From Candidatus Woesearchaeota archaeon (GTDB taxonomy: Archaea > Nanobdellota > Nanobdellia > SCGC-AAA011-G17 > UBA489), in the NCBI GenBank assembly GCA_964622835.1, contig CAZUSA010000001.1:159468-223467 (forward strand): a DNA stretch of 64,000 bases, given 5' to 3'. Below the pieces are notes generated by a model. It ran no database searches, was not told the DNA's origin, and saw nothing but the letters and a program-made list of their open reading frames with translations. Every line of letters begins with the position of its first letter. Positions within the stretch are counted from its first letter, which is position 1. This document shows positions 1 through 64,000 of the stretch, one piece after another. The translations under genes were made by a program, and so were the position numbers.

Positions 1-261
1 GACGGATGAACAAGAGAAAACACCATCTGCTACTGAAAACAAGAGTCATCCACATTTGAGTTCTACTGATAGTATGGAGTCTATTTCTCGGTTGACTGAA
101 CGTATTTTTTTCAGTTCTGATGATGCATATGACAAGTTGAAAAAGAAGAAGATTTCTAAGTAAAAGTATAGCGCTCTCGCGTTACTGAAAAGAACCCTGG
201 GAAGAAACCCGAAAGTTTCTTCCTGGGGAAAAAGAGGTGATATAATATTGTGATCACCTCT

Positions 262-276
262 GACTTATAAACCTTT
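262..276 (+). promoter_or_regulatory. Archaeal TATA/BRE-like element gacttataaaccttt, about 90 bp upstream of scpA
   Basis: Identical 15-mer recurs at 57414-57428. The core ctttataaa recurs upstream of S12, EF-2, EF-1alpha and S10. Confidence 0.35.
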
Positions 277-363
277 CGATTTGTTACTATTTTGGAATAG
301 TTACACATTTCCTCAAAGGAGAAGCCGAGAACACTTAAATACCAACACCCATTTTTAAAGACT

Positions 364-1083
364 ATGGAAGAGAAGATCTACGATCTTATTACAAAGAAAA
401 ATGAGGTGACCTGGCAGACAATTCTCTATGAATTAATCAAAACGGGAGAAATTGACCCTTGGGATATCGATCTTAGCAAGCTATCACAAAAGTACATTCA
501 AGCAATAAAAAACCTCCAAGAACACAATTTTTTCATCTCAGGAAAGATGGTGCTTGCCTCAGCAATTCTCTTACGTATGAAATCAGATCGGTTACTCAAT
601 GAACATATCGCAGAATTTGATAGTATTTTGTACCCTCCTGAAGAGGATCTGTTACTTGAAGAAAATGATGAAGATTATCGCTATGCGATTGAAGGAAAAA
701 ACGTACCAAAATTAATGGTAAAAACACCACAATCAAGAAAACGCCAAGTAACCATGAACGAATTAATGAAGGCCTTAGAAAAAGCGTTAGAAGTTGATGA
801 GCGAAGAAGAATTAGACGATTATATGAAGAGCCAGTTATTCAAGAAGCAGTCATGCCAAAAAATTCGTATAATATTTCTGATTTGATTAAGTCTATTTAT
901 GAAAAGATTGTGTATATGTTTTCTGCAAAGCAACAATTAAATTTTTCTGATTTATTAGAAACAGATACAAAAGAAGATAAGATCCTAACATTCATTCCAT
1001 TATTGCATTTATCGAATCAACAAAAGGTAGATTTGGAACAAGAGAAACCATTTTCTGAGATTAAGATTACGTTAACGAATTAA
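364..1083 (+). CDS. scpA: Segregation and condensation protein A (kleisin ScpA)-like
   Basis: 239 aa. N-terminal motif EIDPWDIDLSKLSQKYIQAIKNL matches the ScpA pattern (IDxxxIxIxxIxxQYLxY). Acidic middle region. Confidence 0.55.
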   Translation: MEEKIYDLITKKNEVTWQTILYELIKTGEIDPWDIDLSKLSQKYIQAIKNLQEHNFFISGKMVLASAILLRMKSDRLLNEHIAEFDSILYPPEEDLLLEENDEDYRYAIEGKNVPKLMVKTPQSRKRQVTMNELMKALEKALEVDERRRIRRLYEEPVIQEAVMPKNSYNISDLIKSIYEKIVYMFSAKQQLNFSDLLETDTKEDKILTFIPLLHLSNQQKVDLEQEKPFSEIKITLTN

Positions 1084-2364
1084 TGCTTTTTCTAATAACG
1101 TAAAACATTCATTTTCTGTAAGTAATTGTTCATCACCCGTTTCCATGTTTTTTAATCGTACTTTCTTTTGGTTGATTTCTTGTTCTCCAAGTAAGACAAC
1201 ATAAGGAATACCAGCTTTGGATGCGTAGTTCATGTTTTTTCCAAGGCCTCGATCGAGTAAGTCTGTGTCTACCTTTAATCCTCCTGCCCGAAGTTTGGTT
1301 ACTAACTGTCGTGTTTGATCAAAGCAGTTAATACCAATAACATAGACGTCAACAACCGTCGGTCTCACAGGTGTTGCTTGTATAAGTTTCAAAGCATCAG
1401 TAATAACATCTAATCCAAAGGAAAGACCAAGAGCAGGGTAGGTATCTTTACCTCCAATAAAGTCGCCAATCATTTGATCGTATCGACCACCACCAGCAAG
1501 ACTTGAGGTAATACCTATTTTTTTGCCGTCAGTGAGAAATGCTTCATAGACTGAGCCAGTATAATATGTTAATCCTCGTGCGAGTGCAGGTGAAAAGACT
1601 AAGCCTTCGACGTCTGTACACAATTGTTGTAAGGCAGTAAGTCCTTCATTGTCGCCGATAGCTTCTTTGATAGTAGAAAAAAGAACATCATTGGTTCCTT
1701 TTGTTTGTAATAACATTAAGAGTTCTTTGCATTGTCTAGACGAGATACCTGTTGTATCACAGAGTTCTTTTTGTACAGCTGCTTCTCCAACCTTGTCAAG
1801 TTTATCAACGATAAGTATTGCTTCTGTTTGTTTGTTGTTGGGAACACCACTTTGTGTTATAATTGCATCAATAACTCTTCGATCGTTAACGGTTAAAACA
1901 ACATCCATCGCAAGTGCCTTGAATACATCTTGTGCTAACGTTAATAACTCTGTTTCTGCTGCAACTGTTGTACAACCAACAATGTCAACATCGCATTGCC
2001 AAAATTCTCTGTATCGTCCTAGTTTTAGTGGTCCATCTCTGAAAACACGACCAATAGCATAGCGTTTATACGGCATGCGTAATCCTTTGTTCATGGCAAT
2101 GATGCGTGCAAAGGGAACTGTTAGATCATACCGTAATCCTAAGTCGCGTTTTCCTTGGTCTTGTAATTGAAAGGTTTCTTTGAGTATTTCCGCTCCACCT
2201 GCATATTTAGAGCTAAGAACATCAATGCGTTCTAACACAGGTGTCTCTAACGGATTGAATCCATATTGTTCAAACGTTTTCCTCATCGTGTCAACAACGG
2301 TATTACGAACAATCTTTTCTTCAGGTAGAAAGTCTCTCGTTCCTTTTGCTCGATTTAACTTCAT
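1072..2364 (-). CDS. hisS: Histidyl-tRNA synthetase
   Basis: 430 aa. Class II aaRS motifs: RDFLPEE, GFNPLETPVLE, YAIGRVFRDGPLKLGRYREFWQCDVD, GGGRYD. Confidence 0.9.
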   Translation of the reverse strand: MKLNRAKGTRDFLPEEKIVRNTVVDTMRKTFEQYGFNPLETPVLERIDVLSSKYAGGAEILKETFQLQDQGKRDLGLRYDLTVPFARIIAMNKGLRMPYKRYAIGRVFRDGPLKLGRYREFWQCDVDIVGCTTVAAETELLTLAQDVFKALAMDVVLTVNDRRVIDAIITQSGVPNNKQTEAILIVDKLDKVGEAAVQKELCDTTGISSRQCKELLMLLQTKGTNDVLFSTIKEAIGDNEGLTALQQLCTDVEGLVFSPALARGLTYYTGSVYEAFLTDGKKIGITSSLAGGGRYDQMIGDFIGGKDTYPALGLSFGLDVITDALKLIQATPVRPTVVDVYVIGINCFDQTRQLVTKLRAGGLKVDTDLLDRGLGKNMNYASKAGIPYVVLLGEQEINQKKVRLKNMETGDEQLLTENECFTLLEKALIR

Positions 2365-2388
2365 TGGTAACTCCTATAAGTAGAAAGG

Positions 2389-2459
2389 ACGGCCGGCGAG
2401 AATCGAACTCGCGTCACAGGACCCACAATCCCATATTCTACCATTAAACTACGGCCGTC
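2389..2459 (-). tRNA. tRNA-His (anticodon GTG) with genomically encoded G-1
   Basis: Hand-folded. Acceptor ACGGCCG/CGGCCGT. G-1 pairs with discriminator C73. D-loop AATGGTA. Anticodon stem TGGGA/TCCTG, loop TTGTGGG. T-arm GCGAG-TTCGATT-CTCGC. Lies 25 nt upstream of hisS on the same strand. Confidence 0.8.
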
Positions 2460-2624
2460 ATAAAGTGTTTCAACAGCGTTCAAACAAGGTTTAAAAAACT
2501 GTTGGAGAAAACAAGAGTTAGCACTATCATTATTGGGTATACCGATGATGAAGATACTCAACTCGTGTCATTGTATTGCTTCAAGAAAGAAATGAGTATA
2601 AAAACGTTGTTATTGTCCAATATT

Positions 2625-4907
2625 TTAACTTTCACACACTACATCCACATCATCCACATAGAGTGTGTTGTCTGTTGTAATTGAGATATCCAATGTATTT
2701 GCATTTGTAGGTGTTAAACATTTCTTGGTATAACGTGTATAAGTTGTTGTAACTATTGAATTGAAAGGACAGGTACTAATAATTGCTGAATTTTTGTCTT
2801 TCCAAGTCATTAAAATGTTAATATTGGTAGCTGGATTGTCCGCTTTTAACATAACATTTAACTCATAATTCTTAATAGTATTATCAACACTTATTGTTTG
2901 GCTTATTGAATCTCCTGCAAGTAATTGCATGCTTTTATTTCCAACAACATTTAACGGTGCAGTTGCATCTTCAATGACTACAGGATTGCCACTTATTTGC
3001 CACGCATTATTTGAAAATTCAAAACTTCCATCTTTAAGCTGATTAGAAGCTGCACACCCTAACACATTTTGTCCTTGCGATGCAAATAAATCCATCACGT
3101 CTTGGTGCGCTATTTTTGGATCATTATCAGCCCTTACCAACCCCATACTTCCCTCGCCTACCTCTCCCGAAAAATAGGTATCGGCAAAGATCCAAAAACT
3201 CATCCCTTCGAAAGAGTTAGCATTATTATCTTGAGATAATGTTGCCATTAGGTCAATAACATAATCACTTTGTAATTGTTGTTCAGGTAATGTAAGGGTT
3301 GGAAGCCCATATCCTCCTTCAGACATAAAGAAAGGCTTAACTGTAACGCCAGGATCATCTTCCTTGAGTTTATCTTTAATTAATTCAGAATTATCTAAAA
3401 GAGCCTGACCACCAGCATATCCAGAGTAAGCAAAGTACTCAATATAAGAAAGATTTTGTGTTAATTTCCATTCACCTATTCTCAATGTTTTTTCATCTTG
3501 TTGGTATGGCAACCAACCAGGACCTCCAAAGAGAGGATACTGACCCAAGCGCACCTCATAATATACTTTTTGTTGTGAATTTCCTTGTTTTATTGCTGCA
3601 GTGTAGTTTGTTAAGGTCGGAAATAATACAATTCTATCCCACCATCCCCTAAAATCTTCAAACTTAGAATTATTCCAATTCATTGGAGAATTTATTGGGT
3701 CTGCTTCATCGATATAATTTTGAAATGCACTTGGATAATTGAGCATAAAATTATAGACAATCCTCTGTTTGCTTATCCCACCAGTATAAACTGGAAACAA
3801 TACATCGCTCCAATTAACATAACTTTGACCCCATCTAGCATTCCAGTAATTTAAATCAGGGTTCCCAATAAGGGTATCACTTTGGAGAAATTCTTGCCAT
3901 GAATTCAAATAAATTTGGCTGCCATATTCCCAATAATTTAAATTCATATATTCAGAATCATGCCAGAAATTCACAACATTATCATAACCTTTCATTTCTT
4001 CAACTACAATTTTAATTGCACCAATATGAACATTTCTGAAGGCATCGACTACCATCCAACCAGGGAATAAATATCCACAACCACCAGGCAGTACTTTTCC
4101 GGCACCATCAAAACCGCCCTGGGAGTTACAAGAAGCTCCATAACCCTCTGCTTCATCCGGTATCCTTGGCCCATCAGAAAGGATTACTTTCAACCCAACA
4201 CTATCTGCTATTGTTACTAGTGTTGCCAAATCATTAAGGGTTGCTTGATTTTTAGAAAATGTTCCAAGCGTATAATTAACATTAACAACAAAGTCACCAG
4301 GGTCATTTTTTATAGTTATCGCATCAAACCCTGTTGCCTTTATTTTTTTGAAGTCCATTTCAAGTCTGTCAAGATCTAAATTTCTCCAAAAATAATGATG
4401 TAATGCATGTGGTTGAACGTAATATACAGATCGTAAAAATTCAGGATCTCCTTCATCGAAAGGTTTTAGACCACCGGGTGCTTGACCGCTTGGTTGTTGT
4501 AGATTTCCTCTTGTTGGTGTAGTGGGATTTGGTTGGCACACACCAGACCATCCAGAGCCCCATTTTACAGTAGGATCACAAAAAAATCCTTGTGGGCAAG
4601 GTTCACCACCTACAGAGCAAACACATTGGCATTTATTTTTTTCAGTTGCATCATAGTCTTCAGGACCAATGCAAGCTGTACCGAAAGTAACGCCATCGTA
4701 AGGGCAATTAATAAACGAATTACCTGTTTTTCCCACATCACAACTTTCACCTTGATTTATTATGTTATTACCGCAAACATCTGATGTTGTAACGGTGGGT
4801 GCTTGAAGAGGAATTATGGGTTGTCCTGTTAACTCATTAATATTACTAGCAAACATGGCAGCAGCAAGAACCAACACTATTGTTAATACAAATCCTCTTT
4901 TCTCCAT
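2625..4907 (-). CDS. Secreted protein: signal peptide, Cys-rich N-terminal module with one CGNNIINQGESCD repeat, then a glycoside-hydrolase-like TIM-barrel region
   Basis: 760 aa. N-terminal hydrophobic signal MEKRGFVLTIVLVLAAAMFA. The motif CGNNIINQGESCDVG resembles the Cys-rich repeats of the two giant proteins. The central region (GFDAITIKND, NFWHDSEYMNLNYWEY) reads like a GH5/GH42-type barrel. No decisive catalytic motif confirmed. Confidence 0.45.
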   Translation of the reverse strand: MEKRGFVLTIVLVLAAAMFASNINELTGQPIIPLQAPTVTTSDVCGNNIINQGESCDVGKTGNSFINCPYDGVTFGTACIGPEDYDATEKNKCQCVCSVGGEPCPQGFFCDPTVKWGSGWSGVCQPNPTTPTRGNLQQPSGQAPGGLKPFDEGDPEFLRSVYYVQPHALHHYFWRNLDLDRLEMDFKKIKATGFDAITIKNDPGDFVVNVNYTLGTFSKNQATLNDLATLVTIADSVGLKVILSDGPRIPDEAEGYGASCNSQGGFDGAGKVLPGGCGYLFPGWMVVDAFRNVHIGAIKIVVEEMKGYDNVVNFWHDSEYMNLNYWEYGSQIYLNSWQEFLQSDTLIGNPDLNYWNARWGQSYVNWSDVLFPVYTGGISKQRIVYNFMLNYPSAFQNYIDEADPINSPMNWNNSKFEDFRGWWDRIVLFPTLTNYTAAIKQGNSQQKVYYEVRLGQYPLFGGPGWLPYQQDEKTLRIGEWKLTQNLSYIEYFAYSGYAGGQALLDNSELIKDKLKEDDPGVTVKPFFMSEGGYGLPTLTLPEQQLQSDYVIDLMATLSQDNNANSFEGMSFWIFADTYFSGEVGEGSMGLVRADNDPKIAHQDVMDLFASQGQNVLGCAASNQLKDGSFEFSNNAWQISGNPVVIEDATAPLNVVGNKSMQLLAGDSISQTISVDNTIKNYELNVMLKADNPATNINILMTWKDKNSAIISTCPFNSIVTTTYTRYTKKCLTPTNANTLDISITTDNTLYVDDVDVVCES

Positions 4908-4972
4908 ACTTTACAGATGAAAACATTCTATTTAAAGGATCCCATAGAACAAATAGTCTTTGTTTATTGGAG

Positions 4973-5755
4973 TTATTGACCAAAAATAGATCGTAACATA
5001 CGTATCGCAAAGGAGTCTCGTCGGATGGTTGAAGTGGAAGTTTGTGGTCGTCCAAGTAATGATGCTGCTAAGTTTTGATAGGCCACCGCAGCAGGAGCGT
5101 TAGGGAAGAGTGATGCGACAGGTTCTCGTTTGCTTAATGCGTGTTTAACATTATGGTCTTCTGGTATGTGTCCTAAAATTGGTTGTTCTAAAAACGAAGC
5201 AACATCAGGTAGAGATACATCTGCTTCATGTCCTGCTCGTGTAACAACTGTTCCAGGAACGCGTTTTCCTAATCGTTCTGCAGTGCGTATTGTTTGTAAT
5301 GCATGGGTCATACTTGGTAAGTCTGGCGTAGTAACGGGTAAGACATCATCGGCTAATGCTAATGCTGCTGTTGTTTCTGGTGTTGTTCCTGAAGGTGTAT
5401 CTAATAAGATAATATCTGCGTTTACTTGATGTAAGTGTTCGCGTAAGACAGGTAAGTCTTTTGCTGCTGTTGATGATAATGATGCAGGAACAATGTTGAC
5501 ACCACTATGATGTTCATAGGTTGCATCAGCTAACGTTGCCGTCCCATCTAAAACATCTGATAAGGTTGTTTCTGTTGTGTGTGCACCAAGATATAATCCT
5601 AATGATGGTGCGTGAACGTCTGCATCAATAACGGTTACTTTTTTTCCCATGCGTGCAAGTGACACACCTAAGTTAAGTGCCGTGGTACTTTTTCCTGAAC
5701 CACCTTTGGCATTTGCAATACTCGCAATAAGAACCATACTGTTTCTACATTTCAC
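4973..5755 (-). CDS. ParA/MinD-family P-loop ATPase
   Basis: Deviant Walker A KGGSGKSTTALNLG and IDAD motif. Probable true start at MVLIAS (5737). Confidence 0.8.
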   Translation of the reverse strand: MKCRNSMVLIASIANAKGGSGKSTTALNLGVSLARMGKKVTVIDADVHAPSLGLYLGAHTTETTLSDVLDGTATLADATYEHHSGVNIVPASLSSTAAKDLPVLREHLHQVNADIILLDTPSGTTPETTAALALADDVLPVTTPDLPSMTHALQTIRTAERLGKRVPGTVVTRAGHEADVSLPDVASFLEQPILGHIPEDHNVKHALSKREPVASLFPNAPAAVAYQNLAASLLGRPQTSTSTIRRDSFAIRMLRSIFGQ

Positions 5756-5903
5756 AAACTTCTTTTTAAAGGTTCGTACAAAGTAAGAGAAAGGTTAACA
5801 CCACAAAGTGATAACAACTTCAGAGGTAGGTTTATATAGTCTCACGTCCCGTTTCGTTTATCGAAATTTTATTCATAAGAAAGACAAAAGGGAGGTTTTC
5901 ATT

Positions 5904-6374
5904 ATGATAAATAAAAGAGGACAAGCTGCTATGGAGTTCTTGATGACCTATGGTTGGGCTCTGCTAGTTGTGCTTGTCGCTATAGGAGCGTTAGCTTTTT
6001 TCGGAGTATTAAACCCCGGACAATTCTTACCTTCGACCTGTACAATTACACCAGGAATTGCGTGTAATGACTTTAAGGTAGCGGAAGGGGGAACACCAAT
6101 AACAGGCACTGTAGATTTACGTTTACAGAATGGTTTTGGTGACAGTTTAACTACAGTCACAGTAGATATTGACATTGGCCAAGATGGAGCCAATGATTGT
6201 CCGCAATATACAAACGCAGCCTGGGCAGATGGTGCAGAATTATCTGTAGCAATGACTGGTTGTACAGTTGGCCCAAGTGGTGGCAAAGCAAAAGCTGATG
6301 TTATTGTTGGTTACACTGGAAGCGGTGGTATTTCACACGTTAAAACAGGCGTATTAGTTACACAAATTGAATAA
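5904..6374 (+). CDS. Archaeal type IV pilin-like protein with class III signal peptide
   Basis: MINKRGQAAMEFLMTYGWALLVVLVAIGALAFF is a prepilin-like N-terminus (basic residues, G/Q, Glu near +5, hydrophobic helix). GGAGG sits 10 nt upstream of ATG 5904. The ORF track starts earlier at 5808. Confidence 0.7.
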   Translation: MINKRGQAAMEFLMTYGWALLVVLVAIGALAFFGVLNPGQFLPSTCTITPGIACNDFKVAEGGTPITGTVDLRLQNGFGDSLTTVTVDIDIGQDGANDCPQYTNAAWADGAELSVAMTGCTVGPSGGKAKADVIVGYTGSGGISHVKTGVLVTQIE

Positions 6375-6467
6375 GGGGACATCCCCTTTTTCTTTCTTTT
6401 TTTTAATTACAATATAGGGTAACCTATCTCAATAATGTTTTTATAACGTCAATGCACACGTACGAGG

Positions 6468-7265
6468 ATGAATCGTAAACCTATTGCTTGTCCTGCATTT
6501 TACCCGAATACGTTTGAAAAATTAGATAGAGCTATTCAAGATGCGTTCAAGTCTAAAACCGGTCCTGGCACGTTACAAGCGAAACGACGTAACAGCACAG
6601 TAGATTTATTCATCGCTCCTTGTGACACTATTGAAAAGACTGGTCCATGCACAGCGTGGGGATATATGGATATTGCTGAAGCGCCTTTTCCAGAAACCTA
6701 TATGATTCTTGGAACAAATAACCAAAGCGATACAAAGTTTTCTACGTATTTATTTGCTGATTGGGAAACACCGTTCGGTCCAGTCAAAGTAAATCAAGAA
6801 AAGGGTAAAGAATTGATGGAAGTCTTTCCTCAAATACTTAATGAACATACGGCTCATGCAAAGGAGCATAGTGTTGAAGTTCAGTTACCGTGGTTACAAT
6901 TTGCGTCACGTGATAAGTTAGATAGTTTAACATTTATACCCTTAGTTATCAATACAACAAGTCTTAAAGAAATACAAAAAGCTGCAGAAGTATTAAGTCC
7001 TTTTTTAGCAGAACATAAAATCCCCTTAATTGTTTCTCAAAACATTGATGATACAGCAACATTGCAATATATTAAATCAGGAGATACAGGTGCGTTACAT
7101 AATTACAAACAACGAAAACAAACAGATCTCAAGGAGATTGCTCCATTATTACTCGTCATGGAAATTGCTAAACTTCAAAAGAAGCATGCAACTATCATTA
7201 ATGAGCAACCGTCAAGAATAAAAAGTAAAGAAAAGACTCATTATGCATGCGTAAAGTTTCAATAG
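6468..7265 (+). CDS. MEMO1-family protein (AmmeMemoRadiSam system protein B-like)
   Basis: N-terminal RKPIACPAFYP (the AGSFYP-type motif) and HSVEVQLPWLQ (HSxExxLPFLQ motif). 265 aa, typical for the family. Confidence 0.65.
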   Translation: MNRKPIACPAFYPNTFEKLDRAIQDAFKSKTGPGTLQAKRRNSTVDLFIAPCDTIEKTGPCTAWGYMDIAEAPFPETYMILGTNNQSDTKFSTYLFADWETPFGPVKVNQEKGKELMEVFPQILNEHTAHAKEHSVEVQLPWLQFASRDKLDSLTFIPLVINTTSLKEIQKAAEVLSPFLAEHKIPLIVSQNIDDTATLQYIKSGDTGALHNYKQRKQTDLKEIAPLLLVMEIAKLQKKHATIINEQPSRIKSKEKTHYACVKFQ

Positions 7266-7600
7266 TGAATAAAAAGAGAAAGTTCTCCTCAAAAGCTGAG
7301 GTATACACATCAATCTGGAAACAAGCACGTGGCTTAATGTTTCAAAAACCTCTCAAGAACAATGAAAGTCTTCTGTTTGCATTACGTCGTGAAGTGAGAG
7401 AACCCATATCTATGTTGTTTGTCTTCTTTCCTATTGATGTTGTTTGGATAGACAAAGATGGAATCATTAAGCATATTGCAAGAAACGTCAAACCATTCAC
7501 ACTTATCGTTGATCCACCGGTCAAAGCAAAAGCAATTCTTGAGACAAAAGCACATGCTACAACGTCATTACGTGTAGGCGACACATTACTCAACAAATGA
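7247..7600 (+). CDS. DUF192/COG1430-like small protein
   Basis: 117 aa. Pattern GLMF...LLF...PISMLF...VVWIDKDGII is typical of DUF192. Confidence 0.45.
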   Translation: MRKVSIVNKKRKFSSKAEVYTSIWKQARGLMFQKPLKNNESLLFALRREVREPISMLFVFFPIDVVWIDKDGIIKHIARNVKPFTLIVDPPVKAKAILETKAHATTSLRVGDTLLNK

Positions 7601-7630
7601 TTTATAAACGTTCTACGGTACCAAAAGAAC

Positions 7631-8581
7631 ATGGGTGTGTTCGAATTAAAGGGTGTTACGAAGCGTTTCAAAAACAATCTTGTTCTTGATGATATTAATT
7701 TAGATATCCCTGAAGGTTCTGTTTTTGGTATTTTAGGTATTAATGGTTCTGGTAAGACAACGTTACTTCGTTTACTAGTGGGTTTTTACAAGGCTAATAG
7801 TGGCAAAGTCTTATTCGAAGAAAAACCATTACGTAAAGTGATGAAAAAATTAAAGGAAGAAGTGGGCTTTACAACACAAGATAGTTCTTTTTATCAGAAA
7901 TTAACAGTTGAAGAAAACATCCATTATTTTGGGTCATTATATGGATTAGATAAAAAAACAATAAAAAACAATGCTGAGCGTATTCTCAAACTGGTTGAAT
8001 TGGATCACGTAAGAAACATCTTAGCTGAAAATCTCTCTGGTGGTATGCAACGCCGTTTAGATATGGCGTGTTCCTTAGTACACGTTCCTCGTGTTGTTTT
8101 CTTGGACGAACCAACAGAAGATTTAGATCCACTTTTGAGAAAAGAAATATTACATTTGATTACGAAGATTCGTGATATTGGAACGACAGTTATCATCACA
8201 TCACATCGTTTAGAAGATATCGAACAAGTGTGTGATCATGTTGCTATTATCCATAATAAAAAAATTATACGAAGTTGTACGATTGATGAATTAAAAACAC
8301 GGTATAGTCCTGATGAGGAAATCCATTTGCAAACAAATCCTGGAGATTATAAAACAATTATTAAGAATATTAGTTCGTATGATGACTATTACACGGATAA
8401 TAATAGGTTAGTGATTAAAACAACGAAGGCAGAGCGTATTTTACATGAAATTTTGCATATTATTGAAAACACAGGAGAAAAACTTGTATACGTTGACGTG
8501 CAACGTCCGACGTTAGAAGAGGTTTTCCAATCATTAACGAGAGATGTGGGTGCACAGAAGGGGTTTTTGCGTAGACAATGA
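7631..8581 (+). CDS. ABC transporter ATP-binding protein
   Basis: Walker A GINGSGKTTLLRLL. Signature LSGGMQRRLDMA. Walker B VVFLDEPT. Confidence 0.85.
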   Translation: MGVFELKGVTKRFKNNLVLDDINLDIPEGSVFGILGINGSGKTTLLRLLVGFYKANSGKVLFEEKPLRKVMKKLKEEVGFTTQDSSFYQKLTVEENIHYFGSLYGLDKKTIKNNAERILKLVELDHVRNILAENLSGGMQRRLDMACSLVHVPRVVFLDEPTEDLDPLLRKEILHLITKIRDIGTTVIITSHRLEDIEQVCDHVAIIHNKKIIRSCTIDELKTRYSPDEEIHLQTNPGDYKTIIKNISSYDDYYTDNNRLVIKTTKAERILHEILHIIENTGEKLVYVDVQRPTLEEVFQSLTRDVGAQKGFLRRQ

Positions 8582-10080
8582 AACGATTAGCAACATTAAT
8601 TAAGAAGAATTTCAGACTCATTTTACGATCGAAGAGTTCTGCTGCCATGGTTATTATTGGACCGCTATTACTTATTATTTTGTTAGGTGCAGCATTTAAC
8701 ACAGCAAGCATTTATGGTATTCGTGTAGGAACATACTCTGAAAACTACAGTCCCTTATCTGAAGCGGTTATTTATGAGTTGAATCAAGAAAGTTTTGCTA
8801 CACAAAAAGTAGACAGTGAAAAATCGTGTATTGATGGTGTACGTAATAGTATCTTCCATGTATGTGCTGTATTCCCAGATAACTTGAAAGTAGCCCAGGG
8901 TGGTGAGATACAATTCTATGTTGATAATACAAAGACGAATATTATTTATTTAATTACAGAAACGATTGCTGCGGAAATTGGGAAAAAATCTGAAGATTTG
9001 TCCTTACAATTAACGAAAGGTGTGGTTGATACATTAGGTGATATTAAGGAAGAGATTGAAGATCGTGAGAGTTTGTTAAATGAAATAAAGACAAAAGGTC
9101 AAGAAAACCAAGTTATTCTGAGTAGTCTCAGTACAAATGTTAATGAGATGAATTTAGATTATCAAAAGAGTGACATTCCTTTAGGCACATTACAAGCACA
9201 AGTAAGTGGAGATGCAGCAAATACGTTCAAGGCTGTTGAAAATAAGATTGATCTTATTATGGCTGATGTTGATAAAGCAGCATCAAAGCAAGCGAGTATT
9301 CTCAAACAAGTGGCAACGTTAAATCAAAACGCTGAAACGAGTGAGTTTGCAACCATCCAAGTAGAGAAGACGTTTACCAATATTAAGAAAGATATTTCTT
9401 CTGTTAAAGAAACGGGTACGGGTAAGATTGTTAATCCTATTAGTTCTTCTATTAATCCTATTACGGCTAAAAAGACGCATTTAAACTTTATTTTTCCAAC
9501 GTTATTGATTATGATTATGATGTTTGTTTCTTTATTATTAACGTCAACGTTAGAAATTCGTGAGCGCACGTCAAAGGTGTATTTTAAGAATTTTATTACG
9601 CCAACCTCTGGTTTCTTATTTACTATAAGTAATTATATAACCAATCTATTAATTGTTGGTTTGCAAGCTGTTGTGTTACTAGGAGCGGCTGCATATTTAT
9701 TTTATGCTAATATTGCTTCAACATTACATATTTTACTGCCTGTGTTATTATTGATTACCTCTATTTTCTTGTTCATGGGTATTTGTTTGGGAAGTATTTT
9801 CAAGAATGAAGAGACAAATACTATTACTGCATTATCGTTAGGGTTTATTATGGTCTTTTTCTCTTCAGCTATTCTTCCTATCGAAACATTACCTGCAATC
9901 ATAAAAAACATTGCTATGTTTAATCCGTTTTACATTGGTGAAACGATATTAAATAAAATTATTTTATTTCAAGCTCCATTAAAAAACGTAATGAAAGAAA
10001 TATTCTTGCTTTCCGGGTACTTTATTGGTGTAGTAATCATAACAGGTATAGTTAAAAAGGCCATGGGAAAGAAAGATTAA
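8578..10080 (+). CDS. ABC-2 type permease with large extracytoplasmic coiled-coil domain
   Basis: N-terminal TM, about 270-aa hydrophilic coiled-coil region, then 5 C-terminal TM helices. Overlaps the ATPase stop (operon). Confidence 0.65.
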   Translation: MKRLATLIKKNFRLILRSKSSAAMVIIGPLLLIILLGAAFNTASIYGIRVGTYSENYSPLSEAVIYELNQESFATQKVDSEKSCIDGVRNSIFHVCAVFPDNLKVAQGGEIQFYVDNTKTNIIYLITETIAAEIGKKSEDLSLQLTKGVVDTLGDIKEEIEDRESLLNEIKTKGQENQVILSSLSTNVNEMNLDYQKSDIPLGTLQAQVSGDAANTFKAVENKIDLIMADVDKAASKQASILKQVATLNQNAETSEFATIQVEKTFTNIKKDISSVKETGTGKIVNPISSSINPITAKKTHLNFIFPTLLIMIMMFVSLLLTSTLEIRERTSKVYFKNFITPTSGFLFTISNYITNLLIVGLQAVVLLGAAAYLFYANIASTLHILLPVLLLITSIFLFMGICLGSIFKNEETNTITALSLGFIMVFFSSAILPIETLPAIIKNIAMFNPFYIGETILNKIILFQAPLKNVMKEIFLLSGYFIGVVIITGIVKKAMGKKD

Positions 10081-10081
10081 C

Positions 10082-11425
10082 GTGAAACATACACAGATTT
10101 GTACAACAGGCGGCTATAATGAGGTTGGCCGTAATATGACCTCAATTAATATTGGTGGTGAAACAGTTATTTGTGATATTGGTATAAATGTTCAAAAATT
10201 AGTTGAGTACCAACAGAAATCAACAAATCAGCCTGTATATACACGAGCAATCATGGATAAGATTGAGGCTATACCTAATTTAAACAAGTTACAGTCATGG
10301 TTACCAACAGTTAAGGGTATTGCTATTTCTCATTGTCATTTGGATCATATTGGTGGTATCAAGTATCTTGCTCCTGAAATTAAGGCTCCTGTTATTGCTT
10401 CTCCCTATACGATGGAAGTGATTCGTGGTGATATGCGTTCTGATGATATTAGTATTCCTAATAAGATGAAGACGGTTAATCCTGATGGAACGATCCAATT
10501 ATCTAAGAAGTTGAAGTTAGAGTACATTAGTATTCCTCATTCTACGCCTGAATGTGCGTTGATGGCTATTCATTCGCCGAAGGGTGTGTACTTGTATGCT
10601 ACTGATTGGAAGTTTGATAATACACCGGTGATTGGTAAAAAGCCTAATTATAAACGTCTTAAAGAGTTAGCAAATAAAGGTGTTAAGGCATTAGTTATTG
10701 ATTCATTATATTCACAAAGCGAGGGTAAAACACCTTCTGAAATGATTGCACGTGAGTTATTACGTGATGCTATGACCGGTGTTGATAACAGTAAGGCTGC
10801 TATTTTTACAACGTGTTTTGGTTCTCATATTGCACGATTAAAGAGTATTATTGAGTTTAGTAAGAAAATTAATAGAAAGGTTGTTGTGTTAGGAAGAAGT
10901 TTTGGTAGATATGTTGGTGCTGCAGAAAATACAAAGATTACCAAGTTAACAAATCAAGCTGAATTTTATACATATCGTAATGAAATTAAAAGAAAAATTA
11001 CTGAGATTGAAAAGAAAGGTCCACATAAGTATGTTGTTGTTTGTACTGGTGGCCAAGGTGAACCAAATTCTGTTCTTTCTCGTATTATGAATAGTGAGTA
11101 TAAGTTTAAGTTTTATCCTGAAGATGAAATTATTTTTTCTAATAAGTTAATTCCTGTCCAACCAAATATCCGTAATAGGGAATATATGGAGAAAAAATTG
11201 AAAGAGATGGGTGCACGTATTTTCACGGACATTCATGTTTCTGGCCACTGTTCTCGCGAGGATATTAGAGAAATGATTAATTTAACCAACCCTGAAAATA
11301 TCATTCCTTGCCATGGTAATGAGAAATTAATGAAGCCAGGGTATGATCTTGCTGAGGATATGGGCTATAAAAAAGATCGTGATATTCACTTGATGAGTAA
11401 TGGTGAAAAGATTATTATCGAGTAG
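10082..11425 (+). CDS. RNase J-like beta-CASP metallo-beta-lactamase ribonuclease
   Basis: HCHLDHIGG motif (HxHxDH), beta-CASP region, C-terminal HVSGHCSRED. GTG start at 10082 per the ORF track. Confidence 0.7.
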   Translation: MKHTQICTTGGYNEVGRNMTSINIGGETVICDIGINVQKLVEYQQKSTNQPVYTRAIMDKIEAIPNLNKLQSWLPTVKGIAISHCHLDHIGGIKYLAPEIKAPVIASPYTMEVIRGDMRSDDISIPNKMKTVNPDGTIQLSKKLKLEYISIPHSTPECALMAIHSPKGVYLYATDWKFDNTPVIGKKPNYKRLKELANKGVKALVIDSLYSQSEGKTPSEMIARELLRDAMTGVDNSKAAIFTTCFGSHIARLKSIIEFSKKINRKVVVLGRSFGRYVGAAENTKITKLTNQAEFYTYRNEIKRKITEIEKKGPHKYVVVCTGGQGEPNSVLSRIMNSEYKFKFYPEDEIIFSNKLIPVQPNIRNREYMEKKLKEMGARIFTDIHVSGHCSREDIREMINLTNPENIIPCHGNEKLMKPGYDLAEDMGYKKDRDIHLMSNGEKIIIE

Positions 11426-11520
11426 TTCCTTCTTAAAGATACTTCTTCAATCAGATAAATGTATATAAAATAAGCCTGCCAAACCTCTTCACCAAGTGAA
11501 ATATCTTGTAGGGTTTATTC

Positions 11521-12792
11521 ATGATAGAAGATCAAAAGTGTCGGTTTGCTCATTTAGCTGATTGCCATATAGGCGGATGGCGGGAAGAGAAATTAAAGGT
11601 TCTTTCCATTAAAGCTTTTGAAGAAACGGCTAAGAAGATCATTGCAGAAAAGGTTGATTTTGTTATTATTGCTGGTGATTTATTCAATACGTCCATCCCT
11701 TCTGTTGATGCATTAAAACAAGTTACTACGTCACTACGTGAAATTAAAGAAGCAAATATTCCTGTGTATATTGTTCCAGGGAGTCATGATTTTTCTCCTT
11801 CTGGTAAAACAATGTTAGATGTGTTAGAAAATGCAGGGTTATGTAAAAATGTTCATAAGTTTGATGAAGAAAAGAAAGAATTACACATCACCTATCACAC
11901 GTTACCTAACGGCGAACGTATTGCATTAACAGGTATGTGTGGTCTTGCTGGTGGTTTAGAAAAAATACAGTATGAAACAATTACAAATAGAAGAGAGATT
12001 GAAGCTATTACTGATTTCAAAATCTTTGTATTCCATACATTATTAACAGAATTAAAACCGTCAAAGGATTGGGAACATGTTCCGTCAGAGTCTATGATGT
12101 TGTTACCAGTTGGATTTAATTATTATCCCGGTGGCCATCCTCATTTTGTTTCACAAAAAACAACAGTCAACCATCCATTAGTTGCATATCCTGGTCCGTT
12201 ATTTCCTAATAATTTTAAGGAATTAGAAGAGTTACGTCAGGGTGGTTTTTACATTGCTACTGTAAAGAAAGATAACCAGATTACCTTAGATCATATTCCT
12301 GTTCAATTAAAAGAGATACTTCCGTTAACGATTGATGCGAATGATAAAACTGCTGGTACCGTCGAAGAAGAAGTTCGTGAATTGCTTACACGTGTTGATA
12401 TAACTGATAAGATTGTAACACTAAGAATAGCAGGAACGTTAAGTAGTGGTAAACCAGCCGAAATAGGTCTTAAAGCACTGTTAGAAGAACACACAGAAGC
12501 ATATCATATTCTCAAGAATACAGCAAAGCTCAAGGCAAAAGAGTTTTCAGAAATTAACAAGGCTTCAGGTAGTATTGATGAAGTTGAAGAAACAATTATT
12601 AAAGAGCATGTTGGTCAATTAGAGATTCCAGATTTACAATTGAATGAAAATCAAGAGTTGTTAACAAATCAATTAATGACAACATTAAATAAAGAAAAGA
12701 TTGAAGGTGAAAAGAACATTGATTTTGAAACAAGAATTATTCAAGATATGATTAAATTATTTAATGTGCAAGAGGTGTACAATGCGTATTAA
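11521..12792 (+). CDS. mre11: Mre11 double-strand-break repair nuclease
   Basis: Phosphoesterase motifs FAHLADCHIGGW, IIAGDLFN, GSHD. Confidence 0.85.
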   Translation: MIEDQKCRFAHLADCHIGGWREEKLKVLSIKAFEETAKKIIAEKVDFVIIAGDLFNTSIPSVDALKQVTTSLREIKEANIPVYIVPGSHDFSPSGKTMLDVLENAGLCKNVHKFDEEKKELHITYHTLPNGERIALTGMCGLAGGLEKIQYETITNRREIEAITDFKIFVFHTLLTELKPSKDWEHVPSESMMLLPVGFNYYPGGHPHFVSQKTTVNHPLVAYPGPLFPNNFKELEELRQGGFYIATVKKDNQITLDHIPVQLKEILPLTIDANDKTAGTVEEEVRELLTRVDITDKIVTLRIAGTLSSGKPAEIGLKALLEEHTEAYHILKNTAKLKAKEFSEINKASGSIDEVEETIIKEHVGQLEIPDLQLNENQELLTNQLMTTLNKEKIEGEKNIDFETRIIQDMIKLFNVQEVYNAY

Positions 12793-14848
12793 GAACATTA
12801 AATTACATAATATTCGCTCATATAAAACAGAAGAAGTTTCTTTTGAAGAAGGTTCTACATTATTATCTGGTAATATTGGTTCAGGTAAATCAACTATCCT
12901 CTTAGCTTTAGATTTTGTTTTGTTTGGTATTAGTAGAGATTTACCTGGAAGTGCATTGTTACGTAAAGGAGAAACAGAAGGAAGTGTTGAATTGCATTGT
13001 GTTATCAATGATAATGAGATTATTATTAAACGGGGATTAAAACGTACACCTACATCTGTCGGTCAAGAGACTGGTTTTATTATTAAGAATGATGAAAAGA
13101 AAGAACTTACCGCTATGGAATTAAAGCAAGAAGTGTTAACGTTATTGAATTATCCTCAAGAATTATTAACGAAGTCTAAATCTATGGTATACCATTATAC
13201 TGTCTACTCACCACAAGAGCGCATGAAGGATATTCTCCTAAGCAAGCGTGAAGAGCGTTTAGAGATCTTACGGCGTGTGTTTGGGATTGACAAGTACAAA
13301 CGTGTACAGAATAATACTGATATTTTTCTTACAGCATTAAAGCAAAAGTCTAAGGAAATTGCTGCGAGTATTGCTGATTTGGAACAAAAGAAAGAAGCAT
13401 TAGCTGAAAATAAAGAAAAGGAACAAGAAACAAAAACATTTCTTACATCGCTTGAACCTAAAATACTCACGTTACAAAACAAGATTGCAGAAAAGAAGAA
13501 GTTTATTGACGAACAGGAAAAACAACAACAAGTACACCAACAGAAGAAACATGAAAGAGAAAAATTACTCTTAGGTATTACCCATAAAAAAAGTGAGATT
13601 GTACGATTGCAAGAAGAAGAAACAAGAATAAAGAAAGAAATTGTTGATATAACACTATCTTTAGAAAAATTACCACTTGCTGATCCATCATTACAAGAAA
13701 GAATTACTATTTTAGATACTGAAATACAACAAGGCGAAAGTCAAGTAACAGCTATTGAAAGAAAAGTTATTGAGTTTACAACAGTAAAGAAAAGTAAAGA
13801 AACCGTATGTAATGATATTAATGCATTAGATGTTTGTCCAACGTGTAAACAAACGGTCGATGCAGATCATAAGAAACATATTACAAGTAATGAGTCTAAA
13901 GAGATTGAAAAGGTTGATCGTGAATTACAGGCATTACAGCGTGATCAAGAGTATCAACGACAAACACTTCTTGGGAAGAAAGAGGAACGAAAAAAGAAAC
14001 AAGAACAATTAAACGCACAACAAGTAGTTCAGATAAAGGATCAAGAAAAAAAGCAAAAGGAACTACAGGTTCAAAGTATCATTAAACAGAAAGGAGAAGC
14101 TGAACAGAGCCTATTAGGCGATAATCAAAGGATTAGCCAAGTAGAACAGGAATTACAACGTTTTCCTGAAAGTACAACTGAACTACAAGGATACAAGCAA
14201 GAACGCGATGTTATAACACAAGAATTAAAGGAAGTTGAATTACAACGTGCAGGTAAAGAAGCTGAATGTAAAGGGTTTGCTTCTATGATTCTCAGTTTAG
14301 AAGAAGAAATCACAAGAAAAAAGGTTGGGAAAGAAAACATTGCAAAATTATTACAGTTACGTGAGTGGTTAGAAAAACAATTCATGAGTATGATGGCCTT
14401 AATGGAAAAGAATTTATTGTTACGCGTTCATGGCGAGTTAGAGGAATTAATTAAGAAGTGGTTTGGTATGTTGGTTGATGAAGAAACAATGAAGATTAGA
14501 TTAGATGATGAGTTCACACCAATCATTGAACAGAATGAACATGAGATTGAATATGCTCATCTTTCTGGTGGCGAAAAAACAGCGGCTGCATTGTCATATC
14601 GGCTTGCATTGAATCAAGTGATTAACACATTAATGTCTGGTATTAACACCCGTAATATTTTAATGTTAGATGAACCAACAGACGGTTTTTCACAAGAACA
14701 GTTAGAACGTATGCGTAATATTTTAGAAGAGTTAAATACGAAACAAACGATTATTGTTTCTCATGATCCTAAGGTTGAAAGTTTTGTTGATCGTGTTGTT
14801 CGTTTAGAAAAAAAGGAACATCAGACGGTTGTTACTAAAACAATTTAA
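12782..14848 (+). CDS. rad50: Rad50 SMC-like ATPase
   Basis: Walker A GNIGSGKSTILLALDF. Long coiled coil with CPTCKQ zinc hook. Signature LSGGEKTAAALSYRLAL. D-loop MLDEPTDG. Start MRIKNIKLHNIRSY at 12782 overlaps the mre11 stop. Confidence 0.85.
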   Translation: MRIKNIKLHNIRSYKTEEVSFEEGSTLLSGNIGSGKSTILLALDFVLFGISRDLPGSALLRKGETEGSVELHCVINDNEIIIKRGLKRTPTSVGQETGFIIKNDEKKELTAMELKQEVLTLLNYPQELLTKSKSMVYHYTVYSPQERMKDILLSKREERLEILRRVFGIDKYKRVQNNTDIFLTALKQKSKEIAASIADLEQKKEALAENKEKEQETKTFLTSLEPKILTLQNKIAEKKKFIDEQEKQQQVHQQKKHEREKLLLGITHKKSEIVRLQEEETRIKKEIVDITLSLEKLPLADPSLQERITILDTEIQQGESQVTAIERKVIEFTTVKKSKETVCNDINALDVCPTCKQTVDADHKKHITSNESKEIEKVDRELQALQRDQEYQRQTLLGKKEERKKKQEQLNAQQVVQIKDQEKKQKELQVQSIIKQKGEAEQSLLGDNQRISQVEQELQRFPESTTELQGYKQERDVITQELKEVELQRAGKEAECKGFASMILSLEEEITRKKVGKENIAKLLQLREWLEKQFMSMMALMEKNLLLRVHGELEELIKKWFGMLVDEETMKIRLDDEFTPIIEQNEHEIEYAHLSGGEKTAAALSYRLALNQVINTLMSGINTRNILMLDEPTDGFSQEQLERMRNILEELNTKQTIIVSHDPKVESFVDRVVRLEKKEHQTVVTKTI

Positions 14849-16671
14849 TATTTTGCGTAGTCTGAGATCATTACTTCATCAATAATCCCATGGAAATAGC
14901 CACTAGCACCACCATTTGATCCTATTTGGAAGTTACTTGAAGCAAAGTCAAGAGTACCATCTCCTGTTGTTATAATCACAGGAGCACTACTAGGAACCAT
15001 GTTAACAAAACAGTTAAGGGTTTTTGTTGTACCATCATATTGTACAGCAACATGAGTCCAGGTATCATAAGGAACAACAGAACATCCAACATTTAATGCA
15101 GCATTATCAATATTAAGGGCAGCAAGCAACGTATGTGTTCCCGTACCAGAGTTGTATACTGTTCTAAATTGGTTAAGTGAACCTTTACTTGCCCAAAAAG
15201 AACCAACAGGTTCGCTGGTAAGATATAACCATGCTTCAACAGTTACTGAATCGGTTATAGTTGGATATGTTCCAGCTACAACAGTATCATCGACACCATC
15301 AAAGTATAATCCACCACCATATGCACCATCAATCCAGTATGGTTCTTTAATTGCTTGTTGTTGATCATAAAGATATTCCATTTGTTTAGCACTAAGGGGA
15401 CTATCATAAATAGCTACTTCATCCAGGTTGCCAAAGGTACCAGTCCAGGCCCCCACATCGTTAAATGCTCCGATTTGTGTATTAAGTCCGGACCAAGGAG
15501 CACTCATATCTGGTGTAAATATATCTGTGGGTTTTCCATCCACATAAAATTGACCAACACCATTTTTAATAGTAACACCAGCATGATGCCATCCACCATC
15601 AAAATAATTAGTAGGATCAGTATCATAGAAACTAACACCAAGACTATCAACAAAACGAAGTTTTGCAGTCTGAGTAATAAGAAGTCCATAATGGTTATTA
15701 TTAGTTTTACGTGCAAAGATATATCCACCACCCCAACTAGGATTTGCAAGAACTTTTGTCCATGCAGTAAGAGTAAAATCATCAACAAAATTTCCTGCAG
15801 TCTGCCCTATATTTACTGTATCACTTCTATCAGTAAAATCAAGATTATTACTTCCATCTGTATCCCCATCAAAATACAGTCCCCCTCCAGAGATACCACT
15901 GGACCAATCAGGACAACGCACTAGATCAGGACCTCCCGGACAAATGGATCCGAGAAAACCAAGATCTCCATTATACCCATTGCCACTACTGTCTGTTGCT
16001 GTGTCACCACTTCCTTCATCAAAATGATATACTACTTGAGCAGAATCAAAGTTTTGTAGTGTTCCAGGCGCAGATCCAAGACTATCACTGAGTGTTGTTC
16101 CACTAGCATCATCAAATTTGTATAAGGCGACGGTTGTTCCGGTTGGTATGTAACCATCACCATCACCTGGTGCAAAGCCATTACCGTCATCACTGCCGCC
16201 ACCAAAGCTTTGGCTGGTACCTCCAGCAACGATGGCGCTTAAACTGAATGCTTTGGTGTGTTCAATACTGCTATCTATTGTTTTGTAGGCAAAGGTTGGT
16301 GCGTCTTCAACAAAGTCTCCTTCGGTAAAGACCCCTTCACATCCGGTTACTGTAAATAATTTTTTTTGTCCATTTTTTAAACTGAGTGATGCTGATTGCA
16401 CACTACATGCAGGGTGGGAAAAGTAAAAGGATATGAGATCATCACCAAGTCCGTTTAAGACAGCAATGGTTATGGATCCTTCATCAGCAACAAAATCTAC
16501 ACAGGCAAATCCAGGTCCCATCAAACACGTTTCAGTTACAAAAAGATTATCACCAAAGCCAAAATAGAAACTTAAAGACGCAATAGCTAAAATAACAACG
16601 AGTAACGCCCACCCATAGGTCATCAAAAATTCCATGGCAGCTTGCCCTTTATTATGTATAGATGGGGCCAT
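14845..16671 (-). CDS. Pilin-like N-terminus fused to LamG/concanavalin-like lectin domains (surface adhesin candidate), paralog 1
   Basis: Class III signal KGQAAMEFLMTYGWALLVVILAIASL. LamG-like motifs (LYFDGDTDGS, GGLYFDGVDDTV). The ORF track extends to 16689 and overlaps the upstream paralog. Confidence 0.7.
   Translation of the reverse strand: MAPSIHNKGQAAMEFLMTYGWALLVVILAIASLSFYFGFGDNLFVTETCLMGPGFACVDFVADEGSITIAVLNGLGDDLISFYFSHPACSVQSASLSLKNGQKKLFTVTGCEGVFTEGDFVEDAPTFAYKTIDSSIEHTKAFSLSAIVAGGTSQSFGGGSDDGNGFAPGDGDGYIPTGTTVALYKFDDASGTTLSDSLGSAPGTLQNFDSAQVVYHFDEGSGDTATDSSGNGYNGDLGFLGSICPGGPDLVRCPDWSSGISGGGLYFDGDTDGSNNLDFTDRSDTVNIGQTAGNFVDDFTLTAWTKVLANPSWGGGYIFARKTNNNHYGLLITQTAKLRFVDSLGVSFYDTDPTNYFDGGWHHAGVTIKNGVGQFYVDGKPTDIFTPDMSAPWSGLNTQIGAFNDVGAWTGTFGNLDEVAIYDSPLSAKQMEYLYDQQQAIKEPYWIDGAYGGGLYFDGVDDTVVAGTYPTITDSVTVEAWLYLTSEPVGSFWASKGSLNQFRTVYNSGTGTHTLLAALNIDNAALNVGCSVVPYDTWTHVAVQYDGTTKTLNCFVNMVPSSAPVIITTGDGTLDFASSNFQIGSNGGASGYFHGIIDEVMISDYAKY
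16045..16647. repeat. 603-bp direct repeat, copy A (identical to 17861-18463)
   Basis: Codes the identical 201-aa N-terminal segment (GQAAMEF...GTLQNFD) of both pilin-LamG paralogs. The identical antisense ORFs in the track (16032-16229 and 17743-18045) confirm DNA identity. Confidence 0.85.
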
Positions 16672-18505
16672 CTGAAATACGCACCTCATCTATAATTCCT
16701 TTAAAGAATTGACCACTACCTGTCGATCCAAGGTACATATTGGTACCAGGTTGGAAATTTAATGTACCATTGTAAGGACATGTTTTGACAAGTTGTCCAT
16801 TCAGATACCCACTAATTCCAGATCCATTAAATTGTCCAACAACCTGCTGCCATTGATCTGGCGTTACTGCACCACCACCACCAAAGTTACAGTCAACTGT
16901 TTTAGTAGCTGTTGCATTTGCAATATTATAAGCAACATGGAAATTACCACCAAAAATACGCATTTCATTACCACCTTTTTTTAGGAAAAATTGGTTGTAA
17001 GTTGTTAAAGGATAGACCCATGCTTCTGTTGTTACATAGTCGCCAACAACAAAGTTATCTGCAATGGTAACAGTATCATCAACACCATCAAAGTGTAATC
17101 CACCACTATACGCACCATTAATCCAATATGGTTCATCGAGTGCTTGTTGCTGTTCAAAGAGGTACTCCATTTGGGCTGTTGAAAGAGGTGTGTCATAGAT
17201 GACAAATTCGTCCATGTTTCCGTAGGTACCTTGCCAACCATTCCCTCCATTCCATGCACCGATTTGTGAGATCCATCCATGCCCACCATTAAACATTGCA
17301 GGACTAAATGATGCACCACTAGGTTGACCATCAATATATATTTGTGAGCCAGTAACGCCACTACCGTTAATGACAACACCAATGTGATGCCAGTTACCAT
17401 CATAAAAGTTGAAGGGATCTGCCCAGTAAGAAAATAAAGAAACACCATCGGTGTCGATGAAGCGTGCTCGTGGAGGTAAACCATCATCAAGGTATAATTG
17501 ATAATGCATTTCATATTTTCTTCGGCCAAAGACCGTATGCCCAGAACCATAAGGATTATCAGAAAGTTTTATCCATGATGAAAGAGTAAATTTATCATTA
17601 CTAGAAAAGTCTGCAGTGCTAGCACCGATATCAACAAAATCACCCCTGTCAGTAAAATCGGAAGTACTAGCATCAGTATCACCATCAAAGTATAATCCAC
17701 CACCAGAGATACCACTAGACCACTCAGGACAACGAGTTATGTCTACCCCTGCAGGACAAACAGATTCTGTCGCCCCAAGGTCACCATTATATCCATTGCC
17801 ACTACTATCTGCGGTTGCATCACCATTACCTTCATCAAAATGGTACAGTGCATAAGAAGGATCAAAGTTTTGTAGTGTTCCAGGCGCAGATCCAAGACTA
17901 TCACTGAGTGTTGTTCCACTAGCATCATCAAATTTGTATAAGGCGACGGTTGTTCCGGTTGGTATGTAACCATCACCATCACCTGGTGCAAAGCCATTAC
18001 CGTCATCACTGCCGCCACCAAAGCTTTGGCTGGTACCTCCAGCAACGATGGCGCTTAAACTGAATGCTTTGGTGTGTTCAATACTGCTATCTATTGTTTT
18101 GTAGGCAAAGGTTGGTGCGTCTTCAACAAAGTCTCCTTCGGTAAAGACCCCTTCACATCCGGTTACTGTAAATAATTTTTTTTGTCCATTTTTTAAACTG
18201 AGTGATGCTGATTGCACACTACATGCAGGGTGGGAAAAGTAAAAGGATATGAGATCATCACCAAGTCCGTTTAAGACAGCAATGGTTATGGATCCTTCAT
18301 CAGCAACAAAATCTACACAGGCAAATCCAGGTCCCATCAAACACGTTTCAGTTACAAAAAGATTATCACCAAAGCCAAAATAGAAACTTAAAGACGCAAT
18401 AGCTAAAATAACAACGAGTAACGCCCACCCATAGGTCATCAAAAATTCCATGGCAGCTTGCCCTCTGGAAGATAATATAGAACGCTGTTTAAGACCACCT
18501 CTCAT
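16652..18505 (-). CDS. Pilin-like N-terminus fused to LamG/concanavalin-like lectin domains, paralog 2
   Basis: SSRGQAAMEFLMTYGWALLVVILAIASL. The N-terminal 201 aa after the signal are identical to paralog 1. The C-terminal LamG-like region has diverged (GGLHFDGVDDTV). Confidence 0.7.
   Translation of the reverse strand: MRGGLKQRSILSSRGQAAMEFLMTYGWALLVVILAIASLSFYFGFGDNLFVTETCLMGPGFACVDFVADEGSITIAVLNGLGDDLISFYFSHPACSVQSASLSLKNGQKKLFTVTGCEGVFTEGDFVEDAPTFAYKTIDSSIEHTKAFSLSAIVAGGTSQSFGGGSDDGNGFAPGDGDGYIPTGTTVALYKFDDASGTTLSDSLGSAPGTLQNFDPSYALYHFDEGNGDATADSSGNGYNGDLGATESVCPAGVDITRCPEWSSGISGGGLYFDGDTDASTSDFTDRGDFVDIGASTADFSSNDKFTLSSWIKLSDNPYGSGHTVFGRRKYEMHYQLYLDDGLPPRARFIDTDGVSLFSYWADPFNFYDGNWHHIGVVINGSGVTGSQIYIDGQPSGASFSPAMFNGGHGWISQIGAWNGGNGWQGTYGNMDEFVIYDTPLSTAQMEYLFEQQQALDEPYWINGAYSGGLHFDGVDDTVTIADNFVVGDYVTTEAWVYPLTTYNQFFLKKGGNEMRIFGGNFHVAYNIANATATKTVDCNFGGGGAVTPDQWQQVVGQFNGSGISGYLNGQLVKTCPYNGTLNFQPGTNMYLGSTGSGQFFKGIIDEVRISDGPIYT
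17861..18463. repeat. 603-bp direct repeat, copy B
   Basis: See copy A. Spacing 1816 bp. Confidence 0.85.
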
Positions 18506-18634
18506 AGAAAAATACCAAGATGAGTGACTATTTAAAATTATTTATAAAGGAATGAGAAGGAAAAAATAAACCTTTAAAAATAAGGGGGAAAGGTTATAAA
18601 TTTCAGTAAGAATAATGACGTTGAGGAAGTAATA

Positions 18635-20059
18635 ATGAAGTATATAGTATGGATAATGTTGTTGAGTGTTTTACTTACAACAGTAGTGTCTGCCGAAAAT
18701 GAAGTAACTATTGATGTCCTGGAAGGCGCAGAAGAAGCTGAAGCAGGAAGCAAGGCTATTTACGAAGTGTCTCTGACTAATTTACAGCCCGATCGTGATA
18801 TTTATCGTATCAGTTATAATGAGTTGTCCGTATATCCCTTTTCTGATTTTGCCCGAAGTATTATGACGGAACCGTCTCAATTAAAGTTAGATCCTGAAGA
18901 AACAGGGACGATGATCGTAACGATTAAGGTGTTAGAAAACGCGCTTGAAGATAAGAGTTATGAAATGCCGTTAACAGTAACGTCATTAACAAACGAAAAT
19001 ATTGCTGTTGAATTTACGCTTAAAACCTATGTGGTTGCTGCTGAAGATGTTATTTTAATTTTTCCAGAGATTCCCGATACAGTTATTCCTGGTGAAGATC
19101 AAGAAATAAAGGTACGATTAAAAAATAGGGGTAACATTGCTTTAGAAAATTATGAAATTTTAATTTCTAGTGATTTACCTCAGTTGTATAAGAATTTTAT
19201 TACAGATTTTGGTCCTGGTGAAGAAATTATTGAAACAGTTATATTAAAGACGGATAAGAATACGCATGCGGGTGATTACGTAGTAAATATACATGCGTAC
19301 GACAGTGATAGTAAAACACGTGGTTCTTACTCTTCTGCGTTTACGATTGAGTCATTTGATAATATTCGTGAAAAGAAGGATAAGGATTTAGGATTTTTTT
19401 CAAAGACAACAACGATTACAAAGACGAATGAAGGTAATATTCAAAATGAATTAATGGTTGAAGCAAAGGTTAATTTTTTGGCGCGTATGTTTACAAATAC
19501 AGAACCGCAAGCACCTGTATCAAAGGGTAAATACATCTGGACGGTTGATTTAGCTCCTGGTGAGAGCACGGTTGTGAAGTACACGTCTAATTATCGTCCT
19601 ATTTTTTATGGTCTTATTATTGTTGCATTGGCCGTATGGTTGATGACGCATTTGATTGATCGTTCTGTTATCATTAGAAAGCGATTGTATCGTATTAAGA
19701 AAACTGCTGATGGATTATCTGAATTAAAAGTATTAATTCATGTTCGTAATGGTAAGACGGAAGATATTACTGATGTAAGAATTAGTGATGTGTTACCCAA
19801 TACGATGCAGCCATTGGATGAGTTTGGAACAATGAGACCAACAAAAGTGCAGCAAGGAACCAAGGGTAAACGATTTGTGTGGGATATACCTCATTTAGCA
19901 CCGCATGAAGAACGTATCTTTTCATATAAAGTAAAAACACGATTGAAGTTAATTGGTGATGCGCGGTTACCTCCTTCGATTGTCCAGTATCAGACAAAAA
20001 AGGGTAAACATTTTACGGAACGTTCTGCAAGTTTGGCGTTAGAACATAAACAACAATAA
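18635..20059 (+). CDS. Hypothetical cell-surface protein
   Basis: 474 aa. Signal peptide, Ig/CARDB-like beta-rich ectodomain, internal TM helix near aa 325-345, about 130-aa C-terminal region. No recognisable enzyme motif. Confidence 0.5.
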   Translation: MKYIVWIMLLSVLLTTVVSAENEVTIDVLEGAEEAEAGSKAIYEVSLTNLQPDRDIYRISYNELSVYPFSDFARSIMTEPSQLKLDPEETGTMIVTIKVLENALEDKSYEMPLTVTSLTNENIAVEFTLKTYVVAAEDVILIFPEIPDTVIPGEDQEIKVRLKNRGNIALENYEILISSDLPQLYKNFITDFGPGEEIIETVILKTDKNTHAGDYVVNIHAYDSDSKTRGSYSSAFTIESFDNIREKKDKDLGFFSKTTTITKTNEGNIQNELMVEAKVNFLARMFTNTEPQAPVSKGKYIWTVDLAPGESTVVKYTSNYRPIFYGLIIVALAVWLMTHLIDRSVIIRKRLYRIKKTADGLSELKVLIHVRNGKTEDITDVRISDVLPNTMQPLDEFGTMRPTKVQQGTKGKRFVWDIPHLAPHEERIFSYKVKTRLKLIGDARLPPSIVQYQTKKGKHFTERSASLALEHKQQ

Positions 20060-20065
20060 GAGAAA

Positions 20066-20076
20066 CTATTATAAGG
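20066..20076 (+). promoter_or_regulatory. TATA-like box ctattataagg, about 30 bp upstream of tRNA-Tyr
   Basis: AT-rich TATA-like element at the expected archaeal -26/-30 position. Confidence 0.4.
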
Positions 20077-20099
20077 AATCGTGCATGCATTTCTGAATT

Positions 20100-20225
20100 C
20101 CCACTCTAGCTCAATGGTAGAGCGCACGGCTGTAGAAGATCCATGTGACGTTTGTCGCTGCGGCAATGTATGAACAATGGTCAGCCGTAACCGTGAGGTT
20201 CCAGGTTCAAGTCCCGGGGGTGGGA
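20100..20225 (+). tRNA. tRNA-Tyr (GTA) with 54-nt intron at the canonical 37/38 position (about 20136-20189)
   Basis: Hand-folded. Acceptor CCCACTC/GGGTGGG with the archaeal Tyr C1:G72 pair. D-arm GCTC-AATGGTA-GAGC. Anticodon stem CACGG/CCGTG, loop CTGTAGA after intron removal. T-arm CCAGG-TTCAAGT-CCCGG (one A-C mismatch). Confidence 0.7.
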
Positions 20226-20227
20226 GA

Positions 20228-20236
20228 TTTTTTTTC
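20228..20236 (+). terminator. Oligo-T tract (T9) directly after tRNA-Tyr
   Basis: Archaeal terminators are T-runs. This one starts 3 nt after the discriminator. Confidence 0.4.
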
Positions 20237-20453
20237 TTAAGTGAACTGCAATAATATTTATAAGGATCCGCACCGTTACTCTTATTCAGCAAGAAATGAG
20301 GCGATCTAGCTGGTTCTATCGAAAAGAAAGCCTTATATACGATAATTTTGCTTCAATTCCCAGAATGGGGCTCTCGTTTATAAAAAGTGTTGCAGTTTTG
20401 TGTTGATTTACTTCGTGTGTGTCTGCAGACTGTTATATGAGCCATAAACGAAT

Positions 20454-20525
20454 GCTCTAGTAGTGTAGTGGCTATCATACGGCCCTGTCGAGGCCGTGAC
20501 GCGGGTTCGATTCCCGCCTAGGGCG
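20454..20525 (+). tRNA. tRNA-Asp (GTC)
   Basis: Acceptor GCTCTAG/CTAGGGC. Anticodon stem CGGCC/GGCCG, loop CTGTCGA. T-arm GCGGG-TTCGATT-CCCGC. TATA-like ttatatga about 20 bp upstream. Confidence 0.8.
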
Positions 20526-20547
20526 CTTTAAATGTCACATCAAGCGG

Positions 20548-20623
20548 GGGCCGGTAGCTCAGCCTGGCTTAGAGCACTTGGCTTTTAACCAAGGGGTCGA
20601 GGGTTCAAATCCCTTCCGGCCCG
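20548..20623 (+). tRNA. tRNA-Lys (TTT)
   Basis: Acceptor GGGCCGG/CCGGCCC. D-arm GCTC-AGCCTGGCTTA-GAGC. Anticodon stem CTTGG/CCAAG, loop CTTTTAA. T-arm GAGGG-TTCAAAT-CCCTT. Confidence 0.85.
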
Positions 20624-20639
20624 CATTCACACAAAAAAA

Positions 20640-20879
20640 ATGGCAGAAGAAAGACAACAATACATTGACCACACGCTTGTACCAAAGCATACTCGCTGTT
20701 CCGAAGAAGAAGTCGAAAAAGTTCTTTCAAAGTTTAACGTAAAAAAACAACAATTACCTCGTATTAGTATGAACGATCCTGTTATTGTTCATAAAGCATA
20801 CGAACCAGGAACTATTATCAAGATCGAACGAACAAGTAAGACTGAACCAAAATCATTGTTCTATAGGATGGTTATCTAA
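20640..20879 (+). CDS. rpoH: RNA polymerase subunit H (Rpb5 homolog)
   Basis: 79 aa. HTLVPKH motif. Sits immediately upstream of rpoB, as in archaea. Confidence 0.85.
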   Translation: MAEERQQYIDHTLVPKHTRCSEEEVEKVLSKFNVKKQQLPRISMNDPVIVHKAYEPGTIIKIERTSKTEPKSLFYRMVI

Positions 20880-22361
20880 ATGAACAATACTGATATTATT
20901 CAAAAGTATTATGAGACGAATAGTTTGGTTGCTGCTGATGTTGCTTCATTTAACAGATTTGTTGATGTTGAGTTACAAAAGATTATTGAGGAAGTTGGTG
21001 ATATTATTCCAACGGTTATTCCTGCTGACATGGATGATTTCCGTATTAAGTTTGATAAGATCTGGGTTGATAAGCCCGAGATTATTGAAGCTGATGGTAG
21101 TAAACGTGATGTTTTCCCAACAGAAGCGAGATTACGTAAGTTAACGTATTCTGGTCCTATTAATTTAGAAGTGTCTGCTCACATTGATGGTGTGCAACGT
21201 GAATCGTTTACCACACAAGTGGGTAAACTTCCTATTATGTTGAAGAGTAAGTATTGTCATTTGAATAAGATGTCTCCTGAAGAAGTTATGAAAAAAGGAG
21301 AAGATCCTGATGATATTGGTGGATATTTTATTTTGAATGGTAACGAGCGTGTGCTTATTACTGTTGAAGATTTAGTATCTAATCGTATGTTTGTTGAGCG
21401 TATTGCGACAGGTCCTGTGAAGTTCTCTGCACGCGTATTCTCAGAAAAAGGGTCTTACAGGGTTCCTCACTTATTAGAGCAAACACGTGATGGTGTGATT
21501 AATGTATCCTTTACGCGATTAAAGAAAGTTCCTGTTGTCGCTGTGATTAAGGCGTTAGGGTTAACGAAAGATGCTGAAGTTATGCAACATATTGATTTGG
21601 AAGAGATGCATGATGATATTTTTGTTAACTTATACAACACAATTGATTTGAAAACAGAAGCAGAAGCAATTGAGTATGTTGGTAAAAAGATGGGTGTTAA
21701 TCAGGCACAAGAAGATAAGGATAAGAAAACGTTAGAAAATTTGGATCGTTATTTATTACCCCATTTAGGTGTTACACCTGAAGATCGTAAGAAGAAAGCA
21801 GTTAATTTGTGTAAGATGGTTAAGCGGTTATTATTAATTACTAAGAAAGATTTGGGTAATCAAGATATTGATCATTACATGCATAAACGTTTGAAACTTT
21901 CCGGAGACTTATTAGGAGATTTATTCCGCGTGCATTTACGTTCATTAATTAATGATATTATGTATAATTTTCAACGGTTAGTAAAGCGTACGAAGTTTAC
22001 GACGTTAAGTATTATTATTCGAGACAAATTATTAACATCTCGTATTAACAGTGCTATGGCTACGGGTGTATGGGTTGGTGGTCGTAAGGGATTATCACAG
22101 AATTTAGATAGAACAAATTATTTATCGTCATTATCTCATTTACAGCGTGTTAATTCGTTGTTATCGGCAACGCAAGAAAACTTTGCTGCTCGTGCATTAC
22201 ATGCTACCCATTGGGGTCGTTTGTGTGCTATTGAGACACCTGAAGGAACATCTATTGGGTTACGTAAGAACTTAGCGTTGATGGCTAATATTTCATCTGA
22301 AGATGAAAGTGAAGTAAAAATGTTAAAATTATTGAAAGGTATGGGGCTGCAATCAGAATGA
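20880..22361 (+). CDS. rpoB2: RNA polymerase subunit B'' (N-terminal half of split RpoB)
   Basis: 493 aa. Conserved Rpb2 N-terminal blocks. A split rpoB is an archaeal hallmark. Confidence 0.9.
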   Translation: MNNTDIIQKYYETNSLVAADVASFNRFVDVELQKIIEEVGDIIPTVIPADMDDFRIKFDKIWVDKPEIIEADGSKRDVFPTEARLRKLTYSGPINLEVSAHIDGVQRESFTTQVGKLPIMLKSKYCHLNKMSPEEVMKKGEDPDDIGGYFILNGNERVLITVEDLVSNRMFVERIATGPVKFSARVFSEKGSYRVPHLLEQTRDGVINVSFTRLKKVPVVAVIKALGLTKDAEVMQHIDLEEMHDDIFVNLYNTIDLKTEAEAIEYVGKKMGVNQAQEDKDKKTLENLDRYLLPHLGVTPEDRKKKAVNLCKMVKRLLLITKKDLGNQDIDHYMHKRLKLSGDLLGDLFRVHLRSLINDIMYNFQRLVKRTKFTTLSIIIRDKLLTSRINSAMATGVWVGGRKGLSQNLDRTNYLSSLSHLQRVNSLLSATQENFAARALHATHWGRLCAIETPEGTSIGLRKNLALMANISSEDESEVKMLKLLKGMGLQSE

Positions 22362-24163
22362 AAACTGACGTATACATGAGAGACGTGTTCATCGGTCAAG
22401 TTGACGATGCTAATGCATTTGTTACAACCTTTAAGGAAGAGCGTCGTAAAGGAACGTTACCTGATACGGTTAATGTTGGTTTCAATAAAGATTTGAATGA
22501 AGTTGTTGTTGAAATTTCTAAGGGCCGTGCTCGACGTCCGTTGTTTATTGTTGATAAAGGTAAAAGTCTCTTTACAGAAGAGTACAAGAAGAAGTTATTG
22601 AGTAGTGAAATTAAGTGGGAAGATTTAGTGAAAGAAGGTATTGTTGAATATTTGGATGCTGCTGAAGAAGAGAATGCATTTGTTGCTATTAATGAAAAGG
22701 TCATTACTCCTGAAAATACACATGTTGAAGTGAGTCCTATTTTGATTATGGGATTGACAACATCGTTAGTACCATTTTCTAATTTTGGTCAGAGTGCACG
22801 TTTAAACAGAGGTTCTAAAGCACAAAAGCAGTCTCTTGGCATGTATGCTGCTAATTATTTGATTCGTATTGATACTGATTCTAATATTTTACATTATCCT
22901 TCTAATCCTATTGTAAGAACGTGTAATGCACAATTAGCTGGTCAAGAGAACCATCCTGCTGGACAAAATGTTGTTATTGCGTTGATGAGTTATGAAGGGT
23001 ATAACATGCAGGATGCGTTAATTGTTAATGGTGGTTCGCTCGCTCGTGGTTTAGCACGATCAACATACTTCAAGCCATATACTGTTGAAGAGTTACGCTA
23101 TTCTGGTGGGTTAACCGATAAGATTTGTGTTCCTGATAAGGATGTTAAAGGATATCGCGCTGAAACTGATTATAAATTATTAGAAGATGATGGTATTATT
23201 CATCCTGAAGCAACGATTACTGATGAAGATGTTATTATTGGTCGTACGTCTCCTCCTCGTTTCTTGGGTGAGATGGATGAGTTTAGTATTTCCGCTAATA
23301 AGATGCGAGATAGTTCTGTTACGATTAAACCTGGTGAACCGGGTAAGGTTGATTTGATTACGGTTACTGAAAATGAAGAAGGTAATCGATTAGTACAAAT
23401 TCGTATTCGTCACCAACGTATTCCTGAGATTGGTGATAAGTTTGCGTCCCGTCATGGTCAGAAGGGTGTTGTTGGATTAATTGTTCCTCAACAAGATATG
23501 CCGTTTACGTCTTCGGGTATTACGCCTGATTTAATTTTCTCCCCACATTCTATTCCTTCGCGTATGACTGTTTCTCATTTGATTGAGGCATTAGGCGGTA
23601 AAGCTGGTGCGTTAAAAGCAGAAAAGATTGATGCTACAGCATTTGCAAGTCAGTCTGAAGGAAGTTTACGTGAGATGTTGAAAGAGTGGGGCTTCCGTGA
23701 GAATGGTACGGAACGAATGATGAATGGTATTACTGGTGAAGAGTTTGAAGTGAAGATTTTCATTGGTAACATGTTTTACTTACGATTAAAGCACATGGTT
23801 GCAAATAAGTTACACGCTCGTGCTGCTGGTCGTATCCAATTACTTACACGCCAACCTATTGAGGGTCGTGCTAAGGGTGGAGGTCTTCGTTTAGGTGAAA
23901 TGGAGAAAGATTGTTTTGTAGCACATGGTGCATCATTATTATTGAAAGAACGATTTGATTCTGATAAGACGATTGTTCCTATTTGTAGTTCATGTGGTCT
24001 TATTGGTGTTGATGATGTCTTTAGAAAGAAGAAGTTCTGTCACCGATGTGGTGGTAATGTTGAGATTAATAATGTTGAAATGTCATATGCATTTAAGTTG
24101 TTAATGGATGAGATTCGATCGATGGGGGTTCTTCCAAGTATAAAGTTGAAAAATAAGTACTAA
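22358..24163 (+). CDS. rpoB1: RNA polymerase subunit B' (C-terminal half of RpoB)
   Basis: 601 aa. Motifs SRHGQKGV, PDLIFSPHSIPSRMT, GGLRLGEMEKD, and a C-terminal Zn ribbon CSSCG...CHRCG. Confidence 0.9.
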   Translation: MKTDVYMRDVFIGQVDDANAFVTTFKEERRKGTLPDTVNVGFNKDLNEVVVEISKGRARRPLFIVDKGKSLFTEEYKKKLLSSEIKWEDLVKEGIVEYLDAAEEENAFVAINEKVITPENTHVEVSPILIMGLTTSLVPFSNFGQSARLNRGSKAQKQSLGMYAANYLIRIDTDSNILHYPSNPIVRTCNAQLAGQENHPAGQNVVIALMSYEGYNMQDALIVNGGSLARGLARSTYFKPYTVEELRYSGGLTDKICVPDKDVKGYRAETDYKLLEDDGIIHPEATITDEDVIIGRTSPPRFLGEMDEFSISANKMRDSSVTIKPGEPGKVDLITVTENEEGNRLVQIRIRHQRIPEIGDKFASRHGQKGVVGLIVPQQDMPFTSSGITPDLIFSPHSIPSRMTVSHLIEALGGKAGALKAEKIDATAFASQSEGSLREMLKEWGFRENGTERMMNGITGEEFEVKIFIGNMFYLRLKHMVANKLHARAAGRIQLLTRQPIEGRAKGGGLRLGEMEKDCFVAHGASLLLKERFDSDKTIVPICSSCGLIGVDDVFRKKKFCHRCGGNVEINNVEMSYAFKLLMDEIRSMGVLPSIKLKNKY

Positions 24164-24164
24164 A

Positions 24165-26738
24165 ATGGCTGAAAAGATTTACAAGAAAATTAGTGAAATT
24201 ACGTTTGGTATGCAGAGCCCTACATTTATTGAGGAAACATCTGCTGCGAAGATTGTTACAGCTGAATTGTATGAGAAAGAAGGCTATCCTGTTGATGGTG
24301 GTTTAATGGATGTTCATTTAGGTGTTATCGATCCTGGTTTACGTTGTAAAACATGTGGTGGTCGTTTGAAAGAGTGTATGGGCCATTTTGGTCATGTTGA
24401 GTTGGCACGTCCTGTTATTCATATTAATTATGCGACACAAGTGTATAATGTTATTCGTGGTACGTGTAATGAGTGTCATCGGTTAAAGATGGATGATAAG
24501 AAGCAAGCTTTATTCAAGGAACGGTTTGCGTATGCGAAAGAGCATGAAAATACTGATGTTATGCGAGTTATTAGTAAAGAAGTGTTAGCAAAAGCGCGTT
24601 TAATTAAGAAGTGTCCTCATTGTAAGGCAAAGCAAGATGCTGTGAAGATTGAAAAGCCAACAACATACATGCAAGGTGATAAGCGGTTAAGTCCTATTGA
24701 AGTGCGTTCACGTTTAGAAAAGGTAACCAATGAAGATGCAGAACTTATGGGGTTCAATCCGTTAACGTCTCGTCCTGAGTGGATGGTCTTACGTGTTTTA
24801 ACAATTCCTCCTGTAACGGTTCGTCCGTCTATTACGTTAGAAACAGGTGAACGGTCTGAAGACGATTTAACGCATAAGTTGGGTGATATTGTTCGTATTA
24901 ATCAACGGTTATTTGAGAATATTAATGCGGGTGCGCCTGAAATGATTATTGAGGATCTGTGGGATTTATTACAGTATCATATTACGACGTATATGGATAA
25001 TACTGTTTCAAGTATTCCTCCTGCACGTCACCGTTCTGGTCAAGAATTGAAGACGTTAACGGAGCGTATTAAGAGTAAGGAAGGAAGGTTTAGACATAAT
25101 CTTGCTGGTAAGCGTGTTAATTTTGCTGCGCGTACAGTGATTAGTCCTGATCCGTGTATTAAATTTAATGATGTTGGTATTCCTCAAAGCGTTGCTATGG
25201 AGTTAACGATTCCTGAGCGTGTTACTGAGTGGAATAAGAAATGGTTGATTCAGAAGATTAAGAATGGTCCTAAACAATATCCTGGCGCTAATTATGTTAT
25301 TTGGCCGGATGGTAAGAAGAAGAAGATTACTGAAGAGACGATGGAACAGATTATGGAAGAGTTAGATGTTGGGTTTAAGGTTGAACGTCATTTAATTGAT
25401 GGTGACCAATCTTTATTCAATAGACAACCAAGTTTACACCGTATGAGTTTAATGTGTCATCGTGTTCGTGTATTACCTGGCCGTTCATTCCGTATGAATC
25501 CTTCTGTTTGTAATCCGTATAACGCTGATTTTGATGGTGATGAGATGAACTTACATGTTCCTCAAACTGAAGAGGCACGTGCTGAATCTGAAGTGTTAAT
25601 GGAAGTGCAAACACAGATTATTACGCCGAAGAATGGGTATAATATTATTGGTTGTGTTGAAGATTCTATTACAGGGTGTTATTTGTTAACAAAGACGAAG
25701 GAAGTACCTCGTAGTGAGGCAGTTGAGTTGTTAACGTCTATTGGTTTGGATACTATTACGTTTGATAAAGAAACAGTTTCTGGTTGTGAGGTCTTTAGTG
25801 CCTTGTTCCCAAGTGATTTTAATTTTGTTCGTAAGAATAAGGATGATAAGATTGTGATGAGTTTCAAGAATGGTCAGATTATTACGGGTATTATTGATAA
25901 GAATACTATTGGTGAGAATAATGGTGAGCTTATTAGAGAGTTTTATCGTAAGTATGGCCAAAATAAGACCATTAAATTGTTAGGTAATATTTTCCAGTTG
26001 GGTATTAAGATTCTTTTAAAGAAAGGGTTTACTACTGGTGTTGCTGATACGGATGTTCCAGATGAAGCTCGTAAGAAATCTCAAGGTATGATTAAGCGTG
26101 CGTATGATAAAGTAAGTGAACATGTTGAAGAGTTTAAGAAAGGCAAAATTGAATCATTACCTGGTAAGACAATATTAGAAACCTTAGAGATTAAGGCGAT
26201 GGAAGTATTAAACAAGACGCGTACAGAAGTGGGTGATTTTGTTAAAGATTTCGCTACTGATGATAATGGTACTATTATTATGGCTAAGGCTGGTGCAAAA
26301 GGTAATATTTTGAACTTTACGCAGATGACTGGTTGTATTGGTCAACAGGCATTGGGTGGTAAGCGTATTAATCGTGGTTATAGAAAGCGTACGTTATCTT
26401 CGTTTAAGGATGATGATTTAGGTCCTGAAGCTCGTGGCTTTGTTAAGGGAACCTTTAAGCAGGGTATTTCACCGACGGAATTCTTTTTCCACGCTATGAC
26501 TGGTCGTGATTCTTTAATGGATACTGCGTTGAGAACGCCGAAGTCTGGTTATTTATATCGTCGTTTAGCAAATGCTTTACAAGATTTGAAGGTTGAGTAT
26601 GATTACACGGTTCGTAACGCGACAAAGGAAATTGTTCAGTTCAAGTATGGTGATGACAGTATTGATGTTTCCAAGTCGGAAGGTGGTACGATTAGTGTTG
26701 TTAATGCTATTCATGATGTATTAGGAGAGAAGGTATAA
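24165..26738 (+). CDS. rpoA1: RNA polymerase subunit A'
   Basis: 857 aa. Zn motifs CKTCGGRLKEC. Catalytic NADFDGDEMN motif. Confidence 0.9.
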   Translation: MAEKIYKKISEITFGMQSPTFIEETSAAKIVTAELYEKEGYPVDGGLMDVHLGVIDPGLRCKTCGGRLKECMGHFGHVELARPVIHINYATQVYNVIRGTCNECHRLKMDDKKQALFKERFAYAKEHENTDVMRVISKEVLAKARLIKKCPHCKAKQDAVKIEKPTTYMQGDKRLSPIEVRSRLEKVTNEDAELMGFNPLTSRPEWMVLRVLTIPPVTVRPSITLETGERSEDDLTHKLGDIVRINQRLFENINAGAPEMIIEDLWDLLQYHITTYMDNTVSSIPPARHRSGQELKTLTERIKSKEGRFRHNLAGKRVNFAARTVISPDPCIKFNDVGIPQSVAMELTIPERVTEWNKKWLIQKIKNGPKQYPGANYVIWPDGKKKKITEETMEQIMEELDVGFKVERHLIDGDQSLFNRQPSLHRMSLMCHRVRVLPGRSFRMNPSVCNPYNADFDGDEMNLHVPQTEEARAESEVLMEVQTQIITPKNGYNIIGCVEDSITGCYLLTKTKEVPRSEAVELLTSIGLDTITFDKETVSGCEVFSALFPSDFNFVRKNKDDKIVMSFKNGQIITGIIDKNTIGENNGELIREFYRKYGQNKTIKLLGNIFQLGIKILLKKGFTTGVADTDVPDEARKKSQGMIKRAYDKVSEHVEEFKKGKIESLPGKTILETLEIKAMEVLNKTRTEVGDFVKDFATDDNGTIIMAKAGAKGNILNFTQMTGCIGQQALGGKRINRGYRKRTLSSFKDDDLGPEARGFVKGTFKQGISPTEFFFHAMTGRDSLMDTALRTPKSGYLYRRLANALQDLKVEYDYTVRNATKEIVQFKYGDDSIDVSKSEGGTISVVNAIHDVLGEKV

Positions 26739-27928
26739 TGACTGCTGATGTGTATTCGGATTTTGTAAAGAAGCTTCCTGGTAAGATTATTAATGATATG
26801 AAGCAAGAAGCGGCAAAGCGTAGTTTGAATGATTCGCAAGTGAAGAAGGTATTAGAGTATTTGGTTGAGCAGTATGATGCGGCTAAGATTAATCCGGGCG
26901 AAGCCATTGGTATTATTACTGCAGAATCATTTGGTGAACCGGGTACGCAGATGACATTGAATGTGTTCCACTTTGCAGGTGTAGCTGAAGTATCAGTAAC
27001 ACAGGGTCTTCCGCGTTTAATTGAAATTTTAGATGCACGTAAGACGATTAAAACACCGTCTATGATTATTCATTTGAAGAAAGATTTTGCTAAGGAAAAG
27101 AATAAAGTGCATGGTGTTGCTGCACAGATTAAAGAGACTGTTCTTGAGGAAATTTCTGAAGAGTTTAATATTAATTTGAGTAAAATGCAGTTAGATGTTA
27201 AAATTAACAAAGCTCGTATGCGTGAGATTAAGACGTCTGTTCCTGAGATCAGTGAAAAGTTACAAGAATCTCATAAGGGTATAAAGGTTCGTGCTACTGA
27301 TGATGGTTTTAGTGTAAAGATTGAGGGTGCTGAGAACGAATTGATGGAAATGTATAAGTTGAAAGAAAAACTTAAACAAACGTATATTAAAGGTGTTAAA
27401 GGCGTTGTTCATGTTTTACCTGTAAAAAACGGTGCTGAGTTTATGATTATTACAGCTGGTTCTAATTTAGCTGATGTTTTGGCTATTCCTGAAGTTGATG
27501 CGTCTCGTACGACAACGAATGATATTCACGAAACGGCTAAGGTCTTAGGTATTGAGGCTGCTCGTCAGATTATTATTAATGAAGCTGAAAAGGTTATTGA
27601 AGATCAAGGATTAGATGTGGATATTCGTCATATTTTATGCGTTGCTGATACAATGTGTCGTCATGGTGTTGTTAAGGGTATTACACGTTCGGGTATTACT
27701 GGTGAAAAGAAGTCAGTATTAGCAAAGGCATCGTTCGAAACACCGTTAACACATATTGTTAATGCGTCTATTATGGGTGAACGTGATGAATTAAATTCTG
27801 TTATTGAGAATGTTATGTTAAATCAACCGGTACCGTTAGGTACAGGTCTTCCAGACTTGGTTGCGAAGATGGGTCCTGGTTTAACAGGTAAAAAAACTAA
27901 AACAAAAGAGAAGAAGGAGAAAAAATGA
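26738..27928 (+). CDS. rpoA2: RNA polymerase subunit A''
   Basis: 396 aa. Conserved trigger-loop region TAESFGEPGTQMTLNVFHFAG. Confidence 0.9.
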   Translation: MTADVYSDFVKKLPGKIINDMKQEAAKRSLNDSQVKKVLEYLVEQYDAAKINPGEAIGIITAESFGEPGTQMTLNVFHFAGVAEVSVTQGLPRLIEILDARKTIKTPSMIIHLKKDFAKEKNKVHGVAAQIKETVLEEISEEFNINLSKMQLDVKINKARMREIKTSVPEISEKLQESHKGIKVRATDDGFSVKIEGAENELMEMYKLKEKLKQTYIKGVKGVVHVLPVKNGAEFMIITAGSNLADVLAIPEVDASRTTTNDIHETAKVLGIEAARQIIINEAEKVIEDQGLDVDIRHILCVADTMCRHGVVKGITRSGITGEKKSVLAKASFETPLTHIVNASIMGERDELNSVIENVMLNQPVPLGTGLPDLVAKMGPGLTGKKTKTKEKKEKK

Positions 27929-28179
27929 GTCTTGAAGATTTACGCGCGGCTATGAAGAAAGAGAAGTTAATATTTGGTACACAACAGACAATAAAAAATA
28001 TGAAGAATAAGCAAACGAAAGTTGTTTTTTTGGCAAGTAATTGTGGTGAAAAGATTGATGAAAGTATTCATTATTATGCGAAGGGCACAAAGATTAAAAT
28101 TATTAAATTGAGTAAGCCTCGTAGTGAGATTTCTATATTCTGTAAGAAAAACTTTCCTGTGAGTGTTATTAGTTATTAG
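27925..28179 (+). CDS. rpl30e: Ribosomal protein L30e
   Basis: 84 aa. GTQQTIKNMKNKQTKVVFLASNC pattern. Conserved position after rpoA''. Confidence 0.8.
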   Translation: MSLEDLRAAMKKEKLIFGTQQTIKNMKNKQTKVVFLASNCGEKIDESIHYYAKGTKIKIIKLSKPRSEISIFCKKNFPVSVISY

Positions 28180-28597
28180 AATGAAGACACGACAAAAGTT
28201 AGATATGCGTTTAATGGGTTTGGTCTCTATTTTTGAAGAGGTTACAAAGGTTAATGCTGTTGATTTTCTTGAGAATAAGGGTCAATTAGTGTTTCTTGTA
28301 AAAGAAGATGATGGCAAAAAAGCTGTTGGTAAAAATGGCATGCATGCAAAGAAGTTAACGTATCGGTTACAGAAGAAAGTGCGTATTATTGTTCTTTCTG
28401 CTGATGTAAAGACGTTTATTGAGCAAGTTATTCGCCCATTAGAACCGGTAGATATTGAAGATGATGGAATAACGTGTAAGATTAAGATGCGTTCTGTTGA
28501 GGAAAAGGCTCGACTAATTGGTCGTGGTGGGAGTAATATTGAGTTCTTGAAGGGTATGGTAGAACACCATTATAAGCGCAAGGTTATGGCTGTTTAA
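28163..28597 (+). CDS. nusA: Archaeal NusA (KH-domain transcription factor)
   Basis: 144 aa with two KH-like segments (GKNGMHAKKL, GRGGSNIEFLKG). Conserved position before S12. Confidence 0.75.
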   Translation: MLLVIRMKTRQKLDMRLMGLVSIFEEVTKVNAVDFLENKGQLVFLVKEDDGKKAVGKNGMHAKKLTYRLQKKVRIIVLSADVKTFIEQVIRPLEPVDIEDDGITCKIKMRSVEEKARLIGRGGSNIEFLKGMVEHHYKRKVMAV

Positions 28598-28626
28598 ATA
28601 GCCTCATACGCACTTTGAGACCATAA

Positions 28627-28638
28627 TCTTTATAAACC
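28627..28638 (+). promoter_or_regulatory. BRE/TATA element tctttataaacc upstream of S12
   Basis: Identical 12-mer upstream of EF-2 (30673-30684). About 30 bp from ATG 28661. Confidence 0.5.
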
Positions 28639-28660
28639 AAATTAAGAGGTTTTGGAGTAC

Positions 28661-29098
28661 ATGGCAAAGAAATCACGTGGTCTAGGCGCTGGTAAGAAGT
28701 TAGCTGCGCGTAGAAACAAGTACAAATGGTCGCAACCGTTATACAAACGTAAGAAACGTGGTTTATATTGGAAGTCTAATCCGTTAGGTAAGTCTGCTCA
28801 AGCGAAAGGTATTGTTCTCGAAAAGCGTCAAGTTGAAGCTAAACAACCTAACTCTGCTATGCGTAAATGTGTTATTGTTCAATTAACCAAGAATGGTAAG
28901 AAGATTGGAGTGTTTGCTCCGGGTAATGAAGCGATTAAACGTATTGATGAACATGATGAAGTAATTGTTGAATGTATTGGTGGTAGTCGTGGTCGTTCGA
29001 AAGGTGATCTTCCTGGTATTCGTTGGCAAGTTATTAAAGTAAATGATCAAAGTTTAGATGCGTTATCCCGTGGTAAGATTGAGAAGGGTAGACGATGA
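28661..29098 (+). CDS. rps12: Ribosomal protein S12 (uS12)
   Basis: KGIVLEKRQVEAKQPNSAMRKCVIVQL. The ORF track gives a TTG start at 28652. Confidence 0.9.
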   Translation: MAKKSRGLGAGKKLAARRNKYKWSQPLYKRKKRGLYWKSNPLGKSAQAKGIVLEKRQVEAKQPNSAMRKCVIVQLTKNGKKIGVFAPGNEAIKRIDEHDEVIVECIGGSRGRSKGDLPGIRWQVIKVNDQSLDALSRGKIEKGRR

Positions 29099-29685
29099 AG
29101 TTATTCAACCAGTGGGAAACACAAGGCATTCAGATTACTGATGCTTCTTTGAAGCGAATGATCAATGTTCGTCCGGCGTTAATTGCTAAATCGCAAGGTC
29201 GTAATGCTTCACAACGGTTTTATCGAAGTAAGACAAATATTGTTGAGCGTTTAATTGCTCGTTTGATGGTTCCTGGTCATCGTGGGAAGAAACATAAGAC
29301 AACGTCAGGTAGATGTTCTGGTAAGTATATGACGTGTTCTCGTGTTGCTCGTGAGACATTACATTTGATTGAAGCGAAGACAAAGACAAATCCTATTCAA
29401 GTATTAGTAACTGCTATTGAGAATGCTGCTCCTCGTGAAGAGATTACGACGGTGGAGTATGGTGGTGCACGATATCCACAAGCAGTTGATTCTTCTCCTC
29501 AACGTCGTATTGATGTTGCATTACGTATTATGGTTCAAGGTGCATATCAAACATCGTTTGGTAAGAAAAAGAAGATGCGTGACGCATTAGCTGAAGAGAT
29601 TCTTGCTGCGTTTGCGATTGATCAAAAGAGTGCTGCTATTGCGAAGAAGTTAGAAATGGAACGTATGGCTGACGCTGCTCGTTAG
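29095..29685 (+). CDS. rps7: Ribosomal protein S7 (uS7)
   Basis: 196 aa. Conserved S7 fold. Sits after S12. Confidence 0.9.
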   Translation: MKLFNQWETQGIQITDASLKRMINVRPALIAKSQGRNASQRFYRSKTNIVERLIARLMVPGHRGKKHKTTSGRCSGKYMTCSRVARETLHLIEAKTKTNPIQVLVTAIENAAPREEITTVEYGGARYPQAVDSSPQRRIDVALRIMVQGAYQTSFGKKKKMRDALAEEILAAFAIDQKSAAIAKKLEMERMADAAR

Positions 29686-30216
29686 TTATTTTTTACTCAT
29701 CTTTTTCTTGGTAATCCATAAGAGTAACGCCAATTCTATACCTATAACGATGACACGTAATACTTTTGACATGTCACCAAAGTATCGTCCTGTGCTGTAG
29801 ATTAATAATAAGATTCCTCCAAACATGAAGCCACTACCAATGACTTCCATGGCATAAAATAATCCAAATAATATAGATGCTACAGCTAACGGTGTAATAA
29901 TAAAGAAGAGATTTCTGTTGTAGACTTCTTGCACGTCATGATATTCGTTGTAACAGGTATTGCATGTATCAAAGACACGACAACCATTCTCCATGGCATA
30001 TTCTGGAACACCTTTTTGTTGTTGACAGGTTTCAACGGCTGCTTCATCAATATCTGAACAATCTTCTGCTGGTGGTGTTAAGGGTTTTGGAGCGATGCGT
30101 TCTGTACAGTAATCATCATATTGTGGTTCTTCATAGATAGCATCAACAAGGAGTCCAACAAAAAGTGCTGCCATAATCGCAATGGCCAATGCCAGGAGTA
30201 ATTCTTTTGTTTTCAT
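29686..30216 (-). CDS. Hypothetical membrane protein with Cys-rich extracellular segment
   Basis: 176 aa. N-terminal TM, 8-Cys ectodomain, 2 C-terminal TM helices. Opposite strand, wedged between S7 and EF-2. Confidence 0.5.
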   Translation of the reverse strand: MKTKELLLALAIAIMAALFVGLLVDAIYEEPQYDDYCTERIAPKPLTPPAEDCSDIDEAAVETCQQQKGVPEYAMENGCRVFDTCNTCYNEYHDVQEVYNRNLFFIITPLAVASILFGLFYAMEVIGSGFMFGGILLLIYSTGRYFGDMSKVLRVIVIGIELALLLWITKKKMSKK

Positions 30217-30304
30217 GATGAATATTTACTTCTTCAAGCATTTATATGTTTTATGAACGAAAAGTATTTGAATAAGTTCGCACTCACAATGAGAGTAATA
30301 ACCT

Positions 30305-30640
30305 TTGGTGATAAAAACGATCAGACTTCGTGTCAGTTTGGATATGCTTACCGCAGATGGGTTTGGGCTGCTCGACCAACCAAAACAGGATATTTCTTTC
30401 AAACCATTACGCCAATCAATATTATTATTCAAACAACCAATAAAACCATTATTTCCTAAGCCCAGGTATGTTGGTACGCTTCGTGATGGAGAAGTGGATC
30501 ATATTGCAACGTATGAACAAAATGGAAGTCCAAGATTCTTTGATTTAGTACGTTACCATCCAGTTGGAAAACCTGATGAAGTGAGAACGGCAGCGGATTA
30601 CAGAAGAGCTTGGGAAGAAGCATCAAATGGATTAGAGTGA
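30305..30640 (+). CDS. Possible small hypothetical protein
   Basis: 111-aa ORF. Its C-terminal half (YVGTLRDGEVDHIATYEQNGSPRFFDLVRYHPVGKPDEV) looks protein-like. Local GC is slightly raised. No homology recognised. Confidence 0.25.
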   Translation: MVIKTIRLRVSLDMLTADGFGLLDQPKQDISFKPLRQSILLFKQPIKPLFPKPRYVGTLRDGEVDHIATYEQNGSPRFFDLVRYHPVGKPDEVRTAADYRRAWEEASNGLE

Positions 30641-30672
30641 GTACAGGCGAATAGCGTCTCTTCTTAGGAAAT

Positions 30673-30684
30673 CTTTATAAACCG
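30673..30684 (+). promoter_or_regulatory. BRE/TATA element tctttataaacc, 20-30 bp upstream of EF-2 ATG
   Basis: Same 12-mer as upstream of S12. Confidence 0.5.
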
Positions 30685-30703
30685 TTTTTTCACGCTTTAA
30701 ATT

Positions 30704-32902
30704 ATGGCGAAGGATATGGTAGAAAGCGTTAAAGACTTAATGCGTAAGCCAGAACAAATCCGTAACATCGCTATTTGTGCTCATATCGACCATGGTAAAA
30801 CGACGTTTTCTGATAATCTTCTTGCTGGTGCTGGCATGCTATCAGAGGAACATGCAGGTAAACAATTAGCGTTAGATTTCCATGATGATGAACAAGCGCG
30901 TGGTATTACGATTGATTCTTCAAGTGTTTCTATGGTGCACACTGTTGATGATAAAGAGCATTTAATTAATTTAATTGACACACCTGGTCACGTTGATTTT
31001 GGTGGTGACGTTACTCGTGCTATGAGAGCTGTTGATGGATGTATTGTATTATGTGATGCTGTTGAAGGTATTATGCCTCAAACTGAAACGGTATTACGGC
31101 AAGCATTACGTGAACATGTGAAGCCTATTTTATTCATTAACAAAGTTGATCGTTTAATTCGTGAAGTAAAACTTACTCCTGAAGCAATGCAGGAACGATT
31201 CCTCAAGATTATTGGTTCTGTTAATGAGTTCATGGATAAGATTGTTCCTCCTGAACATAAGGGTAAGTGGAAAGTTGCTGTGCAAGATGGTTCTGTTTGT
31301 TTTGGTTCTGCGTTCCACAATTGGGCAATGAGTGTTGATTATATGCAGAAGAAAAAGATTTCTTTCAAAGATATTATTGACCATTACCAAGATGAAGATG
31401 ATAATAAATACAAAGAACTTGCAAAATTAGCTCCTTTACATGAAGTGGTATTAGGATCTGTTATCAAACACTTACCTAATCCTGTTACAGCTCAAAAGTA
31501 TCGTATTCCTAATATTTGGCATGGCGATGGTGATTCACCTGAAGGTAAAGCAATTACTAATTGTGATCCTAATGGCGAACCTGCATTTGTTTGTGTTAAA
31601 ATTGTTATTGATCCCCACATGGGTGAAGTGGCAGCGGGACGTATGTTTTCAGGCACGATTAAACAAGGTCAAGAAGTATATTTGAATGGCGCTAAAAAAA
31701 GTGTTCGTGTACAACAAGTAAGTATTTACAAAGGTGCACAACGTATGCAGATGGATGAGGTTGTTGCAGGTAATATTGTGGGTATTTCTGGATTGAAAGG
31801 TATTTTCTCTGGTGAAACTGTTTCAAGTAAACCTATCGAACCATTCGAAGCTATTTCACATATTTTTGAACCGGTTGTTACAAAGTCTATTGAAGCAATG
31901 AAGTCTGCTGACTTACCTAAACTTATTGAAGTATTACGTAAAGTGACAAAAGAAGATCCTTCTATTAAGATTGAGATTGATGAAAAGACGGGTGAAAATT
32001 TAATGCATGGTATGGGTGAGTTACACTTAGAAGTTATTGAAAACCGTATTAAGTCTGAAAAGGGTGTTGAAGTTAAAACATCTCCTCCTATTGTTATCTA
32101 CCGTGAGTCTATTACAAAAGTATCTCCTGAAACGGAAGGAAAGTCTCCTAATAAACATAATAAGTTTTACATTATTGCTGAACCGTTAAATGAAAAAATT
32201 GTTGAAGCGATTAAGGACGGCATTATTCCTGAAGGTCGTGTTAAGAAGAATGATAAGGTCTTATATGAAAAGTTAGACAAAGTTGGTGTTCCTGTAAAAG
32301 AGGGTAAGAAAATTCGGGATATTTGTAATGGTAACATCTTAGTTGATGGTACACGTGGTATCGTTCATATTGGTGAAGTGCAAGAGTTAATCAATGAAGG
32401 GTTTGAACAAGTGATGAAGCAAGGTCCGTTAGCAAAAGAACCGGGTATTAGTATGAAAGTTACGGTTATGGATACGAAATTACACGAAGATGCTATTCAT
32501 CGCGGTCCTGCACAAGTATTACCTGCTGTTCGTGCTGCAGTAAAAGGTGCTATGACGCAAGCAACACCGGTTATGTTTGAGCCAATGCAGATTATTCAAA
32601 TTGACGCTCCTCATGAAAATATGGGTGATATGTCTGGTCTTATTTCTAATAAGCGTGGTCAATTACTTGAGATGAATCAAGAAGGTGATCAAATTGTGTT
32701 AAAGGCAAAGTTACCTGTTGCTGAAATGTTTGGTTTGAGTAATGAGATTCGTTCGATGACGTCTGGTCGAGGTAATTTCTTTTTGATTGATCAAGATTAT
32801 GAACGGTTACCACGTGAATTGCAACAAAAGATTATTACGTCTATTCGTAGTCGTAAAGGTTTGAAGGATGAAGACTTCAAAGAAGAAGGCGAAGAAGAAT
32901 AA
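30704..32902 (+). CDS. fusA: Elongation factor 2 (aEF-2)
   Basis: 732 aa. G-domain AHIDHGKTT, DTPGHVDF, NKVDR. C-terminal diphthamide region HRGPAQ. Confidence 0.95.
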   Translation: MAKDMVESVKDLMRKPEQIRNIAICAHIDHGKTTFSDNLLAGAGMLSEEHAGKQLALDFHDDEQARGITIDSSSVSMVHTVDDKEHLINLIDTPGHVDFGGDVTRAMRAVDGCIVLCDAVEGIMPQTETVLRQALREHVKPILFINKVDRLIREVKLTPEAMQERFLKIIGSVNEFMDKIVPPEHKGKWKVAVQDGSVCFGSAFHNWAMSVDYMQKKKISFKDIIDHYQDEDDNKYKELAKLAPLHEVVLGSVIKHLPNPVTAQKYRIPNIWHGDGDSPEGKAITNCDPNGEPAFVCVKIVIDPHMGEVAAGRMFSGTIKQGQEVYLNGAKKSVRVQQVSIYKGAQRMQMDEVVAGNIVGISGLKGIFSGETVSSKPIEPFEAISHIFEPVVTKSIEAMKSADLPKLIEVLRKVTKEDPSIKIEIDEKTGENLMHGMGELHLEVIENRIKSEKGVEVKTSPPIVIYRESITKVSPETEGKSPNKHNKFYIIAEPLNEKIVEAIKDGIIPEGRVKKNDKVLYEKLDKVGVPVKEGKKIRDICNGNILVDGTRGIVHIGEVQELINEGFEQVMKQGPLAKEPGISMKVTVMDTKLHEDAIHRGPAQVLPAVRAAVKGAMTQATPVMFEPMQIIQIDAPHENMGDMSGLISNKRGQLLEMNQEGDQIVLKAKLPVAEMFGLSNEIRSMTSGRGNFFLIDQDYERLPRELQQKIITSIRSRKGLKDEDFKEEGEEE

Positions 32903-32928
32903 AAGTATTCTATTTTTTTATTATGTAT

Positions 32929-33681
32929 CTAATCACTAGGGACGCCTGCTGCATTTGCAAAGGCCTGATTATCATAAAAAGATATTTTCACATTAGGTTC
33001 TGTTGGCCAGTAACCCTGAATGTAAGGAAAAGGTGATGCAAAAACAGTAAAAAATAGATTATCATCAAAATCTAAACTAATGTAACGCCCTGTTTGTGGT
33101 TCAATAAACACGGCACCGAGTGCACCATCAATAAGAACTGTAACAGCTGTATGTGCATAAAGAGGTTCTTGCGTTATTTCATCATAAACAACAAAATGTG
33201 CATATCCTGCGTTGTATCCTTTTTGCCATTCTAAAAATTGTTCTAAATCCGTAGCAAAATCATCGCAGTCATTGGTAACAGGTGTGTATGTCATACTTGC
33301 AACACCGCTTTCAGCAATATCTTGAGGCAACGTTGCAAGTGAAGGATGATCCTCTGGATTTACACCAACAGGAATAGGAATAAGTGTTCCAGAACTTACA
33401 GATGTATCATTATCAAAGGGAGTACAATGCTGTATTGCACCACCTTGTAATCGACATTGTTGTGCATTAATAGTAGAAAAACAGGTAGCATCAGGATGAC
33501 CATATACTCCTTGCGTACAACAGACAGTACTGCCAGGTGCGTGTGTTAAGGGTGGACTCGTTGTTGCTGTAGGCATGCGACCACCGCTAGGAGATATAAC
33601 AGTTTGTGCAAAAACCAATGAACTCATCATCAACATAACAAAGAGTAATACACTAAACCATTGGATAATATGTGATTTCAT
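32929..33681 (-). CDS. Hypothetical secreted protein
   Basis: 250 aa. Signal peptide MKSHIIQWFSVLLFVMLMMSSLVFAQT. Thr/Pro-rich linker and a Cys-containing domain. Confidence 0.5.
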   Translation of the reverse strand: MKSHIIQWFSVLLFVMLMMSSLVFAQTVISPSGGRMPTATTSPPLTHAPGSTVCCTQGVYGHPDATCFSTINAQQCRLQGGAIQHCTPFDNDTSVSSGTLIPIPVGVNPEDHPSLATLPQDIAESGVASMTYTPVTNDCDDFATDLEQFLEWQKGYNAGYAHFVVYDEITQEPLYAHTAVTVLIDGALGAVFIEPQTGRYISLDFDDNLFFTVFASPFPYIQGYWPTEPNVKISFYDNQAFANAAGVPSD

Positions 33682-33876
33682 GATTAGTAATTAGCCTCTT
33701 CAAATGAATGGAATGAGTAGGATATTCTATTTATAAATCTATATGATAAATTACCATAAAAAGCCTTTAGAGGCCCTTAAAGAGATATAGCTCACAAAAA
33801 GAGCCAAAAATAAGATTTATATACTAGAGTATACACATGAAATGTCTGAAAAAGAGTCCATTCTCTGAAAAATATC

Positions 33877-35295
33877 ATGGCAGAACACTACACGAGTGGA
33901 AGTGGAGAAACACATCAAGTGTATGCACCAACAAGACGTAGATTGATAGCTGTTGCTGGTCTTGTGGGGTTAACATTAGCTTCCCCACTTGCTCGCGCTT
34001 CACAAGTTGCAAATGTACTTGTAAAAAGTGATCCAAAAATATCAAAAACCAATGATGAAAATAGTCGTGAAAAACAAACTGATTTAGAACATAAATTACA
34101 ATCGGACCTGCAAGCCATTTATATGGATACTGAAGGATTTCTACAACAATTAGATAAACAAAAGTATAAAAAATTATCAAAAGATGAAATGCAAGCAGAA
34201 GCAAAATATTTGACAGAGTTATCCCTTCATATGGGAATGCCTCATCTGAGAGGGTTATTATGGTATCATGCATGTGAAAGATTAGATACACAAGCAGTCT
34301 TAGATACCTTAGTTAAACATATTACACCTCCCGAAGAAGAGAGGATAACAGCATTCGAAGAAGGGTATGCATTTGAAGGAGTGGGTTTGATAGGTTGTGG
34401 CTCATCAAAAAAAGTAACTAAAGAACAACGCAAAGCACTTGCAGAGGTACTACAACCAAGAAAAGGCGTGCCAGACTATATTAACATTTCAGCATTACGT
34501 GCAGGAGCTCTTGTTGGACAAACGTATAAAAAGGAAGAACAAAAAGCATTACTTGAAAAATATTATAGATATCTTGAAGAAGCTGTTAAAGAACCGCACC
34601 AATTAGATCTCAGAGAGACAGAAGAAACACATATATCAGACCACACTTTAGAACATTTGTTGTGGACGTGTGGAAGCATGGACGGTATAGGTGGTTTACA
34701 AGATGAATTAAGAGACAGAAAACTTACAAAAGATAATAGAATAAAAAAAATATTAGACAGTGGCGAACCAATTCCAACCTTTAAAACCGTAAGAGATCCA
34801 TTGAAAAATTTATATGATGCCTGGAAAGATCATGGAAAAAGGCAAAGAAAAAGAAATACATGGGGTTCTGTTAAGATAGCAGGTAAAGAGGATTACGAAG
34901 ATAATTTTAGAACAATGATGGATGCTACACGTAGCGATATTAAACATTTTTTACAAGTAGTTGCAAAAACAATAAGTTTGGGAGAAATAACTGGCATGTC
35001 TGGAAATGCAAGCCCTGGTTCAAGAACAATTCGCCTACCAACAAACCTACTTAAAACAAGAGACCCGAAAGGTTTGGTAGCTTCATTAACACACGAAGCA
35101 ACACATCTTTTGGATGTGATTTATGGCACATACCAAGAAGGAAAACCATCCCACTACAAAGAAGAATCACCATTTGTAACAGCTATCACTACAGAGAACA
35201 TCATGGACCAATCAAAACACTCACCTAGTGCAAGTATACTACACAATAGATTAATTCGTAAATTAAAAAAACAACACTGGAAAAAACACTGGTAA
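33877..35295 (+). CDS. Hypothetical protein with twin-arginine-like signal (TRRRLIAVAGLVG...ARAS) and HExxH motif
   Basis: 472 aa. RR motif followed by a hydrophobic stretch and AxA. LTHEATHLLD is an HExxH; a Glu sits 14 residues after the second His (gluzincin-like spacing?). Otherwise unrecognised. Confidence 0.5.
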   Translation: MAEHYTSGSGETHQVYAPTRRRLIAVAGLVGLTLASPLARASQVANVLVKSDPKISKTNDENSREKQTDLEHKLQSDLQAIYMDTEGFLQQLDKQKYKKLSKDEMQAEAKYLTELSLHMGMPHLRGLLWYHACERLDTQAVLDTLVKHITPPEEERITAFEEGYAFEGVGLIGCGSSKKVTKEQRKALAEVLQPRKGVPDYINISALRAGALVGQTYKKEEQKALLEKYYRYLEEAVKEPHQLDLRETEETHISDHTLEHLLWTCGSMDGIGGLQDELRDRKLTKDNRIKKILDSGEPIPTFKTVRDPLKNLYDAWKDHGKRQRKRNTWGSVKIAGKEDYEDNFRTMMDATRSDIKHFLQVVAKTISLGEITGMSGNASPGSRTIRLPTNLLKTRDPKGLVASLTHEATHLLDVIYGTYQEGKPSHYKEESPFVTAITTENIMDQSKHSPSASILHNRLIRKLKKQHWKKHW

Positions 35296-35312
35296 CAATA
35301 AACTTCTAAAAA

Positions 35313-38111
35313 TTAAATTGGTGTTGAAGGAGGACCATTACCAGGTCCAGGTCCATCACCACCTCCACTTTTTTTACCACCACATGCACAACAACTTATT
35401 GGATCTGTAGGATTACCAAAACCACCTGCACAGAAACCAACACCATCAGAACAGAAATCTGTACAATCTGCATCAGATACACATTCAGGCCTATTACCAC
35501 AAGTACTTGTAATTTCATCACCTGGTTCAACAATAATAGGACCACCACCACCACCAGTATCATCTGGTGGATCTGGAGGTATACCGGGACATTGGTTGTT
35601 CCAACCATCACACTCACACGCTGTACCTGAACAATCAGGCGGTACGCCTGTCGGTTTGTCACCATCACCTATACAACCATTGGTGGGATCACCACAATTA
35701 GGACTACAACATACAGGGTCAGGCGGGATATTACAATTAACCTGTGGGGGTCCGCCAAGTTGGATGCACTCTGATGTGTCACAAAACTCACAGGTACTTA
35801 CATCATATGCAGAACAGTCATTATTACACTGCAAAACACCATTACACAATTGTACAACGCCTTGTAATAAAAAGTCATTACAGTTATTACCGAGGGTATC
35901 TGTTGGCGGTGTACCACTAAATGCACCAGGATCGCATACTTCCCCTGGTTCTATTTGGCCATTCCCACAAACAGATGGAGGCGGAGGTGTTCCTGATAAT
36001 GTACAATCATTATTACAACCATCATTATTGTTACCATTTCCATCATCACATTGTTCACCAAATTCTATAACACCATTACCACATCCAGGTACGACAATTA
36101 TTTTTTTTGTTGAAACTACATCTTTTAATCCCGCGTAATAGCCATATTGGCCAGTGATTGCAGGAGGGTAAACATCACAGTGTTTTGCTGTTCCACTGTT
36201 TGCTTGATAACCACATATTTGTGTACCAATGCACGTTTCAGTAGCAGTATTATAGCCTGAGTTATCACATATTTTTACAGTCCCTTTCAGATAGGTATTG
36301 GGATACCAGTTTGTTTCCCAGATACTTGCTTTTGTAAAAGAACCAGGTTGCACGGTATAAGTTGTCATTTTCAAAGTTAACGTTGTATATGTACAATCTG
36401 CATCACAACCGGTTATTCCATCATTGATAGTGTCACCATCATCACAGTGTTCTGCTCCTTCTATAACACCATTCCCACATATTCCAGGACCGCCTTCTGT
36501 TTGACAGCTACTGTCACAGCCATCGCCGTTTGCTGTATTCCCATCATCGCATGTTTCACCTGCTTCAAGAACATTATTTCCGCAGGCACCAATAACACCG
36601 CATGTACAATCTATTTGACAGTATCCTGGACAAGCAGTATCATCTGCTCCATCACATTGTTCGCCACCTGCTGGTTCATAATTATTATTACCACAAAAGT
36701 AGGTTCCGCCAAAGTTACACACAGTGTTATCTGTTGAATCATAATCACATGCATCTCCACAACTGTCGCCGTCTGCGTTTGCTTGGTTGGGTGGTGTGCT
36801 ACATTTTTCTACAAGAACACCATTAGTTGTTTTTCCCGCACAATCTGCATTGCTGGTACAAACAATGTCTGCATCAAAGGGATTGAGACTTGGATCAGGA
36901 TTGGATGATGTACTAACAGTTACACAGGTTCCTTTCAAGACACCGTTGGGATGGAGTGGACAATTATCTAGCCCAGGACAACTACCCCCTGGTAAACAAT
37001 TTCCTAAACCGTCTCCGTCTGCATCATCAGGACCATAACAGGTACATAAACTAGTACAACTGGATAGTCCACAAAGAGCATCATCTGCTCCATCACATTG
37101 TTCACCGTTACTTGTTTCTTGTATACCGTTACCGCAAATGTTTGCACCAACACATGCACTGTCACCATCACATGCACTATCTGCACAGTCTGTTAGGCCA
37201 TTACAATTATTATCTTTGGTGTCTCCACATGTTGTTGGGAAACTTACACCTTCACCAGCTAGTGTATTAATCTGATCATTAGTGTCATCGCAGTCTACGT
37301 TACCACATGATGAACTGTAGAAGTATTCTTCTCCATCACCATCTGCATCACACGTGTTACAAACACCTAAACTACAGTATTCTCCACTGTCACAATCACT
37401 ATCACTTTCACATCCTAAACAAATACCTGATCCACTTGAAGTATCGCAGTTACCATAGGGACAGTCACCGTCAACGGTACAACTAAAAGAACATGCACCA
37501 TCACTGCCAGGTAGACCGCATCCTATGAGTGCAGGGTCCACAGGATTGCTATCATACACACAAAAGTTATCATCGTCACATGTTGCAGTATATCCTGCGG
37601 TCATGTCTTGACAGTCACTTGCGTCATCACAGTATTCACATTGTTCGCCACCAGTAACTAATCCATCGCCACATTCTTGGAAAACAATTTGTCCGTTGGT
37701 TCCATCATTAAAGAGTGTTAAATAGTGAATACCTTTATTTAATAAAAAGTCTAAACTGCCACCGACGAAATAATCCATTTCAAATTGGTCGACTGTTCCA
37801 CCGTAATTTATGGTAATGACTTTACATTGTGTTGTGCCATCTGAGAGTGCATCTGTACATTGATCGAACTGTGCACTTTCTATGTTAGGAACATTAACAA
37901 CAATGGTATCCGAACTACCACTGCCTAAATTACTTAATGATTCAACGACGTTATCTAGTGTATTAACAGTATCGGTCATATAGGGACTTTGTGTTTTCCC
38001 TTGGGATAAGAAGAATAACAGCGGTATGAGAAGAACAAGAATAATTCCCGTAAGAACCATTTGTTCGGTTGCTGCTTGCGCTCGTCGCGCACTACCCCTT
38101 TTGCGAACCAT
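35313..38111 (-). CDS. Giant Cys-rich repeat surface protein with pilin-like class III signal peptide
   Basis: 932 aa. N-terminus KRGSARRAQAATEQMVLTGIILVLLIPLLFF parallels the RGQAAMEFLMTYGWALLVV of the pilins. At least 4 Myxococcus-type repeats (CGNNVLEAGETCDDGNTANGDGCDSSC, CGNGVIEGAEHCDDGD, CGNGVIEFGEQCDDGNGNNNDGC, CGNGQIEPGEVCD). Thrombospondin-3-like Asp-rich Ca-binding stretches (DADGDGEEY). About 13% Cys. Confidence 0.75.
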   Translation of the reverse strand: MVRKRGSARRAQAATEQMVLTGIILVLLIPLLFFLSQGKTQSPYMTDTVNTLDNVVESLSNLGSGSSDTIVVNVPNIESAQFDQCTDALSDGTTQCKVITINYGGTVDQFEMDYFVGGSLDFLLNKGIHYLTLFNDGTNGQIVFQECGDGLVTGGEQCEYCDDASDCQDMTAGYTATCDDDNFCVYDSNPVDPALIGCGLPGSDGACSFSCTVDGDCPYGNCDTSSGSGICLGCESDSDCDSGEYCSLGVCNTCDADGDGEEYFYSSSCGNVDCDDTNDQINTLAGEGVSFPTTCGDTKDNNCNGLTDCADSACDGDSACVGANICGNGIQETSNGEQCDGADDALCGLSSCTSLCTCYGPDDADGDGLGNCLPGGSCPGLDNCPLHPNGVLKGTCVTVSTSSNPDPSLNPFDADIVCTSNADCAGKTTNGVLVEKCSTPPNQANADGDSCGDACDYDSTDNTVCNFGGTYFCGNNNYEPAGGEQCDGADDTACPGYCQIDCTCGVIGACGNNVLEAGETCDDGNTANGDGCDSSCQTEGGPGICGNGVIEGAEHCDDGDTINDGITGCDADCTYTTLTLKMTTYTVQPGSFTKASIWETNWYPNTYLKGTVKICDNSGYNTATETCIGTQICGYQANSGTAKHCDVYPPAITGQYGYYAGLKDVVSTKKIIVVPGCGNGVIEFGEQCDDGNGNNNDGCNNDCTLSGTPPPPSVCGNGQIEPGEVCDPGAFSGTPPTDTLGNNCNDFLLQGVVQLCNGVLQCNNDCSAYDVSTCEFCDTSECIQLGGPPQVNCNIPPDPVCCSPNCGDPTNGCIGDGDKPTGVPPDCSGTACECDGWNNQCPGIPPDPPDDTGGGGGPIIVEPGDEITSTCGNRPECVSDADCTDFCSDGVGFCAGGFGNPTDPISCCACGGKKSGGGDGPGPGNGPPSTPI

Positions 38112-38193
38112 GTATCTATTTCATGATCAAATTCATTTAAAAAGGTTGAGGTCTAGGTGGTTGTAAGAATACTCTCGAGAAAGCCTACCACAA

Positions 38194-38206
38194 GCTTTAT
38201 AAATCG
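38194..38206 (+). promoter_or_regulatory. BRE/TATA-like gctttataaatcg upstream of EF-1alpha
   Basis: Same ctttataaa core as the other operon-internal promoters. Confidence 0.4.
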
Positions 38207-38255
38207 TTTTCAGGTTACGATTCATACGCACTCAAGGGAGTAATATTACAATAAA

Positions 38256-39542
38256 ATGGCAAAAGAAAAACCGCATATGAATGTTATTTTCGTCGGTCAT
38301 GTTGACCACGGAAAATCGACGACTGTAGGTCGCCTCATGTTTGATTCAGGTAACGTAGATGAGCAGGCTATGAGAAAGTTAAAGGAAAAAGCGCAAGAAC
38401 TTGGTAAAGCTGGGTTTGAGTTTGCGTTTGTTATGGATAATCTTAAGGAAGAGCAAGAACGTGGCGTTACGATTGATCTTTCATACAAGAAGTATATGTC
38501 CCAAAAATATGAAGCAACGATTATTGATGCTCCTGGGCACAGAGATTTTGTTAAAAATATGATTACTGGTTCATCCCAAGCTGATGTTGCATTTTTAGTT
38601 GTTGCAGCTACTGAAGGGGTTATGGAACAAACGAAAGAACACTTATGGTTACTAAAAACACTTGGTGTTAGCCAAATTTGTGTGTTAGTTAACAAGATGG
38701 ATACCGTGAAGTACGATGAAGCGAAATTCAAGGAAGTACAAGAAGGTATTACAAAGTTAATTAAGACTGCTGGATATGATCCTGCAAAGGTTACCTTTAT
38801 TGCTGGTAGCGCTTTACAAGGGGATAATATTTTCAAGAAATCTGAAAACATGAGTTGGTACACAGGTCCAACCGTTGGTGAGCAGATTGATAAGTTCGAC
38901 GAACCGGAAAAACCAAAGGATTTACCTTTGCGTTTACCAATTCAGGATGTGTATAACATTTCTGGTATTGGTGTTGTTCCTGTTGGCCGTGTTGAAACGG
39001 GTACGATGAAGGTTGGACAAAAGATTGTCTTCGTTCCTGGCCGTGAAGGGAAAGGCGTTCCTGGTGAAGTCAAGTCTATTGAAATGCACCATGAACAAGT
39101 TCAAGAAGCTATTCCTGGTGACAACATTGGATTTAACGTTCGTGGTATTGGTAAGAAAGATATTGCACGTGGTGACGTCCTTGGTGACGCTGCAAACCCA
39201 CCGACGATTGTTAGTGAGTTTACTGCTCGTGTGATGATTTTGAATCATCCTACTGTTGTAACACAAGGCTATACGCCGGTGTTCCACATCCATACAGCAC
39301 AAGTTGCCTGTCAATTTTCTGCATTAAAGCAGCAATTAGATCCTGCAACCGGTGACGTTCTGAAGGAAAACCCAGACACCTTAAAGACAGGTGACGCTGC
39401 AGTTATCCAGATGATACCAACGAGACCAGTTGTTATTGAAAAGTTTAGTGAGATTCCTCAAATGTCGAAGTTCGCTATTCGTGATGCTGGTGCAACCGTT
39501 GCTGCTGGTATGTGTATTGATTCTGTAAAGAAAACAGCCTAG
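38256..39542 (+). CDS. tuf: Elongation factor 1-alpha (aEF-1A)
   Basis: 428 aa. [21 protein letters not shown]. Confidence 0.95.
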
Positions 39543-39620
39543 GGTTATACCTTAGCGCTCTTTTTTCTTTTTTTTATTCTATTTTTTAGAGCGTGTGCTC
39601 TGTAAAGAATTCACCCCATA

Positions 39621-39633
39621 AACCTTATAAACC
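39621..39633 (+). promoter_or_regulatory. TATA element ccttataaacc, 30 bp upstream of S10 ATG
   Basis: Spacing to ATG 39656 fits a leaderless or short-leader archaeal mRNA. Confidence 0.45.
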
Positions 39634-39655
39634 ACAAATTGGGCTTCCTATTCAC

Positions 39656-39964
39656 ATGGCAAAGGCACGTATTAATATTGCAAGTACAAATATTACGCAG
39701 TTAAATCAGATCTGTAGTGATATTACTGATATTGCTAAATCAACAAAAACAAAGATGTCTGGTCCTATTCCGTTACCAACACAAATTCTTAAACACACGA
39801 CTCGTCGTAGTCCCTGTGGTGATGGTAAGGCTACGTGGGATAATTTTCAAATGCGTATTCACAAACGTCTTATTGATTTAGCTGACAATGAACGAGCATT
39901 ACGGTTTGTTATGAGAGTCCCTATTCCAAAAGAAGTGGATATTGAAATTGAGTTATTAGAATAA
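39656..39964 (+). CDS. rps10: Ribosomal protein S10 (uS10)
   Basis: MAKARINIAS...IPKEVDIEIELLE. The ORF track starts at 39593; ATG 39656 gives the canonical about 102-aa S10. Confidence 0.9.
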   Translation: MAKARINIASTNITQLNQICSDITDIAKSTKTKMSGPIPLPTQILKHTTRRSPCGDGKATWDNFQMRIHKRLIDLADNERALRFVMRVPIPKEVDIEIELLE

Positions 39965-40083
39965 TTTTCTTACATAGAATAAATATTTTTTCAAGAATCT
40001 AGCGAAGCTTTCTATTGTTTAAAGTATCAGCGCATAACCGTGGGAGATAAATGTACGCAGTAAAGCGCGGGTCAATTAACCCT

Positions 40084-40311
40084 TCAGTCTCCAAATCCGT
40101 ACCGTTGGAGGAAGCCAGTAAACATAATGAAATAACTGTCAACGTCGTATCCTTCTTTGGTAAACACTTTCAAGTCTCCTACAATATCCATTGCATGATC
40201 TTTGTCGTGTTCGTTTCCGAGTCTCAGTATTTTCATTAAGAGTGTATCCCTTTGTTTTTCATCGAGTGGCTTCCGATCGCGTGCACAGCACGGATGTACT
40301 GTTTGTTGCAT
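40084..40311 (-). CDS. Possible small hypothetical protein
   Basis: 75-aa ORF with protein-like composition (DIVGDLKVFTKEGYDVDSYF). No homology recognised. Confidence 0.25.
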   Translation of the reverse strand: MQQTVHPCCARDRKPLDEKQRDTLLMKILRLGNEHDKDHAMDIVGDLKVFTKEGYDVDSYFIMFTGFLQRYGFGD

Positions 40312-40459
40312 GATAATCAGCCTATAATTATTGATATCTTTACTTACTTATAAGAACTGTTGATATAGAATTAAATGTTTCTATACTGTATATAGTTCTA
40401 AGAAAAATTGTCTCAATTTTGAGTTACGACAGAGGGGTACTTTTCACACTTCCCAACCG

Positions 40460-41182
40460 TTGAGAAAAGACATATATGTCTCAAAGAGATTATATGATAT
40501 GGATTTTTCAATACGAAATAAACAAAATGTAGAGAGTAGGTGGAGAAAGGTTCATGAAAAAGAAAGAGCATACATTAGAGATAATAAAGAAAAGACAAAG
40601 CATTTTAGGGCAAGAATATGTGGATTTTTAGCAGGAGATGGGAATCTCCTTATTGCAGGAAAAAACAACAAACACCATAACACAGTACGATTTTTTCCAG
40701 ACCATCATTCACTAATAAAACCATATATCGAGGCTACATTAAAGGTCTACAATAAAAAACCAAAAATAATAAAGAAGAAAAATTATTATTGTTTAAATAT
40801 TGATTCAAAACCAATGGTTGAGGATATTTTATCTACAACAACGTTAGGAACCAGCACATGGAGTATTCCAAAAAGTTTGAAAAGTAATAATGAAAAAATT
40901 GAGTGGTTACGAGCGTTCTTTGATGCTGAAGCCTATGTTCATCAAAAATATATCAGAGTTCAATCAGTGAATGGAGAGGGATTAAAAGAAGTAAAAGAGC
41001 TATTAGGAGACTTGAACATATATTCAAAGATTTACGAATATATGCCTAAACAAAAAAATCATAAAAAAGTCTATATGCTAACAATAATAAGAAAAAAGGA
41101 TAAGTTACATTATAAGTCCCTCATAGGATTTAACCATACAACAAAACTTAAAAAGCTAAATTTTACACTTCAAACAAGATAA
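40460..41182 (+). CDS. Free-standing double-motif LAGLIDADG homing endonuclease
   Basis: 240 aa. Motif 1 ICGFLAGDGNLLIA. Motif 2 LRAFFDAEAYVHQ. Lys-rich. Stop is 4 nt before the tRNA at 41187. Confidence 0.75.
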   Translation: MRKDIYVSKRLYDMDFSIRNKQNVESRWRKVHEKERAYIRDNKEKTKHFRARICGFLAGDGNLLIAGKNNKHHNTVRFFPDHHSLIKPYIEATLKVYNKKPKIIKKKNYYCLNIDSKPMVEDILSTTTLGTSTWSIPKSLKSNNEKIEWLRAFFDAEAYVHQKYIRVQSVNGEGLKEVKELLGDLNIYSKIYEYMPKQKNHKKVYMLTIIRKKDKLHYKSLIGFNHTTKLKKLNFTLQTR

Positions 41183-41186
41183 TCAT

Positions 41187-41321
41187 GCCACGGTCGCATA
41201 ATCTGGTATTGCACAAATCGTTGTTGTAGAATATATTACAGCGAGTGTAAGCCTGGAAAAACCAGAAGATACCAGTAAGCTTGGCCCTTTGGGCGTCCCG
41301 GTTCAAATCCGGGTCGTGGCG
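41187..41321 (+). tRNA. tRNA gene with intron(s); isotype unresolved
   Basis: Clear acceptor GCCACGG/TCGTGGC with G discriminator. T-arm CCCGG-TTCAAAT-CCGGG. D-loop AATCTGGTA. About 60 extra nt between D-arm and T-arm, including hairpin CTGG-AAAAA-CCAG and GCCC-TTT-GGGC. The anticodon stem could not be placed by hand; candidates are TTG (Gln) or GTT (Asn) after a noncanonical intron. Confidence 0.5.
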
Positions 41322-41327
41322 CTTCTA

Positions 41328-42116
41328 TTAGATTTTAATAAAGGGAGTTTTTAGCATATTCCAGAGATGAGAGCAAAGTTCTTTAGTTTCAAATTTTTTA
41401 AGTCCAATGGTCATGTTATTGTGGCCTTTTTTTGGTTGATCAATGTATGTTTTGAAGATTCGGTCCCACCATGGAAGATTAAAACCAAAATTGCTATTGG
41501 TTTCTCGAATAATGGTTGAGTGATGGATTCTATGCATGTCAGGTGTAACAATTATTAATCTCAAATATTTATCAAACGTTCTATTAAATTTGATGTTGCT
41601 GTGATTAAACATGGCTAGACCGTTGAGGATTATTTCAAATAAAATGACAGCTATAACAGGTGTGCCAAGGAGAAAGATAACAACACTTTTTATGACCATA
41701 GAAAGAACAATTTCCATGGGATGAAAGCGAAATCCTGTAGTGACATCAACATCCAAGTCTGTGTGGTGCATTCTATGAACCTTCCAAAGTATTTGGTTAT
41801 AATGGAAAAAAACGTGTTGGGCATAGATAGTTAAGTCTAGTAAAATGATGGAAATAATGAGGAGTGGTATAAATGAAACAGTGATGTGATGAAACAAGCC
41901 AAAACCTATGTTTTCAGCATATATTGCTATGCCTACAGCTGCAGCAGGGAATAATAATCTAAGAATAATACTATCCATTAATAAAATTAAAATATTATTT
42001 TTCCACCGTAGTGATCTCTGTACTTTTCTTTTACGAAAGGGAATGATAAATTCAATCAGAATCATAGATAATAATATGATTAAAAAGACACTAATGCGTA
42101 CTAAAATTTCATTCAT
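41328..42116 (-). CDS. Fatty acid hydroxylase / sterol desaturase superfamily membrane protein
   Basis: 262 aa. Histidine boxes HVFFH, HRMHHTD, HRIHHST. Multiple TM helices. Confidence 0.7.
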   Translation of the reverse strand: MNEILVRISVFLIILLSMILIEFIIPFRKRKVQRSLRWKNNILILLMDSIILRLLFPAAAVGIAIYAENIGFGLFHHITVSFIPLLIISIILLDLTIYAQHVFFHYNQILWKVHRMHHTDLDVDVTTGFRFHPMEIVLSMVIKSVVIFLLGTPVIAVILFEIILNGLAMFNHSNIKFNRTFDKYLRLIIVTPDMHRIHHSTIIRETNSNFGFNLPWWDRIFKTYIDQPKKGHNNMTIGLKKFETKELCSHLWNMLKTPFIKI

Positions 42117-42175
42117 TGTTTTTTAAGTTTTATTTGTTAAAAGTGTATATAAAGTATTTTCTGAGTATATTTTTT

Positions 42176-42736
42176 TTACGTTCGCCATTTCCGTGCACTT
42201 TTTTCTGTTAAAAGTGTTATCAAAAAGACAAAGGCAAGGGCGGTAATGTAAGCATAAAGAAAGTTACTAAGGGTATAACCATAGGATTTGGTTAATGCAA
42301 GTATAAAGACACTATACCATGTTACGATGGATATTGTTCCTGATATAGCGGATACCCACAAGATTTTCTGTGTACAATATTTCTTTCCGTTTTCTATACA
42401 TTTGGTAAGATTGGGTGATACATGTTTATGTAAAAAGAACCCGTTAACAACGATCACCAAGAACAATGCCATTTTGAGTTGAAACAACGAACTTGATAAT
42501 AGTTCTGGTTTATTGGCGACAAGTAAGACGCCAGTAATAAACATTCCACCTAAGGCACCGATGATCATGCGTGAAAGGAAGGGGTAAATAAAGACTAATC
42601 GTTTTTCTAGTCGTTTGCTTCTCAAGCCGATGAGATGAAAGTAATCAACAATGGTTACAGAACCAACACCAATGACAGCGAAGAGAATATGAAGCACTAA
42701 TGTAATAACATGTAACACATCTGGTAAAACAAACAT
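42176..42736 (-). CDS. Hypothetical polytopic membrane protein
   Basis: 186 aa, 5-6 predicted TM helices. Confidence 0.45.
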   Translation of the reverse strand: MFVLPDVLHVITLVLHILFAVIGVGSVTIVDYFHLIGLRSKRLEKRLVFIYPFLSRMIIGALGGMFITGVLLVANKPELLSSSLFQLKMALFLVIVVNGFFLHKHVSPNLTKCIENGKKYCTQKILWVSAISGTISIVTWYSVFILALTKSYGYTLSNFLYAYITALAFVFLITLLTEKSARKWRT

Positions 42737-42738
42737 GG

Positions 42739-43125
42739 TTAATAGTTTTCAAATAAGTGAGCGTATGCTTCTTTGTGAACAACGCCTAAATAGATGTTGA
42801 TAATAAATACTAACGCTGCTGCTGCAATACCTGCTGGATCTAAGAACAAGTGGAATAACACAAAGTTTATACTTAATGGTGCTAACAATATTAGTGCTAA
42901 GTGGACATATTTATTAAACAGTAATAAGAGTCCAATAACGATTTTTAGTGAGTTAACAACGTTAAAGATGTATCCAGATGCAAAGAGTGCTCCCATAAAA
43001 GCTCCTGCTGGGCCTGTAAGTTCTGGCATGGGCATGAATTGTAAGAATCCATTGAGTCCAAAGACGACTAATACAATTCCTAATACATATCGTGCGAGAG
43101 TTGCTAACCAAGATGTCTTTGCCAT
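42739..43125 (-). CDS. DoxX-like small membrane protein
   Basis: 128 aa, 4 TM. N-terminal LARYVLGIVLVVFGLNGF resembles the DoxX pattern. Confidence 0.45.
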   Translation of the reverse strand: MAKTSWLATLARYVLGIVLVVFGLNGFLQFMPMPELTGPAGAFMGALFASGYIFNVVNSLKIVIGLLLLFNKYVHLALILLAPLSINFVLFHLFLDPAGIAAAALVFIINIYLGVVHKEAYAHLFENY

Positions 43126-43165
43126 ACCAACATACTCTATACAGACTATTTAAAGATTTAGTTCA

Positions 43166-43555
43166 TTAACACGTCTTATCAATGAACGGCAACTGATGGC
43201 GTCGTATGTAGGTAATGATTGTTGCCATAACGAAGACAGTAACGGCTAATCCAAAGAGTAGTCCACCGTCGTTTTCTACAACAATGCCGAGTCGCGTAAA
43301 GTGAGCAATAATGGCTCCTAACATGAGTCCCATTGCTAACAATCCACCACTGGCGACGAGTCGTGGTATGAGTAAAAACAACCCTGCGACACCTTCTAAC
43401 AATCCGATAAGAATACGTCCTGTTGGTTCCATACCTAGTAAGGTAAAGGTTGCAACGGCTTCTGGTGCGCCGGTAAATTTAAACCATAATGTTTGGAATA
43501 AGATTATTGCTGCTATTATTTGTAAGATCCACAACCATTTGGGATAGCATTTCAT
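43166..43555 (-). CDS. DoxX-family membrane protein
   Basis: Start MKCYPKWLWILQIIAAIILFQTLWFKFTG. LIGLLEGVAGLFLL is typical DoxX. The ORF track extends to 43633 and overlaps the upstream gene. Confidence 0.5.
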   Translation of the reverse strand: MKCYPKWLWILQIIAAIILFQTLWFKFTGAPEAVATFTLLGMEPTGRILIGLLEGVAGLFLLIPRLVASGGLLAMGLMLGAIIAHFTRLGIVVENDGGLLFGLAVTVFVMATIITYIRRHQLPFIDKTC

Positions 43556-45102
43556 GATTTCCACGTCCTTTTTTGTGTTGTTGACGGCAATGTAAAGAGC
43601 GCGCTTCGTGGTATATAAACATTTTCTGGACATAAGTCTTTTGTTGATCGACAGCCCATTGCTGATAATAATTCTATGAAGTCATGTTCTAAGTTTTTTA
43701 CGTAGTTAGCAATACGTTTTGCTTTGTCTGGTATGATTAATCCTTGTTGTAATACAGGATCATGCGTCGTAATTCCAACGGGGCAGGTATTGTGGTTGCA
43801 TTGTAATGCTTGTATGCATCCAAGTGCTAACATAAATCCTCGTGCGGTATACACTGCATCTGCGCCAAGTGCCATGGCTGTTAATTGTCGTCCTGGATTG
43901 ATTAACTTTCCAGAACACACAAGTTTAAGTTTGTCGCGTACTTTTTCTTCAACAAGTACTCTGTTTGCAAAGGGTAGTGCTTTGAATAAGGGTATGCCAA
44001 GATCATCCATGAAGCTTTTCGGTGCTGCTCCTGTCCCACCTTCTGCCCCGTCAATGTCAATGTAATCGGGAAACACTTTTTGTTTTTTCATTTCTTTAAT
44101 AAGTGTTCTAAATTCTTCTTCTCGTCCTAGACATAATTTAATACCAACAGGTAATTGTGAAACATCCTGAACGCGCTTGATGAATTGTACGGTTGTTGTG
44201 GGTGTGGTACATTCTATGTGATGGGGCGGTGATATAACATCTTTATTGAGTGGAACATGTCGTAAGGCTGATATTTCTGGTGTTATTTTTTCTTTAGGTA
44301 GTAATCCTCCTTTTCCTGGTTTTGCTCCTTGTGAGAATTTTATTTCGATCATTTTGATCTTGTCTTCTGCTGCAAGATCACGAAGTTTTTCATCGTCTAA
44401 ACTACTGTCTTCATTACGAACGCCAAATTTTGCTGTTCCCATTTGAAAGATTAAATCGCATCCTTCCATTAAATGATATTTCGGCGTACCTCCTTCACCA
44501 GTGTTCATAGGTATTCCTGCCATACGTGCACCTCTCGCGAGTGATCGTACAGCGTTTTGCCCTAATGCACCAAAACTCATGGCACTGATCATAAATGGTT
44601 TGGTAATAGTATAAGCATTTTTTATGCCACGTTCTTCACCAAAGGTTACACGATAGGGTATGAGTTCATCTTTGTCTACAGGATATAATGAATGTTTAAG
44701 TTTTATTTCGCTGTCGTTGAATTCTAGTAATGATCCAAAAGCTGATGAGGAGTCAACATCTTTTGCTTTGCGATAGACTTCTGCTCGTTCAACACGAGTA
44801 AAAGGACGTTCTTCTGTGTCACCTGCAAAGAGGTATTGTCTAAATTCTGGTCCAACACTTTCGATGAGATACCGTAGTTGTCCAATAATACCAAAGTTAC
44901 GTAATAATGAGTGCCCTGTTTGTAAATGCCGATAATAATAGTTAATACCTGCTAATAATAAAAAGAAAACGGTCAAAAAGTGAAAGTAAAATGAGATGTA
45001 ATGTCCTGCAAGACCAAAAAGTAGGGCAATAACAGGTATTGAAAGGTTGACGAAGAGTGCTATTTTAGGCAAATTGATAGAGAGTCGAACCATAGTTCTC
45101 AT
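43552..45102 (-). CDS. Glutamate-synthase-domain-2-like FMN-dependent oxidoreductase with N-terminal membrane anchor
   Basis: 516 aa. 2 N-terminal TM helices. GltS FMN-domain motifs: FMISAMSFGALG, GEGG, SQGAKPGKGGLLP, CSGKLINPGR. Confidence 0.75.
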   Translation of the reverse strand: MRTMVRLSINLPKIALFVNLSIPVIALLFGLAGHYISFYFHFLTVFFLLLAGINYYYRHLQTGHSLLRNFGIIGQLRYLIESVGPEFRQYLFAGDTEERPFTRVERAEVYRKAKDVDSSSAFGSLLEFNDSEIKLKHSLYPVDKDELIPYRVTFGEERGIKNAYTITKPFMISAMSFGALGQNAVRSLARGARMAGIPMNTGEGGTPKYHLMEGCDLIFQMGTAKFGVRNEDSSLDDEKLRDLAAEDKIKMIEIKFSQGAKPGKGGLLPKEKITPEISALRHVPLNKDVISPPHHIECTTPTTTVQFIKRVQDVSQLPVGIKLCLGREEEFRTLIKEMKKQKVFPDYIDIDGAEGGTGAAPKSFMDDLGIPLFKALPFANRVLVEEKVRDKLKLVCSGKLINPGRQLTAMALGADAVYTARGFMLALGCIQALQCNHNTCPVGITTHDPVLQQGLIIPDKAKRIANYVKNLEHDFIELLSAMGCRSTKDLCPENVYIPRSALFTLPSTTQKRTWKS

Positions 45103-45147
45103 TGACGAGGATGATATTTATAAAGATACAGGTAATGCCCACCTACC

Positions 45148-45723
45148 ATGAAGCGATGTGCGTGGCCGGGAACAAAGAATCAGAGAATGATTGCATACCA
45201 TGATGAAGAGTGGGGTGTACCTTTACACGATGATAGAAAGTTATTTGAGTTTTTAGTGCTAGATGCATTCCAAGCTGGTTTGAGTTGGGAGATTACGTTG
45301 AATAAACGTGAGGGTTTTGAAAAGGCGTTTAAGAATTTTGATGCGAAAAAGATCGCAAAATTTACAGAAAAAGATGTAAAACGATTACGCCAAGATGCAA
45401 GTATTATTCGTAATCGGTTGAAGATTGAGTCGACGATTGATAATGCTAAAGCCTTTCTTATAATTCAAAAAGAGTTTGGGAGTTTTGATAAGTATATTTG
45501 GCAGTTTGTCAATCATAACCCTTTAGTTAATAAGCATAAAGCAATGACGGATATACCTGCTACAACAGAAGAATCTGATGCGATGAGTAAAGCGTTAAAG
45601 AAACGTGGGTTTCGTTTTGTTGGTTCAACAATTTGTTATGCCTTTATGCAGGCTGCTGGTATGGTGAATGATCATACCGTTGATTGTTATCGGTATAGTG
45701 AGATAAAGAAAAAGGGGATTTGA
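45148..45723 (+). CDS. tag: DNA-3-methyladenine glycosylase I
   Basis: IAYHDEEWGVP, FEFLVLDAFQAGLSWEITL, Cys/His Zn site. Confidence 0.85.
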   Translation: MKRCAWPGTKNQRMIAYHDEEWGVPLHDDRKLFEFLVLDAFQAGLSWEITLNKREGFEKAFKNFDAKKIAKFTEKDVKRLRQDASIIRNRLKIESTIDNAKAFLIIQKEFGSFDKYIWQFVNHNPLVNKHKAMTDIPATTEESDAMSKALKKRGFRFVGSTICYAFMQAAGMVNDHTVDCYRYSEIKKKGI

Positions 45724-45738
45724 CTCCCCTCGGTGAAC

Positions 45739-46050
45739 TTAGCGTCTCCGCTTTGTTCGTGCTCTACGAGCTGTCTTTCGAACAGTCTTTCGTGCAGTTT
45801 TACGAACAGTTTTACGTGCTCTACGTACGGTTTTACGAACAGTTTTACGTGCTCTTCGTACAGTTTTACGTGTTGCTTTTCTGGTACTCTTTCGAGTTGC
45901 CTTACGTGCTACACGGCGCTTAGTTGTACGTACTTTTGTACGTGCTCTTCGCACAGTTTTTCGTACTGCCTTACGTACTGTTTTACGTGCGCTCTTTCGA
46001 GTTGCTCTTCGTACAGTCTTTCTTGCAGTTCTTGTTTTTTTTCTTGCCAT
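45739..46050 (-). CDS. Highly basic Arg/Lys tandem-repeat protein (putative nucleic-acid-binding)
   Basis: 103 aa made almost entirely of 4-aa periodic units (RKTV, RRAR, RKAT). Underlying 12-nt DNA repeats ttttacgaacag/ttttacgtgctc. The minus frame is the only one giving a biochemically sensible product. Confidence 0.5.
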   Translation of the reverse strand: MARKKTRTARKTVRRATRKSARKTVRKAVRKTVRRARTKVRTTKRRVARKATRKSTRKATRKTVRRARKTVRKTVRRARKTVRKTARKTVRKTARRARTKRRR

Positions 46051-46240
46051 TTGTTTCTCCGTTCACACGTATGTGTGTGAATGTTTTATGGTTTGTTTAT
46101 ATTGTAAAAACACCATAAGTATATAGTGTAATTACTATGTTGCACTACATACTTTAGTATTTAAAGGTTGTGTTTAGTAAAAAACAACAAAAGTTAGTAA
46201 CACTTGTAAAAAAAAGTTTGTGTAAACAATATATTAATTA

Positions 46241-46612
46241 TTAAGGATGCCAACCAAGTGGAACTTCTCTTTTCCTAATAACATCCCCCTCACGAGTGTA
46301 CTCTGTATAAAGTTTCGTTTGAGAACCAATAGAATGAGTAAACGAATAAGAAGAACCATTTAAAGTATCAACAATACTAACATTTTGGTCAAATATTTTT
46401 TGTGGTGTTACAGAAGTTACTCTTCCACTATTTGAAGGAACAACGCGAGGACTACAACCAGTTAATGTAAGTGCAGCTAAAATACCAAGTGTTACAGTAG
46501 GAATAGCAAGAAGAGTAAGTAATCCAGGAACACCAGCTTCTCTTTCTGCTTCATCCCTTCCAAGTGTCCTAACAAACTCGCGACCTGCATAACGCAAAGC
46601 ACTAACAGTCAT
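46241..46612 (-). CDS. Hypothetical small membrane/secreted protein
   Basis: 123 aa with internal hydrophobic segment LLTLLAIPTVTLGILAALTLTGCS. Directly downstream of the TrmB-like gene. Confidence 0.35.
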   Translation of the reverse strand: MTVSALRYAGREFVRTLGRDEAEREAGVPGLLTLLAIPTVTLGILAALTLTGCSPRVVPSNSGRVTSVTPQKIFDQNVSIVDTLNGSSYSFTHSIGSQTKLYTEYTREGDVIRKREVPLGWHP

Positions 46613-47413
46613 TTATTTTTTACCGCCTTTCCATACGGTATCAAACATGGTACCGAAGGCTTGTGAAAAGAACGGTGTGCTGATCCAAACTGCTGAGTCA
46701 TATGTTTCGTGAACATCTTTGTCATTAGAAATCATAAACAATGCTTCTTTACGATCAACTAAACAGAATCGAGCATCGAAAGCTTCTGCTTCTTTGAGAG
46801 TTACAGAGCCTTTGACTAGTTTTAGTGTATTTTGATCGATGTCTTTTGTTGGAGCGAGCATTTTAACAGTAACACCTTTTGTGTGTAACTTTGTAAAGAG
46901 GTTTTTGAACTTTTTAATTTTTCTAGTTGCACCATCTGCTGTGGTTGCTATGATAACTTCTTTTTCTGCGTTTTCTAACATTGTTTTTAATTGTGAATAT
47001 AATGCGTCTCGTCCTTTGACAGAGCCAGATAAGTTAGTAGGATCTACTTTTTGTATGCCTTGTTTATACAATAATTCTAAGTCACCGAAGAGTGTTTCTT
47101 TCTTGACGTTGTCAAGTTCTTTCATACGATCATTTGATTTCTTTTGTACTCTATCTTTGATGCGGGTAACAATTTCTTGTGGTTCTATTGCCATGTACTT
47201 GATAGGCTTACCAAGTTTCATCATAACAAAACCTTTTTTTTCTAAAGAATCAAGAACATCATAACTTCGACTTCGTGGAATTTGTGAAATATCACTTAAT
47301 TCACCAGCGGTTGCAACGCCTCTACAAAGGAGTGCTGTCCAAATTTTGACTTCATAGATATTTAAGTCAAATGCTGATCTAAGCTTTTTGAGGAGTTCGT
47401 CCTTGAGGATCAT
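46613..47413 (-). CDS. TrmB-family transcriptional regulator
   Basis: N-terminal wHTH (YEVKIWTALLCRGVATAGELSDISQIPRSRSYDVLDSLEKKGFV) plus C-terminal TrmB-like domain. Confidence 0.65.
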   Translation of the reverse strand: MILKDELLKKLRSAFDLNIYEVKIWTALLCRGVATAGELSDISQIPRSRSYDVLDSLEKKGFVMMKLGKPIKYMAIEPQEIVTRIKDRVQKKSNDRMKELDNVKKETLFGDLELLYKQGIQKVDPTNLSGSVKGRDALYSQLKTMLENAEKEVIIATTADGATRKIKKFKNLFTKLHTKGVTVKMLAPTKDIDQNTLKLVKGSVTLKEAEAFDARFCLVDRKEALFMISNDKDVHETYDSAVWISTPFFSQAFGTMFDTVWKGGKK

Positions 47414-47532
47414 AGTATATCTTGCCCCACCTCTTGGAAGAAAAACAGAGAGAAGTCTCTTTAAAAACCTTTGGGTTTTTAATAACTAACAAGTGGTAAA
47501 ATAAAAGAAAAAATGAACCCTCTAAAAGAGGA

Positions 47533-47751
47533 TTAAAAGGCGAATTCTTCGCCAAGCGCGTCAAGCTCATCATCTGCAAGCTCTTCTGCAACGCTGTCTA
47601 AGTCATCAAATGCACTTTCTAAACCATCATCAACAGCAGCATCACCCGAAGGTGCAACAGCCTGTTGATCAGCGGGTTCATTATAAGCACAGCCAACAAC
47701 GAACAACATTAGAACAATAAAGAGTGAAATAAGTCGTTTCATAAAAGGCAC
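47533..47751 (-). CDS. Small acidic lipoprotein-like peptide
   Basis: 72 aa. Signal plus lipobox-like LFVVGC, then an Asp/Glu-rich tail. Confidence 0.35.
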   Translation of the reverse strand: MPFMKRLISLFIVLMLFVVGCAYNEPADQQAVAPSGDAAVDDGLESAFDDLDSVAEELADDELDALGEEFAF

Positions 47752-47833
47752 CTCAAAACCATGATACTAAACCCAATCGTCCACCATATTTAAAGATTTC
47801 TACACTTGACAAAAGGCTTTTATAGCTTCTAGG

Positions 47834-48532
47834 ATGCAACGCATAATGCGTAGACAACTAAAGAGGGTTATTCTGTTAGTTTTCCTAACTTGTGTACTTC
47901 TCCTACCAATCGTAAGTGCAGAAACAACAATCCAAGGAACAGTATATGATATGTTTCTTAATGAAATTGACAAAGCAGTGATTACTATTACTACAGAACC
48001 AATACAAACAGTTGTTTCTACGAATGGAGAATATAGTCTACGTGTTCCTCAAGGAACCTATACAATAACTGCAATGTATGAAACCCCAAGTGAACAGTAC
48101 ACCGTCGAAGAACCACTCACTATAACAAGTGATGGTGTCTTTACTATTGATTTAATTCTTGCACCAACACTAGATGACTTTGATGAATTGACAACAGAAA
48201 GTGAAGAGTTTATGTTGGAAGAACCTGAATCTTCAAAGACAGGTCTTATAGCAACAATCATTGTTTTATTCTTAATTCTCCTATACTTACGCATGGCAAA
48301 AAAGCATTTTGTAAACAATGACGATCTCAAAAGTGAAGCAGATGAATTATTAGAAAAGGTTTATAGGTTCATTAAAGAAGAAGGTGGACGGACAACACAG
48401 AAAGATATAAGAAAACAATTCCCTTCAAGTGAAGCAAAAGTGTCTTTAATGATCACCGAATTAGAAGAACAGGGAAGAGTAAAGAAGATAAAGAAAGGAA
48501 GAGGAAATATTATCATTATTACAGGAAAGTAA
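47834..48532 (+). CDS. Membrane-anchored winged-helix regulator with extracellular CarboxypepD_reg-like domain
   Basis: Signal/TM, then beta-rich domain (TIQGTVYD...GEYSLRVPQGTYTITA). TM at IATIIVLFLILLYL. C-terminal wHTH-like region (LLEKVYRFIKEEGGRTTQKDIRKQFPSSEAKVSLMITELEEQGRVKKIKKGRG). Confidence 0.5.
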   Translation: MQRIMRRQLKRVILLVFLTCVLLLPIVSAETTIQGTVYDMFLNEIDKAVITITTEPIQTVVSTNGEYSLRVPQGTYTITAMYETPSEQYTVEEPLTITSDGVFTIDLILAPTLDDFDELTTESEEFMLEEPESSKTGLIATIIVLFLILLYLRMAKKHFVNNDDLKSEADELLEKVYRFIKEEGGRTTQKDIRKQFPSSEAKVSLMITELEEQGRVKKIKKGRGNIIIITGK

Positions 48533-48536
48533 GACT

Positions 48537-49037
48537 ATGGGGAAAGAATCTAAGAATCCAGTATACGTACATGGGAGCAAGAGAGAGTATGTTACCATTA
48601 AACATAGTGGGACTTTTGATATGGATGGTTTATTGAATGGTATGACAGGATATTTAAAAAATTTGAGATATGATATTGGACAAAAAGAGCATACTGAATC
48701 TGTTCGTTCTGATGGAAAGGAAACAAAATTAATATGGCGATGTTTTCGTGAAGTTACAGAATATATTAAATATTACCTAGAAATAACGATTATAATATTA
48801 CATCAAGTTGATGTTATTGTTGATGGAAAGACAATGCAAACAGGCGATGTTGAAATTAGACTGATGTCAAGAATGGAAAAAAATTGGAAAGAAAGTTTTA
48901 ACAAAACACCTGTAGGAAAAACACAACGTCATGTGTATGAAAAAGTTGTTGCAAAGGAAAAATTAGGTGACAGTGAAGAACGGTTAGAAGGTGAAGGAAA
49001 TGGTCTTCTTGCAGTAGCAAAGGAGTATTTACATTAA
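48537..49037 (+). CDS. Hypothetical protein
   Basis: 166 aa, no recognised motif. Forms a tandem pair with the next ORF. Confidence 0.4.
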   Translation: MGKESKNPVYVHGSKREYVTIKHSGTFDMDGLLNGMTGYLKNLRYDIGQKEHTESVRSDGKETKLIWRCFREVTEYIKYYLEITIIILHQVDVIVDGKTMQTGDVEIRLMSRMEKNWKESFNKTPVGKTQRHVYEKVVAKEKLGDSEERLEGEGNGLLAVAKEYLH

Positions 49038-49039
49038 CA

Positions 49040-49537
49040 ATGGCATACGTTGATTTTTTAGAACGAGGAATACGTATGAGCCACAAAGGAAGATTTAACT
49101 TCAAAGGGATCTACAAGGAAATAACCCGTTGGGCACGGCAACATCATTATGATGATATTGTTGAATTAAATTATCAAACATCAAAAGGTAAAGATGGCAT
49201 GGATGTTCTCATTCAATTGGATATTTACAAGAAAGTTTCAGATTATGCAAAGATTGGTATGGAATTAGATTTATCTGGCAGAGGTATTAAAGATGTCAAA
49301 GTCAATAATAAGTTTCTTCAAGAAGGATCCATTAATGTGAGTATTAATACTTACATCAAACGCGATTATGAAGACACCTGGAGTCGTAAACATTTTACAC
49401 GATTTTGGCGAGAATTTTATGATAAATTTATTGGCAATAGTGGCTTCGATATAAAGGAAAAAGAGATCAAAAAAGACGTTATTAACCTAAAAAACGCCTT
49501 AAAAGACTATTTTAAGACCCCTACGAACAAAAAGTAA
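49040..49537 (+). CDS. Hypothetical protein (possible paralog of the preceding ORF)
   Basis: 165 aa. Similar size and composition, 2-nt intergenic gap. Confidence 0.4.
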   Translation: MAYVDFLERGIRMSHKGRFNFKGIYKEITRWARQHHYDDIVELNYQTSKGKDGMDVLIQLDIYKKVSDYAKIGMELDLSGRGIKDVKVNNKFLQEGSINVSINTYIKRDYEDTWSRKHFTRFWREFYDKFIGNSGFDIKEKEIKKDVINLKNALKDYFKTPTNKK

Positions 49538-49843
49538 AGTATATAAGGGGCCAGGGAAGCTTGGTATATGAATCGCCCACTTCAGAATCACCCAATGGAG
49601 TACGATAACAATCAAGCAATGAAGCTTGGGAGTTAGCTGTGGGCTATATCATAATCACAACATAACGCATATGTTCATCAAAAAAATACGATAGAACCTG
49701 TCAAGGTAAAAAAATTATCACATTCATTGGTCATGATGACCGGAGAAAGAGTCCCCTTATGAAGGAAGGACTGACAGTAGCGCAAAGCCAACATCGTATT
49801 CTAGAAAACATTTGATGCAACAAAAGCGCGCTGGAGGCGCAAA

Positions 49844-51211
49844 ATGGGAAAAATTAGTTTAGTATCAGCGAAATACATCATCCATGCTTCAATTGAAGTT
49901 GACGGTGTTGTAGATAGACCGGACATTATTGGATCAGTTTTCGGACAGACAGAAGGTTTACTTGGTAACGAGTTAGAACTTCGTGAATTACAAAGTTCTG
50001 GTCGTATTGGTCGCATCGAAGTTGAAACAACGATGAAAGACGGTAAGACAAGTGGACAAATTAACATTCCAAGTTCTATGGATAAAACAGAAACAGCATT
50101 AATTGCTGCAGCTGTTGAAACTATTCAACGTATTGGTCCATGTAATGCAAAAGTTAAAGTTACTGGTTTAGAAGATGTACGTGCTGCAAAACGAAGTCAA
50201 GTAATTGATCGTGCACAAGCATTGTTAAGTAATTTAACACATGGTACATTACCGGATTCACGGGATATTAAAGAAAAAGTTTCAAATGCTGTACGTGTTG
50301 CAGATATTGTAACCTATGGTAGAGAAAAGTTACCGGCAGGTCCAGATATTGACAGTAACGATGAAGTACTCGTTGTTGAAGGCCGTGCGGATGTTATTAA
50401 CTTATTGAAGTATGATATCAAAAATGCTGTTGCTATGAACGGTACATCTGTTCCAAAGACAATTGTTGATTTAGCAAAGAAGAAAGATATTACGGTGTTC
50501 CTTGATGGTGATCGTGGTGGAGATCTTATTGTTAGAGAGTTATCTTCAATGGGTGCAGAAGTAAAACATGTTGCTCGCGCTCCTGATGGTAAGGAAGTTG
50601 AAGAAATTACCCATAAGGAAATTCATCAATCGTTACGAAGTAAGATTACGTTTGAAGAAGCGATGGATCGTATTCAACGTGGTGGCTCAAAAACAAGAGC
50701 ACGTACACCTCGAAGCACAAGTACAAGTCGTCCTGAACGAAGTGCTCCTGTTCGCAGAGAGCAGTCTGATGATCGCCGTAGTTCGTTTAAAGGACGTGAT
50801 GATAGACGCGGTTCATTTAAAGGACGCGATGATAGACGCAGTTCATTTAGAAGTAGAGAACCAAGAAGTTTCAATGATAGACCGAGCTTTAGTGATCGTC
50901 CGCTACGTATGCCACCGGCACAACGAGAACGATTCATTAAGTATCTTGACGAGTTAAACGGTTCAAAAGAAGCATATCTTCTTGATGGTCGTGGAAACGT
51001 CTTAGGAAAAGTTCCAGCAAAAGAAGTTGGTGGTACTATTCAAGATCTTGGAAAATCAGCACATACTATTGTAACAGATGGTTCTTTAACAAAAGAGCTC
51101 TTAGATGTTGCAGAATCATGTAGGGTGAAGTTCTTAGTAGGAACAAAGTCCTATTTGAAGGATGTGCGAACAAGAGTAAAGGTTTTAACGAAGAAAGAAC
51201 TTAAAGATTAG
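49844..51211 (+). CDS. dnaG: Archaeal DnaG-like Toprim protein with internal Arg/Ser/Asp tandem repeats
   Basis: Toprim motifs VVEGRADV and DGDRGGD. aa 285-370 low-complexity, with three 11-aa repeats DDRRSSFKGRD encoded by 33-nt DNA repeats. Confidence 0.75.
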   Translation: MGKISLVSAKYIIHASIEVDGVVDRPDIIGSVFGQTEGLLGNELELRELQSSGRIGRIEVETTMKDGKTSGQINIPSSMDKTETALIAAAVETIQRIGPCNAKVKVTGLEDVRAAKRSQVIDRAQALLSNLTHGTLPDSRDIKEKVSNAVRVADIVTYGREKLPAGPDIDSNDEVLVVEGRADVINLLKYDIKNAVAMNGTSVPKTIVDLAKKKDITVFLDGDRGGDLIVRELSSMGAEVKHVARAPDGKEVEEITHKEIHQSLRSKITFEEAMDRIQRGGSKTRARTPRSTSTSRPERSAPVRREQSDDRRSSFKGRDDRRGSFKGRDDRRSSFRSREPRSFNDRPSFSDRPLRMPPAQRERFIKYLDELNGSKEAYLLDGRGNVLGKVPAKEVGGTIQDLGKSAHTIVTDGSLTKELLDVAESCRVKFLVGTKSYLKDVRTRVKVLTKKELKD

Positions 51212-51221
51212 AGGTGATCGA

Positions 51222-51725
51222 TTGGTTGAGTATGCAAGCAAGATAAAGCTCAAACGAAGTGCGCAGATAGTCACACTTGTGGTGATTATCAGTGCATTAT
51301 TTTTAGGTTCTTATTATACTGGTCTTACGCGTGAATTTTGTGGGAAAGATCAAGTATGTTTTGAAGAAAAGGCTGCAACGTGTAGTCCTGCTGAAGTGTA
51401 TATTTCTCGTGAGAACAATGTGTATTCCTATGTGATGCATCCTACGTTGCGTAATAAGTGTCAAATTACTATTACGTTTGAACGTGCACAGGAAGGAACG
51501 GCACAAGAGCATGTAGAATTTTTAGAAGGGAAAGAAATGACCTGTATTATTCCAAAAGGTGATATGCGTTCGTTAGATGTTATTCAAATGGATCAAGTGA
51601 TGGAATATTGTCATGGTCCCTTAAAAGAAGGGTTGTATGAATTAATTGTTAAACGTATGTATGAAGTTGTTGTTGCAAATTTAGGCAGTATCGTTGAAGA
51701 AGTTGAACGAGTGATGAAAGTATAA
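51222..51725 (+). CDS. Hypothetical membrane-anchored protein
   Basis: 167 aa. N-terminal TM, Cys-containing domain. Confidence 0.4.
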   Translation: MVEYASKIKLKRSAQIVTLVVIISALFLGSYYTGLTREFCGKDQVCFEEKAATCSPAEVYISRENNVYSYVMHPTLRNKCQITITFERAQEGTAQEHVEFLEGKEMTCIIPKGDMRSLDVIQMDQVMEYCHGPLKEGLYELIVKRMYEVVVANLGSIVEEVERVMKV

Positions 51726-51734
51726 ATGCAGAAA

Positions 51735-51990
51735 CCAGAGGGTGGAATCACTCACCAATACGGGGGAACCCCATACTTTCCTCCACTTCGTTACCCCAAA
51801 AGCGCCAATGACAATGATTAAGGCTGCTCCGATCAAGGCCTGACCTGATTCTCAAGACCAACGGCCAATTGGGACAAAGTTTCGCAGTACGGTATGAGAC
51901 CCGCACCAAGAGAGTAATCCTCCCCTCTGCCTCAGCCCCACCCTAAAGCCAATTTGTGGTAACAAGGCACGACTAATGCCCCGGCCTATT
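51735..51990 (-). ncRNA. Candidate signal recognition particle RNA (7S/SRP RNA)
   Basis: GC-rich 350-nt intergenic island in an AT-rich genome. Minus strand has CAGGTCAGGCC...GGAGCAGCC (51830-51855), close to the helix-8 SRP54-binding consensus GGUCAGG...GGAAGCAGCC. The 5' GGGTGGGGCTGAGGCAGAGGG (51919-51943) pairs with the 3' CCAGAGGGTGG (51735-51745), like closing helix 5. Confidence 0.4.
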
Positions 51991-52075
51991 CTGCAAGTTT
52001 CTAAGAGAAAGTGTGGTATTTAAACTATGTGATAGCTAAGAAATATTTAAATAGAAATAGATAGAAAGAAAAACT

Positions 52076-52804
52076 ATGGCAAGAGAGGAAAAGAGGTTTT
52101 TGAGAGATTTTCTTAGAACACGAAAACAAATACGATCTTTGTGTGCACTTATTCTTGCTGCTGTTCTAGCTGGATGCACTGCTGCAGAAAAAGCAAAAAA
52201 AGTACCACCTCCAGGAGATTTTGACCAACTTATTCAAAAATTAACAGCAGTTAATGAAGGAATTGAAAATATGTTTGGGGGTGGTGGGCTCACAGCAGTT
52301 TATGATACAGTAAGAGATATTACTACAACATTAGAGGGGTATTTGTCCAATGCAGAAAACGCCATAAGAACAATTGATAATGAAGGGCTCCAAGATAGTA
52401 GAAGTTATGAATATGAAAATTTAGGATCACGCCATTTAGAAAAGGCACAAATTGAATTAAAAAAATTACAACAACTTGTGGGAAAACTCCCAAAAGGATA
52501 TGGCAAGGAGTATAGCAACAAATTAATTAATTTTAGGGGCGTTCTAGAAGTTCTGACTGCTGAAATGACACTACTAAGTGCAACAAATACTGCAAGGTTT
52601 ATTGTAAGATTAGCAGCATCAAGCGCAGCAGATGGGTCACTAAATAGTAAACTCATTCAGGCTTTTAATACACGTTTAGAAGAAGTAAAACAGCAAGTAA
52701 AAGAGTCTCGTCTTGGAAAAGGAAGAGCATTGAAAAAACATGGGCGTGCTTTTAGTGATGCCCTTGCAGAATATGATACAATCATCGCTGAAGCTGGTTT
52801 TTAG
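52076..52804 (+). CDS. Hypothetical lipoprotein-like coiled-coil protein
   Basis: Signal with lipobox LAGC. Rest predicted helical. Confidence 0.45.
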   Translation: MAREEKRFLRDFLRTRKQIRSLCALILAAVLAGCTAAEKAKKVPPPGDFDQLIQKLTAVNEGIENMFGGGGLTAVYDTVRDITTTLEGYLSNAENAIRTIDNEGLQDSRSYEYENLGSRHLEKAQIELKKLQQLVGKLPKGYGKEYSNKLINFRGVLEVLTAEMTLLSATNTARFIVRLAASSAADGSLNSKLIQAFNTRLEEVKQQVKESRLGKGRALKKHGRAFSDALAEYDTIIAEAGF

Positions 52805-52810
52805 AGGTTC

Positions 52811-54547
52811 TTGAAGTTTTTTAAAGGGCAAAAATATGCAACTTGTATGCCCCTAAACAAGGAACAATTTGCAGAACTAATAGCTCAAAAAGCAGATCCG
52901 AAGATGTCTAAACAGGCGTTTCAAACATTAAAACAACGCGTGGCTCATCAATTAGCATTAACACACGTTCCTAAGAATACTGAAATACTTTTTGCGTTAA
53001 AGAAGAAGGATCGTGAACGCTTACATACATTACTTGTTTCCAAGCCAACGAGAACAATGTCCGGCGTAGCACCAGTTGCTATTATGAGTGCTCCTATTGC
53101 ATGCCCTCCTCAAGCATTATGTACGTATTGTCCTGGTGGTCCAAAGTCTATTTTTGGTGATGTTCCTAAGAGTTATACTGATGGTGCTCCAGCTGTTAAA
53201 AGAGCTATTCGTAATAAGTATGATCCCTATTTGCAGGTGTTTAATCGGTTAGAACATTATCATTTACTAAACCAGTGTCCAACAAAAGTGGAATTGATTG
53301 TTATGGGTGGTACGTTTCCTTCATTTGAAAAAGCATATCGTGATGTGTTTATTGCACGTGCGTTACAAGCGATGAATGATTTTAGTACAATGTTTTACAC
53401 ACAAAAAGGCACATTAGATGAAACAAAGTTTCGTGATTTTTTCTTATTAGATTTATCGTATGCTGATAAAGAACGTGAAAAAATTATTATTAAGCGTATG
53501 GAAGCATTGCGTGATTTAAAAAAACCTACAGTACTTGATGAACAAACAAATAATGAAACGGCACGTATTCGTTGTATTGCATTGGTTATTGAAACACGTC
53601 CTGATTGTGCAACACAAAAAGAGATTGATGAGATGTTGCGATATGGAACAACACGTGCAGAGATTGGTGTACAGAGTTTACGTGATCATGTATTGAAACG
53701 CATTAAGCGCGGTCATGATGTAGCAACAACGATTACAGCTACACAAGAATTACGTGATGCATTATTTAAAATTACGTATCATATGATGGTCGGTCTTCCT
53801 GAAACAACGAAAGAAACGGATATTCAAGAAGGAAAACAGTTGTTTGATGATCCACGGTTTCGTCCTGATTCGTTAAAGGTATATCCTTGCATGGTGATGG
53901 CTGGCACTCCGTTATATGAAGAATACAAAAAGAAATTATTCACACCGGTCACAACTGATGAAGCGATGGAACGTATTATTGAGTGGAAAAAAACAATTCC
54001 TGAATATTGCCGTATTATGCGTGTACAGCGCGATTTACCGACATATATGACTGAAGCGGGTGTTGACAAAACTAATTTACGGCAGTTAATGCATAATAAG
54101 AAAATTGTCTGCAGATGTATTCGTTGTCGTGAACCAAAAGAACAAACAGTTGATTTTGATAATGTTACAACGAAAGTAATAACGTATGAAGCATCGGGTG
54201 GTACAGAATGTTTTATTGCAAAAGAAGATGTTACGAATGATTTGTTGTTAGGATATGCTCGTTTGCGTATTCCGTTTAAGCCTGTTCGTAAGGAAATTAC
54301 ATCGACAAGTGCTGGTATTCGTGAGTTACATGTATTTGGCACTGCATTAGATATGCAGAAGAAGCCAACGAAAGAAGTGCAACATCGTGGGCTTGGAAAA
54401 GAACTAATGGAAGAGGCTGAAAAGTTAGCGCGTGAAACGTATGATAAGAAGAAGATGGTTGTTATTGCTGGTTTGGGTGTTCGCGAATATTATAAGAAAC
54501 AATTACAGTATATTCAAGAAGGCCCGTATGTTTCTAAGAAGATTTAA
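52811..54547 (+). CDS. elp3: Elp3-family radical SAM / GNAT tRNA modification enzyme
   Basis: Radical-SAM cluster motif CTYCPGGP. Conserved Elp3 blocks (IMRVQRDLPT, HMMVGLPET). C-terminal acetyltransferase domain. Confidence 0.85.
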   Translation: MKFFKGQKYATCMPLNKEQFAELIAQKADPKMSKQAFQTLKQRVAHQLALTHVPKNTEILFALKKKDRERLHTLLVSKPTRTMSGVAPVAIMSAPIACPPQALCTYCPGGPKSIFGDVPKSYTDGAPAVKRAIRNKYDPYLQVFNRLEHYHLLNQCPTKVELIVMGGTFPSFEKAYRDVFIARALQAMNDFSTMFYTQKGTLDETKFRDFFLLDLSYADKEREKIIIKRMEALRDLKKPTVLDEQTNNETARIRCIALVIETRPDCATQKEIDEMLRYGTTRAEIGVQSLRDHVLKRIKRGHDVATTITATQELRDALFKITYHMMVGLPETTKETDIQEGKQLFDDPRFRPDSLKVYPCMVMAGTPLYEEYKKKLFTPVTTDEAMERIIEWKKTIPEYCRIMRVQRDLPTYMTEAGVDKTNLRQLMHNKKIVCRCIRCREPKEQTVDFDNVTTKVITYEASGGTECFIAKEDVTNDLLLGYARLRIPFKPVRKEITSTSAGIRELHVFGTALDMQKKPTKEVQHRGLGKELMEEAEKLARETYDKKKMVVIAGLGVREYYKKQLQYIQEGPYVSKKI

Positions 54548-57372
54548 CGTTTTCTTACACTATAAAATCCTATTAATATCAAGATTGCTAAGAATAAGCT
54601 CATGAAGTCAAAGACGGATGCTTTTACTGCTGGTTCTAAACTACAGGCAACACTTTGTTGTGGTGCAATGGAACATTGTCCTGTTGCACATTCTTTACAA
54701 CTGCGTGTTTTTGCGTTGTCAATACATTCTGACCATTTACCACATATCCATGATTCACTAACACCAACACATTGTGGTTCTACAACGGTTGGTGCATTTT
54801 TGACACTACATCCAGGTTCAACACAGTTTCCAAAGTCTGCATTACACACTTTACCACCTGCACAGACTGTTGGTGGCGTACTTAATTCATTACAACCATC
54901 ATTGTTATAGTCTCCACAGAATTGTACATTGCCATTCGTTAGACAAATAGATGTTTCTGAAACACAATAGGAAGAACAACTGTCACTAGTCCCATCACCG
55001 TCTATTCCTTCGAGAAGACAGTCAGAACTACAGCCGTCATCATCATCGTTATTACCATCATCACATTGTTCACCTGCTGTATCATCTAAGGTATTATCAC
55101 CACAGTAACCACTTGTTAGACTACTGGTTACTTCAAGCGTAGTACTTGTTGAAACCACTGCACCATCATAAATACCACGTACCATCCAATACGCTGATTC
55201 TGGTGTTGGTCCAGGGTTTGTATTTTCTGCATTCCATGTTGCAGTACCTGTTGAACCACTAATAGAAAGAGGAGATGGTTGTGCACTTGAACTTGTCCCT
55301 TCATTGGCTTCATACACATCAAGAGCAAACGTATATTGATCACAGTCACTATTAGGCAATGTTAGTGTAATAGTCATAACGGTTCCCCTATCAACAGAAC
55401 CATCATCACCAACAGGCGACCAACTAAAGGCTGCTGTTGTAAGTGCTAGTGTACATGCGGAAGGTTCAATAATACCACCATCATCTTTCACTAAACAGGT
55501 ATTGTAATCATTGGAATCAATGTCACAGGCATTTCCACAACTATCACCTTCTGTGCCACTACCATCTTCATTGTCTTGTGTAAGTTCACAGTATTCCACA
55601 AGGATGCCCTCAACAATTTTCCCTGTACAGTCAGCATCTTCTGTACAGACTAAATTATACGCAATAGGATCAAGTGAAGGATCAGGGTTTGATTTTGTTA
55701 CTGCATTAATACAGGTTCCAAGATTATCTCCGTTCGGATGGTTGGGACAATTATCATCATCGTTATTTCCACAAACACCATCTGCACCACACAATGATGT
55801 ACCGTCACCATCCGGGTCTGATACTGCTGGATTGTCACAAATACAATTACTTAAACAAACATCGCCACCACAAGTAGCGTCATCATTACCGTCACATTGT
55901 TCGCCAATATCTTTAACACCGTCACCACAGTAGGGTTCTGGTGGAGGAATATTGTAACAGTTACTAGTGTCAATATGACATGAACCATATGTACTCGTAC
56001 CTTCAAGTGCAGAATCACCAACTTTAAAGCAACGTAATGATCCTGTATCAAAGCCAAAGGTTTCACATGATGTTGCTCCCATAATAACATCACCTTGCGA
56101 AGTGTAGTCACATTGTTCTTGGAGTGCATATTGGTCTCCTTGATCAAGATATCCATTGCCACACCATCCTCCACCACCATATTGGTAAATACATCCAAAA
56201 CTAGTATCAATACGACAGCCACTCGTACAAGTCAACGGTGCTGTACCCGGGGAAGTAGTCATACCATCTAAATCACCAAAGAAATCTTCACAGGTAACAA
56301 TGCCACCCATGTTTGTACCGTCACATTGTTCGCCTGGTTCTATAATACCATTACCACAAACAGATGGGACGGCAGCAGAACAATCACTTGTATCATATTC
56401 ACAGGTTGCTGTACAACTCAGATCTCCTGCGGCAAAGGTATCAATATCAACACAGCTTGCAATGTTTCCAAAGCTCGTACCATCACAGACTTCGCCTGGA
56501 TTTAAGGTGTCATCACCACAGGTTCCAGCATCGGCAACGCCGGGTATAAGAGCACCACTACAATCGGAAGTGTCAATACCACATGCATTCGTACAGGCAA
56601 GTATTCCTGTGGTAAAGCCAAAGTCTCCACAACCATTTATTTTACCGAAGTTTGCACCGTCACATAATTCTCCAGGATCAAGGTTGCCATCGTTGTTACA
56701 TTGTGCACTTTGTTCGACGGATTGACAACAAAGATTGTTTGCAAAGATGTCACATTCAGAAGTATGTGCATTATAGGTACTATCTCCTGCTCCTTCAAAG
56801 GAAAAGAGACATTCAAATCCTGTACCAAGACCATCACAACTTCCTTGAAGGGTTTGACAAGCAATGTTGTCATAACAAACAGGAACATATAAACTTGGAT
56901 CGGGTAGATTTGCTGATACAGTTTCAGGTGCGTAATAATGTGCATCACTTACGGTACCATTGACAGGAGGTAAACCATTGGAAACATAGCCAACTAAGTT
57001 ACTCATATCAGATAAACAGGTTCGTGTTGGTGCAACTGTTGTTAGTGCGGAGGATACTTCTATACAATAAGGAAGAGAATCAGGACCATAGGGTGAATAA
57101 AATGATTCTTCAGCATCGACGGTAATAACATGAGAGTTTGTTGCAGCAATAACGCCATCAACAAGAGAACCGTACATGCCAAGAACAGCATTGTCATTGA
57201 AGGATGCACAGCTTGAACTTGATATTGGTACAACAACGGCTCCGGTAATAAGTGATGAAGAACTGGATGGAACAATGACGTCGGCAACGCCTAGGTCATA
57301 CATATGAAACGCAAGAAAGGATGCAAATAAAATTAAAAATGCTGGAAATAGTACAGAATGTTCATGATTCAT
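54544..57372 (-). CDS. Giant Cys-rich repeat surface protein, paralog of 35313-38111, with C-terminal TM anchor
   Basis: 942 aa. N-terminal signal/TM. Repeats CGNGIIEPGEQCDGTNMG, CGDGVKDIGEQCDGNDDATCGGDVC, CGDNTLDDTAGEQCDDGNNDDDDGCSSDC. Segment NPDPSLDPIAYNLVCTEDADCTGK...GDSCGNACDIDSNDYNTC is homologous to the other giant. C-terminus FLAILILIGFYSVRKR. Confidence 0.7.
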   Translation of the reverse strand: MNHEHSVLFPAFLILFASFLAFHMYDLGVADVIVPSSSSSLITGAVVVPISSSSCASFNDNAVLGMYGSLVDGVIAATNSHVITVDAEESFYSPYGPDSLPYCIEVSSALTTVAPTRTCLSDMSNLVGYVSNGLPPVNGTVSDAHYYAPETVSANLPDPSLYVPVCYDNIACQTLQGSCDGLGTGFECLFSFEGAGDSTYNAHTSECDIFANNLCCQSVEQSAQCNNDGNLDPGELCDGANFGKINGCGDFGFTTGILACTNACGIDTSDCSGALIPGVADAGTCGDDTLNPGEVCDGTSFGNIASCVDIDTFAAGDLSCTATCEYDTSDCSAAVPSVCGNGIIEPGEQCDGTNMGGIVTCEDFFGDLDGMTTSPGTAPLTCTSGCRIDTSFGCIYQYGGGGWCGNGYLDQGDQYALQEQCDYTSQGDVIMGATSCETFGFDTGSLRCFKVGDSALEGTSTYGSCHIDTSNCYNIPPPEPYCGDGVKDIGEQCDGNDDATCGGDVCLSNCICDNPAVSDPDGDGTSLCGADGVCGNNDDDNCPNHPNGDNLGTCINAVTKSNPDPSLDPIAYNLVCTEDADCTGKIVEGILVEYCELTQDNEDGSGTEGDSCGNACDIDSNDYNTCLVKDDGGIIEPSACTLALTTAAFSWSPVGDDGSVDRGTVMTITLTLPNSDCDQYTFALDVYEANEGTSSSAQPSPLSISGSTGTATWNAENTNPGPTPESAYWMVRGIYDGAVVSTSTTLEVTSSLTSGYCGDNTLDDTAGEQCDDGNNDDDDGCSSDCLLEGIDGDGTSDSCSSYCVSETSICLTNGNVQFCGDYNNDGCNELSTPPTVCAGGKVCNADFGNCVEPGCSVKNAPTVVEPQCVGVSESWICGKWSECIDNAKTRSCKECATGQCSIAPQQSVACSLEPAVKASVFDFMSLFLAILILIGFYSVRKR

Positions 57373-57413
57373 GAAAATGAGCCCCTTTTATGCTTGTATA
57401 ATACACATAAATC

Positions 57414-57428
57414 TGACTTATAAACCTT
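57414..57428 (+). promoter_or_regulatory. TATA/BRE element gacttataaaccttt (identical to 262-276)
   Basis: Exact 15-mer repeat 50 bp upstream of ORF 57478. Confidence 0.4.
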
Positions 57429-57477
57429 TTGCGTAGTAAGAAAGGTATTTATAGCATGTTCACGTTAGTAAAAACAG

Positions 57478-57756
57478 ATGGAACTTGGCGGAAACATTAC
57501 ATTACAGGGATTTGATGCGGTTGATCCAGCGACGCTTATTGTTGTAAAGAAAATTGTTGGTAATTATACAAAGCGTTTAACGGAAAAACATGAGGATTTT
57601 ACAGGATTACATTTGGAATTAACACAGAAAGAAGGAAAACAGTTACAAATTTGTGCAAAATGTCAACGGACATCAGGGAATAATGAGACAAAACATGATG
57701 AAGATAATTTATTCTTTGCGTTAAGCGGTGCATTGGACGCTATTTTGGCATTATAA
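57478..57756 (+). CDS. Hypothetical small protein
   Basis: 92 aa with a single CAKC. Upstream of L21e. Not identified. Confidence 0.4.
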   Translation: MELGGNITLQGFDAVDPATLIVVKKIVGNYTKRLTEKHEDFTGLHLELTQKEGKQLQICAKCQRTSGNNETKHDEDNLFFALSGALDAILAL

Positions 57757-57817
57757 CGCTCCCAAACATTTATAAATCGACGGTGGGTTCTCGTCCCACG
57801 AGTGAGGAATATTTACT

Positions 57818-58108
57818 ATGGCTACACGTGTTGGGGGATTTAGAAGAAAAACGAGAAGTAAACTTCGTAAATCGCCAAAGGAAAAAGGAAAAATTAGTAT
57901 TCGCAAGTATTTTCAGGTCTTAAAACCAGATATGAAAGTATGTTTCAAAGCAGAACCTGCTGTTCAGAAAGGAATGTATTTTCCTCGTTTTCATGGGAAA
58001 ACAGGAACAGTGATTGGTAAGGAAGGAACGTGCTATCGTGTTGCGTTTAAAGATGGAAAGAAAGCAAAAATTATCATTGCACATCCTGTGCATTTGAAGA
58101 AGGTTTAA
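57818..58108 (+). CDS. rpl21e: Ribosomal protein L21e
   Basis: MATRVGGFRRKTRSKL...GKTGTV. Tttataaatcg element at 57769-57779. Confidence 0.85.
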   Translation: MATRVGGFRRKTRSKLRKSPKEKGKISIRKYFQVLKPDMKVCFKAEPAVQKGMYFPRFHGKTGTVIGKEGTCYRVAFKDGKKAKIIIAHPVHLKKV

Positions 58109-58111
58109 ACT

Positions 58112-58453
58112 ATGCCAGAAATTGAATTAAAGTCAGAAACACCGTTGACATACGCTGATGTTGCGGAAAAATTGAAGATTGTTAAGAAAAATAGAGACGA
58201 GGAAGAATTAGGCTTCCGTGCGAAGAAAGCTGAAGAATTTCTTGAAGCTATTGGAAAAGACCAGTTAAAAGGCCTTGCTGCCTTGAAAGAAAAGGTTAAA
58301 AGCTTGGAGATCCCTCGATTAAAAGAGCGCCAAGTAATTAATTTGGTTAATATTGAACCAACTGACGAAGACAGTGTTAAAGCAATATTGTCTAGCGATA
58401 ACATCACGCTCAAACAAGAAGACGTTAAACGTATCGTCGATTGTTTCGCCTAA
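58112..58453 (+). CDS. rpoF: RNA polymerase subunit F (Rpb4-like)
   Basis: 113-aa helical protein in the conserved L21e-rpoF-DUF655 arrangement. Confidence 0.65.
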   Translation: MPEIELKSETPLTYADVAEKLKIVKKNRDEEELGFRAKKAEEFLEAIGKDQLKGLAALKEKVKSLEIPRLKERQVINLVNIEPTDEDSVKAILSSDNITLKQEDVKRIVDCFA

Positions 58454-59031
58454 TAGAATGCAATACAAAAATGAATCCATCATCGCGGGAAGAAATCGCT
58501 ATAGTGTTAGACTTTCTTCCGAACGGGTATCCATCGGATACAAGACCTGCACATATGAAGACGGCAGTAGCGCAAGCCATTGGTTCTGAACATTTTATTT
58601 TATTAGAGTTAATTCCTAAGAAAGAAGTTTTCCTTAAACCTGAGCAAGAAGTGTATATGGGCGAAGGTAAACGCGACGAAATTCATCATATTGGTGGTCG
58701 TATTAATTTTTTTAAGTTAACACAGACAGCTCGTATGAATTTGGAAGATTTATTGAAGAAGTTAGTGCATAAGTATGAGGCTCGTTTTTTACAATTTTTT
58801 AATAATGCTGGTCCTATTAATGCTCGCCGTCATCAGTTAGAATTAATTCCTGGTATTGGGAAGAAGCATATGTGGGAGATTCTTGAACAACGTGAAGAAA
58901 AGCAGTTTGAGAGTTTTGAGGATATGCGTGCTCGTGTAAAATTGATGCCTGATCCTGAAAATGCGATTATGAAGCGTATTTTGCTTGAATTAAATGAAGA
59001 AGATAAGCATCGCTTGTTTATTGGCAATTAA
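58441..59031 (+). CDS. DUF655 RNA-binding protein (OB fold plus HhH)
   Basis: Conserved archaeal partner downstream of rpoF. HhH-like LIPGIGKKHMWEILEQR. Confidence 0.65.
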   Translation: MFRLIECNTKMNPSSREEIAIVLDFLPNGYPSDTRPAHMKTAVAQAIGSEHFILLELIPKKEVFLKPEQEVYMGEGKRDEIHHIGGRINFFKLTQTARMNLEDLLKKLVHKYEARFLQFFNNAGPINARRHQLELIPGIGKKHMWEILEQREEKQFESFEDMRARVKLMPDPENAIMKRILLELNEEDKHRLFIGN

Positions 59032-59098
59032 ACAGTCATCCTAGAGCAAATGACACCACAACCCTTTTAAATGGTTTTTGAGGTTCTCAAGCTGTAAA

Positions 59099-59548
59099 AT
59101 GGCACAAGAGATCAAGAACCTCATTCGTTTAGCGAATACTGATATCATGGGTGATACAACTATCGGATATGGTCTTGCGAAGGTCTATGGTGTTGGTTTA
59201 AGTTTTTCAAATGCTATCTGTCAAGTATTAGATTTAGAAAAAACAGCACCGATTGGTTCATTGGATGAAGCGCGTGTTAAAGAAATTGAAGGTGTTATTG
59301 CTGATCCTGCAAGTAAAGGTATTCCTGAGTGGATGCGTAATCGTAGAAGCGATCATGACACCGGCGAAGATATTCACATTACTGGTCCTAAGTTAAAGTT
59401 AACAAAAGAATTTGATTTACGTCGTATGAAGAAGATTAAGTCCTATCGTGGCGTTCGTCATATGTTTGGTTTACCTGTTCGTGGCCAACGTACCAAGGGT
59501 AATTTCCGTAAGGGTAAAAGTGTTGGAGTTGTAAAGAAGAAGAAATAA
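59099..59548 (+). CDS. rps13: Ribosomal protein S13 (uS13)
   Basis: MAQEIKNLIRLANTDIMGDTTIGYGLAKVYGVGLSFS. The ORF track starts at 59078. Confidence 0.9.
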   Translation: MAQEIKNLIRLANTDIMGDTTIGYGLAKVYGVGLSFSNAICQVLDLEKTAPIGSLDEARVKEIEGVIADPASKGIPEWMRNRRSDHDTGEDIHITGPKLKLTKEFDLRRMKKIKSYRGVRHMFGLPVRGQRTKGNFRKGKSVGVVKKKK

Positions 59549-59549
59549 G

Positions 59550-60257
59550 ATGGGTACTGTTAGAAAGCCAAGGAAAAAGTACGAAGGTCCTAGTCACCCG
59601 TGGGAACGAGAACGTATTGATGAAGAAAAGATTTTAAGTAAGGAATATGGTTTAAAGAATAAGAAAGAAATTTGGAAGATTGCTTCGAAGTTACGTCGAT
59701 TAAAACAACAAGCAAAGAAGTTAATTGCAAGTGATTCTGAACAGGCAAAGATTGAAGAGAAATTATTGTTAGAACGGTTAGCACGTCTTGGTTTGGTTGG
59801 TGATGGTGCTGTTTTAGATGATATTTTAGAGATTAATATTCGTAAGTTACTTGATCGCCGATTACAATCTGTGATGGTGACGCGTGGTCTTGCTCGTACG
59901 AGTAGACAAGCTCGTCAAATGATTAGTCACGGTCATGTGATGATTAAAGGTCGTAAGACTGATATTCCTTCATGTTTAATGTTAGTCAGTGAAGAATCTG
60001 ATATTACGTATGCACCAAGTTCGGCGTTTACGGATAAGGAACATCCTGAGTTAACGATTACCAAGAAAGAGTTGAGAAAAAAGGTTGATGTAGTTGAGTC
60101 TCTTCCTGAGGAAAAACCGGTTGCAAAAGAAGATGCAAAAGTTGTTGAATCAAAAGAAGCTGGTAAAGAAGAAGTAAAAGAGGCTGGTAAAGAGGAAGCG
60201 ATCAAAGAAGAAACAAAAGAAGTTGCTAAAGAACAACCGAAAGAGGAATCAAAATGA
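59550..60257 (+). CDS. rps4: Ribosomal protein S4 (uS4) with Lys/Glu-rich C-terminal extension
   Basis: N-terminal [14 protein letters not shown]4 domain. 40-aa KE-rich tail. Confidence 0.85.
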
Positions 60258-60652
60258 CTGAAGAAAAGATGAGATGGGGTGTTGCACATATTTACTCTAG
60301 CCATAATAATACTATTATTCATGTAACTGATATTACGGGTGCTGAAACTATTGCAAAAGCATCTGGTGGTATGGTTGTTAAAGCACATCGTTTAGAAAGT
60401 TCTCCTAATGCTGCGATGGCTGCTGCAAAACAAGTTGCAGAACAAGCGCGTGAAAAGGGCGTGCAAGGATTACATATTCGTATTCGTGCACCGGGTGGAC
60501 ATAATGGTCCTAATTCTCCTGGTCCTGGAGCGCAAGCTGCAGTGCGTGCATTGTCACGAAGTCGTATTCGTATTGGTGTGATTGAAGATGTCACGGGATT
60601 ACCAGCTGATGGATGTCGTAAGAAGCACGGTAAGCGTGGTCGGAGAGTATAG
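60254..60652 (+). CDS. rps11: Ribosomal protein S11 (uS11)
   Basis: [30 protein letters not shown]. Confidence 0.9.
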
Positions 60653-61429
60653 ATGGATATTAAGGTTTTGAAGAAGGATGAGAATAAGGTTACCTTTCAA
60701 TTGAAGGGTTCTAATCCTGCTATGGCGAATGCATTACGAAGATATATGCTTGCATACGTACCTACGATGGCTATTGATACTGTTGAGATTAAGAAGAATG
60801 GTTCTGCATTTTTTGATGAGATGCTTGCATTACGGTTAGGGTTAGTTCCATTAACAACGGATCTTAAGGGATACAAAATATGGGAAGGTGCTGATGAAGA
60901 TCGTCCAAAGACTGCTCAATATGAATTAAAAATGACAGTTAAGAAAGAAGGTCCGTGTATGGTGTATGCATCTGATATTACAAGTACTGATCCTAAGGTT
61001 GTTCCTGCATCTGAAAAAATTCCTGTAATGAAGTTGTTAGAAGGACAAGCTATTGAGATTATTGCAACAGCTCGTTTAGGTCGGGGTAAAGAACATGCAA
61101 AGTATAGTCCTGGTTTGGTTATTTACCGTGGTGTTCCTCAGTTAGAAGTAACCAAAGATGCTAATGTGAAAGTATGTATGGATGCGCTTGGTGATGTACT
61201 AGAAAAGAAGGGTACTGGTCTTGGTATCAAGGATATTACACGATGGAATGAGGCACATGAAGAAATGTGTGAAGCTAATGGTGTTGCTGTTACCTCAAGT
61301 AAAGAAGATTTTATGTTTACGATTGAATCATGGGGCCAATTACCTCCACGTGAGATTATGACGCAAGCGTTAACAATTTTTGAAACGAAGTTATCAGACT
61401 TTGAGTCTGGCATAAAGAAGTTGAAGTAG
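60653..61429 (+). CDS. rpoD: RNA polymerase subunit D (Rpb3 homolog)
   Basis: 258 aa. Conserved position after S11. Dimerisation-domain pattern. Confidence 0.8.
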   Translation: MDIKVLKKDENKVTFQLKGSNPAMANALRRYMLAYVPTMAIDTVEIKKNGSAFFDEMLALRLGLVPLTTDLKGYKIWEGADEDRPKTAQYELKMTVKKEGPCMVYASDITSTDPKVVPASEKIPVMKLLEGQAIEIIATARLGRGKEHAKYSPGLVIYRGVPQLEVTKDANVKVCMDALGDVLEKKGTGLGIKDITRWNEAHEEMCEANGVAVTSSKEDFMFTIESWGQLPPREIMTQALTIFETKLSDFESGIKKLK

Positions 61430-61493
61430 TTTAGTTCTCATACTTCCCATCCACTAACGAAAATAACTTATTGATATCTTATAATTTATTGCT

Positions 61494-62223
61494 GTGATTT
61501 CAAAGAACAATGCAACAGCAGAATTAGTGGGTTTAAGCTTCGGAGATGGTAGTTTAACGTATAGAAAGAATACGAAAAAATTACGATTCCAATTAAGAGG
61601 TGATGCAACTGAAGAAAGAAAACATTATACGGAGTTTATCATCCCGTTATTTAATAAAGAAATTATGAGACCTTTATTTTATAGAAATGTTGGAACAGTA
61701 TATGATAAAAAAAGGAAATTGTTTTGGCATTTCTGTAGAAAGTAAAAAAATTAATAATTTGCACCACACTCTTGGAATTCCAGTTGGTAAGAAAAATAAT
61801 CTAAAAATTCCTTTATGGATAAAAAATTCTGAAGAATACAAAAAATCCTTTTTGAGAGGGTTATTTGACACTGATGGGTGTATCTATTTTTTGAAAAACA
61901 CTTCTGAAAAAAATCCAAGAATTCACAAAAGAATTTGTCTTACAATAACACTCTGCTCAAAAAATATGATAAATAAAATTTCAGAAATTTTAAAGGGTTT
62001 AAATATCGGACATGATATCAAAGAATATCAACCAAAAAATAAAAATTGGCAAAAATCATATACTATACGGCTTTCTGGAGGAAAAAGAGTCATCCAGTGG
62101 TTTAATTGTATTAGTTCAAATAACCCTAAACATAAAACAAAATTTGAAGTATGGAAAAAACAAGGATTTTGCAGTCCCAAAACAACATTAAAACAAAGAG
62201 AAAGAATTTTAAAAAGGAATTAA
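61494..62223 (+). pseudogene. LAGLIDADG homing endonuclease gene interrupted by a frameshift at an A7 run (61707-61713)
   Basis: Frame-0 ORF 61494-61745 carries motif 1 (LVGLSFGDGSLTY). Frame-1 ORF 61687-62223 carries motif 2 (LRGLFDTDGCIYF). Removing one A joins ...VYDKK to GNCFGISVESKK in one about 243-aa ORF. Confidence 0.6.
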
Positions 62224-62240
62224 AACATTTCAACTATAAT

Positions 62241-62326
62241 GCGGGGGTCCGATAGCCTGGTCAATTCGCTATGGTTGAGGGCCATAGGGCTTAGTGCCTA
62301 CGTAGGTTCGAATCCTACCCTCCGCA
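62241..62326 (+). tRNA. tRNA-Leu (GAG), class II, no intron
   Basis: Acceptor GCGGGGG/CCTCCGC. D-arm CGA-TAGCCTGGTCAAT-TCG. Anticodon stem TATGG/CCATA, loop TTGAGGG. 15-nt variable arm. T-arm GTAGG-TTCGAAT-CCTAC. Confidence 0.8.
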
Positions 62327-62333
62327 TATTTAA

Positions 62334-63077
62334 TTATTCAGAAAAGAAGTTTTTCATTATGCTAATACCTTCACTAAAGTCATTATCAACACCCAGATTA
62401 TGTCCTGCACCTTTTATGATTTTTAGTTCGGCATTTAGAAATAAACCCACAACTTCTTCTGCAACATGATAATCTACTGAAAGATCCTTATCACCTTGTA
62501 TAATCATAATAGGCTGTTTAATTCGGGGTGCCTGTTCAAACATTGAATAGTCCTTTGCAGTTTCATAACAATTAAAATTAAAATATGTTTTTTCACCAGC
62601 CTTATTGAAATGAGGTATTCTTTTTTCCCTTTTACATTCCTCTATTTTTTCTCCAAGTTTCTTTTCAAGATGTTTTTGATAGTCTAACACTGGCGCTCTT
62701 AAGAATAATCGTTTAATTTCAGGGTGGTTTAATGCAGTTGCTAAAGCAACAATACCACCAAAGCTTGTTCCAAGTAAACTAATTTCTTTATATCCTTTAC
62801 TTTGCACAAATGTTATTGCTGCTTCGACTTGTTGAACATAATGGGGTATACTTACTTTGGTTTTAAAATCTAAATCTGATTCTCCTTGATTGTCCAAATC
62901 TATTCGCAAACTGTTTATGCCTATTTCATTCAGTTTTTCAGAGTTACTCTTGGCACTTGATTCTTTATTTGAGCTAAACCCATGAATGACTATTACAACT
63001 TCATTTTTAACTTCAACAGAGTGTAAAACTCCACAGATTTTCCCAAAATCACCTTCAAAAAAAACTTTTTCTTCCAT
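62334..63077 (-). CDS. Alpha/beta hydrolase (dienelactone hydrolase/esterase-like)
   Basis: Nucleophile elbow GTSFGG. HGFSSNKES oxyanion region. C-terminal His. Confidence 0.65.
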   Translation of the reverse strand: MEEKVFFEGDFGKICGVLHSVEVKNEVVIVIHGFSSNKESSAKSNSEKLNEIGINSLRIDLDNQGESDLDFKTKVSIPHYVQQVEAAITFVQSKGYKEISLLGTSFGGIVALATALNHPEIKRLFLRAPVLDYQKHLEKKLGEKIEECKREKRIPHFNKAGEKTYFNFNCYETAKDYSMFEQAPRIKQPIMIIQGDKDLSVDYHVAEEVVGLFLNAELKIIKGAGHNLGVDNDFSEGISIMKNFFSE

Positions 63078-63153
63078 AAGTTAAAAATATTTCCTATCTA
63101 TAAAAAGTTATTCAAACAACTACATTCCTCTTGTAAGGAGGCCGCACAATTAA

Positions 63154-63858
63154 TTATCGAATATTTTGCCAGTTCATACCTTCTTGCAGATGTTTGCATT
63201 TGATAGCGGTATCAAGATAAATCTCAAATCCTTTTTCTTTAACATCTTTACAAAACCAAATATCATCAAAAGGTTTTTTTCCTTGTTCTGCCCTAAAACG
63301 TATTCCTTTAAGAAAAACATCTTTGTGAATGAGCACACAGCCTAAGCCACAACTAGAAATAGGCATAAGTACATTTTCACGAACATCATCAAAGGTAAGG
63401 GGTTTGATTAAGTCTTTTGTTTTGTCAACAGAAACATTAGCCATGGCAAGAGTTTTTTTACGATTTTTCCCGTCAATAGTAAATTCCATGTGTTTGAAGT
63501 ACACACCAGAAATGACTTTTTTATCGTGGGCTAATAATTGTTCGATAACATCGGGGGGTGGAAGAACGTCTTGTTCTAAACTGAAGAAATAATCGTATTT
63601 TTCTGTGAGCATTTTTTCAACAAGAACATTTCGGGAGTCTGCAATTCTTTTTCGAACAGGTTCTGTATAGGGTACATGAATTATAGATAATCCAAGGGCT
63701 TTCATTGTTGTTGTATAGGTTTCATTTTGAGAATTGTCCACTAAAATGACATCAAAAGAAGGGTATGTTAATGCTTTCAAGGATGCTACAAATGCTTGCA
63801 AACAGTAGGATTTATGATCAGAGGTGGGGCATCCAACAAGGACTTTGGGATGAGACAT
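63154..63858 (-). CDS. Family 2 glycosyltransferase-like protein
   Basis: N-terminal VLVGCPTSD...DVILVDNSQNET and EQD acidic motif, typical of GT-A. Confidence 0.6.
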   Translation of the reverse strand: MSHPKVLVGCPTSDHKSYCLQAFVASLKALTYPSFDVILVDNSQNETYTTTMKALGLSIIHVPYTEPVRKRIADSRNVLVEKMLTEKYDYFFSLEQDVLPPPDVIEQLLAHDKKVISGVYFKHMEFTIDGKNRKKTLAMANVSVDKTKDLIKPLTFDDVRENVLMPISSCGLGCVLIHKDVFLKGIRFRAEQGKKPFDDIWFCKDVKEKGFEIYLDTAIKCKHLQEGMNWQNIR

Positions 63859-64000
63859 GATCTCCTTTAAGATGTACCATATAAAGAGGTATCGTTCATA
63901 CCATAACCTTTAAAAGCCCTTATTTCACAATGAGGTTACTCTGCGAGCGAAAGCGAACAGTGGAGAACTTTTTGTTCTCAACACTTTACAATGAAACGAA

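Follow-up and report, generated by a model that had tools for sequence, protein, structure and literature searches.

Introduction

Archaeal LAGLIDADG enzymes are the textbook residents of rRNA introns and inteins, and most known free-standing homing endonucleases come from phages and organelles. The phage cases of such intron-less homing include T4 SegB in a tRNA gene cluster, the Seg and Mob genes, and cyanophage F-CphI beside psbA. Homing endonucleases borne by group I introns occur in tRNA genes of bacteria and rRNA genes of DPANN archaea, and LAGLIDADG genes are already known in the DPANN rRNA introns (PMC13011429, PMC6125680); the archaeal group I introns in one of these studies all lie in rRNA (39/39; PMC6125680). 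Multi-intron archaeal tRNA genes with non-canonical bulge-helix-bulge introns have also been reviewed (PMC4090602).

Here we describe two endonuclease genes, HEG1 and HEG2, in a 64-kb stretch of woesearchaeal DNA, which we refer to as a whole as the window. They are the only LAGLIDADG ORFs in the window, which holds six tRNA genes, and both adjoin a same-strand tRNA gene at its 5' end. HEG1 shares with I-DmoI, from an rRNA intron, and with the PI-PfuI and VMA intein domains the same fold, both motifs and the catalytic Asp/Glu at the motif ends, and it has a domain size similar to those of I-DmoI and PI-PfuI, about 190 aa. Unlike I-DmoI and PI-PfuI, it lies outside any intron or intein and is a stand-alone gene with what appears to be a promoter of its own; the N terminus of its product carries an additional conserved, helical segment of about 38 aa. 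Where those enzymes sit in an rRNA or protein-coding host gene, HEG1 occupies the 5' flank of a tRNA gene. The resemblance to the phage enzymes (SegB, Seg, Mob and F-CphI) is one of setting: in both cases the genes are intergenic, lie beside a conserved gene that is the presumed target and are patchy among relatives, and T4 SegB is likewise linked to tRNA genes. The phage enzymes are, however, of the GIY-YIG or HNH type and reside in viruses, whereas the family studied here is LAGLIDADG and resides in cellular archaeal chromosomes; only in this family does the ORF overlap the tRNA promoter, and often the tRNA, with one protein clade for each tRNA species. Both this family and the endonucleases borne by group I introns would exploit tRNA or rRNA genes as conserved targets, but HEG1 and HEG2 have no ribozyme intron and lie outside the tRNA, and Rfam found no group I intron in the window. 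The sequence-only reading from which this work started held the arrangement to be undescribed, and our literature searches, which covered part of the literature, agree in that they returned no description of an endonuclease gene placed in this way before a tRNA.

The HEG1 gene and its predicted product

The features at the HEG1 locus are as follows (positions are those of the window).

40445..40458, plus strand: 14-nt motif CACACTTCCCAACC, 5' of HEG1, its end 40 nt before the ATG
40471..40478, plus strand: TATA-like box CATATATG, 21-28 nt 5' of the HEG1 ATG, as read from the sequence
40499..41182, plus strand: HEG1, free-standing double-motif LAGLIDADG endonuclease gene, 227 aa, from Pfam, homologue and AF2 evidence
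41147..41165, plus strand: A/T-rich CTTAAAAAGCTAAATTTTA in the last HEG1 codons (K-L-K-K-L-N-F), -40 to -22 from the tRNA start
41187..41321, plus strand: pre-tRNA-Ser(GGA) gene, exons 41187-41216, 41251-41258 and 41278-41321, from in-silico splicing
41217..41250, plus strand: intron 1, 34 nt, tRNA position 29/30, relaxed bulge-helix-bulge
41259..41277, plus strand: intron 2, 19 nt, canonical position 37/38, bulge-helix-bulge

An intergenic double-motif ORF of 240 aa had been reported at this locus. The ORF (40460-41182, plus strand) is real and carries both LAGLIDADG motifs, GFLAGDGN and AFFDAEAYV, in one chain, but its product is probably shorter. The true start is most likely the ATG at 40499, which gives 227 aa; this ATG is the start in 30/30 aligned homologues, and the public gene call P0001 is the 227-aa product. 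The alternative start, a TTG at 40460, gives the 240-aa product, for which an exact sequence look-up returned no match.

The assignment of the ORF to the LAGLIDADG group was borne out by a profile match to LAGLIDADG_3 (PF14528), with HEG1 scoring 51.7 bits (E=1.1e-13) against a cut-off of 22.5 bits. We found 36 homologues of HEG1, and a profile search with this family matched PI-PfuI (E=2e-16), VMA inteins and I-DmoI. The acidic catalytic residues that end the two motifs are retained, D47 being invariant and E144 at least 90% conserved in 31 sequences. The AF2 model (pLDDT 95.4, pTM 0.91) predicts two alpha-beta-beta-alpha-beta-beta-alpha domains packed against each other through the motif helices, and its top Foldseek matches are PI-PfuI (E=1.6e-11) and I-DmoI (E=2e-10), with TM values of 0.6-0.75. 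From the motifs, profile, fold and acidic residues we infer that HEG1 is a double-motif, monomeric LAGLIDADG homing endonuclease, predicted to cleave DNA. Family and domain searches with the 227-aa protein found no Hint domain and no extra DNA-binding domain. An ORF of the minus strand, orf75 (40084-40311), was considered as a module partner of HEG1 and rejected, as no family matched it and the other HEG1 loci examined lack it.

The tRNA-Ser(GGA) gene downstream of HEG1

The tRNA gene said to start 4 nt past the HEG1 stop on the same strand does so, the spacer being TCAT (41183-41186). It is a real, intron-containing tRNA-Ser(GGA), and the single intervening sequence that could not be resolved at first sight turns out to be two introns of 34 and 19 nt. 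Removing both yields a perfect 82-nt tRNA-Ser(GGA) cloverleaf with a long variable arm and G73. Intron 1 has a central helix GCAC/GUGU, bulges AAA and AAG and an inner helix of 7 bp, with the outer helix absent; its central helix covaries across loci (GCAC/GUGU vs GCGC/GCGU). Intron 2 has a central helix CUGG/CCAG and bulges AAA and UAA, and its outer helix is the 5-bp anticodon stem. The same two-intron architecture is present at L003, L006, L010, L012, L092 and L026. The splicing solution came from an automatic cut rule for the window, L010, L012, L092 and L120 (one intron) and was made manually, at the same positions, for L003, L006 and L026.

Neither default ARAGORN nor Rfam, at the gathering threshold or at E<=10 on 300 nt, found a tRNA at 41187-41321, and a strict bulge-helix-bulge scan that requires an outer helix did not detect intron 1. 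The intron mode of ARAGORN called 'Leu(CAG)' for 41187-41321, with a poor fold, and we prefer the two-intron Ser(GGA) solution. The tRNA itself is not unusual, with short, ordinary splicing introns that are also common in relatives lacking the endonuclease gene, and its combination of a canonical 37/38 intron with a relaxed, non-canonical 29/30 intron is as in intron-rich archaea (PMC4090602). Compared with these multi-intron tRNAs, the new element is the attached endonuclease gene.

These observations bear on the proposal that the genes are decayed or mobile elements derived from tRNA introns, or more specifically that a rearrangement left the ORF outside a bulge-helix-bulge intron of tRNA or rRNA type in which it formerly lay. 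The closest characterised relatives, I-DmoI and PI-PfuI, are indeed intron- or intein-encoded, yet HEG1 lies outside an intact tRNA whose introns are ordinary, and we found no bracketing motif, Rfam intron family or Hint domain that would mark it as intron- or intein-encoded. No conserved bulge-helix-bulge brackets the ORF in five loci, and the model of an endonuclease gene inside a giant leader or intron bounded by such a motif was rejected when these loci gave only chance-level, non-conserved pairings. Upstream sequences read by eye hold no tRNA-like half-site 5' of HEG1, the downstream tRNA is complete, the endonuclease gene has its own TATA box, and the layout is stable over hundreds of loci. 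We regard an intron relic as extremely improbable and the tRNA-intron derivation as not sustained.

HEG2 and its tRNA-Leu neighbour

The second pair in the window consists of the following features.

61439..61452, plus strand: second copy of the upstream motif, CATACTTCCCATCC, its end 41 nt before the HEG2 start
61494..62223, plus strand: HEG2, LAGLIDADG gene, frameshifted, of a different clade from HEG1
62241..62326, plus strand: tRNA-Leu(GAG), intron-less, 17 nt past the HEG2 stop

This pair is real, as had been noted, but HEG2 is frameshifted and its tRNA lacks an intron. The frameshift lies in an A7 run at 61707-61713 and leaves two ORFs, 61494-61745 and 61687-62223; the truncated product is identical to the public-assembly record P0038, for which an exact sequence look-up returned no match. 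Judged by its sequence, HEG2 is either a pseudogene or is read by way of a frame slip. An intact homologue exists at L013 in the same layout as in the window, rpoD-(GNAT)-HEG-17 nt-tRNA-Leu(GAG). A short tRNA-Leu-like stretch was seen 5' of the endonuclease gene of L013. The two proteins of the window, when aligned as the earlier reading had proposed, are 24% identical and belong to different clades. In the HEG2 family (42 sequences) D127 is invariant and D18 at least 90% conserved.

Expression signals

An own TATA box lies 21-30 nt before the endonuclease ATG in seven loci (window, L003, L006, L010, L012, L013 and L017), so that in its position between host genes and its expression signals the endonuclease gene is an independent, free-standing one. 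In HEG1 a purine-rich stretch precedes the TATA-like box, and the mRNA would be leaderless and made from this promoter. The tRNA appears to be similarly equipped, since the conserved codons at the end of the endonuclease gene coincide with an A/T box where the TATA box of the downstream tRNA would be expected. CTTAAAAAGCTAAATTTTA is thus the putative promoter (BRE/TATA) of tRNA-Ser, embedded in HEG1 coding sequence, and the last codons of HEG2 (I-L-K, ATTTTAAAAAGG, 62206-62217) are the TATA-like box of tRNA-Leu; at L006 and L012 a TTTATAA box, -36 to -27 from the tRNA, contains the stop codon of the endonuclease gene. An A/T peak at this same distance is equal in 66 loci with and 89 loci without an endonuclease gene.

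The spacer between the endonuclease gene and the tRNA is too short to hold a terminator, and T-runs are found 3' of the tRNA. Co-transcribed units, another of the arrangements proposed from the sequence, are on this account plausible, but each of the two genes seems to be preceded by a TATA box of its own, which suggests that the tRNA does not depend on co-transcription.

Exact matches to CAYACTTCCCAWCC occur twice in the window, once upstream of each endonuclease gene, and L012 carries the HEG1-type motif at equal spacing. The motif (CACACTTCCCAACC/CAYACTTCCCAWCC) is possibly a regulator binding site. No motif universal to all clades was found upstream of the genes; each clade has its own conserved promoter-proximal sequence.

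Conservation of the arrangement

Members of a large gene family that includes HEG1 and HEG2 occur in genomes of DPANN archaea (Woese-, Pace- and Nanoarchaeota-type). Their constant position is in the 5' flank of a specific, co-oriented tRNA gene. In all DNA contexts examined, the HEG1 family has a tRNA-Ser gene 0-33 nt past its stop or overlapping it. This holds in at least six upstream contexts in which the upstream neighbours are differing, unrelated host genes, and the tRNA is tRNA-Ser(GGA) in six contexts (window, L003, L006, L010, L012 and L120); at L008 the gene lies beside a different Ser-type tRNA with other introns. The C-terminal tails of 13 further homologues are translated tRNA, such as 'A[AV]IA*', which is GCC GYG ATC GCA TAA, and the endonuclease reading frame often runs into the tRNA and stops in the D-loop, anticodon loop or variable arm. 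Among 78 metagenomic loci of HEG2 relatives about 73 (~94%) adjoin or overlap a same-strand tRNA, 57 by a strict detector and 16 by eye, and about 5 do not. The background expectation for this family is 0.0065 tRNA per equivalent 230-nt span, and ARAGORN found 64 abutting tRNAs against 15 elsewhere in these loci. Near-universal adjacency set against such an expectation means that the layout is not due to chance.

Each protein clade pairs with a single tRNA species, Ser(GGA), Arg(TCG) or Leu (TAA, CAA, GAG, AAG), and the neighbour-joining tree of the proteins splits cleanly by tRNA species, with the four Leu isoacceptor clades neighbouring. Such a pairing could in principle be passive. Selfish or accessory endonuclease genes that recognise no tRNA may simply have settled upstream of tRNAs, where insertion is harmless in a compact genome and the tRNA gives a terminator or processing site, and the pairing of clades with tRNAs would then go back to ancient single insertions followed by vertical descent. 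The ending of the endonuclease ORF at or beyond the tRNA TATA box and not inside the tRNA, together with the missing terminator between the two genes, is consistent with this, and the varying upstream neighbours fit rearrangements that are unable to part genes 0-30 nt from each other. The adjacency of the four Leu clades, however, argues for jumps from one tRNA gene to another of similar sequence and against landing at random, and few family members (the ~5/78 above) are located elsewhere. Known homing endonucleases, moreover, insert at or near their own recognition site. We consider a passive haven quite unlikely.

Distribution and selection

The endonuclease genes are patchily distributed: 3/124 tRNA-Ser loci are occupied and 1-2/84 at other tRNAs, and about 2-6% of comparable tRNA loci have such a gene. 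L133 is an empty syntenic site, EF1a-S10-...-tRNA-Ser(GGA) with neither endonuclease gene nor intron, and its EF1a is 74% identical to that of the window, compared with 71% for L003, which carries the gene. Decay is seen as well, the L008 copy having a stop after motif 1. At the same time unsaturated pairs give dN/dS of 0.08-0.15 (about 0.1), indicating purifying selection.

We found no sign of recent movement. Between the window and L003 the endonuclease is 54% identical, S10 63% and EF1a 71%, and in no genome pair compared was the endonuclease gene more similar than housekeeping genes. An all-against-all blastn of 80 loci gave only ancient divergences of 64-75% or near-identical whole contigs, and no presence/absence polymorphism within a population was detected in the loci compared. 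Long vertical inheritance with many losses fits the absence of recent transfer equally well. HEG1 and HEG2 are the lowest-G+C 700-nt stretches in the window, but their GC3 is ordinary; the low G+C is due to amino-acid composition and not to third codon positions, and it gives no support to a foreign origin.

These data must be weighed against domestication, in which a vertically inherited LAGLIDADG protein would serve the host at the tRNA locus, for example as a DNA binder that regulates or protects the tRNA gene. WhiA, a LAGLIDADG-derived transcription factor of bacteria, is a precedent and is among the fold matches of HEG1. Persistent purifying selection at a fixed locus is also expected from a domesticated gene, the position is kept between genomes with EF1a merely 71% identical, no recent horizontal transfer was detected, and the upstream motif common to HEG1 and HEG2 suggests host regulation. 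The WhiA match is weak, however (rank 37, 10% identity), and to our knowledge WhiA-type proteins have lost the catalytic acidic residues, whereas these are retained in both motifs here; HEG1 shows neither that loss nor an added helix-turn-helix domain. A host function is also hard to square with a gene present at so few comparable tRNA loci and missing from the syntenic relative L133, and with the occurrence of pseudogenes, including HEG2 in the same genome. Taken together, we judge domestication to be unlikely.

Discussion

That a group of genes should nearly always lie just 5' of one particular tRNA gene suggests that these are selfish genes for DNA-cutting enzymes, for which tRNA genes serve as landing sites. 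We favor the reading that the HEG1/HEG2 family are free-standing homing endonucleases tied to tRNA genes, predicted to cleave DNA and to be mobile, and give it a probability of roughly one half. Of the options raised from the sequence, tRNA-gene-targeting homing elements is the one best supported, through near-universal pairing, clade specificity, patchiness and decay, each of which bears on targeting indirectly.

In this mechanism, on chromosomes without the endonuclease gene, the protein would recognise the conserved DNA of its cognate tRNA gene and cut within or beside it. Recombinational repair from the carrier chromosome would then copy the endonuclease gene in, along with the adjoining tRNA, so that spread would amount to intron-less homing like that of the free-standing phage endonucleases. 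A position just 5' of the tRNA promoter would spare the essential tRNA, and transcripts of the endonuclease gene would necessarily enter the tRNA and end at its terminator or at the RNase P cut. Carriers could be protected from their own enzyme if the insertion splits the recognition site, or, in the Ser(GGA) clade, by the 29/30 intron. A target inside the tRNA leaves self-immunity unexplained for clades beside intron-less tRNAs, namely Leu(GAG) and many Arg(TCG).

The second form of protection leads to a more specific model for the HEG1 clade only, in which the enzyme cuts intron-less tRNA-Ser(GGA) near 29/30, the 34-nt intron destroys the site and both spread together. The model case of such collaborative homing is the cyanophage F-CphI/psbA intron. 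The 29/30 intron is present in 6/6 HEG1-linked tRNA-Ser(GGA) genes and in ~5/33 alleles without the endonuclease gene (by eye; hypergeometric p ~1e-4 with phylogeny ignored), and L077 and L130, which lack both gene and intron, match the window's spliced product in exon sequence from the D-arm to the anticodon arm. These loci are, however, phylogenetically non-independent, and introns of the 29/30 type are also present in tRNA-Ser isoacceptors other than GGA and in gene-free alleles (L092, L026, L085, L091). Other clades adjoin intron-less tRNAs, Leu(GAG) in the window and at L013 and many Arg(TCG), so that introns cannot be a general immunity mechanism. Collaborative homing in the HEG1 clade is very unlikely on this evidence.

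A still wider reading, which we hold to be distinctly doubtful, is that DPANN tRNA genes have been attacked by a radiation of tRNA-gene-specific homing endonucleases, that their unusual intron load is partly a response, and that the 29/30 intron is the immunity of the Ser(GGA) clade and spreads with its endonuclease gene. If true, this would be collaborative homing of a protein-spliced intron and the first mechanism at the DNA level by which non-canonical archaeal tRNA introns are gained and spread. A concrete selective agent would also be at hand for the Randau-Soll idea that disruption of tRNA genes protects against elements that target them (summarised in PMC4090602).

Hundreds of related genes share one fixed niche in the 5' flank of a specific tRNA, where their coding sequence overlaps the tRNA promoter. 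Standard tRNA finders miss two-intron tRNAs, and such endonuclease genes would therefore look like orphans in annotations. If the enzymes do cut tRNA genes, they would make up a naturally occurring series of monomeric LAGLIDADG scaffolds, each with a target that the neighbouring gene allows one to guess, which would be useful for enzyme engineering, and an mRNA that ends in a tRNA would mean that tRNA processing could control endonuclease expression. They would then constitute a new class of selfish elements directed at tRNA genes, found in those archaea whose tRNA genes are the most disrupted, and the question of why archaeal tRNA genes are interrupted would become experimentally testable.

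Two LAGLIDADG genes before tRNA genes

The window carries the archaeal markers EF-1alpha, S10, RpoD and an archaeal SRP RNA, and its closest public relatives are metagenome-assembled genomes labelled Woese-, Pace- and 'Nanoarchaeota'. The only LAGLIDADG ORFs in its 64 kb are the two endonuclease genes HEG1 and HEG2.

Features of the two gene-tRNA pairs
40499-41182 (+), HEG1, before tRNA-Ser(GGA) at 41187-41321
41217-41250 (+), intron 1 of tRNA-Ser, at tRNA 29/30; central helix GCAC/GUGU, 7-bp inner helix, no outer helix
41259-41277 (+), intron 2 of tRNA-Ser, at tRNA 37/38; central helix CUGG/CCAG, outer helix the anticodon stem
61494-62223 (+), HEG2, before intron-free tRNA-Leu(GAG) at 62241-62326

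The sequence-only reading had placed a LAGLIDADG gene 4 nt before a tRNA, and this was borne out: ORF 40460-41182 matches Pfam LAGLIDADG_3 (E=1.1e-13) with both motifs present, and the tRNA resolves as tRNA-Ser(GGA). The 240-aa ORF exists, but its proposed start is probably not the real one, as the ATG at 40499 is where 30 aligned homologues begin, and so does the HEG1 product in the public gene call (P0001, 227 aa). The second pair is also real, yet HEG2 is not intact, an A7 run in it carrying a frameshift; public assemblies record the same truncated product. The proposed alignment of HEG1 with the (repaired) HEG2 protein gave 24% identity. A confident AF2 model of HEG1 (pLDDT 95.4) superposes on PI-PfuI, the VMA intein endonuclease domains and I-DmoI, and by every feature tested the predicted product is the LAGLIDADG family member it was claimed to be, encoded in neither an intron nor an intein. 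The catalytic acidic residues are kept in the HEG1 and HEG2 families alike, and dN/dS is 0.08-0.15 for pairs with unsaturated dS; domestication of the protein is a serious rival to a homing mechanism.

The 135-nt element 4 nt past the HEG1 stop, missed by default ARAGORN and Rfam, has a 7-bp acceptor stem, D-arm, variable arm and T-arm. Its suspected intervening sequence is real, and the archaeal rule, by which each 3-nt bulge beside a 4-bp helix is cut after its second nucleotide, resolves two introns, whose splicing leaves a perfect tRNA-Ser(GGA) with G73. Elsewhere in the window a 126-nt intron-containing tRNA (20100-20225, +; matched by Rfam, missed by default ARAGORN) lies directly upstream of tRNA-Asp and tRNA-Lys, with no endonuclease gene near.

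No other 700-nt stretch of the window is as poor in G+C as HEG1 (29.4%) and HEG2 (27.8%); the mean is 37.2% (sd 3.1). Because their GC3 is ordinary, the low values stem from a Lys/Asn/Ile-rich composition, and G+C is of no help to reading the genes as stages of a homing life cycle. Between S10 and HEG1, divergent from the latter, lies a 75-aa ORF (40084-40311, -) with no match in Pfam or NCBIfam; the contig of gene call P0004 has a 78-aa minus-strand ORF at the corresponding place, and the other HEG1 loci examined have no counterpart.

Adjacency in both families

A protein search returned 36 HEG1 homologues (identity 33-61%), and wherever DNA context was obtained a tRNA-Ser gene lies 0-33 nt past the stop or overlaps it.

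Stop-to-tRNA spacing and upstream genes in the window and in other loci (L handles)
Window, L001, L002: 4 nt; EF1a-S10
L003-L005: 0 nt; EF2-EF1a-S10
L006, L007: 27 nt; an esterase
L010, L011: 5 nt; SHMT
L012: 27 nt; archease/RtcB
L120: 33 nt
L008, L009: stop codon within D-loop; triose-phosphate isomerase

The tRNA is tRNA-Ser(GGA) in 6 contexts, and in L008/L009 a Ser-type tRNA of another kind with different introns. In 13 additional homologues the C-terminal tail betrays translated tRNA: 'A[AV]IA*' corresponds to GCC-GYG-ATC-GCA-TAA, the tRNA's first 15 nt, 'NLVWHR' to the D-loop and 'GSNPG' to the T-arm. Judged from these loci, the layout is no chance event. The genes directly upstream in L012 (746-2298) encode archease and the tRNA splicing ligase RtcB, possibly by coincidence.

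The HEG2 family comprises at least 168 proteins. Its metagenomic loci number at least 426; the best 80 were analysed, and 78 of these have an in-frame stop. A strict detector (acceptor plus T-arm) placed a same-strand tRNA start -73 to +69 nt from the stop in 57 of the 78; reading the sequence added 13, missed because of introns or an ORF running through the entire tRNA, and in 3 the contig end cuts the locus with the 5' part of the tRNA visible. In one the tRNA is on the opposite strand and converges on the gene, and detector and reading together found no tRNA at the stop in the remaining 4. The background in those loci is 12 tRNA-like starts per 427 kb, or 0.0065 per 230-nt span, and ARAGORN alone finds 64 abutting tRNAs vs 15 elsewhere; by these counts chance does not explain the adjacency. 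Relatives lacking a tRNA association, named beforehand as evidence against the pairing, were few in this family and absent among placed HEG1 homologues. Passive residence of the gene in a safe haven beside a tRNA is a second serious rival to homing. In the convergent case, L200 (around 2200-2290), the 3' end of a tRNA-Ile(GAT) overlaps the ORF end.

Signals around gene and tRNA

A canonical TATA box 21-30 nt upstream of the endonuclease ATG (window, L003, L006, L010, L012, L013, L017) suggests that the gene has its own promoter and a leaderless mRNA. The tRNA has a TATA-type A/T peak at -36 to -27, of the same strength in 66 loci with the endonuclease gene and 89 without. Where the gene is present, its final conserved codons (HEG1 K-L-K-K-L, HEG2 I-L-K) contain this peak; in L006 and L012 a TTTATAA box includes the stop codon. 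Past this peak the frame runs on to the next stop, often within the tRNA (offsets -10, -15, -22, -36, -52, -61 and -73). Sequence reading found no T-run between gene and tRNA, T-runs coming after the tRNA, so endonuclease transcripts would have to read into it.

The 14-nt motif CAYACTT[CG]CCAWCC has exactly two copies in the window's 64 kb, at 40445-40458 (+) and 61439-61452 (+), each copy ending 40-41 nt before a HEG start codon despite the 24% protein identity, and with the same spacing in another organism (L012, 2948-2961); perhaps these genes have a regulatory site in common. A sub-clade beside tRNA-Arg(TCG) has a conserved divergent 41-43-aa ORF on the minus strand, 86-135 nt upstream of the endonuclease gene (L169, L179, L183, L185, L186, L189, L193, L195, L197, L205, L218), whose product, MTGKxKKMNYPExYLIRVDKKLKEKLKKLGSKKVREHLEK, resembles, by eye, a ribbon-helix-helix protein. 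Two TATA boxes lie in the intergenic region between the divergent genes, with an arm of an inverted repeat after each (CTGTAATAC / TTGTATTAC), and the whole could be a repressor-operator control acting on the endonuclease.

One protein clade, one tRNA species

The neighbour-joining protein tree splits cleanly according to tRNA species: Ser(GGA) partners the HEG1 clade, Arg(TCG) one large clade, and four neighbouring clades go with Leu(TAA), Leu(CAA), Leu(GAG), which includes HEG2 and L013, and a Leu with anticodon loop YTAAGG; Gln and Thr partners are single cases. Because tRNA paralogues do not share conserved upstream flanks, the placing of sister protein clades beside sister tRNA genes suggests that the tRNA gene body is what is recognised.

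About 16 of the adjacent tRNA-Leu genes (L015, L139, L142-L152 and others) have the loop YTAAGGN, which gives A34 and anticodon AAG, a kind of tRNA not normally expected in archaea. In L106 (a 271-nt element on the minus strand) and L119 (291 nt) a complete second tRNA-Ser apparently lies in an intervening sequence between the variable arm and T-arm of the outer one, which would make these tRNA genes nested or else tandemly disrupted.

Distribution and the homing reading

Among 124 tRNA-Ser loci found by a D-arm pattern in a genome collection, 3 have the endonuclease gene upstream, as do 1-2 of 84 other tRNAs there. L133 keeps the EF1a-S10-...-tRNA-Ser(GGA) synteny with neither endonuclease gene nor intron, and is as similar to the window (EF1a 74%, S10 63%) as the HEG-carrying L003 is (71%, 63%). 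Decayed copies are HEG2, by frameshift, and L008, where a stop codon follows motif 1. Taken together, the intact, decayed and empty states are consistent with a homing-endonuclease life cycle; on the other side, the compared loci (80 of the HEG2 family; window vs L003) give no sign of recent transfer.

The 29/30 intron is present in 6/6 HEG1-linked tRNA-Ser(GGA) genes vs about 5/33 alleles without the endonuclease gene, and intron-less alleles have the exon sequence of the window's tRNA. This would fit an 'intron as immunity' model, although phylogeny confounds the comparison; it is no general rule, because Leu(GAG) and many Arg(TCG) partners are intron-less. In these lineages tRNA-Ser genes commonly have short introns, at many positions, with or without the endonuclease gene.

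Earlier reports of LAGLIDADG genes in DPANN come from rRNA group I introns only (PMC6125680). A full-text literature search, with most subscription journals outside its coverage, found no description of such genes flanking archaeal tRNA genes, in agreement with the sequence-only reading. Free-standing phage endonucleases such as T4 SegB, in a tRNA cluster, and F-CphI, beside psbA, home without an intron, and in behaviour they are the nearest analogues of these genes. The arrangement is established, far more widely than the window alone could show, and its likeliest reading, to which we give roughly even odds, is a homing mechanism.

Follow-up and report, generated by a model that had tools for sequence, protein, structure and literature searches.

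A cysteine-rich modular protein of a Woesearchaeota-type archaeon with a C-terminal membrane helix and a rare triple-repeat domain: a candidate contact protein

The gene for protein A and its modules

The window (the whole 64-kb stretch of DNA that was analysed) contains at 54544-57372 a long reading frame whose product we call protein A; two further proteins of the window serve for comparison, namely protein B (35313-38111) and the glycoside-hydrolase-like protein C (2625-4907). The reading frame of protein A opens with ATG, a start that is supported by orthologues collinear from residue 1. Its features are as follows.

54544..57372, minus strand: coding sequence of protein A, 942 aa plus stop (ORF list; exact match in public collections, P0001; end-to-end orthologue alignment)
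57418..57424, minus strand: putative TATA-like motif TTTATAA, ~49 nt upstream of the ATG (direct sequence reading)
~57381-57384, minus strand: putative Shine-Dalgarno-like GGGG run upstream of the gene (direct sequence reading)
57283..57372, minus strand: aa 1-30, N-terminal hydrophobic segment (MNHEHSVLFPAFLILFASFLAF...), presumed signal peptide or signal anchor (orthologue conservation)
56701..57222, minus strand: aa 51-224, triple-repeat N[AS]H...CC domain, 10 Cys, proposed distal binding module (profile search; AF2; Foldseek)
55930..56700, minus strand: aa 225-481, four long 6-Cys repeats (6, 6, 6 and 6 Cys; C[GN]xG..GExCDG..C..G.L.C..C..DTS.C), variable "stalk" (repeat listing)
55495..55929, minus strand: aa 482-626, cassette in common with protein B (alignment to B 326-465)
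55108..55455, minus strand: aa 640-755, beta-rich domain, 2 Cys, motif W.AEN.NPG (orthologue conservation)
55003..55107, minus strand: aa 756-790, canonical DUF4215/TIGR02232 cysteine-rich acidic repeat (NCBIfam, Pfam)
54643..55002, minus strand: aa 791-910, 16-Cys C-terminal domain including W.CG.WS.C....TR.C..C (kept in all orthologues)
54547..54642, minus strand: aa 911-942, tail with juxtamembrane motif SLEPAVKASVFDF, TM helix MSLFLAILILIGFY and basic end SVRKR (hydropathy; orthologue conservation)

Reading frame, cysteine count (72; 7.6%) and hydropathy agree with the earlier note's description of a 942-aa Cys-rich protein that ends in a hydrophobic helix plus RKR (Kyte-Doolittle: 2.36 for the N-terminal stretch and 2.54 for the C-terminal helix). 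The protein has 134 D+E vs 21 K+R, and the number of cysteines is even in every module (10, 6, 6, 6, 6, 6, 10, 2, 4 and 16) and zero in the hydrophobic ends. This is a genuine, conserved gene of a tiny Woesearchaeota-type (DPANN) archaeon: four public contigs encode an identical protein, one further copy was read directly, and orthologues with the same termini and modules share 35-49% identity. At least five Woesearchaeota/Nanoarchaeota genomes have a positional orthologue, with ELP3 on one side and the L21e/S13 ribosomal cluster on the other. The synteny comparison, which took in four Woesearchaeota/Nanoarchaeota MAGs, gave the same order at all related loci (S13-DUF655-L21e-orf92, with the orthologue of protein A divergent from these and ELP3 convergent on it).

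The 6-Cys stalk repeats are missing from the orthologues P0002 and P0003; P0004, P0007 and P0013 are among the proteins made of this unit. The beta-rich domain is possibly Ig/PKD-like, its sole Pfam match being a weak one (K319L-like_PKD, E 0.04). The repeat that follows it was recognized by NCBIfam TIGR02232 (29.6 bits vs a cut-off of 20.8) and Pfam PF13948 (E 3.9e-4), and it aligns with pappalysin-2 (8sl1). Protein A has one CGxG..GExCDDGN..DGC..C unit (aa 757-788), a shorter form of it at aa 482-514 and four longer 6-Cys variants. It resembles in this the TIGR02232 myxo_disulf_rpt/PF13948 DUF4215 proteins of Myxococcus, pappalysin-2 (PDB 8sl1) and the diatom adhesive-trail protein Ca5255, and the setting would likewise be extracellular, acidic and disulfide-rich. 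In contrast to those proteins, protein A consists of such repeats for only about a third of its length, and the N-terminal domain, cassette core, Ig-like domain, C-terminal domain and tail lie outside the family. The 16-Cys C-terminal domain gave no match in the Pfam search and is 37-55% identical across orthologues.

A cassette in common with protein B

The cassette of protein A consists of a short CGDG..GEQCDG repeat and an Asp-rich core (DPDGDG..DNCPNHPN..GTC..SNPDPSL..ADCTGK..GDSCGNACDIDSND). Related elements lie at two other places in the window.

36717..37136, minus strand: aa 326-465 of protein B, homologous counterpart of the cassette (alignment with A)
4737..4775, minus strand: lone CGNNIINQGESCD repeat unit, N-terminal in protein C (pattern scan)

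The earlier note had proposed that A and B have repeat types and a homologous block in common. Alignment of A 482-626 with B 326-465 is collinear over 147 columns with 74 identities (50%), interrupted by gaps of 2, 2 and 2 columns and one single-column gap, and its Smith-Waterman score of 372 lies ~29 SD above that of 500 composition-preserving shuffles (62.9 ± 10.5; maximum 102); for the whole proteins the score was 486 vs 142 ± 18. The block is also retained in all orthologues of protein A. The earlier note had named a merely shared Cys/Asp/Gly bias as what would overturn its claim, and composition-adjusted BLASTP did return short repeat matches alone (best E 2e-4) without the 147-column block. 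Since that search missed the block, an unmasked alignment is needed for this check, and the comparison with shuffles refutes purely compositional similarity, for which we see next to no likelihood.

The word "paralogous" fared less well. The part in common amounts to ~147 aa plus short repeats, and the N-terminal domain, Ig-like domain, C-terminal domain and tail of protein A are without counterpart in B, pointing to module sharing rather than gene duplication. The two proteins also differ in their anchors, as had been noted, since B has the pilin-type (class III-like) motif RRA|QAATEQMVL at its N-terminus vs the C-terminal TM helix and RKR of A. Among the 74 identical residues of the cassette, 42 use the same codon vs 40.9 expected, so that synonymous sites are saturated, indicating that the sharing is ancient and reflects a common module and not whole-gene paralogy or recent conversion. 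To judge from these alignments, domain shuffling, and not descent from one duplicated gene, gave A and B their common ancient cassette and repeat modules. Protein C, proposed as a third member of a Cys-repeat family, does carry one copy of the repeat: six-frame translation of the window yields 12 instances of the motif CG[NDE][GND]..GExC[DE], always in A (4), B (7) or C (1). A family of three is nevertheless an overstatement, as C has this single unit and HMM searches with it gave no match.

The cassette resembles thrombospondin type 3 repeats (PF02412; bacterial PF18884) in DxDxDG, DNCPxHPN and ..GDxCGxACDxDSxD and in its high Asp content, and the positions of its cysteines suggest a disulfide-pinned Ca-binding loop; it probably binds Ca2+. 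It differs from them in that Pfam TSP_3 matched B without significance (E 1.5) and A not at all, and that the halves of the motif are parted by a conserved insertion of ~50 residues (GTC..SNPDPSL..C..ADCxGK..LVExC).

The earlier note had also read a diversifying repertoire into these genes. In another reading, a diversity-generating retroelement (DGR) would make protein A hypervariable, or recent gene conversion with B would have shaped it. Many DUF4215 proteins among the homologues of A bear the FGE-sulfatase domain PF03781, a fold typical of DGR targets. However, protein A lacks PF03781 in the Pfam search, no long near-identical repeat pair includes it, and its longest exact nucleotide match with B is 20 nt. 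With copies identical in all public contigs that carry the gene, a protein B that differs at one residue in another assembly, a conserved position and the saturation described above, we disfavour this reading as highly improbable and found nothing that bears out "diversifying". What varies in protein A from genome to genome, as far as the sequences tell, is the set of modules, which are slowly gained and lost.

The two hydrophobic ends of protein A

A Sec-type N-terminus, as the earlier note had it, is plausible for protein A. The n-region is without K or R, and columns H5, L8-L13, F16, A17, F19, L20 and F22 are invariant in the five orthologues; the segment as a whole is 67-77% identical among orthologues vs 25-42% for the next domain. 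Such conservation of the h-region is, on these alignments, far above the norm of signal peptides and what targeting needs. Both features suggest that the segment may be retained as a second anchor, in which case the N-terminal domain would be near the membrane.

At the other end, residues E913, P914, F921, D922, Y937 and R940 of the tail are invariant among orthologues. The tail might be a new sorting signal (EPxVKGSxFD, TM helix, basic end) for a hypothetical sortase- or archaeosortase-like enzyme, cleavage by which would give a lipid-anchored or released protein. Its tripartite layout, with a conserved motif, a TM helix and basic residues at the extreme C-terminus, is that of exosortase/archaeosortase signals (PMC6098224), the first five of the invariant residues fit such a signal, and similar tails ([LKG][PSG][FV]F, TM helix, Y[FY], K/R) occur under other ectodomains in P0057, P0137, P0145, P0146, P0152 and P0160. 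Against this, the motif is EPxVKGSxFD where archaeosortase-type signals have PGF/PEF, no LPXTG, PGF or PEP motif is found in the tail, and none of the NCBIfam CTERM/sortase-signal models matched it even at E<=10. A scan of hypothetical and membrane proteins of the window, and of ~13 kb of flanking sequence, turned up no sortase/exosortase-family gene, and no other ORF of the 64-kb window has a tail of this type. Archaeosortases have been reported from a subset of Euryarchaeota only, and not from DPANN (PMC6098224), and the conservation of the tail may simply reflect a last ectodomain strand and the helix. We regard a sorting signal as quite doubtful; it would be compatible with protein A being either an adhesin or an envelope component.

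The triple-repeat domain and a proposed role for protein A

The N[AS]H...CC domain is rare, a profile search of 1.84e9 representatives having returned 42 proteins at E<=1e-3, and it is undescribed in the Pfam and NCBIfam libraries (no match in the Pfam search). An AlphaFold2 model was obtained with high confidence (pLDDT 87.9; pTM 0.86), and Foldseek searches with it of PDB and BFVD gave no match. Each of the three units keeps N and H invariant, and the units are mutually homologous, as an HMM of unit 3 matches units 1 and 2 of canonical members at 1e-7 to 1e-14. In 37 of the 42 family members the domain immediately follows the signal peptide. In P0128 and P0135, relatives of B with a pilin-like N-terminal anchor, it stands at the extreme C-terminus (P0135 is collinear with B across residues 2-340), placing it farthest from the anchor in both anchoring modes. 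The domain also occurs in small stand-alone secreted proteins, and in P0005, P0006, P0126 and P0127 an NHL propeller interrupts unit 2.

We suggest that this domain probably binds something on another cell. Three-site repeat lectins include the ricin-B-type beta-trefoils, with (QxW)3, and the GNA-type beta-prism II proteins. By analogy, the domain is compact and all-beta (~130-175 aa), would lie outermost in surface proteins, and has three homologous units that each repeat a polar/aromatic signature, N-[AS]-H ... Y; it is from these three repeated motifs alone that the analogy is drawn. The domain differs from such lectins in lacking sequence or Foldseek similarity to them (best beta-trefoil TM ~0.2, E >3) and in having ~3 strands per unit in the model vs 4.

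In our reading, protein A would be exported and membrane-anchored at its C-terminus, a very acidic, disulfide-rich, modular protein of the cell surface. Next to the membrane we would place the TM helix with its short basic cytoplasmic end, the juxtamembrane motif and the 16-Cys domain, followed outward by the single DUF4215 repeat, the beta-rich domain that may be Ig/PKD-like and the Asp-rich cassette, and then by the variable stalk of four 6-Cys repeats and the distal three-unit domain. The disulfide- and Ca-stabilised modules may serve as a stiff spacer that differs in length and composition from one genome to the next. If three-site lectins are a guide, the distal domain may bind a ligand on a host or partner cell, most likely a glycan or a polymer of its surface. 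Based on this predicted architecture, we lean slightly towards protein A being a C-terminally anchored adhesin or contact protein with a distal binding domain. DUF4215 repeats are known from a diatom adhesive-trail protein (bioRxiv 10.1101/2023.03.06.531300).

The fixed position of its gene next to housekeeping genes would suit an adhesin and a core component of the envelope equally well. As a structural protein of S-layer type, such as a stalk anchored in the membrane to hold up or space a surface layer, protein A would not bind a host. All relatives examined have one conserved gene for it at a fixed locus next to ribosomal and RNA-polymerase genes, its sequence is invariant across assemblies of the population, and in size and C-terminal TM anchor it is like known archaeal S-layer anchors (PMC6098224). 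Yet Pfam and NCBIfam searches gave no S-layer family match, and the codon adaptation of the gene is unremarkable (0.55), lower than that of RNAP (0.69-0.73) and EF-2 (0.74), and it does not exceed that of other surface genes. The gain and loss of middle modules among orthologues would be odd for a lattice former, and the stand-alone secreted forms of the N[AS]H...CC domain speak against it too; we consider a structural role of this kind unlikely. The adhesin reading finds a parallel in surface proteins of Nanoarchaeota, to which a role in host contact is ascribed (PMC6142677), as protein A too appears to be a large exported hypothetical DPANN protein with a single-helix anchor. Those proteins have a raised density of non-synonymous SNPs (PMC6142677), whereas protein A is invariant in the assemblies compared and conserved in position.

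The gene and its modules

The reading frame at 54544-57372 was confirmed as the earlier note had described it, running for 942 codons from an ATG start on the minus strand. Three reading frames of the window concern us here, the latter two of which were also present.

54544-57372 (-): A, the protein under study, 942 aa
35313-38111 (-): B, the other giant Cys-rich protein, 932 aa with 90 Cys
2625-4907 (-): C, a protein of 760 aa

A is rich in Cys (72 residues; 7.6%), Gly (11%), Asp (10%) and Ser (10%), and contains 134 acidic vs 21 basic residues. The window is archaeal, has a G+C content of 37%, and carries the genes for RNA polymerase B'/B''/A'/A'', EF-2, EF-1alpha, S10, ELP3, L21e, S13, S4 and S11. 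Four public contigs, the longest of 293 kb, encode a protein identical to A, and among named genomes the nearest that hold relatives are MAGs of Candidatus Woesearchaeota and Nanoarchaeota. Codon adaptation was rejected as a proxy for expression of A, its value being unremarkable and uninformative.

To derive the architecture of A, four orthologues (P0002, P0003, P0005 and P0006) were aligned with it, and the related public proteins P0125-P0131 were added later.

Modules of A, with their residues and Cys content
Hydrophobic N-terminus: aa 1-30; 0 Cys
Triple-repeat domain: aa 51-224; 10 Cys
Four long repeats (the stalk): aa 225-481; 6 Cys each
Short CGDG..GEQCDG repeat: aa 482-514; 6 Cys
Asp-rich core: aa 515-626; 10 Cys
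Beta-rich domain: aa 640-755; 2 Cys; weak K319L-PKD hint (E 0.04)
Canonical DUF4215/TIGR02232 repeat: aa 756-790; 4 Cys
C-terminal domain: aa 791-910; 16 Cys
Tail: aa 911-942; 0 Cys

Every module contains an even number of Cys residues and both hydrophobic ends contain none; together with the acidity, the even counts would mark the modules as extracellular, each folding on its own and held by disulfide bonds. Residues 757-788 (CGDNTLDDTAGEQCDDGNNDDDDGCSSDCLLE) fit the four-Cys unit CGxG..GExCDDGN..DGC..C and align to a solved pappalysin-2 repeat (8sl1; E 1e-8). Both giants scored above the cut-off of the NCBIfam model TIGR02232 (A: 29.6 bits; B: 57.1; cut-off 20.8), and with the Pfam model PF13948 (cut-off 27) A fell below at 21.1 and B exactly at the cut-off at 27.0. 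A search of isolated pieces against Pfam at E<=10 returned sub-threshold matches only (DUF6184, E 1.5e-3; K319L PKD, E 0.04; TSP_3, E 1.5). A belongs with the large modular Cys-rich surface proteins that bear DUF4215 repeats, and two features beyond that known kind are worth following: the conserved termini and a triple-repeat domain with N[AS]H motifs that is as yet undescribed. Should none of the readings given below hold, A would simply add to the large hypothetical surface proteins with such repeats. Papers dealing with horizontal transfer and "cysteine-rich repeats" (PMC7379824; bioRxiv 10.64898/2026.06.07.730663) were left aside, as their repeat may belong to another family.

The block shared by A and B

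The earlier note had called A and B paralogous on the strength of a shared block, a claim that would fail if the likeness were only compositional. Composition-adjusted BLASTP found short repeat matches only, and we therefore replaced it with unmasked Smith-Waterman alignment and shuffling, which gave a whole-protein score of 486 (shuffled B: 142 ± 18). At the core of this alignment, A 482-626 pairs collinearly with B 326-465 in a block with identity in 74 of 147 columns, and the block's score of 372 lies far above those of 500 shuffles (62.9 ± 10.5; maximum 102), indicating that the block, composed of the short CGDG..GEQCDG repeat and the Asp-rich core, is homologous and that the composition-only reading fails. 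Beyond it, the likeness of A and B is limited to repeat units, so that A and B share a homologous module and are not paralogues over their whole length. The DNA sequences of A and B are 60% identical over the block, the 74 identical residues use identical codons in 42 cases vs 40.9 expected from codon usage alone, and the longest exact nucleotide match is 20 nt, showing that the sharing is old and was kept by selection on the protein. Recent duplication or gene conversion between A and B was excluded by the saturated synonymous sites and the shortness of this longest exact match. The locus shows that Cys-rich proteins of DPANN-type genomes are mosaics of old modules and not recent paralogues.

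The block also behaves as a strongly constrained cassette: the copy in A matches that of B (score 372) no less well than those of the orthologues of A (249-360). Its motifs (DPDGDG, DNCPNHPN and GDSCGNACDIDSND) look like thrombospondin type 3 repeats but, unlike those, are interrupted by a conserved insertion of ~50 residues. When the cassette alone was searched against Pfam at E<=10, TSP_3 was not significant for B (E 1.5; 9 bits) and nothing was returned for A, leaving membership of the thrombospondin type 3 families (PF02412 / PF18884) unsupported. Asp clusters of the forms DxDxDG and DxCDxD are visible in the cassette, and binding of Ca2+ by it would be plausible.

Together with C, A and B had been proposed to form a three-member family of Cys-repeat proteins. 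A six-frame scan of the window for CG[NDE][GND]..GExC[DE] returned 12 occurrences (A: 4; B: 7; C: 1), so the shared motif holds for all three, and the membership of C comes down to a single unit, CGNNIINQGESCD, with no HMM match. C otherwise consists of a signal peptide and a large domain whose only match, to Glyco_hydro_42, is sub-threshold (E 0.056), and the glycoside-hydrolase label given to it was not established.

The triple-repeat domain and the two termini

No Pfam or NCBIfam model matched the N-terminal N[AS]H...CC triple-repeat domain of A (hereafter N-domain), and Pfam also gave no match for 10 members of its family. A profile built on the N-domain, to which A itself scores 230.9 bits (E 8.9e-64), retrieved only 42 matches at E ≤ 1e-3 among 1.84 billion representative proteins. 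We delimited the family by this profile and by three units that each bear N-[AS]-H and close in C-C or C-Y. Most of the matched proteins show the N[AS]H motif three times, at intervals of 40-55 residues, and an HMM of unit 3 alone recovered the first two units in canonical members (E 1e-7 to 1e-14), indicating a true internal triplication. Units 1 and 2 have diverged in the family of A, and unit 2 of A reads DAH in place of N[AS]H. The N, the H and the flanking Cys of each unit are invariant or nearly so, with H81, H145 and H203 of A falling in the H columns. An AlphaFold2 model from a 26-row alignment (pLDDT 87.9; pTM 0.86) is all-beta with ~3 strands per unit; a run from a 7-row alignment (pLDDT 42) was discarded. 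The three Asn/His/Tyr signatures recall three-site lectins, as an analogy only.

We then considered where the N-domain sits. It directly follows the N-terminal signal in 37 of the 42 proteins, is internal in three, and lies at the extreme C-terminus in two, P0128 and P0135, which are relatives of B with a pilin-like N-terminus. P0135 and B are collinear over residues 2-340 (43% identity; E 4e-88); B itself lacks the N[AS]H domain, and its cassette occupies the place of the C-terminal N-domain of these two relatives. The N-domain therefore lies at the end opposite the anchor, whichever end is anchored, and this is the best argument we have that its role would be to bind a ligand at the distal end. 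In P0005, P0006, P0126, P0127 and P0129 (and at the related loci L002 and L007) an NHL beta-propeller of ~300 aa is placed within unit 2, between ..YVSNG and ..H.Y.PE, as a domain within a domain.

The tail of A consists of the juxtamembrane SLEPAVKASVFDF, the helix MSLFLAILILIGFY and a terminal SVRKR, and E913, P914, F921, D922, Y937 and R940 are invariant in the orthologues. In its tripartite form (motif, TM helix, basic cluster) it resembles exosortase and archaeosortase signals, a match that the earlier note had put forward for checking, along with the presence of a sortase-like gene. Neither check gave support: the last 49 aa matched no NCBIfam family, and no CTERM model, at E ≤ 10; the tail contains no LPXTG, PGF or PEP motif; and no sortase-like gene turned up in Pfam searches of 20 hypothetical or membrane proteins encoded in the window or in the precomputed Pfam lists of the ~13 kb flanks. 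Reports of archaeosortases concern a subset of Euryarchaeota (PMC6098224). That the tail is a cleaved sorting signal, which could be added to any of the functional readings, has a low probability. No other ORF of the 64-kb window carries this type of tail. A related pattern (..C..C..[LKG][PSG][FV]F.., TM helix, Y[FY], K/R) occurs in six metagenomic proteins (P0057, P0137, P0145, P0146, P0152 and P0160) whose ectodomains are unrelated to that of A, so a lineage-specific anchoring module is possible.

At the other end, the N-terminus of A (MNHEHSVLFPAFLILFASFLAF) contains no Lys or Arg and is 67-77% identical among orthologues, with only 25-42% in the domain that follows, a degree of conservation that is unusual for a mere Sec signal. 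B starts differently, with RRA/QAATEQMVLTGIILVLL (RRA/QAATEQMVL) and a conserved N-terminal domain of 140 aa, and the RRA/ motif is kept in P0128 and P0135. We take this start to fit the archaeal class III (pilin-type) signal pattern Q+1/E+5/L+9. Pfam support for such signals (PF04021/PF07790) was sub-threshold (B: no match; 5808-6374: Class_IIIsignal, E 0.58). The B-type pilin-like N-terminus is found in three more ORFs of the window:

5808-6374 (+): small pilin-like ORF, N-terminal coding sequence in common with the tandem pair below
14845-16689 (-): pilin-type N-terminus (..KGQAAMEFLMTYGWALLVV..) and Laminin_G_3 domains
16652-18505 (-): tandem paralogue of the preceding, same layout

Over 300 nt the two tandem genes share 94% identity, which suggests recent duplication or conversion.

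Locus, variation and proposed role

In all related loci the gene for A is flanked by ELP3, which is convergent with overlapping stop regions, and by a 92-aa ORF, beyond which lie L21e, Rpb4, DUF655, S13, S4, S11 and RpoD. The 92-aa ORF (57478-57756, +) is divergent from A, stands beside L21e, has a counterpart of 46-57% identity there in every related locus, and has no Pfam match. Two LAGLIDADG-like ORFs, 40460-41182 (+) and 61687-62223 (+), adjoin the S10 and RpoD/tRNA-Leu regions; in related loci the equivalent position is occupied by PF14528 LAGLIDADG_3 genes, and the two ORFs of the window may be free-standing homing endonucleases in the housekeeping cluster.

Neighbouring genes are 63-83% identical where the orthologues of A are 40-52% identical; A evolves faster than its neighbours yet is vertically inherited. 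Its module content also varies between genomes: A carries the stalk repeats, P0006 has additional ones and P0002 and P0003 lack them, and the NHL insertion is a further difference. Within the sampled population, all contigs that encode A give the same protein sequence, and a single residue of B is changed in one other assembly. A as the target of a diversity-generating (DGR-like) system was rejected, as there was no template/variable repeat pair and A has no PF03781, a target domain of the C-type-lectin/FGE-sulfatase fold. The earlier interpretation was thus partly supported: the homology of the block held, and the "diversifying repertoire" survives only as slow domain shuffling between genomes, the population being nearly invariant and the repeat pair lacking.

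We also observed that N-X-S/T sequons are strongly avoided in A (1 vs 10.0 expected) and B (0 vs 10.1), with 0 of 1000 shuffles as low for either, and the pilin-LamG protein at 14845-16689 has 0 vs 5.0 expected. Orthologues elsewhere are much less depleted or not at all (P0002: 9 vs 10.5; P0127: 9 vs 9.2), and the avoidance looks genome-specific.

DPANN archaea depend on cell contact, and the molecules of contact are almost all unannotated. The best-supported reading of A is that of a C-terminally anchored, rigid acidic stalk that would present a distal triple-repeat binding domain, through which contact with a partner cell or surface could be made. The main rival, that A is a core envelope or S-layer-type structural protein, would suit the fixed locus, but is opposed by the variable modules, the unremarkable codon adaptation and the lack of matches to S-layer families. 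The contact stalk agrees with the episymbiotic way of life ascribed to DPANN archaea and with what has been proposed for the surface proteins of these cells (PMC6142677), and is likewise in keeping with the DUF4215 repeats of a proteomically identified protein of diatom adhesive trails (bioRxiv 10.1101/2023.03.06.531300). The locus offers a conserved protein, easily found through synteny, with a clear inside-to-outside layout, and the N-domain is well predicted, undescribed, and recurs in small proteins that are secreted and at the tips of pilin-like ones; together they make a concrete binding hypothesis testable. A bolder proposal, which we consider improbable, has two separate parts. In the first, the N-domain would be a new fold that binds carbohydrates or surfaces at three sites, carried at the far tip of membrane- and pilin-anchored proteins alike and serving host recognition in DPANN and similar ultra-small cells. 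In the second, the tail (EPxVKGSxFD or LPFF, TM-Y[FY], basic end) and the strikingly invariant N-terminal helix would define a DPANN-specific sorting or anchoring pathway with its own enzyme.

Elsewhere in the window, an ORF of ~103 aa at 45739-46049 (-), not listed because of our 120-aa threshold, consists almost wholly of basic repeats with a 12-nt (4-aa) period (..RKTVRRARKTVRKTA..), is A/T-rich upstream, and was detected as repeat families D2 and D6.
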